A stretch of 32,000 bases of DNA. Source: Deinococcus radiodurans R1 = ATCC 13939 = DSM 20539. GTDB taxonomy: Bacteria > Deinococcota > Deinococci > Deinococcales > Deinococcaceae. The notes beneath the pieces are model-generated. The model ran no database searches, had not been told where the DNA came from, and saw nothing but the letters and a program-made list of their open reading frames with translations. Location of the stretch: NCBI RefSeq assembly GCF_000008565.1, contig NC_000958.1, positions 30,001 through 62,000 of the forward strand. Direction: 5' to 3'. Made by a program: the position numbers and the translations under genes. This document shows positions 1 through 32,000 of this stretch, in pieces; position 1 is the first letter of the stretch; every line of letters starts with the position of its first letter.

Positions 1-1023
1 CCGGACATCAGCGGCTTCGAGGTTGCGCGGACGCTGCGTCAGAACCCTGCTCTCGGCGCCGTGCCCATCCTGATGGTGTCGGCGGCCCGGGTGGCCGATA
101 CGGACCGCGTCCTGGGTCTGGAAGGCGGCGCCGACGCCTACCTTACGCATCCCATTGACCCAGCGGTGCTGCTCGCCACCACCCGCGCCTTGTTGCGTGT
201 GCGCTTTGCTGAGGCCGAGCTGCGGCAACTGAACACGCAACTCGAGGAGAAAGTCGCGCGTCGCACCGTGGAGTTGCAGGAGCGCAGCGCCGCCCTGGAG
301 GCGCAGTCTGCTGAATTGGCCCGGCAGGGAGCCCGGCTGGCCGAGGTCAACAGCGACCTCGAGGCCTTCGCTTACTCCATTTCCCATGACCTGCGCTCCC
401 CAGTGCGGCACATCATGGGCTTTGCCAACCTGCTGGAGCGGCGACTGGGCGAAGGGCTAGACCCCCAGGTCCAGCGCTATCTGGACAACATCGGACGCTC
501 TGCCGAGACCATGAACACTTTGATTGACGCGCTGCTGGCCTTCTCACGCTTTGGGCTTCAGGAAATCAACCTGGGCCCAGTGAACCTTCAGGCGCTTTTC
601 GAGGACGTGCGGGCCGAGCAGACCCAGGATGTCCAGCAACGTCAGGTGGAATGGGAGGTGTCTTCCCTGCCGGTGGTGCAGGGTGACCGGCAACTGTTGC
701 GGCTGGTGCTCACGAATCTGCTCGGCAACGCGCTGAAGTACACCCGCACCCGTGACGTGGCCCGAATCACGGTCCATGCCGATGAGACCCCCGAGGCGTG
801 GACGATTTCTGTACAGGACAACGGTGTGGGCTTTGACCCGCGTTACCAGAATAAGCTGTTTGGGGTCTTCCAGCGGCTGCACTACCAGCACGAGTTCGAG
901 GGCACCGGCGTCGGCCTCGCCACTGTTCGCCGCATTATCACGCGGCACGGGGGCAATGTAACCGCTGCAAGCGCCGTGAATGAGGGGGCAAAGTTTACTT
1001 TTACGCTGCCCAAGTCGTCCTGA
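1..1023 (+). CDS. Hybrid sensor protein, 5'-truncated at the window edge: C-terminal half of a receiver domain, coiled-coil linker, then a HisKA + HATPase_c kinase core
   Basis: Frame 1 is open from nt 1; the ORF track only starts at an alternative start at 61. PDISGFEV..ILMVSA..GADAYLTHP matches the receiver beta3-alpha5 region, but the usually conserved Lys of the LxKP motif is His here. Kinase motifs: H-box FAYSISHDLRSP, N-box LLGNALKYT, G1 DNGVGF, G2 GTGVGL. TGA stop at 1021-1023. Confidence 0.85.
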   Translation, partial: PDISGFEVARTLRQNPALGAVPILMVSAARVADTDRVLGLEGGADAYLTHPIDPAVLLATTRALLRVRFAEAELRQLNTQLEEKVARRTVELQERSAALEAQSAELARQGARLAEVNSDLEAFAYSISHDLRSPVRHIMGFANLLERRLGEGLDPQVQRYLDNIGRSAETMNTLIDALLAFSRFGLQEINLGPVNLQALFEDVRAEQTQDVQQRQVEWEVSSLPVVQGDRQLLRLVLTNLLGNALKYTRTRDVARITVHADETPEAWTISVQDNGVGFDPRYQNKLFGVFQRLHYQHEFEGTGVGLATVRRIITRHGGNVTAASAVNEGAKFTFTLPKSS

Positions 1024-1133
1024 TTTTAGAGAGAGTAGGTGCGTTAAGCAGGTGGCCTGAGCATCGGGTCACTTGCTGTGCTGTTCCTCTTCAGAGCAGA
1101 CGATGCTTCCTAAAAACAGTTCAACATTCTCGC

Positions 1134-1184
1134 AGTTCCCACGATGGGAACTCGTTTGCTCTACCGGTTCCCATCGTGGGAACT
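1134..1184. promoter_or_regulatory. Pair of parS-like palindromes (candidate centromere sites) at the 3' end of parB
   Basis: Site 1 is AGTTCCCA-CGA-TGGGAACT (1134-1152). Site 2 is GTTCCCA-TCG-TGGGAAC (1167-1183). Site 2 is the reverse complement of site 1, 13 nt away, and overlaps the last parB codons. The arms resemble the GTTCC..GGAAC core of canonical parS. Confidence 0.5.
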
Positions 1185-2072
1185 GCTCTCTTCTGTCAAT
1201 TCTAGAAGTTGATCAATCAAACGCTCCGCTTGTAGACGGCGTTTGCCGCTGAGCCGTCTGAGCTGAGGAAGAGCGCTTTTAAGACGTTGATCGAGCGTCC
1301 TGTCGGGGACGGCGCCCCGCTTGAGCCGAGTCACTTCAAGGTGCAATTCAGCGGCGCTGAGTTGTCCCGTGACCAGCCGGTCAAGCAGTTGCCGACGCTC
1401 TTCGGTGTCAGGCAATTGGGCGAGGGGTGCCAGCGCACTGATGCCGTAGCGCCCTTCCAGAAGAACCTGCCTCTCGGCTGGATTGAGTTGTAGGAATTTG
1501 CCGTACCTCTGCGCGAAGGTGCTCACGCTGATGCCAAACGAACGGCGCAGCATGTCGCCAAGCCTCTCGGGGTCCAATCCCGTCTTCTTGATTCGGCCAG
1601 CCACCAGAACAGTCTGATCTTCGGGGACGTTCATGTGCCGGGCCACGGCGCGGATGGCAAGAAGGGCTTTGGCATCATTGGACAGGTCGGAGCGTTGAAG
1701 GTTTTCTTGCAACGCGAACTCATCAGCCTCTTCCGGGTTCATGTCCCGTACCAGCGCAGGAACGGCCACCAGGCCAGCGAGGCGGCTCGCATGCAGGCGC
1801 CGCTCTCCGGCCACCAGGATATATTTGCCGGTTGGCCCAGGGCGCAGAAGGAGAGGCTGGAGCAGCCCATTGCTTCTGATGGATTCAGTCAGGTCGTCCA
1901 GCGCCTGCGGCGTAAAGGGACTTTCGCTCTCAATCACGCTGCGAGGGTTGAAGCCAGGAATGACTTCAATTTCATCCAAAGCGATGACGCTGACGCCTTC
2001 GTGTTCATCCATCAGCTGCCGCAGGCTGAGAGGAGAAATGGCCGCTTTGGGGGGCGGCAACTTGCGGCTCAT
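1161..2072 (-). CDS. parB: ParB/Spo0J-family partition protein
   Basis: ParB N-terminal box LLQPLLLRPGPTGKYILVAGERRLHASRLAG. The ATG at 2072 overlaps the parA TGA (ATGA, 2069-2072), which suggests translational coupling. Confidence 0.9.
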   Translation of the reverse strand: MSRKLPPPKAAISPLSLRQLMDEHEGVSVIALDEIEVIPGFNPRSVIESESPFTPQALDDLTESIRSNGLLQPLLLRPGPTGKYILVAGERRLHASRLAGLVAVPALVRDMNPEEADEFALQENLQRSDLSNDAKALLAIRAVARHMNVPEDQTVLVAGRIKKTGLDPERLGDMLRRSFGISVSTFAQRYGKFLQLNPAERQVLLEGRYGISALAPLAQLPDTEERRQLLDRLVTGQLSAAELHLEVTRLKRGAVPDRTLDQRLKSALPQLRRLSGKRRLQAERLIDQLLELTEESSSHDGNR

Positions 2073-3019
2073 TGGGCGTCCTCAACTTGTTCCGTCGCCT
2101 TGACAAGAGCGTTGGCGAGCGTCCGGATGTCGCCTGCCAGGGGGCTTTTGGGGGCATGCCGGGTGATGCCGGTCCTGAACAGTTCCGCTTCCGGGCCGAT
2201 GGTGGCCTGCCGCACCGGTGGAGAAATTGGGGCGACTTCGGTGTAGGCGCTGATGCTCTGCAAGACGTTTTTTCCCATGCGGGTGCTGGTCACTTTATTC
2301 GGGATAAAAAAAGCAATCCTGGCCGAGCGGTCCTGTTTGCGTGCGAGCTTGACCAATCGCAGCAGCTCGTCGAGGTTTTCTAGACCCTTGTGCGCTCCGA
2401 TAGGCACCAGAAAGAGGCGCGCCGCCGCAGTCGAAGCCGTCAGGAGGGGAGAGACATTGGGCCGGGTGTCGAGAAGGATGAAGTCGTACTGGTCCTGAAT
2501 CCTGTCGAGCGCCTCACCCAGGTTTCCGAGCCGCATCATATTGGTCATGATGCGGGTGTCGGCATCGATCAGCTGCCGGTTGGCTGGCCAGACGTCGATA
2601 CCTTCGACGGTGACGGGAGATGGGAGGGCCGGATCGTCATCGACTTCGAACACCGGCAAGATCGTCTCGGCGCCGCTCTGATGGGCCCCCTCCTCGTCAT
2701 GCAGGCCGAACCGTTTGGTCAGGCTCGCCTGAGGGTCGCAGTCGAGCACGGCCACCCGGAACCCGAGGTCGGCGAGGGCAAAAGCGAGATGGAAGGTCAG
2801 AAAGGTCTTGCCTTCGCCCCCACTGACGTTGTTCAGAGCGATGCGGTGTCCCATAGCTTTCTCCTTGCGCGTGATCTGGTAGAGGTCGGCCAGGGGAACG
2901 AGGGCCGCAACCGGGCCACCATGCCGTTCAATGACGATGCGCTGACCTTGCAGCGCCTGCTCCAGATACTCGGCGATGTTGGCGCGAAACGCTCTCACCT
3001 GTACGCGATCAACATCCAT
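2069..3019 (-). CDS. parA: ParA-family partition ATPase with an in-frame N-terminal Phd/YefM-like domain
   Basis: ATPase core begins at MGHRIALNNVSGGEGKT (Met at 2854). It has an A' box VAVLDCDPQ and a Walker B FILLDTRP. Upstream and in frame, with no stop, is MDVDRVQVRAFRANIAEYLEQALQGQRIVIERHGGPVAALVPLADLYQI, which is Phd/YefM antitoxin-like. Candidate starts are ATG 3019 or ATG 3034; the 3205 start in the ORF track is unlikely. Confidence 0.85.
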   Translation of the reverse strand: MDVDRVQVRAFRANIAEYLEQALQGQRIVIERHGGPVAALVPLADLYQITRKEKAMGHRIALNNVSGGEGKTFLTFHLAFALADLGFRVAVLDCDPQASLTKRFGLHDEEGAHQSGAETILPVFEVDDDPALPSPVTVEGIDVWPANRQLIDADTRIMTNMMRLGNLGEALDRIQDQYDFILLDTRPNVSPLLTASTAAARLFLVPIGAHKGLENLDELLRLVKLARKQDRSARIAFFIPNKVTSTRMGKNVLQSISAYTEVAPISPPVRQATIGPEAELFRTGITRHAPKSPLAGDIRTLANALVKATEQVEDAQ

Positions 3020-3033
3020 GAGAAGAATGTACA

Positions 3034-3051
3034 TTTTTGTGTACACAAAAA
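3034..3051. promoter_or_regulatory. Perfect 18-bp palindrome TTTTTGTGTACACAAAAA at the 5' end of parA (candidate par operator)
   Basis: Checked by hand: the sequence equals its own reverse complement. It is AT-rich within a GC-rich background. It abuts or overlaps ATG 3034 and lies 15 nt upstream of ATG 3019. Confidence 0.5.
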
Positions 3052-3419
3052 CAATCGACTCTCTATGGGGGCACTGGGACAGACCGAAATGACGTCGCTC
3101 CGCCGGATTCTTTTGATGTCTATAGCACTTATCTGTTCGCGCAAAACGATGGATTTGGCAGGCAGGTTGCTGGGTCCGGCGGCCAGCGAAGGTGTCACGC
3201 CGCATGCGCCCAGACTTAACCTCATAGGAGTCACGATAGTCAGGGGAAAGCTAACGATCATGGTGTCGTAGCTCCTCAGGGATAAACGCTTTCCCAGTCG
3301 TGAGGCTCAACTCCCTTGAAGCGGGACAGATGCTCTGTAGGCCAGGATGTGTCTTTAATAGGACACTCCGCTACGAGCGAGATCAGATTGTTGGGCGTGA
3401 TCTCGAGAGACACGACAGT

Positions 3420-3917
3420 TTATTGAATGATGATGCCACCGGCAGGTTGCATCTGCTTGTCGGTTATTAGACGGTAAGTGGGCGTGGGGGCCTGACCTGA
3501 CAGTTCCTTAGGAAGTGAGTGGGTCAAACCGCTGGCATAGAATCCTTGCCAGTCGAGCTGATTGGACGTTCGGTGGGTCAGCAGCAACTGTAACGTGTTG
3601 TAGGCGTAGGCGCCCATGCGGATTTCGGTGCCGGGGGAGAATTTACGCTGTTGGATCTGAGTAATGAGCAACTCGAGCCTCATGGCGAGCCGGCCTGCAA
3701 TAAATGGATCTGACGCAGGACTTCTCTGTGCAGGGGTCACATCGACATTCTGTTCCTTTTTTGATGGAACCAAAACACAGGGTTCGGTACGACTTCCGGT
3801 AGGTGTTGCCGGATCCCTCCTGAGCAGTGCTACAACTTCTTCTAACTTGTGACTGAAGCATGAATCCGAGGTGGCCGATGAAGAAAAAACAGTTTCTCCT
3901 GCTGTCAGGGACAGCAC
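3420..3917 (-). CDS. Hypothetical protein; weak call with uncertain start (alternative ATG at 3683)
   Basis: ORF in a visibly lower-G+C patch, with no motif I recognise and no clear Shine-Dalgarno (SD) sequence. The full-length version would overlap the 5' end of the divergent esterase-BVMO gene. Confidence 0.3.
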   Translation of the reverse strand: MLSLTAGETVFSSSATSDSCFSHKLEEVVALLRRDPATPTGSRTEPCVLVPSKKEQNVDVTPAQRSPASDPFIAGRLAMRLELLITQIQQRKFSPGTEIRMGAYAYNTLQLLLTHRTSNQLDWQGFYASGLTHSLPKELSGQAPTPTYRLITDKQMQPAGGIIIQ

Positions 3918-6379
3918 TGGCGGCGGCGTGGCTCAACTCTAAACGCGCCCGCACCGCCGCTCAGGTGCCTGCCGACCTCCGCTCTGCACTCACCATCTTC
4001 CGTACGCCGTCCTACACGCCTGGGAATTTGCGCCTGCTGCGCTCTGGCACACTGAAAGCCAGCGAAATTCACCCTGACGTACAGGTCAGGCATGAGACCA
4101 TTCCCGGCCCGCCCGGAGCGCCAGCCGTTCCCGTCTTCGTGTACCTGCCCCGTCAGCGGCAAGGGGTGACTCCGGCTCTGTTTTACACGCATGGGGGCGG
4201 CTTCATCGCCCATTCTGCTGCGTTTTATCACCGCGTCTGTTCAGGGTACGCCGCGGCGCTCGGCGTCCCTGTGATCAGTCCCGACTACCGCTTGGCACCG
4301 GAAACGCCTTTTCCCGGCCCGCTCGAAGACGTGTACGCTGCGCTGAAATGGACGTTCACCCAGGCCGCGCCTCTGAGCATTGACCCAGAGCGCGTCGCTC
4401 TCGCGGGTGAGAGTGCAGGTGGAGGTCTCACCGCGTGCCTCGCACAACTGGCCCATGACCGGGGCGAGGTCCGGCCCGCCTTTCAGGCCCTCATCTGCCC
4501 GATGTTAGATGAACGCACGGTCCTCAAAACCGACTGGCAAGGTCGCGGCGAGTTCGTCTGGACACCGACGTCCAATCTCACGGGCTGGTCGTCTTACCTG
4601 GGATTCAGACCCGGCACCCAGACCCCGCCGCCCTATGCGGTGGCCGCCCGGCGCGAGGATCTGAGCGGCCTGCCGCCCGCCTGGATCGGCACGAGCGACC
4701 TTGATCTGTTCTACGACGAGAACCGTGAGTATGCTCGGCGTTTAATGGCGGCAGGCGTGCCCTGCGAGTGGGCTGAGGTCGCGGGCGGCTATCACGGGTT
4801 TCATCTCCTGAAGCCGGAGGCCGAAGCCTCACGGCAATTCAATACGAGTTTCCTGAGTGCGCTCCGGCGGGCGCTGGGGTTGCCGGATCAGAACACAGAC
4901 GCACTTCCCCGTGTAAATACCACGCCGCCCACGCAGGCCGCAGCGCTGGACGTTCTGATTATCGGCGCTGGGCTATCGGGAATCGGCGCGGCGCATCACC
5001 TCAAGACAAAAAATCCTGGCAAGACGTTTGAGATTCTGGAAGCCCGGCAGGCTATGGGGGGCACCTGGGACCTCTTCCGCTATCCCGGTGTCCGCTCGGA
5101 TTCGGACGTTTTCACGCTGGGCTACAGCTTCAAGCCCTGGCTGGGGCGCAAGTCCATTGCCGACGGCGGGGATATTCGCCAGTACATTCAGGACGCGGCA
5201 GATGAGGGCGGAATCACACCCCATATCCGCTTTGGGCACAGGGTCAAGAGTGCCGAATGGTCGTCGGAAGAAAGCCTTTGGACCGTGACCGCTGAACAGG
5301 AGGACGGCACGCCTGTTCTCCGACAGGCGAAATTCCTGTTCCTGTGTAGCGGCTATTACAGCTACGACGAAGCCCACCGTCCAGAGTTTCCAGGCGAGGC
5401 CAGCTTTCAAGGTCAAATCATCCATCCGCAGTTCTGGCCCGAAGATGTGGACTACAGCGGCAAACGAGTCGTGGTGATCGGCAGCGGCGCGACCGCGGTG
5501 ACGCTGGTTCCGGCGATGACCGACAAGGCCGCGCACGTCACGATGCTGCAACGCTCGCCGTCACATATCGCCGTGCGACCGCTGGTGGACGGGACCGCTG
5601 CCGCCTTTCAGAAGTGGTTGCCGGCGCCCGTCGCCCATGGCGTGACCCGCTGGAAAAATGTCCTGAGCAGCATTTTCTACTACCAGATTGCCAGAAAAGC
5701 CCCCGACCTGTTCATGAGGGGCCTGCTGGACGAAGCGCAAAAACATCTGGGTGAACGCTTTAACCCGGCAGACTTTACCCCCAGCTACAAGCCCTGGGAC
5801 CAGCGGGTGTGCGCCATTCCTGACGCTGACCTGTTCCAGGCCATTCGGGACGGCAAAGCGTCGGTGTTGACAGAGACCATTCAAACTTTTACGCCGCACG
5901 GCATCCGGCTGACCGGTGGGCAGGAGCTTCCGGCAGACATTATCGTGACGGCCACGGGCCTGAAGATGAACGTGCTGGGGGACATCGAGTTTGCGCTCGA
6001 CGGGCGTCCGGTAGACCTCTCGCAGACGCTGATCTACAAGGGGATGATGCTTTCAAGCCTCCCGAACTTCGCTTATGCTTTCGGCTATACCAACTCGTCG
6101 TGGACGCTCAAAGCCGAGCTCACTGCTGACTATGTCTGTCGCCTGCTGACTTATATGGACAGGCACGCTTTCCGCGCCGTCTCGCCGCAAGCTGACTCTG
6201 ACCTGGGGGAGCGCCCCCTTCTGGATCTCAACTCAGGGTACGTGACGCGCAGCCTGGACGTGCTGCCAAAGCAGGGGTCAAAGCAGCCCTGGCAGGTCTA
6301 TCAGAACTACCTGCTGGACAAATACGCCATTCAGGTCGCGCCGATCAATGATGGGACGCTGCGGTTTATGAGAAGGTAG
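3878..6379 (+). CDS. Fusion protein: alpha/beta-hydrolase (HSL-family esterase/lipase) N-terminal domain plus EthA-type flavin Baeyer-Villiger monooxygenase C-terminal domain
   Basis: Esterase motifs: HGGGF oxyanion motif (about 4190) and GESAGG nucleophile elbow (about 4405). A linker lies at about 4880-4945. BVMO motifs: FAD Rossmann motif VLIIGAGLSGIGAA, GGTWDLFRYPGVRSDSD, fingerprint FQGQIIHPQFWP (FxGxxxHxxxW[P/D], about 5404-5439), and a second Rossmann motif VVVIGSGATAV. Start is ATG 3860, ATG 3878 or GTG about 3964. Confidence 0.85.
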   Translation: MKKKQFLLLSGTALAAAWLNSKRARTAAQVPADLRSALTIFRTPSYTPGNLRLLRSGTLKASEIHPDVQVRHETIPGPPGAPAVPVFVYLPRQRQGVTPALFYTHGGGFIAHSAAFYHRVCSGYAAALGVPVISPDYRLAPETPFPGPLEDVYAALKWTFTQAAPLSIDPERVALAGESAGGGLTACLAQLAHDRGEVRPAFQALICPMLDERTVLKTDWQGRGEFVWTPTSNLTGWSSYLGFRPGTQTPPPYAVAARREDLSGLPPAWIGTSDLDLFYDENREYARRLMAAGVPCEWAEVAGGYHGFHLLKPEAEASRQFNTSFLSALRRALGLPDQNTDALPRVNTTPPTQAAALDVLIIGAGLSGIGAAHHLKTKNPGKTFEILEARQAMGGTWDLFRYPGVRSDSDVFTLGYSFKPWLGRKSIADGGDIRQYIQDAADEGGITPHIRFGHRVKSAEWSSEESLWTVTAEQEDGTPVLRQAKFLFLCSGYYSYDEAHRPEFPGEASFQGQIIHPQFWPEDVDYSGKRVVVIGSGATAVTLVPAMTDKAAHVTMLQRSPSHIAVRPLVDGTAAAFQKWLPAPVAHGVTRWKNVLSSIFYYQIARKAPDLFMRGLLDEAQKHLGERFNPADFTPSYKPWDQRVCAIPDADLFQAIRDGKASVLTETIQTFTPHGIRLTGGQELPADIIVTATGLKMNVLGDIEFALDGRPVDLSQTLIYKGMMLSSLPNFAYAFGYTNSSWTLKAELTADYVCRLLTYMDRHAFRAVSPQADSDLGERPLLDLNSGYVTRSLDVLPKQGSKQPWQVYQNYLLDKYAIQVAPINDGTLRFMRR

Positions 6380-6400
6380 GTTGCTGGACTGGGTCAACCC

Positions 6401-8176
6401 CTATGCACGGGAATGTATAGAAGCTGGCTGCGGCAGAGTGCGGTTGCGGCCCTCGCGCTTGGCCTGATAGAGATGTTCGTCAGCCTTCAGCAGCAGTTGA
6501 GGAAGGTCGGCAGGCACCCCGGTGGCAAACCCTATGCTGACCGTGACGCCGCGCTGAGCCGCGATGCCGCTCCAGTCATGGTCGCGAATCAACTCGCGGC
6601 AATCTTCAAACAGTTGCCAGGCGGTGCGCTCTTCATTCACGGAAGCGACCAGGACAAACTCCTCGCCTCCGTAGCGGCCCAGCAGGCTGGGAGTGGGGGA
6701 GAGCGCAATCTGTTGCAAAAGTGCGGCCAAGCAGCGCAGCACCTCGTCTCCTGTAGCGTGGGAGAATTCGTCGTTGAATGATTTGAAGTGGTCGATATCG
6801 ATAAATCCCACGGCGATCTGCTCCGCCTGTTGTGTGGCGGACCATTCCCCACTCTGCTGTAAGGCACTGAGTCCTTCATCCAGCCCCCGCCGGTTCAGCA
6901 CGCCAGTGAGCGCGTCCTGCCGGGCGAGAATGTCGGCCTGACGCAACCGCTCCTGCCAGTCTACGTCGCGGGCGTCCTCCCTTTTAAGACGCTCGTGAAG
7001 CAAGCGCCGCTGCTGAGCGAATTCGCTGAGCCGTTTGAACGAAGTCTGGGATTCCTGCAAAGACTGCTGGGTGGTGCGGTAAGCCGACTGGTAGTCACCC
7101 TGACGGGCGTAAAGATCAGCTATCCCGTTTAAGGCCCGCTGAGCCTCGCGGAGACGGCCTTGCCCCTGCGAGATGTTCAGGCAGATCTGGTACTGCTGGA
7201 TCGCCAGGTCCCATCTTTCCTACATGCTGTATGCCTCGGCCAGACAAAAGTGGGCGTAGGCAGAAACCCAGGTATCGCTGTGGGTGCCGAATTCAATGGC
7301 GGCCTCGCCATACTGAACAGCAAGCGCCGGCTCACCGCTGAGCATAAAGAACTGTGCCTGATGAGCACGAATGACCATCTCGAAGGGCGGTTTGTCGCTG
7401 CAAAAGTGCGTATTCGTCAGACACCAATCAAGGTGAGTCTGTGCAGCGCTCAGGGCATCCTGCATGGCCTGATCTCTTCCCAGCCGCTCCGCTTCACGCG
7501 CCTGAAGCAGCTTGACATGAAGGCGATTTTCGTAGAGGTAAAAGATATGGTTTTGCCGCAACTGCGCGTCGTCGGTCATGTGCAATTGTTCGGCCAGCAA
7601 ATTCAGGTGGTGCTCGGCGGACTCCAACTCTTCACTCAGAATCTCCAGCCAGGCAATGTTGATGTAACACATCAAGAGCTGCTTGACGTCACCTCTCAGC
7701 TCGGCCAACTCAAGCGCCTCCTGAAGATCAGCCCTGGCTCCCATCTCGTCGCCCAGCCAAAAGCGGGGAAGGGCGCGGGTGTTGAGCAGGCGGCACTGCC
7801 AGTCCTGTAGGCCTCGCTGCGTCGCGAGGTTGAATGCCTTATCGCAGTATTCCAGCGAGTAAGCGTAGTCATTGAGGTTGGCCCTGACCCAGGCGAGGGT
7901 ATTGAGCGCCTGGATGGTCACGAGGTCCGCTTGCTCCGCGTGCTTTTCCCGTTCGTCGTCCTGGAACACTTCCTCCAGCGCCAGCTCGCTCAGTTGTTGA
8001 GACAGCGCCAGATCGCTCTTTCTGATGGTCTCACTGAGGTTTTGCAGCAGGGTTGCCCGTTGTGTTCCTGATCCTGCGGTCTGCCACTCGGCCCACCATG
8101 CTGAAGAAAGCAGCGCCGGCTGCACCCTGGCCAACAAGGCGTTGATTTCCGGTGGCTCAGCCAGGGGAGAGGACAT
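6401..8176 (-). pseudogene. TPR-repeat / GGDEF diguanylate cyclase interrupted by an in-frame TAG stop at 7220-7222
   Basis: ORFs 7220-8176 (TPR-like) and 6401-7060 (GGEEF motif RYGGEEFVLV) are in the same frame. My hand translation of 7061-7219 gives ERWDLAIQQYQICLNISQGQGRLREAQRALNGIADLYARQGDYQSAYRTTQQSL. That is continuous TPR-like sequence joining the two parts. Confidence 0.8.
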
Positions 8177-8304
8177 ATCTTGGACAGAGTATAAGAATCA
8201 TAGGGACCAAGAACGTAGGGTAAGAATGGGGCACTTCAAGGACCGTGTAGAGGCCTCTTTCCCAGCACAAAAGGGGACAACTTCGATTTGAATTTGTCGC
8301 AACC

Positions 8305-8352
8305 GGGGAAAACCATCAGTCGCTTCCATCAAGTTTGATAGGAGCGACTGAT
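8305..8352 (-). terminator. Stem-loop followed by a short U-tract downstream of the SDR gene
   Basis: Two 10-bp perfect arms, ATCAGTCGCT (8315-8324) and AGCGACTGAT (8343-8352), with an inner ATCAA/TTGAT pairing. On the minus strand the stem is followed by GGTTTTCCCC. Confidence 0.4.
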
Positions 8353-8472
8353 CACGGTCTCCTGAAAGTTTGGAATCCACAGAATCCGCTGGAGCCATTG
8401 CCAGTCCACTTCGGCTTGAATTGTCAAAATGGACTGGCCAATCGGTAGGGAAAAGGCCACCAGCGCGCCGCT

Positions 8473-9270
8473 TCAGTCGAGTTCACGGGCCCACGCCACC
8501 CCATTGATGTGCCCACCGCCATCGACGTAGAGCGTGTTGCCGGTCAGGTAGCGGCTGCCTTCCGAGGCCAGGAAAACGGCCACCGGGGCGATGTCGCGCT
8601 CGGGGTCTCCCAGACGGCCCATCGGGTTCATGGCGTCGGCCATCACTTCCAGTTCGGGATTGGCGGCGAACACGACGCGGGAAGCGGCGGTCTTCGCCCC
8701 AGGGAGCAGCGCGTTGGCCGTAATACCGTGTCGGGCCCATTCACGGGCAGCGGTGCGTGTCGCTGCCCGCAGGGCTTCTTTGGCGGTGTTGTATTCCAGG
8801 GTGCCGATGTGGGCATTGACGCCGTTCAGCGAGCACATGTTGATGATGTGGCCATACTGCCGGGGCGCCATCACTTCGAAGGCCGCCCGCATGCCCCACC
8901 AGTGCCCCAGAAAGCCCAGGTTGAGGCCGTGCTGTCAGTCCTGCTCGGTCTTGCGCTCTGCCCGGGCGAGGGTGCCGCCGCCCCAGGCATTGTTGACAAA
9001 GATATCGAGTGTACCGAAGTGCTGCGTCGCTTGCCGCACGGCCTTCTCCATGTCTTTCCGCTTGGAGGCGTCGGTCGGGACAAAGAGAGCTCGCTCGCCC
9101 AGCGCCCGCGCCGCCTGGGTGCCCAGCTCCTCGTTGAGCTCGGCAATGACGACCGAGGCCCCCTCTCTGACAAAGGCCTCCGCGACGGCGCGCCCAATCC
9201 CGTCACCGGCGCCGGTCACGAGAGCGACACGTCCCTGAAGCTGCCCCACCCCAGCCGCTGCATTGTCCAT
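8473..9270 (-). pseudogene. Short-chain dehydrogenase/reductase (SDR) interrupted by an in-frame TGA stop at 8935-8937
   Basis: The N-terminal part has TGAGDGIG (TGxxxGIG) and NNAWG. The C-terminal part has YNTAKEAL (catalytic YxxxK). Both ORFs are in the same frame. Read-through gives ..RKTEQD*QHGLNLGFLGHWWGMRAAF.., and the stop sits where SDRs usually have Trp (TGG). The likely start is ATG 9270 (MDNAAAGVGQLQGRVALVTGAG). Confidence 0.85.
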
Positions 9271-9588
9271 GCCCGCAGTATAATTGACGTTTTGACACCT
9301 GATCGAGCGGGCAAAAGGTATGGCCTGAAAAAGAACCCCCGGCTGGAGGGGTCGGGCAGCTCTAGGGAAACGCAGTGTGCAGCGGACATCGTGTTCCAGA
9401 CGACAAAAGGAGGCAACTGTCGGGGGAGCAGGCGAGGCAAAAGCCAGGAATCTGGCCGTCAAAGTTTTGTGACAACGTAGCCCCTAGAGTCCATGGGAAG
9501 TCTGCCCGAGCAGGTTTCGGGGGAACGGGGCGATTCGGGAGCCGTCCACGTCTCCTGTCGGCGCTCCAGGTCACCCAGAGGAGAGAAC

Positions 9589-11664
9589 ATGAAGGCAAAC
9601 ATGAAACTGCTGGCGCTGCTGTGCGCACTCGGCAGTGGCGCGGCGGGGGCGGCGAGCACGAACACGATGACGCTGGCCGGGACGGAAATCACCAACCAGG
9701 CGCAGGCCACCTTCACGGTCGGCGGCGCCACGCAGACCACCAACTCGGACGCCGTCAAGATCGTGGTCAATGCCGTGCCGAGCTACACCATCACCAACGA
9801 CGGCACCGAGGCGTCGCCGGCGTACACCAGCACCGTCAACGTCAACTCGAACGCCACCTACAGCTACTCGGTCAAGAACACCGGCAACACGCCGATTCAA
9901 GTGGCGGTCGGCGCCACCGTGGGCACGGGCAGCAGCGCCATTACGCAGGTGAACTACTCAGGTGCGGCCACCGGCACCGTTCCGACCACCGGCGCGGCCA
10001 CCATCCAGACAATCACCATCAACCCTGATCAGACCGTGACGCTAACCCAGACCTTCGTCACGCCTGCGGCGCCCGGCACCTATTATGTCAACCCGACTGG
10101 CGTCTCCATGCAGTACGCCAGCGTCGCGGCCAATCCGGACGGCTCGGCGCTGACCACGGCGACCCTCGACCAGACCAGCAATAGGACCGACGTGAACAAC
10201 GTCAACAAGACGACGGTCCTGACCAATGTTCCCCTGCTCGGCAGCCCCACCCTGACCAACACGGTGGTGCCCAGCTCGCCCAACCCCCTGCCGCCGACCG
10301 GCACCACCACGCCCGGCACCGGCACGGGCCCGGTGGGCTCCGGCAACGGCCCCGCCGAGTCCACCGGCCCCGCCTACACGGGTATCGGCAGCACCAGCGG
10401 CACGCAGCCCCCGGTGGTCGTGGACGCCAGTGGCAACCAGTACGCCTACCCCAAGGCGGACGCCGAGACCGTCAACCCCGACAGCGTCACCATGACGACC
10501 ATCATCACCAACCCCAACCCCACGGCGGCGACCTATGAACTGGTGCCGGACCTGAGCGGGCTGCCCGCCGGGGTCACGGTGACCTTTACCGACGCGAACG
10601 GCAACCCGCTGCCCGACACCGACGGCAACGGGCGACCGGAAGTGACGGCGGGGCCCAACGGCGGCACCGCCACCTACAGGGTCGTGGTGACTTACCCCGA
10701 CACCGAGAGCGCCGCCGCCGTGGCCGGGCCCATCAGGATACCGGTGGGCGTAGACGGCAACCGCGACGGAATCGTGGACGCGACCGTGACCTACAACGTG
10801 CTGCTGTCCAACCTGAAGTTCGGCAACACCAACGGCACGGCGCTGGGCGTTTCCGACGTGCCGGTGACCCGCACCGTCACGCAGCCTTCGGTGACCACCG
10901 CCGTCGTGTTCCCGATGGACCTTTTCAACGACGGCGCCTACGACGGCAACTACGCGCTCTCGGGCAGCACTCCGATCGGCCCGGTGAAGTACTACGCCAC
11001 CAACCCCGACACCGACGGTGACGGCGTCCTGTCCCCCGCCGAACTCGCGGCGCTGCCCGCCGAGATCGCCAGCACCGGCGCCGTGCCGGTCAAGACCGAG
11101 AAGACCGTGTACGCGGTGGTCACGATTCCTGCCGGTCAGGCCCCCGGTGATTACATGGTCACGCAGACCGCCACCGGCTCGCTCAGCGGCACCACCAAGT
11201 CCTTTAACACCGACAAGGTCACGGTTACTTCGCCGAACGGTTCGCTGCTCATTGCCAAGCGGGTCACGACGCCGGGCACCACTACGCCCAGCCTGAACGC
11301 GACTGCCAATCCGGGCGACGCGGTGTCGTACACCGTGACGGCCACCAACAACTACAACACCAGCCTCTACGGTCTGGTGCTGCGCGACCCCAGCAGCAAC
11401 AACCTGGGCAGCTTCAGCAGCAGCAACGTCTTTGGCTTCATCAAGCCGAGCAGCCTGAGGGCAACGGTCAGCGGCGTCAGTGGCGCCACGGTGCTGTACC
11501 GCACGAGCAACCTGAACACCTGGGCCGCTCAGCCCACCGTGGACGCCAACACCACCTGGGTCGAGGTGGGCGTGGACACCAACAACAACAGCCAGATCGA
11601 CAGCGGCGACGTATTCCCGCCGAACGCCGTAATCACGCTGACCCTCCAGGGAACCGTCAAGTAA
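9589..11664 (+). CDS. Secreted Thr/Asn/Val-rich repeat protein (Ig-like / DUF11-type) with Ca-binding loops; first gene of the envelope operon
   Basis: SD-like AGAGGAGAG at 9577-9585, then ATG 9589. Signal peptide MKANMKLLALLCALGSGAAGAAS; the mature protein (after this signal peptide) has no Cys. Low-complexity linker PLPPTGTTTPGTGTGPVGSG. EF-hand/dockerin-like loop DTDGDGVLSPAE. C-terminal DUF11-like unit LLIAKRVTT..ANPGDAVSYTVTATNN..LVLRDP. Confidence 0.8.
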   Translation: MKANMKLLALLCALGSGAAGAASTNTMTLAGTEITNQAQATFTVGGATQTTNSDAVKIVVNAVPSYTITNDGTEASPAYTSTVNVNSNATYSYSVKNTGNTPIQVAVGATVGTGSSAITQVNYSGAATGTVPTTGAATIQTITINPDQTVTLTQTFVTPAAPGTYYVNPTGVSMQYASVAANPDGSALTTATLDQTSNRTDVNNVNKTTVLTNVPLLGSPTLTNTVVPSSPNPLPPTGTTTPGTGTGPVGSGNGPAESTGPAYTGIGSTSGTQPPVVVDASGNQYAYPKADAETVNPDSVTMTTIITNPNPTAATYELVPDLSGLPAGVTVTFTDANGNPLPDTDGNGRPEVTAGPNGGTATYRVVVTYPDTESAAAVAGPIRIPVGVDGNRDGIVDATVTYNVLLSNLKFGNTNGTALGVSDVPVTRTVTQPSVTTAVVFPMDLFNDGAYDGNYALSGSTPIGPVKYYATNPDTDGDGVLSPAELAALPAEIASTGAVPVKTEKTVYAVVTIPAGQAPGDYMVTQTATGSLSGTTKSFNTDKVTVTSPNGSLLIAKRVTTPGTTTPSLNATANPGDAVSYTVTATNNYNTSLYGLVLRDPSSNNLGSFSSSNVFGFIKPSSLRATVSGVSGATVLYRTSNLNTWAAQPTVDANTTWVEVGVDTNNNSQIDSGDVFPPNAVITLTLQGTVK

Positions 11665-11674
11665 CCGGGAGCAG

Positions 11675-11704
11675 GGGAGAGGGGCCAAGTGCGGCGCCTC
11701 TCCC
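11675..11704 (+). terminator. GC-rich hairpin 11 nt after the stop of the first operon gene (attenuator or terminator candidate; no U-tract)
   Basis: GGGAGAGGGGCC / GGCGCCTCTCCC arms: 11 of 12 positions pair, with a 6-nt loop. Confidence 0.4.
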
Positions 11705-11743
11705 TGTCCCTAAGCACTCAGCGCCCGAACATCCAACACGAGA

Positions 11744-11801
11744 CTCTTTTTTGATTTCTGCCTTTTTGGCTGTCTCTTTTTCTCTTTTTTCGTTTTTCCC
11801 C
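11744..11801 (+). other. 58-nt polypyrimidine (T-run) tract immediately upstream of the SD sequence of the second operon gene
   Basis: 51 of 58 nt are C or T. It contains five T5-T6 runs and the motif CTCTTTTT three times. It is followed by GAAGGAG (11802-11808) and ATG 11817. Confidence 0.4.
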
Positions 11802-11816
11802 GAAGGAGAATGCCCG

Positions 11817-14539
11817 ATGAAGTCCATGCTCAGACTCTGCCTGCCCCTGTGCTGCGCCGCTGCCTGCCTTGCCGGAGCCGCGCCGGCGGGCACCGTGATT
11901 CAGAACCAGGCCAGCGCCCAGTTCAGCCTGCCGGGAGGCGGCGCCGGGCTGGTGAACTCCGAGCCGGCGCAGCTGCTGGTCAATGCGGTCTGCCGCGTGC
12001 AGGTGACGCCGGACGGCACCCCCCAGGCGCCGGGGCAGCGGCTCACGGTGCGGGCGGGCGAGCCGGCCACCTTGCGCTATGAGCTGAGCAACGCGGCAAC
12101 GGTCCCGCCACCTTCACCCTGAGCGCGCAGGCGCTGGACGGCGCTTTTACCCCGAATCTCACGACCTTTGTGGACGCGAACGGCGACGGGCAGCCGCAGC
12201 CGGGTGAACAGGCCGAGCAGCTCACCCTCGGCGCGGGGGCGAGTGCAGCAGTATTGCTGGTGGCCGTCGTGCCCGCCGGGGCAAGCGGCGCGGCGCTGGT
12301 CAACCTGACGGCCCAGTGTCCGGGGGGGGCTCAGGACGACAACAACGTCGCTCAGCTCGTGGCCACGCCCCCACCGCACCTCGAACTTCGCAAGGCCTTC
12401 GGCGCCGAGCGGCTGCGGCCCGGTGACCAGACCGGCGTGACGGTCACGGCCACCAACACGGGGGCCGGCGCGGCGCCGGATGTGGTGCTCGAAGATCCGC
12501 TGGGCCAGCAACTGGACGCGGGGCTCGCCTACGTGCCCGGCAGCGCCCGAACCGACCGGGGTCGGCTGGAATACAGCGCGGACGGCGCGTCGTGGCAGGC
12601 CGCCGAGCCCGCCGCCGTGCGGGGCGTGCGCGTGCAGGCCGGCACCCTGGAGCCCGGCGAGCAGACCACCCTCACCTTCCGTATGGAGGCCCGACCCAGC
12701 GCCGAAAACCTCCTGCTGAACAATGTCGCCACCGTCAGCAGCGTGACCGGAGAAGGAGCGCAGGCCAGCGACACGCTCGACGTGCGCTTCCTGCCGGGGG
12801 TGGCCCTCGGGCCGCTGGGGCAGCCGCTGGCGCCGGAAGGCACCGCCGCTGACGGGCAGACTCTTGTCTTTGCCGTCACGGGCGAGCCCGCCTGCTTCGA
12901 CCACACCGTGCAAAACACCGGGGACGTGACCGACATGTTCCGCCTGAGTGTGAGCGTCACGCAGGGGCAGGCCACGCCTCAGCTGCTGGGCGCGGCGGGC
13001 GAACCGTTGCCGCAGCCCTTCACGCTGGCCCCCGGCGAGCAGCGGCAGGTGCGGGTCTGCTACGACCTGCGGAGCGCGCAACCGCTCACCGCGCAGGTCA
13101 TTGCGCAGGGCGAGCGCGGCACCAGCAACGCCACCGCCGACCTGATTCGCCGGGTCGAGACGCAGCGACCTGGGCTGCGCAAAACCGTGAGCAAGGTGGG
13201 CGCGCCGGACTGGGCACCGGGAAGCGCCGTGACCAGCGGCGATGAGCTGGAATACACCCTGAGCGTGACCAACCCCTACGCGCAGCCGCTCGCGGGCGTG
13301 CAGGTGCTCGACCCACTGCCCGCCGGAACCGAGTTTGTCAGCGCTTCGGACGGCGGCGCACTGCTTGGTGCGGCGAGCGCAGCGCAGGTCGCGTGGACCC
13401 TGGGCGACCTACCTGCCGGGGCGACCCGGACCCTCACGCTGCGGGTGCGGGTGGGCCGCGACGTGCGTGACGACCAGGAACTGCGCAACGTGTTCGAGCT
13501 GACCAGCAGTGAACTGCCGGCGCCCCTGCACAGCAACGCCGCGAGCGCGGTCGTCTGGAACACGGCGCCGCTGCTCAGCAAGACCCTCGACCGCCGCGAC
13601 GCCGCGCCCGGCGACCTGCTGACCTACACCCTGACTCTGAAAAACCCGTCGGCGAGCACCGCCCTGGTGGACTTGGTGATCACCGACACGCCCGCCGCGG
13701 CGCTGAAGTACGTGACCGGCACCAGCCGCCTGGCAGGTGTGCCCACCGCCGACCCCGCCGAGAACGGCGGCGAGCTTCAGTGGCGCGTGCCGCGGCTGGG
13801 CGCCGGCGAGAGCCTCACCCTGAGCTACGGCCTGCGGGTGCTGCCCGGCGCGGCGGGTGAGCTGCTCAACACTGCGGTCCTGCGCGGCTACGGCGAGCAG
13901 ACGCACGCCGTGGCGGTGGCGAGCAACCGGGCGCAGGTGAGCGCCACCCTCAAGCTGCTGAACTTTGCGCCGCTCGGCGACGTGCTGGGCACGGTGTACC
14001 TCGACGCCAACGGCAACCGGCGACTCGACGAAGGCGAAACGGTCCTCAGCGGCGCCCGGGTGGCGCTGGCGGGCGGGCGGCTGGCCCTGACCGACAGCCG
14101 GGGGCGCTACCACTTCGGCAACGTGGACCTCGGCACGCAGGCGCTGCGGCTCGACCTGGGCAGCGTGCCGGCGGTGCGCGACCCCGGCACCCAGGTGGTG
14201 CAGGTCCAGGGCCTGACCACGGTGGATTTCCCGCTGCGCGCGCTGGCCGCACTCCAGGTGAAACGTGACTTGAGGGTGCAGGTGGGCGAGTTGACCCTCA
14301 CCAAGCGCCTGACTGAGATTCCCGGCGGCTACCGCGTGACCACCACGCTTCAGAGCCCGGTCGCGCTCGCCGAGGTCGCCTGGACCGACCCGCTGCCCGC
14401 CGGAGCTGCCCTCGTGAGTGGGCAAAACGTGCGCCGCGAGCGCTTGAGTGCCGGCAGCACGACTTGGACCTACGACCTGCGCTGGAGCGGGCCCCCCTCG
14501 GCGGCGCTCACCGATCCCGTTCTCAAGGTGGTGAAGTAA
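11817..14539 (+). pseudogene. Large secreted DUF11-repeat / SdrD-B-like surface protein split by a 1-nt frame break near 12095
   Basis: Signal peptide MKSMLRLCLPLCCAAACLAGAAPA, with an N-terminal module paralogous to the upstream protein. Frame 0 ends at TGA 12120-12122. The next frame is open from 12083 and reads GNGPATFTLSAQALDGAFTPNLTTFVDANGDGQ.. into ORF 12170-14539. Several DUF11-type units are present (RPGDQTGVTVTATNTG.., SGDELEYTLSVTNP.., APGDLLTYTLTLKNP..), plus GTVYLDANGNRRLDEGE..TDSRGRYHFGNV. Confidence 0.75.
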
Positions 14540-17500
14540 ATGGCCTTCCGGACTCCTCTCTTTTCGCTGGTCACGCTGAGTGCGCTGCTGAGCATGGCCC
14601 CCGCCAGGGCCGCCGCGCCCGCCCTCACCCCTCCTACCCAGGGCGCCGAGCAGGCCCTCTCGGTCAGTACCCTGCGGCTGAGCTTCGACCTGAGCGCCGC
14701 CCGCGAGGAAGGCCAGGAACTCGGCGGCGCGGCGCTGTGGCAGGGCGGAGACCTGCTGGTCGCGCAGCCGGTGCCCGCCGGGGCGAAGGTGGTGCCGGGC
14801 AGCAGCCGGCTGGGGGACCGTCCCCTCCCCGACCCGACCCGCAGCGCCCGCGGCGTGCTGTACTGGACCGTGCCGCTGCGCGACCTGCCCGCAGGCGCCA
14901 GTGAACTCAGTTATCAGGTCACGCACACTCAGGCGGCTCGCCGCGCTGCCCGACGCGGCGCTGAGCCTGCGTGGTGACAGCGGCACGTTGCGGCTGGTGG
15001 GCAACCTCGACCCCGGCGACTACGGCCTGGCGAGCGCCCTGCCGGTGGACGGCGCCGAGAACCCCGGCAGCGTCAAACTGCCGCTCGACGGCAGCCAGTT
15101 GCGTCAGACCAATCAGTTCACGCTGGTGGTCGAAACGGACCCCGCCAGCACCGAGCTGCCCCGCGTCAACGGCGTGCCGGTGTCTGCCGCGCAACTCGGC
15201 CATGTGCGCCCCAGCGCGGACGGCCAGCGGGAGCGCCGCAGCTACTACGCCCTGCCGGTGCATCCGGGCAAGAACCTCATCGAGTTCGGCCGCGAGCAGG
15301 TCACGCTGAACTACGCCGGGCCGACCGTGCGCTACGAGGTCACGCCCCTGAGTGCCCAGGCCGACGGCAGCACGCCAGTGCGGGTGCGGATCCGGGCGCT
15401 CGACGCTGCCGGCCTGCCTGCCGAGCAGCCGACCGTGACGCTGCGCACCTCTGCCGAGCCGCTGCGCCCCGACGCCCGCCCGGGCGAGGTGGGCTATCAG
15501 CTCGAACTTCATAACGGTGAGGGCGTGCTGGAACTGCGTCCCCAGATCACGCCCACGGCCCTGCGTCTGGAACTGCTGCGCGACCAGCAGGTCAGCGAGT
15601 TTCGGGTAGACGTGCGGCCCGGCGGCGCGGCCCTGGGGGTGGGGCTGGTCAGCGCGGCGGTGGGGCTGGGGGGAACCCTGCCGCTGGCGCAACGCCTGCA
15701 CGTTCAGGCGCGGGCCTACTACGAGGGACCGCTGGCCGGCGGGCAACTGTACGTCGCGGCGGACAGCGCGGGGCTGCCCCGCGAAGACAGCGGCAAGGCC
15801 AGGGGCCTGACCTACGGCGACAGCAGCAGCGAGGCGGTGCCCCTGCGCGGCAGTGACCCGGTGGCCGCCCTCTACGAGCATCCCGCTTTCCGGGTGGCCT
15901 ACCGTGACCAGGAGGTGCCGGTCAACGTGGTGCCGCTGCCTGGCCGGATGACGGCCCTGAGTGCGAGCACCAAGGGCAACGTGCGGGTCTCGGGCTTCGC
16001 GGCGCTGCTGCCCGGCGACCTGGTGCAGGCGCAGGTGCTGCGGCCTGACGGCACCCGGCTGCTGCGGCTCGGTCAGGAAGACATTGCCCCGGCGTCCGAG
16101 ACGCTGACGGTGGTCACCCGCGACGCCCAGACCGGCACCGAACTGGGCCGCCGGGTGCTCACGCGCGGCGTGGAGTATGTGCTCGACGAGCGCACCGGCA
16201 TCGTCTCGCTCGCCCAGCCGCTCGACGCTACCGACGCCGAACTGCACCGCGTGGAGGTTCTCGCGTCCTACCGCTTGTCGGCGCCGCTGCCGGGCGCCAG
16301 GCCGCTACGGCGCGCAGGTCGAGGTGGCGACGCCCAGCGCCGGTTCGGGGTCGCCGCCGTGTCCCTGGATGGACGGGGTACCATCGGCGCGGCGGGCGAA
16401 CTGCGGCGCGGGGGGCTGCAAGTCAGCGGACGGGCGCTGCTCTCCGGCGGCGTGCAGGCCGAGGCCGCGCTGGACGGCCACTGGCGCAGCAGCGACGCGC
16501 TCAGCGTCCGTGCCCACTATCAAGACGAGGCCTACCAGGGGCTCGGCAAGGGTGAAGCGGGCCTGCGCGCCAGTGGCCGCTATCAGGTCATGCTGGGCGA
16601 GCGCCTGGGGGCCGCCCTCGACGCCACCTACCAGCGCGCGCCGAGCAAACAGGGAAGTGACGAGCAAGACGGCGGCGGGCAGGGAGAGGTGGGCGCCCTG
16701 CTCACCTACCGCGCGCAGCCCTGGACGGTGGGCGGCGGCCTGCGCTGGGGCTTCGGGAGCCGCAGTGGCCTGAGCGCCGCCGGGCAACTGGGTTACGAGG
16801 GCAAGCAGGTCAGCCTCAGCGTGACCCACAGCCAGCCGCTCAGCGGCACGGTGCGCCCGACCAGCGACTTCAAGGTGGCTTACCGCCTCACCCCTCACGC
16901 GGCGCTGGCCCTGACCGACCACTATGTCTGGGGCGACGCCCACAGCGCCGCGCTGACGCTCGACACCCGGCTGGGCAACGTGAACTACGCGGTGGCCTAC
17001 GAACTGCCCGGCGCGGGCGGCGCTGGCAACCGTGCCCGCTTTGGCGTGAGCACCTCTGTGCCGCTCGGTGCGCGCACCACGCTGGGCCTGCGCGGCAGTG
17101 CCCTCTACGACCTGCAAAGTGGGGGAAGCGAACTCGGAGCGGGCGCGGACCTGCGCTGGCAGGGCGAGCGCGCCGTGGCCACCCTGGGAGGCGACCTGGC
17201 CTGGCGCAGCGGCCAACTTCAGGCGGTGGTGCGCGGCGGTGTCAGCGGCGACTTGAGCGAACGGCTGAATGTGAGCGCCGACGCCACGGCGGAACTCGGG
17301 GCGCGTCAGGGCCTGAAATTCGGGGTGGGCTATGCCTACCGCAGCGCGGGCTTTTCCAGCCTGGGCTATGGCCGCTATGCGGGTGGCAGTCTGGGCGGTT
17401 CGCGGCCCGAGGCCAGCGCCGGCGTGAGCGCCGAGTACCGCCAGGGCGCCCTCACCGTCCGCGGCGGCGTGGACGCCCGCGCGCTGCTCAGCGACCCCGG

Positions 17501-17798
17501 CAGCCTGACCTACCAGCCCTCGCTGGGCCTGCGCGCCGAACTCAATGCCCGCTTCAGCGTGGGCGGCTGGGCGCGGGCGCTCGTTCAGCCCGCCAGCAGC
17601 CAGGTTTTGCCCGGCTACGGCCTGGAAGCGGGCGTACAGGTCCTGCCCGGCACCTGGCTGAGTGCCGGTTACAATCTGGCGGGCTTCGAGGGCCTGCCGA
17701 GCGCTGGCCTCTACACCCGCCCGGGCGCTTACCTGCGTCTCGACGTGGCGCTGGACGAGGGCGCTGGCAAGAAGACCGGCAAGGCGCACCGCCGCTGA
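14540..17798 (+). pseudogene. Signal peptide + half DUF11 repeat + Ig-like segment + large C-terminal beta-barrel; the reading frame appears broken near 14935
   Basis: ATG 14540 directly follows TAA 14537-14539, and the signal peptide is MAFRTPLFSLVTLSALLSMAPARAAAP. ORF 14540-14977 and ORF 14901-17798 overlap by 77 nt in different frames. Third-position G+C (GC3) switches frame near 14935. The large ORF has no signal peptide of its own. From about 16300 to 17760 the protein consists of short strands of alternating hydrophobicity rich in Gly, Tyr and Arg. Confidence 0.65.
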
Positions 17799-17826
17799 GG
17801 CCGCCGCCCAGCGCGGCGCCAGAGCT

Positions 17827-19563
17827 TCAGTCCTGAGCCGGGCCGCCCACCCACAGCCGCCGGAAACTGATGCGCCCATAGGCGTCGGGCCACACGTCGC
17901 GCAGGAGGGGGTGTACCGTGCGCTGCTTCACCCGGTGGTGGGTCAGGTGGACGTGGTGCCCTTCGAGCAGCAATGCCTCGACCCGGTCAATGACGGCTTC
18001 CCGACCGGCAAAGGTCTGGGCCAGGCGGTACTCCTCCAGTTCAGTGTCTACCTGGGCCAGTACCTCCCGGGGCAGCAGCTTACGAAAAAAGAGTTCGGGC
18101 TGCTTGAGCGCCGTCCAGAAGGAGAGCTGTTCGTCGGGACCGCTCACCTCACCCATCATCATGAGGTCGCTGGGCGTGTCCCGGGTCACCTCGTCGTGCA
18201 GATCGTACAGCTCGACGGTGATCTCCAGGCCGAACCCGGCGGCGCGGCGCGAGAGCCAGCGGGCCTCGGCCACCGCATCTTCGCGGTCAAGCACCCACAG
18301 CCGCAGGGGAGGCTGCGGGCCGGCGGCTGCCAGCAGCGAGCGGGCGCGTTCGTCCGAGTGAACCCGCGCGGGCCGGTCCCGCGAGCGCCGGGGATAAAAC
18401 GACTGCGCGCTCAGCAGCGGCCAGGGCTGGCGTGTCTCCTCCCAGAAGCGGCGAATATCGTGCAGTTCGAACACGGCGGCCCGCAGCGCCGCACTGTGCG
18501 CCGCCGGTTGCCCCGCATTCCAGATCAGGAAATGTACGCCTGTTTCTTCTTGCCACTCGGCGACCTTCTGCGGCGCGGCGCCCTCAAGATGCAGAGTGGG
18601 CGCTTCAGTGAGCGGCTCGACCTGGTAGAGCTCCACCTCATCGATCAGTGGCCGTCCGGCGAAATGCGCGTCGAAGGCGCTCAGGCGTACCCCGCCTTCA
18701 AGCGGCTGCCACTGAAATGCGCCTGTGCCGATCAGTTGCTGAGGGTCGGGCGGCACGTCTCTGGGCACGATCAGCGCCTGGGTCGCAGCGAGACGCCGGG
18801 GCAAAAAGGCGTCGGGGCGCGCGAGCCGCAAGCTGACCCGGTACGGGTGGTCGCTGCGCACCTCCAGCAGCTCCGGTAGCAGCCACGCCGCGCCCCGCTG
18901 CACCCTCTCCAGGCTAGCGCGCACGTCACTGGCGTCCAGCGTGCGGCCATGATGAAACGGCACCCCTTTGCGCAAGTAAAACGTCCACGTCAGGCCGTCG
19001 TCCGAGCACCCCCAGTGGTGGGCCAGGTGCGGCTCCAAAGTTTGCGTCGCTGGGTCGTAGCGGGTGAGGCCATCGAAGACTTGCAGCAGCAGGTGGGCCT
19101 CGACCGTGGCGAAGGCCGTCAGCGGATCGAGGCTGGTGTACTCGCGAAAGACGACGGTCCGGAGCCGGTCCACCCCACCGGCTGAGGCGCTCAGGCCGAA
19201 GATCCGCTGCACGTCGGGCGTCAGGACCCAGCCTTTGGGAAAGGGAAGCCGTGAGAGTCGGGCGAGTTCGCCAGCCGCCTGCCGCCGCGCCAGCTCTCTC
19301 GTGAGGGTCAGCAACTCCGGGCGCAGGTCGCGTGAGAAGGAAAGGCGCGAGGTGCGTCCCCGACCGCGACCAGGCGTATACGTCACTTTGCCTTCCGCCT
19401 GGAGCCGGGCCAGCGTGCGCTTGACAGTCTTGTCACTTTTGCTCCACCAGCCACGCAGGTCATTGAGGGTCAGCGCATAGCTGCTCTGTTCCCCGTCACG
19501 GGCAAGCAGCGCGGCCCGGAGTTCCAGATAGGGCCAGTCGGGGCCGGCAGCAAAAGGGGTCAT
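17827..19563 (-). CDS. SgrR-family regulator (N-terminal winged-helix domain + family-5 solute-binding domain)
   Basis: YLELRAALL..TLNDLRGWWSKSDKTVKRTLARLQAEGKVTYTPGRGRGRTSRLSF matches SgrR_N. The long remainder is SBP_bac_5-like (WTFYLRKGVPFHHGRTLDASDV). ATG 19563 is preferred over the 19725 start in the ORF track. Confidence 0.85.
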   Translation of the reverse strand: MTPFAAGPDWPYLELRAALLARDGEQSSYALTLNDLRGWWSKSDKTVKRTLARLQAEGKVTYTPGRGRGRTSRLSFSRDLRPELLTLTRELARRQAAGELARLSRLPFPKGWVLTPDVQRIFGLSASAGGVDRLRTVVFREYTSLDPLTAFATVEAHLLLQVFDGLTRYDPATQTLEPHLAHHWGCSDDGLTWTFYLRKGVPFHHGRTLDASDVRASLERVQRGAAWLLPELLEVRSDHPYRVSLRLARPDAFLPRRLAATQALIVPRDVPPDPQQLIGTGAFQWQPLEGGVRLSAFDAHFAGRPLIDEVELYQVEPLTEAPTLHLEGAAPQKVAEWQEETGVHFLIWNAGQPAAHSAALRAAVFELHDIRRFWEETRQPWPLLSAQSFYPRRSRDRPARVHSDERARSLLAAAGPQPPLRLWVLDREDAVAEARWLSRRAAGFGLEITVELYDLHDEVTRDTPSDLMMMGEVSGPDEQLSFWTALKQPELFFRKLLPREVLAQVDTELEEYRLAQTFAGREAVIDRVEALLLEGHHVHLTHHRVKQRTVHPLLRDVWPDAYGRISFRRLWVGGPAQD

Positions 19564-19617
19564 CTGCTGACCATTGTGGCTCTTTTTCCCCCTTTTCGTT
19601 TCTTCCACACTGGGGGC

Positions 19618-20874
19618 ATGTGGCGCCAACTGCATCCGAACATCAAAGTCCGCATCATCAACTCGTTTCTGACCCGGATGGTGGGCGGCGCCATTTTTCC
19701 CTTTATGGCGGTGTATTTCGCGCATTACCTCGGGGCAGGCTTAGCCGGTCTGCTGCTGATGGCGCTGGTCGCGGTGCAGTTCGTGGCGGGGCTCTACGGA
19801 GGTGGGCTGGCCGACGCCTGGGGCCGGCGGCGCACCCTGCTGGCGGGCGAAGTGCTGAAACTGCTCGCGTTCGCCGCTTTGCTGTTGGGTAACCTCTGGA
19901 CACCGCTTCCGTGGGTGACCTTCGCCGCGCTGGCGGTCATCAACGTCGCCAACGGCCTGATCAACCCCGCCGCCGAGGCCATGCTGGTGGACGTCAGCAC
20001 GCCGGACACCCGCACCTTCATGTACGTGGTCAACTACTGGGCGGTCAACGCCTCCTTGCTGCTGGGCACGCTGCTCGGCGGGTGGCTGTATCAGGATCAC
20101 TTCGCAGCGCTGCTTGCCGGTTTGCTGGGGATGTCTTTTGTAACCCTGTTTCTCGCCTGGCGCTTCATGTCTGAAACGCTGGGTGGGCTGCGCCGCACGG
20201 CTGCCCAGGTCCGGGAGAGCGTGGGGGTGCGTCCCCTATTGCGCAGCTACGCGCAGGTAATGACGGACCGGCCTTACGTCCTGTTTACCCTCGGGTTTGT
20301 CCTCTTGATGACCATCGAATTCGGGCGGCAGAACTTTATTCCGGTGCATCTGGCCCAGTCTTTTCCGGCGCAGGTGCTGTGGGGCGTGAACCTCACCGGC
20401 ATCAAGGTGATGAGCCTGGTCACGGCGATCAACACCCTGCTGATCGTGGTCCTTACCCTGCCGGTCAGCCACTGGGTAGGCAAAAGGGAACTGCGCCCGG
20501 TGATGGCGCTGGGTTTCCTGCTGTTCGCCGTGGGCTTTGCTGCCCTGTACGGCAGCCTGAACCTGTGGGCTTTGGTGGCGGGCAGCGTGGTGCTGAGCAT
20601 CGGCGAACTGCTTTACGTTCCGGCGCGTCAGACCCTGCTGGCGGACCTGATTCCTGAGGAAAAACGCGGCTCTTACCTGGCGGTGAACGGGCAGGTCTTT
20701 ACCCTCGCCAAGTGGCTGGCGACCCTTGGCGTGCCACTGGGCGCGCAAATCGGCGGGCCTTGGATGGGCGTATTAATCGTGCTGTTCGGCGTTCTGGCAG
20801 TGGTTCTAAGCCTGCGGGGTCTGCGGGCTGCCTCACCGGAGCGGACGCCTGAGCGCTCTGCACCGACTTTCTGA
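19618..20874 (+). CDS. MFS transporter
   Basis: About 12 hydrophobic segments. The loop 2-3 motif is GGLADAWGRRRTLL (MFS signature GxxxDRxGRR-like). ATG 19618 lies 54 nt from the divergent regulator start. Confidence 0.85.
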   Translation: MWRQLHPNIKVRIINSFLTRMVGGAIFPFMAVYFAHYLGAGLAGLLLMALVAVQFVAGLYGGGLADAWGRRRTLLAGEVLKLLAFAALLLGNLWTPLPWVTFAALAVINVANGLINPAAEAMLVDVSTPDTRTFMYVVNYWAVNASLLLGTLLGGWLYQDHFAALLAGLLGMSFVTLFLAWRFMSETLGGLRRTAAQVRESVGVRPLLRSYAQVMTDRPYVLFTLGFVLLMTIEFGRQNFIPVHLAQSFPAQVLWGVNLTGIKVMSLVTAINTLLIVVLTLPVSHWVGKRELRPVMALGFLLFAVGFAALYGSLNLWALVAGSVVLSIGELLYVPARQTLLADLIPEEKRGSYLAVNGQVFTLAKWLATLGVPLGAQIGGPWMGVLIVLFGVLAVVLSLRGLRAASPERTPERSAPTF

Positions 20875-20946
20875 CTCTGAACTGTGAAGGGCTCTCCCCA
20901 TCAGGGAAGAAGGTCATAAAGGCAGTGAGTTGTGACGTCAAAGACA

Positions 20947-21250
20947 CTAAATCGTCGTCGGCTGTTCGGCGTTGCTATAAGAGTAATGGGCGTAGCCCTC
21001 ACGGCTGCGGGGGACTTTGTTGAGCACCACGCCCAACAGTTTGGACTGGGGGTTTGAGAAGCTCTGCATTGCCTGATCCAGTTCAGCCAGCGATATTGTG
21101 TCGTTCTCGACCACCAGAATAATCCCCTTACTCTTACGTGAGACCAGAAAAGCGTCAGGCAACGAGAGGCAGGCGGCGTGTCGAGCAGTACCACGTCGTA
21201 CTGAGCCCATCGGGTAGCCGTTCTCTGAACGCCGTGGAGTCTATCCCCTG
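20947..21250 (-). pseudogene. Relic of a BY-kinase (CpsD/Wzc-type exopolysaccharide tyrosine kinase): C-terminal third only, and frameshifted
   Basis: One frame reads ..RWAQYDVVLLDTPPA (Walker B-like). A second frame continues LSLPDAFLVSRKSKGIILVVENDTISLAELDQAMQSFSNPQSKLLGVVLNKVP...YAHYSYSN (Tyr-containing tail). No Walker A or Wzz domain lies upstream, because the next gene starts at 21333. Confidence 0.55.
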
Positions 21251-21332
21251 CGCCGCAAGGCTGTGGACGGACTCAAAGACTTTTGTCGCTGTCACAAAGA
21301 TGTGATGAAAGTCTCTTTATTGTTCAGTCGCT

Positions 21333-22883
21333 ATGACCACAGCGGCGCCACAGCCTCAGGACAACTATGCCAGGTTGCTGGCGCTGGCACGGTACGAGAT
21401 CCTGGACACGCTGCCGGAGGACAGCTTCGACCGCCTCGTTCAGCTCACCAGGCACATTTTGCGGACGCCAGCGGCGTACATCAATTTCGTGGATCAGTCC
21501 CGCCAGTGGACCAAGGCTTGTGTGGGCGCCGAGCGCGACAGCAAGCCTCTGTCCGAATCCATGTGTGCCTGGACCATCTTGCAAGACGCCCCACTCGTAG
21601 TCGAGAACGCCCGACTCGATCGTCGCTTTAGCCACATGCAGCTCGTGACCGGTGAAGCGTCTTTGCAGATGTATGCCGGGGTGCCCTTGACTACCCCCTC
21701 AGGCCACCGCATCGGCACGCTGTGTGTCACCGATAATCAGTGCCACCCGCTGGGCGACGAAGACATCCAGGCCCTGCAGGACCTTGCCGCGCTGGTGATG
21801 ACCGAGCTGGAGCTGCGCGCGGCCAATCAGGAATTGCAGCGCGACTTGCAGGCCGCGAGCTGTCAGAGCGAGGAACTGCGCCGCACCCTGGCGCAGGCCA
21901 AGACCCTTGAAGGCGTCTCGGCACTGACCGATCTCCAGCTGCCCCCCGAGGAAATGATGCTGGCCGCAGCGGCCTTGCTGAGTGACGCCGTGGCCAGCGA
22001 CCTGACCAGCCTGCTGTTATTTGACGGCCCCGTTCTGCGCGCACAGGCTGCCCACACTCACTCCCGGCTCTCGCCGGCCCAACGGCGATACCTGGAGCTT
22101 GCGGTGGCCGCGCTGCCGAACTTGGCCGCTGGCTTTACCTGGTCGGTGCGTGACGCGGCGGTGCCGGTGTACGTCAACGATTACGCGGCGCACCCCCACG
22201 CCCAGGCCGAGATGGTGGCGGGCGGCGTGACCCAGGTCGCCTGGGTCCCGTTGGGGACGCGCAGCGGCGTGACGTCCGGCCTGATGTCTGTCCGGCTCGG
22301 GGACCACCCGGTGGCGCGGTGGCGCAGCGGCGATTGCGCCCTGCTGGAAGCGGCGGGGCGGACCATTCGCAGCGCGCTGGACCGCTGGCTGCTGACCGAG
22401 TTGGCCTCGCAGCAGGCCCGGCAAGACGTCCTGACCGGCGCCCTGAATCGCCGCGCCTTTGAAGAAGATTTCCCGGTGCGGCCAGCCCCGTTCAGTCTGG
22501 CACTCTTGGACCTGGACGGCTTTAAGGCCATCAATGACCGCGAGGGCCACAGCCAGGGCGACAAGGTGCTGCGCGTCTTTGCCGAGACGCTGAACGTGGA
22601 ATTGCCGGGCGGCGCCTCGCTCTACCGGGTCGGGGGAGACGAGTTCGTGGTGCTGCTCAACAGTGACGACGTTCCCCTGTTCGATGAGCAGCTGGACATT
22701 GCCCTGCTCGCCGCCCGGCAGGTGGTGGCCGGCTCGGTCGGAGTGAGTCTGGGGATGGCTCACAGCCACGAAGCGGCTGGCCCCGCCCTGGTCCAACTTG
22801 CCGACGCGCGCATGTACGCCCTCAAGGAACGCCGCCGGGCGCAGCGAGACACCCAGCATCAGGATGCAACAAAAACCCTGTGA
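21333..22883 (+). CDS. GAF-GAF-GGDEF diguanylate cyclase
   Basis: The N-terminus YEILDTLPEDSFDRLVQLTRHILRTPAAYINFVDQSRQW is GAF-like. The C-terminus has DVLTGALNRRAFEE, DLDGFKAINDREGHSQGD and RVGGDEFVVLL. Confidence 0.9.
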   Translation: MTTAAPQPQDNYARLLALARYEILDTLPEDSFDRLVQLTRHILRTPAAYINFVDQSRQWTKACVGAERDSKPLSESMCAWTILQDAPLVVENARLDRRFSHMQLVTGEASLQMYAGVPLTTPSGHRIGTLCVTDNQCHPLGDEDIQALQDLAALVMTELELRAANQELQRDLQAASCQSEELRRTLAQAKTLEGVSALTDLQLPPEEMMLAAAALLSDAVASDLTSLLLFDGPVLRAQAAHTHSRLSPAQRRYLELAVAALPNLAAGFTWSVRDAAVPVYVNDYAAHPHAQAEMVAGGVTQVAWVPLGTRSGVTSGLMSVRLGDHPVARWRSGDCALLEAAGRTIRSALDRWLLTELASQQARQDVLTGALNRRAFEEDFPVRPAPFSLALLDLDGFKAINDREGHSQGDKVLRVFAETLNVELPGGASLYRVGGDEFVVLLNSDDVPLFDEQLDIALLAARQVVAGSVGVSLGMAHSHEAAGPALVQLADARMYALKERRRAQRDTQHQDATKTL

Positions 22884-23286
22884 GCTAAATCCCGAAGTGG
22901 TCGGTCTGGATCACACCCTGCTTACCGCGCTAAGAGACATGTCTGCTGCGAATCTGTCAGGTCAGAGCCGCCTTTCAGGCGAACGCCACTTCAAGGCATC
23001 AATTCCCAGCTTTTTGACAGCGCATTCAGCGCCGGATCTGGTCGCTCTCAATCAGGTTACAGATACGAAAGCACCAACGTTATCGCTTCGCCTGACGCCT
23101 CGTGGCTCAACGGTGTGGAACTGCGAGTGGACGGGGGCTCTTTACGCCGTTCGCCCTACTGTGCAGTTCTCCCTGGCACGCGCTCGGGTGAAGCACCCGT
23201 GGCCCAGCTCCTGAACTTCGGGCCGCATGCACCGCCTCAAGCTTGCCTGACCTCAAGCTGACTGCACTTGGTTCAACTGACGGAGT

Positions 23287-25053
<1,767 letters not shown>

Positions 25054-25071
25054 CGGGAACAAACAAGCGGC

Positions 25072-25104
25072 GGGGCAGGCTGGGGCAAGATTCCAGCCTG
25101 CCCC
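25072..25104 (+). terminator. Perfect 12-bp-stem hairpin 19 nt after the phosphatase stop
   Basis: GGGGCAGGCTGG (25072-25083) and CCAGCCTGCCCC (25093-25104) with a 9-nt loop. Only a weak T-tract (TCTCCT) follows. Confidence 0.55.
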
Positions 25105-25161
25105 TCTCCTACGCTGCGTCCGATTCCCTAAAACCCGGAAAGGCGCCGGATTGGAGTCTAT

Positions 25162-25392
25162 CTCTGCTTCGCAGCTTTGCAAGTCCCGCAGCACGTCTCT
25201 TTTGCCTCTCGCTCCGCTCTGCTTCGCAGCTTTACAAGTCGGGTTTCATCGCCCAGTGTGAGCGACTTGGCCGCAACTAGAGCAGTTCTGCGAATTACGC
25301 GTGCGTCGGAAGAGCACCGCCACCCGCTCCATTCTCTGCTTCGCAGCTTTGCAAGTCCGTCCTGCTCAGTGTTTTGCACTCGCTCTGCTCGC
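25162..25392. repeat. Array of 25-nt direct repeats CTCTGCTTCGCAGCTTTGCAAGTCC in a non-coding spacer
   Basis: Copies at 25162-25186 and 25334-25358 are identical. The copy at 25217-25241 matches at 23 of 25 positions. A degenerate partial copy lies at 25383-25392. Each unit contains two tandem 8-mers, GCTT(C/T)GCA. The sequence flanking copies 1 and 3 also matches (TTTTGC[C/A]..CTCG). Confidence 0.7.
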
Positions 25393-25472
25393 CAAAAAGC
25401 TGTGCCATCTTTTTGTCAAATGCTCTGGTATCAGCTGACATTGCCCGTGCATCCCCACTTTAGGGTGGGGGC

Positions 25473-25931
25473 ATGAATCGCCGGACCGTTCTCAAACTGC
25501 TGGGCGCCGCGCCGGGAGCGCTGTGGCTGGCCCCCTTTGGCCGCGCGGGCGCTCAGTCCGCCGCGGCCAGTCTCAACTTCAATGAGCTGTACGGCAAAGT
25601 CACGGTGCGCGGCGCCGAGTACAGCAGCAAAATCAAGGCACTCAACGGACGCAAAGTGACCATGTCGGGCTACATGGCGCCGCCCCTCAAGCCCAAGCTG
25701 GACTTTTTCGTGCTGACCCGGCAGCCGATGAGCACCTGCCCCTTTTGCACCACGGCGGCGGACTGGCCGGCGGACATCGTGCTCGTCATCATGCCGCCAG
25801 GGCAGGAACTCGAGCCGTCGGTGCGCGGCCTGAACGTGACGGGCCGGCTCGAGATCGGCGTCAAGCGCGACGACGAGACGGGCTTTGTCAGTCTGGTGCG
25901 GCTCTACGCCGAGCGGGTCCGGGACGCTTGA
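25473..25931 (+). CDS. DUF3299-like periplasmic protein with a Tat-type signal peptide
   Basis: MNRRTVLKLLGAAPGALWLAP has a twin-arginine motif. The body GRKVTMSGYMAPP..DFFVLTRQPMSTCPFCTTAADWPADIVLV is as I recall for DUF3299 and includes a CPFC motif. Confidence 0.75.
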   Translation: MNRRTVLKLLGAAPGALWLAPFGRAGAQSAAASLNFNELYGKVTVRGAEYSSKIKALNGRKVTMSGYMAPPLKPKLDFFVLTRQPMSTCPFCTTAADWPADIVLVIMPPGQELEPSVRGLNVTGRLEIGVKRDDETGFVSLVRLYAERVRDA

Positions 25932-26575
25932 GCCGGCAGCTTTCAGGCCGAAACCTGTCCATTCAGCACGGCGCTGAGGTGAGGCTCACGTATCCCGATT
26001 TCAGCTGGCCCGCTGGAACGCATCTGGCGCTCACGGGGCCGAGCGGGACCGGAAAAACCTCGCTTCTGAATGCGGTGGCCGGGCTGCTGCGGCCCTCGAC
26101 CGGGCAGCTCTGCTACGGCGAGCACGACCTGACGGCGCTCTCCGAGGCGGGCCGCGACGCTTTTCGCCGCCGTGAGGTGGGGTACGTCTTTCAGGACTTT
26201 CACCTGATGCCGGGCCTGAGCGCTCAGGAAAACGTGGAACTGGGCCTGCGGGTCGCTGGTGTGCGGAATGCGGGGGCCCTGGCCCAGACAGCGTTGCGCC
26301 GCCTCGACCTGGCGGGGCGCTTGCAGAGCAAGCCGTGGCAACTGTCGACCGGGGAACGGCAGCGGGTCGCTATCGCGCGGGCCGTGGCGCACCGTCCGGG
26401 CCTGCTGCTGGTCGATGAACCCACCGCGCATCTCGACCGCGAACGGGCCGCCGGAGCGATGTCGCTGCTGCGTGAGGTGGCGACGGAGTTGGGCGCGACC
26501 CTGGTGGTGGTCACCCATGACGAGGCGGTGGCGCTGAGTCTGCCGGAGCACTTCCGCATCCGGGGAGCGTCATGA
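25928..26575 (+). CDS. ABC transporter ATP-binding protein (MacB/LolD-like)
   Basis: Walker A GPSGTGKTS, signature LSTGERQRVAIARA, Walker B LLLVDEPT. The proposed TTG start at 25928 overlaps the upstream TGA. The 25745 start in the ORF track lies inside the previous gene. Confidence 0.8.
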   Translation: MSRQLSGRNLSIQHGAEVRLTYPDFSWPAGTHLALTGPSGTGKTSLLNAVAGLLRPSTGQLCYGEHDLTALSEAGRDAFRRREVGYVFQDFHLMPGLSAQENVELGLRVAGVRNAGALAQTALRRLDLAGRLQSKPWQLSTGERQRVAIARAVAHRPGLLLVDEPTAHLDRERAAGAMSLLREVATELGATLVVVTHDEAVALSLPEHFRIRGAS

Positions 26576-27780
26576 GGCTGGCGTGGTGGACGGCCCTGAA
26601 AACCCTGCGTCACCGCCTGGGAGCGCTCATCATCACGGTGCTGGCGGTCGCCCTGGCAACGGCCACCGCACTCGTGGTCCCGCTGGTCTCGCGGCAAGTG
26701 GAGCGTGGGGCGCAGGACGCGGCGCAGGTGTTCGACCTGCTGGTCACGGCCAAGGGCAGCGGCACCCAGGCGGTGATGTCCAGCCTCTTTTATCTGGACG
26801 TCCCCATCGGAAACGTGCCGCACAGCGTCTACCAGAAACTGCTGAGCGCTCCCGGCACGCGCCGCGCCGTGCCCATCGCGCTCGGGGACAACTACGCCGG
26901 ATTTCCGGTGGTGGGTACCTCTGCTCAGTTCTTCGATCAGCGCCTTAAACCTGCGGCGCCGCCTTATTTCCGGGTGGCCCAGGGGAACATCTTTGCCCGG
27001 GTGCATGACGCTGTGGTGGGCGCCGCAGCAGCGCGGCAGTCCGGACTCAAGGTGGGCTCGACTTTCAGGAGCGCGCACGGACTGGGCGGCGCGGACACGG
27101 AAGGCGGCGCAGCGCCTAGTACCCACGACGAGCCGTATACCGTGACCGGCATTCTCGCGCCGACGGGCGGCCCCGTAGACCGCGCCGTGCTGACGCCCAT
27201 CGAAACCTTGTGGGAGGCTCACGGTGAGGCCGCCGCGTCAAAACGGGACGTGACCGCCGTGCTGTACTCCGCCGAAAACCTGGCCGGCATCTATACCACT
27301 GCTGGCCAGATCAACGCCGGGAAAGACGCCATGGCCGTATTTCCGGGGCAGGTGTTCGCGCAGGCCCGGCAGACGCTGATGCAGGGCCAAGCGGCCTACG
27401 CCGGGCTCTCGGTGCTGGTCCTGGCCATCGCCGCTCTGACCGTGACCCTGAGCGTGTACACCTCCGGTCTGGAGCGCAGGCGCACGGTGGCCCTGTTGCG
27501 GGCGTTGGGGGCGGGCCGAGGCACGGTCTTTGCCCTGGTGCTGCTCGAAACGGGCCTGACCGTGACCCTAGGTGCGCTGCTGGGCATCGGGCTCTCGCTG
27601 CTGGTCAGCCGTGTGGGGGGCAACGTTCTGGGTCAACGTCTGGGGTTCACGCTGGCGGCGCCGGAGCTCACCTGGCCCCTGGCGTCGCGGGCGCTGGGGC
27701 TGATTCCGCTCGGCATATTGGCGGCTTTGCCTCCAGCCTTGCAAGCCCTGCGGGTGAGCCCGCTGCGGCACCTGCACTGA
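26572..27780 (+). CDS. FtsX/MacB-type ABC transporter permease
   Basis: ATGA overlap with the ATPase gene. Layout: an N-terminal TM helix, a large periplasmic domain, then three C-terminal TM helices (FtsX-like, ..RRRTVALLRALGAGRGTVFALVLLE..). Confidence 0.85.
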   Translation: MRLAWWTALKTLRHRLGALIITVLAVALATATALVVPLVSRQVERGAQDAAQVFDLLVTAKGSGTQAVMSSLFYLDVPIGNVPHSVYQKLLSAPGTRRAVPIALGDNYAGFPVVGTSAQFFDQRLKPAAPPYFRVAQGNIFARVHDAVVGAAAARQSGLKVGSTFRSAHGLGGADTEGGAAPSTHDEPYTVTGILAPTGGPVDRAVLTPIETLWEAHGEAAASKRDVTAVLYSAENLAGIYTTAGQINAGKDAMAVFPGQVFAQARQTLMQGQAAYAGLSVLVLAIAALTVTLSVYTSGLERRRTVALLRALGAGRGTVFALVLLETGLTVTLGALLGIGLSLLVSRVGGNVLGQRLGFTLAAPELTWPLASRALGLIPLGILAALPPALQALRVSPLRHLH

Positions 27781-28133
27781 GCGGGGCGTTCAGGTGGTGG
27801 CAGTTTCTGGCAGTGATGACCGCTGAGAGGGCATCCATGAGCCGCTGGAGCGTGCGGCTTCACCTCAGTTTGTGAATAGAGGCCGGCATGTCGACTTCAT
27901 CCGGGGTTCTGGCACAAATGAGAACGTTGCCCACCAGTTGCGCCGAGTGACACTGGACAGAGTTTGTCGGTGCTGCACGGCATTTTTCAGTGGTGCCCGA
28001 AACTCGCCAAAGTCCAGTTAGACTGGGGCTAAGACGACACATGAGCGCCACCCTTTTGGCCTGTGTTCTCTTTTGCCCGCACCCAACTCAGCTGGGGCGT
28101 CGTTTGTTTTTACCTTCTTGCCGGAGGTGTCAA

Positions 28134-30134
28134 ATGCAACGTCTACTCTCGACCGTTCTGGTGCTTTCTTTAGCTGTGGGCGCGTCGGCGCAGCAGTCCA
28201 ATGGTCAGGTGTCCTTCACTGCACCGAAAGGTTGGGCCGCTTCGAGTTCTCAAGGCGGGGTTCTGCAATACACGCATACGTCCGCTGGTGGGGTGGACGG
28301 GGCACTGTTGATCGGGCAGGATATGCCGTTGCCGAATGACCCTGTCAGGTGGCTGGAGCAGACGGCCCGTTCCCTTGCCGGGGGGCAAGCGCTGAGCGAA
28401 CAGGCCGTGCAGTCTGAGCAGCTGGCAAGCGGCCTGACCGCCCTTTACAAAGTGCTGATCGGCGGCACGCCTCAGCAACCGGTCGCTTATGTGGCTGCCC
28501 TGCTGCACAACGGCACTTCCGGGGTGCTGGTGGTTTTTCTGAGCAGTGATGTCGAGAATAAAAACGCTCTGGAGAAAGACGTAGACGCTGTGGTGGAATC
28601 TATAAGGCTGAGCGGCAAGCCCACGCAGACGGCTGGAACGACCGCAGCGGCAGGAGCGGGGGCCAAGCCGGCTGAGCCGAACTTGCCCACCGTAAACCCC
28701 ATGAACGCCGCGCAGTTCAAAGCTGCGGGCGGCAACCCTGCCCGGCAGATCATCCCCGACGAATTCCGCTGTTATGTCAAGCGGAAAGGAGACGGGCTCA
28801 GTCCAGACCTGACTGTGCAGGTGCTGCCGGGTGGGACATACCGCACGGTCTACGGCAATGGAACATACCAGATCAATAAAGACAGAAAGATAACGTGGCA
28901 GGGCGGGCCCCTGAACAAGGCGGATGGGTCCCTGGATTTCGATGACTACGGTCAGGCGTTCAGCCTGTCGGATGTCAGTGAAGACACCCAGGACACCTCG
29001 CTGAACTTCGAGTGCTATCAGCGCGGTCCTCGGGAAAACGTGGCCCTGCACAATTTCAAACTCAGGACGCCCAAGCCAGGGTCGTATTCGTGCGTGCTGG
29101 CTGATGGACAGGGCGACCGCGGCGCGTTGGAAGTCGGCGCGGACAACACCTACAGGTTTGGAGGCGCCGCAGGCCGTTACCGCGTGGACTACCGCAGCGA
29201 TCAAGACAGCGCCCGCAGCAGTCTCACTCTGCGAGGTGAGGGAGATTTAGAAGAAAGCGGCTTCTATTCCGAGGACGAGACCGGGCTGCGGGTGTTCACC
29301 CTGACGGTGCCGACGGGCGGCGACCTCATCAGCCGCAGCAGCACCGCGTGGACCTGCACCGCAGTGGCAAAGCCCACGCCTGCCCCGAGTCTCTACGGCA
29401 GCGAAAAGGCCCCCGCCCCACCCCAGGGCAGCGGTGGCCTGAACGGAAATTTTGTGCATAACCGCGCCGGGAAGCTGGTTCCCGTCTTGCAAATCGGGCC
29501 GGATTTCACGAGCAGTATGGTCCTGGGCTCGGAATGTCCCGGCAATGTCTGCTGGGCCTTCGCCTTCTTCAACCCCAACGGTTACGTGTATACGCAAGAG
29601 CCCAAGGTGGACGCTAGTGAAGCCGACTGCACGCGGACTTACCCCAACGGCCTGCCCCGCTGCGAGGTCTACCGCGTCACCGGAAACACCATTCAGATCG
29701 GTGACCGTGCGCCTGTGCCTTTTACCCTGACCGGTTCCGGGCTGAATCTGGACGGCCAGAGATACGACAAACTGCAACCCATGGACACCCTGATTCTGCG
29801 CGGGAGCTACGAATCCCTTGAGGTCACGCCCAACCTGTATCTGGGAGGCAGTACCAGTTCCCTGGCCCTGACCTTTGGAGAAGGGAGGACATTTTCCCTC
29901 AGCAGCGACCGTTCCACGACTGTCATGGTGCCCGGCGCGACCGTCTCCAACAGCAACCGCGCGGCCACCTTGACCGGGACGTACAAGTTCAGCGGCAACA
30001 CGGTGGAGCTGACCTACCGCGACGGACGGGTTGTGCGTCAATTCGCGGCTCTTCCGGTTGAGGGGGGCAAAATTACTCCGACCCTGCTGCGGATAGGTGG
30101 CGTCACCTATTCTCCAAGCATCGACAAGAAATAA
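28134..30134 (+). CDS. Secreted hypothetical protein with paired cysteines and internal GTY-type repeats
   Basis: GGAGGTG SD, then ATG 28134. Signal peptide MQRLLSTVLVLSLAVGASAQ. I recognise no family. G+C is visibly lower than in neighbouring genes. Confidence 0.7.
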   Translation: MQRLLSTVLVLSLAVGASAQQSNGQVSFTAPKGWAASSSQGGVLQYTHTSAGGVDGALLIGQDMPLPNDPVRWLEQTARSLAGGQALSEQAVQSEQLASGLTALYKVLIGGTPQQPVAYVAALLHNGTSGVLVVFLSSDVENKNALEKDVDAVVESIRLSGKPTQTAGTTAAAGAGAKPAEPNLPTVNPMNAAQFKAAGGNPARQIIPDEFRCYVKRKGDGLSPDLTVQVLPGGTYRTVYGNGTYQINKDRKITWQGGPLNKADGSLDFDDYGQAFSLSDVSEDTQDTSLNFECYQRGPRENVALHNFKLRTPKPGSYSCVLADGQGDRGALEVGADNTYRFGGAAGRYRVDYRSDQDSARSSLTLRGEGDLEESGFYSEDETGLRVFTLTVPTGGDLISRSSTAWTCTAVAKPTPAPSLYGSEKAPAPPQGSGGLNGNFVHNRAGKLVPVLQIGPDFTSSMVLGSECPGNVCWAFAFFNPNGYVYTQEPKVDASEADCTRTYPNGLPRCEVYRVTGNTIQIGDRAPVPFTLTGSGLNLDGQRYDKLQPMDTLILRGSYESLEVTPNLYLGGSTSSLALTFGEGRTFSLSSDRSTTVMVPGATVSNSNRAATLTGTYKFSGNTVELTYRDGRVVRQFAALPVEGGKITPTLLRIGGVTYSPSIDKK

Positions 30135-30424
30135 TCGCTTCTGGCCGCCTCGCTAGAAACACTGTAGGGCGAACAGTCTGGGCACAACCACCGGAAACAG
30201 TCAGGTCGCGCTCAGCAAATGGAGTTGATCCGTCCCTTACCCCGAAGCAAGGCGCTTGTCGTGTCTGGCAAGAGCGGTAAGGAAAAGGCACTGATGCTTC
30301 CTCAGAGCAGTTGGGGCTGGGTGTCGGGGAAGAGTGCCGGCTTTCAAGCGGGTCTATAGATCAGGCCGAGCCTTCCACTTTGGTCCCTGTTGTTCAGAGT
30401 ACCAGCGGTCTACCGGCACTCGTG

Positions 30425-30826
30425 TCAGCCCATCTTTTTGAGCGCGCCGCCTTCCTCGGCAGCGGCCTGCACCGTTCGGAGATCGCCGCCTGTAGCGGCC
30501 TCGAAAGCGGCCAGAAAGGCGCCCTCGACCAGCGGCGCCTCGGCAAGGGCCACTCGGACCCTCTGCTCCTCTCTGAGCAGGTCCAGGGCCAGCTCCGACC
30601 TGAGACGGGCGCTTCCCAGGTCCATCAGGACGAGCGCTTCGCCGCCCGCCTGGGTGGCCCGCTCCAGAGCCGCGTGAATTCGGGTCGCACTCGTGCCCAA
30701 CAGGCCGTCGTCGGTGCCGCCTACTGCTTCAAGTTCCACCTGCCCGGCATTCATCTGCCCGACGAACTCTGCGACGCCCTCGGCGAGCTTGGCGCTGTGG
30801 GAGACGATCACGAGGGTCACGCTCAT
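30425..30826 (-). CDS. dhaM: Dihydroxyacetone kinase phosphotransfer subunit (EIIA-Man-like)
   Basis: MSVTLVIVSHSAKLAEGV contains the phospho-His motif. ATGA overlap with dhaL at 30823-30826. Confidence 0.85.
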   Translation of the reverse strand: MSVTLVIVSHSAKLAEGVAEFVGQMNAGQVELEAVGGTDDGLLGTSATRIHAALERATQAGGEALVLMDLGSARLRSELALDLLREEQRVRVALAEAPLVEGAFLAAFEAATGGDLRTVQAAAEEGGALKKMG

Positions 30827-31428
30827 GGGCGCTGCTCCAGGGCCTCGGCCAGCGCTTCGAACAGCAGGGCGCTGCTCACTGACCCAGGATCGACGTGCCC
30901 GGCGGAGCGTTCACCGAGGTAACTGGCCCGGCCCTTTCTCGCCGTGAGGTCGCGGGTGGCTTCCGCCGCTGAGCTCGCCGCCTGCGCGGCGGCCCCCACC
31001 CCACCGGGCAGGGCGTCCAGCGCCGGGCGCCACACGTCGAGCATCGTCTTGTCGCCCGGCTGCGCCTTGCCGCGTTCAAGCAGCCCCTGATAGGCGGCTT
31101 CCAGCGCCTCTTGCAGGTCGTCCTGTGTCCACTCGTCTTTGCCGGCCATGCTGGTCGCGGCCCGCAAGAGCGCCGTGCCGTACAGTGGGCCGCTCGCGCC
31201 GCCGACCTTGGAAATCAGGGTCATGGCGGCGCTTCGGAGCAGGTCAGAGGGGGTCCCGCTCGCGGGGAGAGTCCCCACCACCGCGGTCATGCCGCGCTCC
31301 ATATTGCTGCCGTGGTCCGCGTCTCCTATGGCCGAGTCGAGCTCGGTCAGGTGCTGGTCCGCGGCCTGAATCTTGCGGGCATAGAGCTCCAGAAACTGCC
31401 GGGTCTGCTCGCTGTTCACGCGCCCCAC
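30823..31428 (-). CDS. dhaL: Dihydroxyacetone kinase ADP-binding subunit L
   Basis: LDSAIGDADHGSNMERG is the Dak2 signature. Start is GTG 31428, or GTG 31419, which would give a GTGA overlap with the dhaK stop. Confidence 0.9.
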   Translation of the reverse strand: MGRVNSEQTRQFLELYARKIQAADQHLTELDSAIGDADHGSNMERGMTAVVGTLPASGTPSDLLRSAAMTLISKVGGASGPLYGTALLRAATSMAGKDEWTQDDLQEALEAAYQGLLERGKAQPGDKTMLDVWRPALDALPGGVGAAAQAASSAAEATRDLTARKGRASYLGERSAGHVDPGSVSSALLFEALAEALEQRP

Positions 31429-32000
31429 CGCAGCGCAGGCGTGACCACTGGCGCGTCCCAGAGCCGCAACTGCTCGGAGCTGGCCCGCAGCAGCGTAACA
31501 CTCAGGCCCTGCATTTCCAGGCTCGTGACATAGTTGCCGACCAGATGTCGGACGACCTTCACGCCCCGGTCTGCCAGATGGTTCACCACGTGGCCGTGGG
31601 CCACATACAGTTCCAGCAGGGGGGTGCCGCCCATGCCGTTGGTCAGGGCAATGACTTCCTCACCGCGCTTCAGGTCGAGGTCCGCCGTGACCGGGTCGAG
31701 CAGGGCGTCCACCAGTTCGTCGGCGGGCCGCAACTGCTGGCGTTCGCGCCCCGGTTCACCGTGAATCCCTATGCCCAGCTCGATCTCGTCATCTGCCAGC
31801 GTGAAGTTGGGTTTGCCTGCGGCGGGCACGGTGGCGCCCGTCAGGGCCAGGCCCATACTCCGGACGCCGTCCATGACGATCTGCGCCACCTGTTTGACTT
31901 CCGCCAGCTCGGCGCCGGCTTCTGCGGCGGCCCCCGCTATTTTTTCGAGCAGCACCGTGCCGCCCACCCCACGGCGCCCGGCGGTCCAGGTGCTGTCCTG
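31416..32000 (-). CDS. dhaK: Dihydroxyacetone kinase subunit K (Dak1 domain); the 5' end lies beyond the window
   Basis: GIGIHGEPG, LTNGMGGTP and YVTSLEMQG motifs. The frame stays open to nt 32000. Confidence 0.9.
   Translation of the reverse strand, partial: QDSTWTAGRRGVGGTVLLEKIAGAAAEAGAELAEVKQVAQIVMDGVRSMGLALTGATVPAAGKPNFTLADDEIELGIGIHGEPGRERQQLRPADELVDALLDPVTADLDLKRGEEVIALTNGMGGTPLLELYVAHGHVVNHLADRGVKVVRHLVGNYVTSLEMQGLSVTLLRASSEQLRLWDAPVVTPALRWGA

Follow-up and report, generated by a model that had tools for sequence, protein, structure and literature searches.

Two predicted halves of a CLIPPER (DUF11) isopeptide domain at opposite chain ends of stalk proteins encoded beside a very large predicted β-barrel in Deinococcus radiodurans

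Three genes on the megaplasmid MP1

The window (the whole stretch of 32,000 nt that was analyzed) belongs to the megaplasmid MP1 of D. radiodurans R1 in its old assembly, and the genes considered here, all on the + strand, correspond to DR_B0037 to DR_B0041. Gene 1 (DR_B0037; 9589..11664, from the ORF, an identical RefSeq start, and the locus tag) encodes 691 amino acids. Gene 2 (DR_B0038 plus DR_B0039; 11817..14539) and gene 3 (DR_B0041 preceded by a 145-aa fragment of the N-terminus; 14540..17798) encode, after repair, 907 and 1086 amino acids. In the window, gene 2 is split by a G missing at 12094, and gene 3 is likewise broken by an extra G at 14935 and by bases missing at 16279, 16304, and 16325. 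None of these differences occurs in 14 resequenced records of pMP1, where the products have 691, 907, and 1086 residues; the frame breaks are therefore sequencing errors of the old assembly, and a pseudogene reading of genes 2 and 3 is ruled out. The ORFs, RefSeq, and the resequenced records bear out the initial coordinates of all three genes as well as the start of gene 3 directly after the TAA of gene 2, where its ATG abuts (AAGTAAATGG, junction TAAATG). The frame breaks of gene 3 had gone unmentioned in the initial annotation.

The product of gene 1 comprises a signal peptide, an N-terminal hairpin, four Ig-like domains, and a Pro/Thr/Gly linker. Its mature form has the composition described earlier, with no Cys, 17.5% Thr, 11.2% Val, and 8.2% Asn. 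The linker (10303..10401, +; residues 239–271), also noted before, is flexible and differs in length between family members; in the AlphaFold model (pLDDT 83.7) it is disordered, with pLDDT <50 at mature positions 216–248. The proposed EF-hand/dockerin-like loop occurs at residue 474 (DTDGDGVLSPAE), together with two more loops of the DxDxDG type. For the DUF11-like C-terminal unit, the match to TIGR01451 is sub-threshold, but the unit scores 24–28 bits against the family HMM. Foldseek matches of the model are tandem Ig-like adhesin stalks (e.g., PrgB and antigen I/II). The motif QxAYPKADA, which contains YPK, is conserved. A conserved terminal ...VK was considered as a source of a reactive C-terminal Lys and dropped, since family members terminate in K, N, or Q.

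Protein-level evidence exists among the three genes for gene 1 only: DR_B0037 is expressed and exported, and mass spectrometry has identified its product in supernatant from cultures of a tamB mutant (PMC5382914). Just 3′ of the gene 1 stop lies a GC-rich hairpin (11667..11710, +; −33.7 kcal/mol, z −2.64) and, in agreement with the initial reading, nothing comparable is present behind gene 2 or gene 3. Lacking an adjacent U-tract, this hairpin was passed over by the terminator scan. It is possibly a partial terminator or an mRNA stabilizer, and over-expression of gene 1 through it is plausible. The gene 1 product is a candidate for the major fiber subunit.

Genes 1 and 2 do have an N-terminal module in common (39–40% identity, E 1e-7 to 3e-9). 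The gene 2 product has the hairpin and a first domain, then three complete CLIPPER repeats, next an SdrD_B-like domain, and at the end a tail-less CLIPPER domain; a further Ig-like domain (residues 326–447), not counted among the three repeats, lies between the first and second of them. The protein strings together seven Ig-like domains and has no long linker. The DUF11 repeats reported for it are confirmed (three strong ones, Pfam E 6e-42), while the SdrD_B match is weak and sub-threshold; TIGR04226 (isopeptide-forming fimbrial domain) is matched with 35.6 bits for a cut-off of 30. In terms of membership in the DUF11 profile (PF01345), gene 2 is significant (6e-42), the C-terminal domain of gene 1 is sub-threshold, and gene 3 reaches 3.8 bits. 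Genes 1 and 2 both encode secreted stalks built from Ig-like DUF11/CLIPPER domains.

Gene 3 encodes a signal peptide, weak CLIPPER-like and Ig-like domains, and then a very large β-barrel. The CLIPPER-like domain is without the triad described below; the half DUF11 repeat (3.8 bits) and the Ig-like stretch (a sub-threshold Big_1 match) that had been read there hold up poorly. The last ~500 residues are, as anticipated, a predicted membrane barrel (AlphaFold pLDDT 82, 32 consecutive strands). In the model, the barrel has ~34–36 strands. The first three long strands (15630..15764, +; residues 364–408) are at 259–271, 281–293, and 296–303 (P0001 numbering). After the third is inserted a β-sandwich domain (15861..16211, +; residues 441–557; strands at 336–452 in P0001 numbering, pLDDT 85–92), which is plug-like in its modeled position. 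Few parts of the family are conserved better, and it is the region in common with a cyanobacterial homolog (31.6 bits). The main barrel body follows with 32 consecutive antiparallel strands (16248..17756, +; 465–968 in P0001 numbering, pLDDT mostly 85–94). There is no match to gene 3 in Pfam, NCBIfam, or the PDB sequences. The usher, autotransporter, and intimin barrel families are absent from the matches (Pfam E≤1, NCBIfam), and assignment to these or to TPS was dropped after empty searches of Pfam, NCBIfam, and PDB sequences. Foldseek returns LptD, MtrB, SlpA, and TonB-dependent receptor barrels with a probability of 1.0 but with TM-scores ≤0.25 and rmsd of 20–30 Å; for the LptD, MtrB, or SlpA families there is no PDB sequence or Pfam match and no close fold.

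CLIPPER halves at the chain ends

In the crystallographically proven CLIPPER/DUF11 case, the isopeptide triad K715–D748–N806 lies in one domain, with the Lys on the first strand, the Asp on the third, and the Asn on the penultimate one (PDB 9IFR; PMC12617251). The family HMM mirrors this triad, with Lys10 conserved at 92%, Asp44 at 96%, and Asn106 at 99% in 213 complete repeats. The three complete repeats of gene 2 (12374..13954, +; residues 187–325, 448–581, and 582–713) score 104–111 bits over HMM positions 3–131, each with the full Lys–Asp–Asn triad and with the spacing of the aligned 9IFR. At the chain termini of genes 1 and 2, the triad is not within any single domain: the Lys and the Asp are C-terminal and the Asn is N-terminal.

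The N-terminal element of gene 1, a candidate donor hairpin (9667..9774, +; residues 27–62), is the counterpart of the last two CLIPPER strands, with no domain head before it. It contains the invariant Asn36 (9694–9696) and is the most conserved part of the family, T28, T32, I34, N36, A38, S53, and V60 being invariant. In 56 of 56 homologs it aligns to family-HMM positions 100–128, with Asn106 at 100%, and AlphaFold models it as two strands of 12–13 residues (pLDDT ~90). The corresponding hairpin of gene 2 (11883..11990, +; residues 23–58), with Asn30 at 11904–11906, occupies the same HMM positions in all 71 homologs. The Asn is conserved across all 127 hairpins of the two families (HMM 100–128). 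As the first domain of gene 2 already possesses an Asn tail, the hairpin is surplus to the domain next to it.

At the other end, the C-terminal domain of gene 1 (11230..11661, +; residues 548–691) is a tail-less CLIPPER domain and a candidate acceptor. It covers HMM positions 8–95 only, and the protein ends there. It contains Lys557 (11257–11259), invariant in the family, and Asp600 (11386–11388), with Asp or Glu at HMM position 44 in 99%, besides a conserved Ca-type loop, DTNxN...D. The C-terminal CLIPPER-like domain of gene 2 (14258..14536, +; residues 815–907) is similarly tail-less and a candidate acceptor, the protein ending after the F strand; its Lys830 (14303–14305) and Asp858 (14387–14389) are conserved at 94% and 100% in 71 homologs.

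Joining the C-terminal domain of gene 1 to its own hairpin raises the score by 9.7 bits and extends the HMM coverage out to 128, and shuffled or reversed hairpins reduce the score. For gene 2, the same operation adds 4.3 bits with coverage to 128, and the controls add nothing. The chimera of Thermus HB8 aligns over HMM positions 5–128 with 64 bits. At the Pfam level, a small gain was observed (12.7 to 15.6 bits) only for the C-terminal domain of gene 2 with the hairpin of gene 1; the family-specific HMM, used in place of that test, gave the clear result. At the sequence level, these comparisons show that each subunit bears both halves of a single CLIPPER (DUF11) isopeptide domain, one at either end of the chain, the mature N-terminus being just the two final strands that the C-terminal domain lacks. 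APC-corrected mutual information between the hairpin and each gene 1 domain, calculated on 56 sequences only, enriches no domain.

Distribution of the gene system

The gene system occurs throughout the Deinococcota, including D. radiodurans and Thermus thermophilus HB8 (TTHB179-182) and HB27, and the same design is found on cyanobacterial plasmids. Word-indexed homolog searches return Deinococcus only, whereas an exhaustive search reveals a much larger family, with 468 cluster representatives of gene 3 at E≤1e-30. Many homologs of gene 3 have ~550 extra N-terminal residues with CLIPPER-like domains. Of 80 related loci (Deinococcus, Thermus, and Trueperaceae), ~75 have the trio in synteny; among loci whose upstream sequence is long enough, nearly all, Thermus and Trueperaceae included, keep the gene order.

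Most related loci contain a small extra gene that encodes a lone tail-less acceptor domain without the Lys or the Asp. This acceptor-only gene is upstream in at least 41 loci and is absent from the D. radiodurans locus. Its product is predicted to be chaperone-like and noncatalytic. The stand-alone occurrence of such a gene in at least 41 loci argues that the system includes binding in trans. The initial statement that no chaperone, sortase, or classical usher motif could be recognized is thus correct for the window and needs amending for the relatives, which carry this chaperone-like fourth gene.

In the literature, no account of this operon was found, DR_B0037 appearing only in one proteomics table; no mention of TTHB179-183 was found, and no report on D. 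radiodurans describes fibers of the kind proposed below.

Proposed assembly and its alternatives

The reading we prefer, with a probability of about one half, is that the subunits join head to tail by hairpin insertion, that an isopeptide bond locks the junction, and that the barrel exports or anchors the product. The N-terminal hairpin of one subunit would insert into the C-terminal domain of another and complete its fold, with predicted bonds Lys557–Asn36′ (gene 1 to gene 1) and Lys830–Asn36 (gene 2 acceptor with gene 1 hairpin). The Ig-like domains would in this way form one uninterrupted covalent stalk, in which gene 1 would be the major subunit (in view of its 3′ hairpin and its detection by mass spectrometry) and gene 2 a minor tip or adaptor subunit. 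The barrel of gene 3 with its plug-like insert would form the outer-membrane conduit and/or the anchor, serving in place of an usher although it is not one, and the driving force would come from hairpin insertion and bond formation. In relatives, the product of the fourth gene would cap hairpins noncovalently, as a chaperone or an end cap. The suggestion that a dedicated barrel may export or anchor the two repeat proteins gains support on the three points on which the initial annotation had beforehand staked it: the barrel is predicted, no characterized family claims gene 3, and the trio is co-conserved. The expectation of a mechanism unlike known pilus pathways holds as well, the evidence suggesting assembly by split domains.

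We infer that the joining occurs between molecules rather than within one. The split-triad evidence would fit equally well a hairpin that closes the C-terminal domain of its own chain, giving a circularly permuted CLIPPER domain and a covalently closed monomeric envelope protein or adhesin, exported or anchored by gene 3. The 33-residue flexible linker of gene 1 could permit such a closure, and the hairpin is confidently modeled in the monomer, a confidence equally compatible with self-complementation and with a homo-oligomer signal. We consider this closure unlikely: the ring would be strained in gene 2, with its seven Ig-like domains and no long linker, and the first domain comes straight after the hairpin, as in ordinary tandem arrays. 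Further, the acceptor-only protein of relatives can be filled solely by another molecule, and polymers typically have two or three paralogous subunits in each operon.

Two other readings give the barrel a different role. The hairpin might be mainly a targeting or recognition signal read by the barrel, in a TPS-like manner, with genes 1 and 2 encoding separate monomeric adhesins whose tail-less domains are stable. The hairpin is the sole element highly conserved in both cargo families, and, apart from the cargo genes, the barrel gene alone is linked universally. This is improbable, as it leaves unexplained the homology of the hairpin, with its invariant Asn, to a CLIPPER tail as well as orphan Lys and Asp residues as strongly conserved as in complete domains; moreover, none of the three proteins, gene 3 included, has a POTRA, ShlB, or TPS match in Pfam, as would mark type Vb two-partner secretion, which pairs a POTRA-bearing TpsB of 16 barrel strands with a cargo TPS domain. 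Slightly more doubtful still is an autotransporter-like or SlpA-like gene 3 that displays or anchors its own N-terminal Ig-like domains, with genes 1 and 2 as independent envelope or S-layer-associated proteins that are merely neighbors and share no assembly pathway. Some homologs are named by NCBI [quoted passage not shown] SlpA is among the Foldseek barrel matches, and the long N-terminal extensions of many homologs would suit such a display. Against it stand the ~34–36 strands (vs. 12 in classical autotransporters), the lack of an autotransporter or SLH match in Pfam (including PF03797 of type Va), and the lack of a linker helix before the barrel in the model. The strict three- or four-gene synteny across the phylum, with abutting or overlapping genes, points instead to a functional unit.

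If head-to-tail joining with an isopeptide lock is true, diderms would have a new pilus or fiber route that combines usher-style export with an autocatalytic inter-subunit isopeptide lock, so far seen apart. Conserved genes of two extremophiles in heavy use as models would gain a role, a barrel family of hundreds of members would gain a cargo, and Thermus would offer natural, probably thermostable, pairs like SpyTag/SpyCatcher. The prediction names the residues: N36, K557, and D600 in gene 1; N30, K830, and D858 in gene 2. More tentatively, and at clearly less than even odds, the system may constitute a new diderm pilus class, with sortase-free covalent polymers, a split CLIPPER domain reconstituted between subunits, an acceptor-only chaperone, and an unclassified exporter barrel of ~36 strands.

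Archaic chaperone-usher pili have been reported in Deinococcus-Thermus and Cyanobacteria (PMC4654587). Chaperone-usher systems resemble the present one in having a major and a minor subunit, a large barrel with an early inserted domain, a small periplasmic Ig-like helper (here in relatives), and an outer-membrane step without ATP; in both, incomplete Ig-like folds would be completed by the N-terminal strands of the next subunit. However, the Usher (PF00577) and PapD-like families are unmatched, and neither FimD nor PapC is among the best 50 Foldseek PDB matches; of the usher architecture with its N-terminal, plug, and C-terminal domains, gene 3 recalls only the place of the inserted domain. 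No PapD-like chaperone gene is annotated in the window, and the small gene of relatives is a tail-less CLIPPER-like domain. The usher barrel has 24 strands as against ~34–36 in gene 3, and its subunits use a single donor strand instead of a two-strand hairpin. The helper here would accept a donor rather than donate a strand, and a covalent lock is predicted.

Sortase pili are also covalent polymers of isopeptide-stabilized Ig-like pilins, and the YPK-containing motif of gene 1 recalls them. However, genes 1 and 2 are without an LPXTG-type signal or a hydrophobic anchor (each ends in a β strand, ...TVK and ...VVK), and there is no sortase gene in the 28 kb annotated. SpyTag/SpyCatcher, of which the predicted bonds would be a counterpart in nature, is an engineered split CnaB2 domain, in which a body with the Lys and the acidic residue ligates spontaneously to a strand bearing Asn or Asp. 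There, the fold is CnaB and the partner a single strand, whereas in genes 1 and 2 both halves are on one polypeptide, which would favor polymerization.

BsaA of Clostridium perfringens, of the TasA family, undergoes donor-strand exchange and then an isopeptide lock (PMC11580942). As predicted here, an N-terminal Asn segment enters the following subunit, where an acidic catalytic residue helps to lock it to a Lys, the BsaA polymers being stable to heat and SDS. Nevertheless, BsaA has a TasA-like fold instead of a CLIPPER/CnaA-like one and comes from a Gram-positive organism without any component in an outer membrane, and the bond in the present system is a prediction; a TasA-like fold with an N–E–K triad is not indicated, with no TasA-family match in Pfam and an Ig-like fold. 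The archaeal threads of Sulfolobus acidocaldarius combine head-to-tail donor-strand complementation with inter-subunit isopeptide bonds (PMC9715654), but from an unrelated subunit family and with no outer membrane or barrel.

Fibrillar adhesins with CLIPPER stalks (9IFR) also bear comparison. In known examples, the triad is within one domain of one long chain (PMC12617251); the word "split" does not occur in that paper, which raises intermolecular bonds solely in background and discussion of a general kind, never for a split CLIPPER domain. Orphan CLIPPER half-domains at the two chain ends are not known to have been described. The three complete repeats in gene 2 conform to the ordinary CLIPPER type, and the models of genes 1 and 2 resemble Ig-domain stalks, like those adhesins.

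Sequence of the operon and its conservation

The three genes lie on the forward strand, at 9589–11664 (gene 1, DR_B0037), 11817–14539 (gene 2), and 14540–17798 (gene 3). These coordinates and the signal peptides hold, as does the TAA-ATG junction between genes 2 and 3. In the old assembly, the gene calls are DR_B0037, DR_B0038 with DR_B0039, and a 145-aa fragment with DR_B0041. Fourteen D. radiodurans plasmid pMP1 records match the region at 99.9% identity. A resequenced pMP1 record contains three intact genes, annotated as two “DUF11 domain-containing proteins” (691 and 907 aa) and a “hypothetical protein” (1086 aa). Aligned base by base to this record, the window is one G short at 12094 and has a G too many at 14935; bases are also missing at 16279, 16304, and 16325 (three in all), with four substitutions nearby (16222–16325 region). 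These differences identify the window as the old assembly. The indels break the frames of genes 2 and 3 and scramble ~15 residues of gene 3. Decay as the cause of these breaks is rejected: they are sequencing errors, absent from the 14 resequenced pMP1 records.

The G+C content reaches 72%–74% in genes 2 and 3 (window 12001–18000), against 64%–68% in gene 1 and 58%–65% in the surrounding genes. Three partial proteins deposited as Taylorella asinigenitalis (WP_162150133.1, WP_044971271.1, and WP_211246943.1) cluster at 90% identity with the D. radiodurans gene 1 and gene 3 proteins; they sit on 2–5 kb contigs and are probably contamination of that assembly.

A synteny scan with one genome per species gives 80 loci from Deinococcus, Thermus, and Trueperaceae. 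Wherever a locus extends far enough upstream, open reading frames resembling genes 1, 2, and 3 almost always occur in that order and on the same strand. Several such loci per genome are often seen, and some loci carry two gene 1 paralogues. In most species, gene 3 encodes ~1600–1800 aa with additional N-terminal domains. No published description of the DR_B0037–41 operon was found in the literature searched.

A split isopeptide domain in the products of genes 1 and 2

The products of genes 1 and 2 are secreted Ig-domain stalks. The composition attributed to the gene 1 product stands (0 Cys; Thr 17.5%, Val 11.2%, Asn 8.2%); DxDxDG loops occur in it, and its Pro/Thr/Gly linker is present and predicted to be disordered. 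The N-terminal modules of the two products are paralogous (39%–40% identity, E 1e-7 to 3e-9). For gene 2, the initial annotation proposed DUF11 repeats and an SdrD_B-like unit: three repeats are strongly matched (E 6e-42), and the SdrD_B-like unit is a weak match. At −33.7 kcal/mol (z −2.6), the RNA hairpin 3′ of gene 1 is a strong one; it has no adjoining U-tract, and no comparable RNA hairpin follows gene 2 or gene 3. The DR_B0037 protein has been detected in the culture supernatant of a tamB mutant, which is envelope-defective (PMC5382914).

The DUF11 domain was renamed “CLIPPER” in a 2025 survey (PMC12617251). In PDB 9IFR, it contains an intramolecular isopeptide bond between Lys715 and Asn806, with Asp748 catalytic (PMC12617251). 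In a family HMM trained on 213 complete gene 2-family repeats, the triad is conserved as Lys10 (92%), Asp44 (96%), and Asn106 (99%), with the spacing of 9IFR. The C-terminal domain of gene 1 matches HMM positions 8–95, where the protein stops; that of gene 2 aligns with positions 25–71, and the protein stops before the Asn-bearing tail. Both domains keep the Lys (K557, invariant, in gene 1; K830, 94%, in gene 2) and the acid (Asp or Glu, 99%, in gene 1; D858, 100%, in gene 2).

In each family, conservation is highest over the first ~35 mature residues. There, the N-terminal two-strand hairpins align with HMM positions 100–128 in 127 of 127 sequences, and their Asn is invariant or almost so. 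Chimeras joining a C-terminal domain to its own hairpin give a full-length HMM match (+9.7 bits for gene 1, +4.3 bits for gene 2; in T. thermophilus HB8, positions 5–128 with 64 bits), and with shuffled or reversed hairpins the score drops. A C-terminal Lys and acid without the tail, together with an N-terminal Asn hairpin, imply at the level of sequence that the triad of each subunit is split between its two ends: every subunit is, as read from the alignments, a Lys-plus-Asp body at one end, with the complementary Asn strands at the opposite end. In gene 2, the hairpin is surplus to the domain just after it, which already possesses an Asn-bearing tail of its own.

A conserved TDPxxSWRY-COOH terminus is shared by most gene 2 homologues (T 98%, D 91%, P 100%, W 90%); the D. 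radiodurans protein ends instead in TDPVLKVVK (window 14513–14536). The gene 1 family conserves a QxAYPKADA motif (residues 284–292, window ~10438–10464), with Q284 invariant and P288, A290, and D291 at 90% or more. It resembles YPKN, a pilin motif of sortase pili, but gene 1 has no sorting signal and no sortase is encoded nearby; the motif may be a signature of the first, Lys-bearing strand of an isopeptide domain within the chain.

The predicted gene 3 barrel

The gene 3 sequence has no match in Pfam, NCBIfam, or the PDB. Its DUF11-like and Ig-like stretches are present but weakly supported. The AlphaFold model (42 homologues as input; pLDDT 82.4, pTM 0.66) bears out the β-barrel, with 32 consecutive antiparallel strands predicted to reach the C-terminus. 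They are preceded by Ig-like domains, three long strands, and a well-conserved β-sandwich domain, which is thus inserted after strand three of a barrel of ~34–36 strands in total. Among PDB structures, Foldseek retrieves only large barrels of a generic kind (LptD, MtrB, SlpA, and TonB-dependent receptors) at probability 1.0 and TM-scores ≤0.25, with no usher among the top 50 matches. Modeled strands and generic barrel matches thus make it very probable that gene 3 forms an outer-membrane barrel, one whose family is unclassified. Chaperone-usher systems of the archaic class have been reported from the phylum of Deinococcus (PMC4654587); gene 3 as a component of such a system fails every test applied.

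An exhaustive profile search with gene 3 yields 2158, 1386, and 468 cluster representatives at E ≤1e-3, 1e-10, and 1e-30, respectively, far more than word-indexed searches (41–42 matches); some of the weakest tier may be due to the Ig-like domains at the N-terminal end of the profile. Many members are 1300–2700 aa long; the distant matches sampled are mainly unnamed metagenome proteins.

Proposed assembly, distant relatives, and neighborhood

The initial annotation, whose observations are confirmed, proposed that a barrel may export or anchor the two repeat proteins, a reading now supported and sharpened. The hairpin of one subunit would insert into the C-terminal domain of another and then be locked covalently, giving a continuous stalk; hairpin transfer and bond formation would drive assembly. 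The gene 1 product would be the major subunit, and gene 3 may export and/or anchor the fiber, a role suggested by synteny and fold. Alternatively, the hairpin may close the C-terminal domain of its own chain, but the rigid seven-domain build of gene 2 favors joining between molecules, as does a fourth gene in relatives. Across 56 gene 1 sequences, APC-corrected mutual information between the hairpin and each domain singles out no domain, and so favors neither reading.

This gene emerged from clustering all open reading frames of the related loci. It encodes a ~165-aa protein directly upstream of gene 1 in at least 41 loci (e.g., L006, one of these loci, 3915–4490, and L082, that of T. thermophilus HB8, 11869–12363), with a signal peptide and a single tail-less CLIPPER-like domain (HMM 13–95) ending at the C-terminus. 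It has neither hairpin nor Lys, and the Asp is replaced by a hydrophobic residue. Such an acceptor-only domain could be completed only by the hairpin of another molecule, with no locking, which makes the protein a candidate chaperone or cap. The gene is absent from the D. radiodurans window, where its place would be at 8177–9588, and from the loci of its closest relatives.

Exchange followed by locking has precedents in BsaA and in archaeal threads, but their folds are unrelated to those of genes 1 and 2 and no outer membrane is involved. We rate DR_B0037–41 as a candidate donor-strand fiber system with an isopeptide lock, a known principle, here with a dedicated outer-membrane barrel in addition. 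There is a fair chance that the operon represents a distinct pilus class.

On pTT27 of T. thermophilus HB8 (L082, 11869–24360), TTHB179 is the acceptor-only protein and TTHB180–182 are the counterparts of genes 1, 2, and 3; the barrel gene is also found in HB27. No mention of TTHB179–183 was found in the literature searched. The cluster adjoins the characterized exonuclease TTHB178 and, downstream, TTHB183, another DUF11 protein, without hairpin. A cluster of like design occurs on a plasmid of Synechococcus sp. NIES-970 (L083, 8898–24339), with a 910-aa protein containing the hairpin and a tail-less C-terminal domain, a small protein of the acceptor-only type, and a protein of 1543 aa that matches the inserted-domain region of gene 3 (31.6 bits). 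Downstream of it lies a very large DUF11 repeat protein. The design extends to cyanobacterial plasmids, and Kovacikia minuta (H24) is also among the matches.

In the window, no gene is annotated in the 1.4 kb upstream of gene 1 (8177–9588), a stretch that includes the truncated remnant of a short-chain dehydrogenase (8935–9462, minus strand; adh_short positions 1–87 of 195, E 1e-21) as well as a hairpin resembling a terminator (9353–9334, minus strand). An SgrR-family regulator (17827–19725, minus strand) converges on the end of gene 3, and two GGDEF (diguanylate cyclase) genes flank the operon (6401–7060, minus strand; ~21336–22886, plus strand). In the D. radiodurans window, these flanking genes and the regulator may be a sign that a surface structure is controlled by c-di-GMP.
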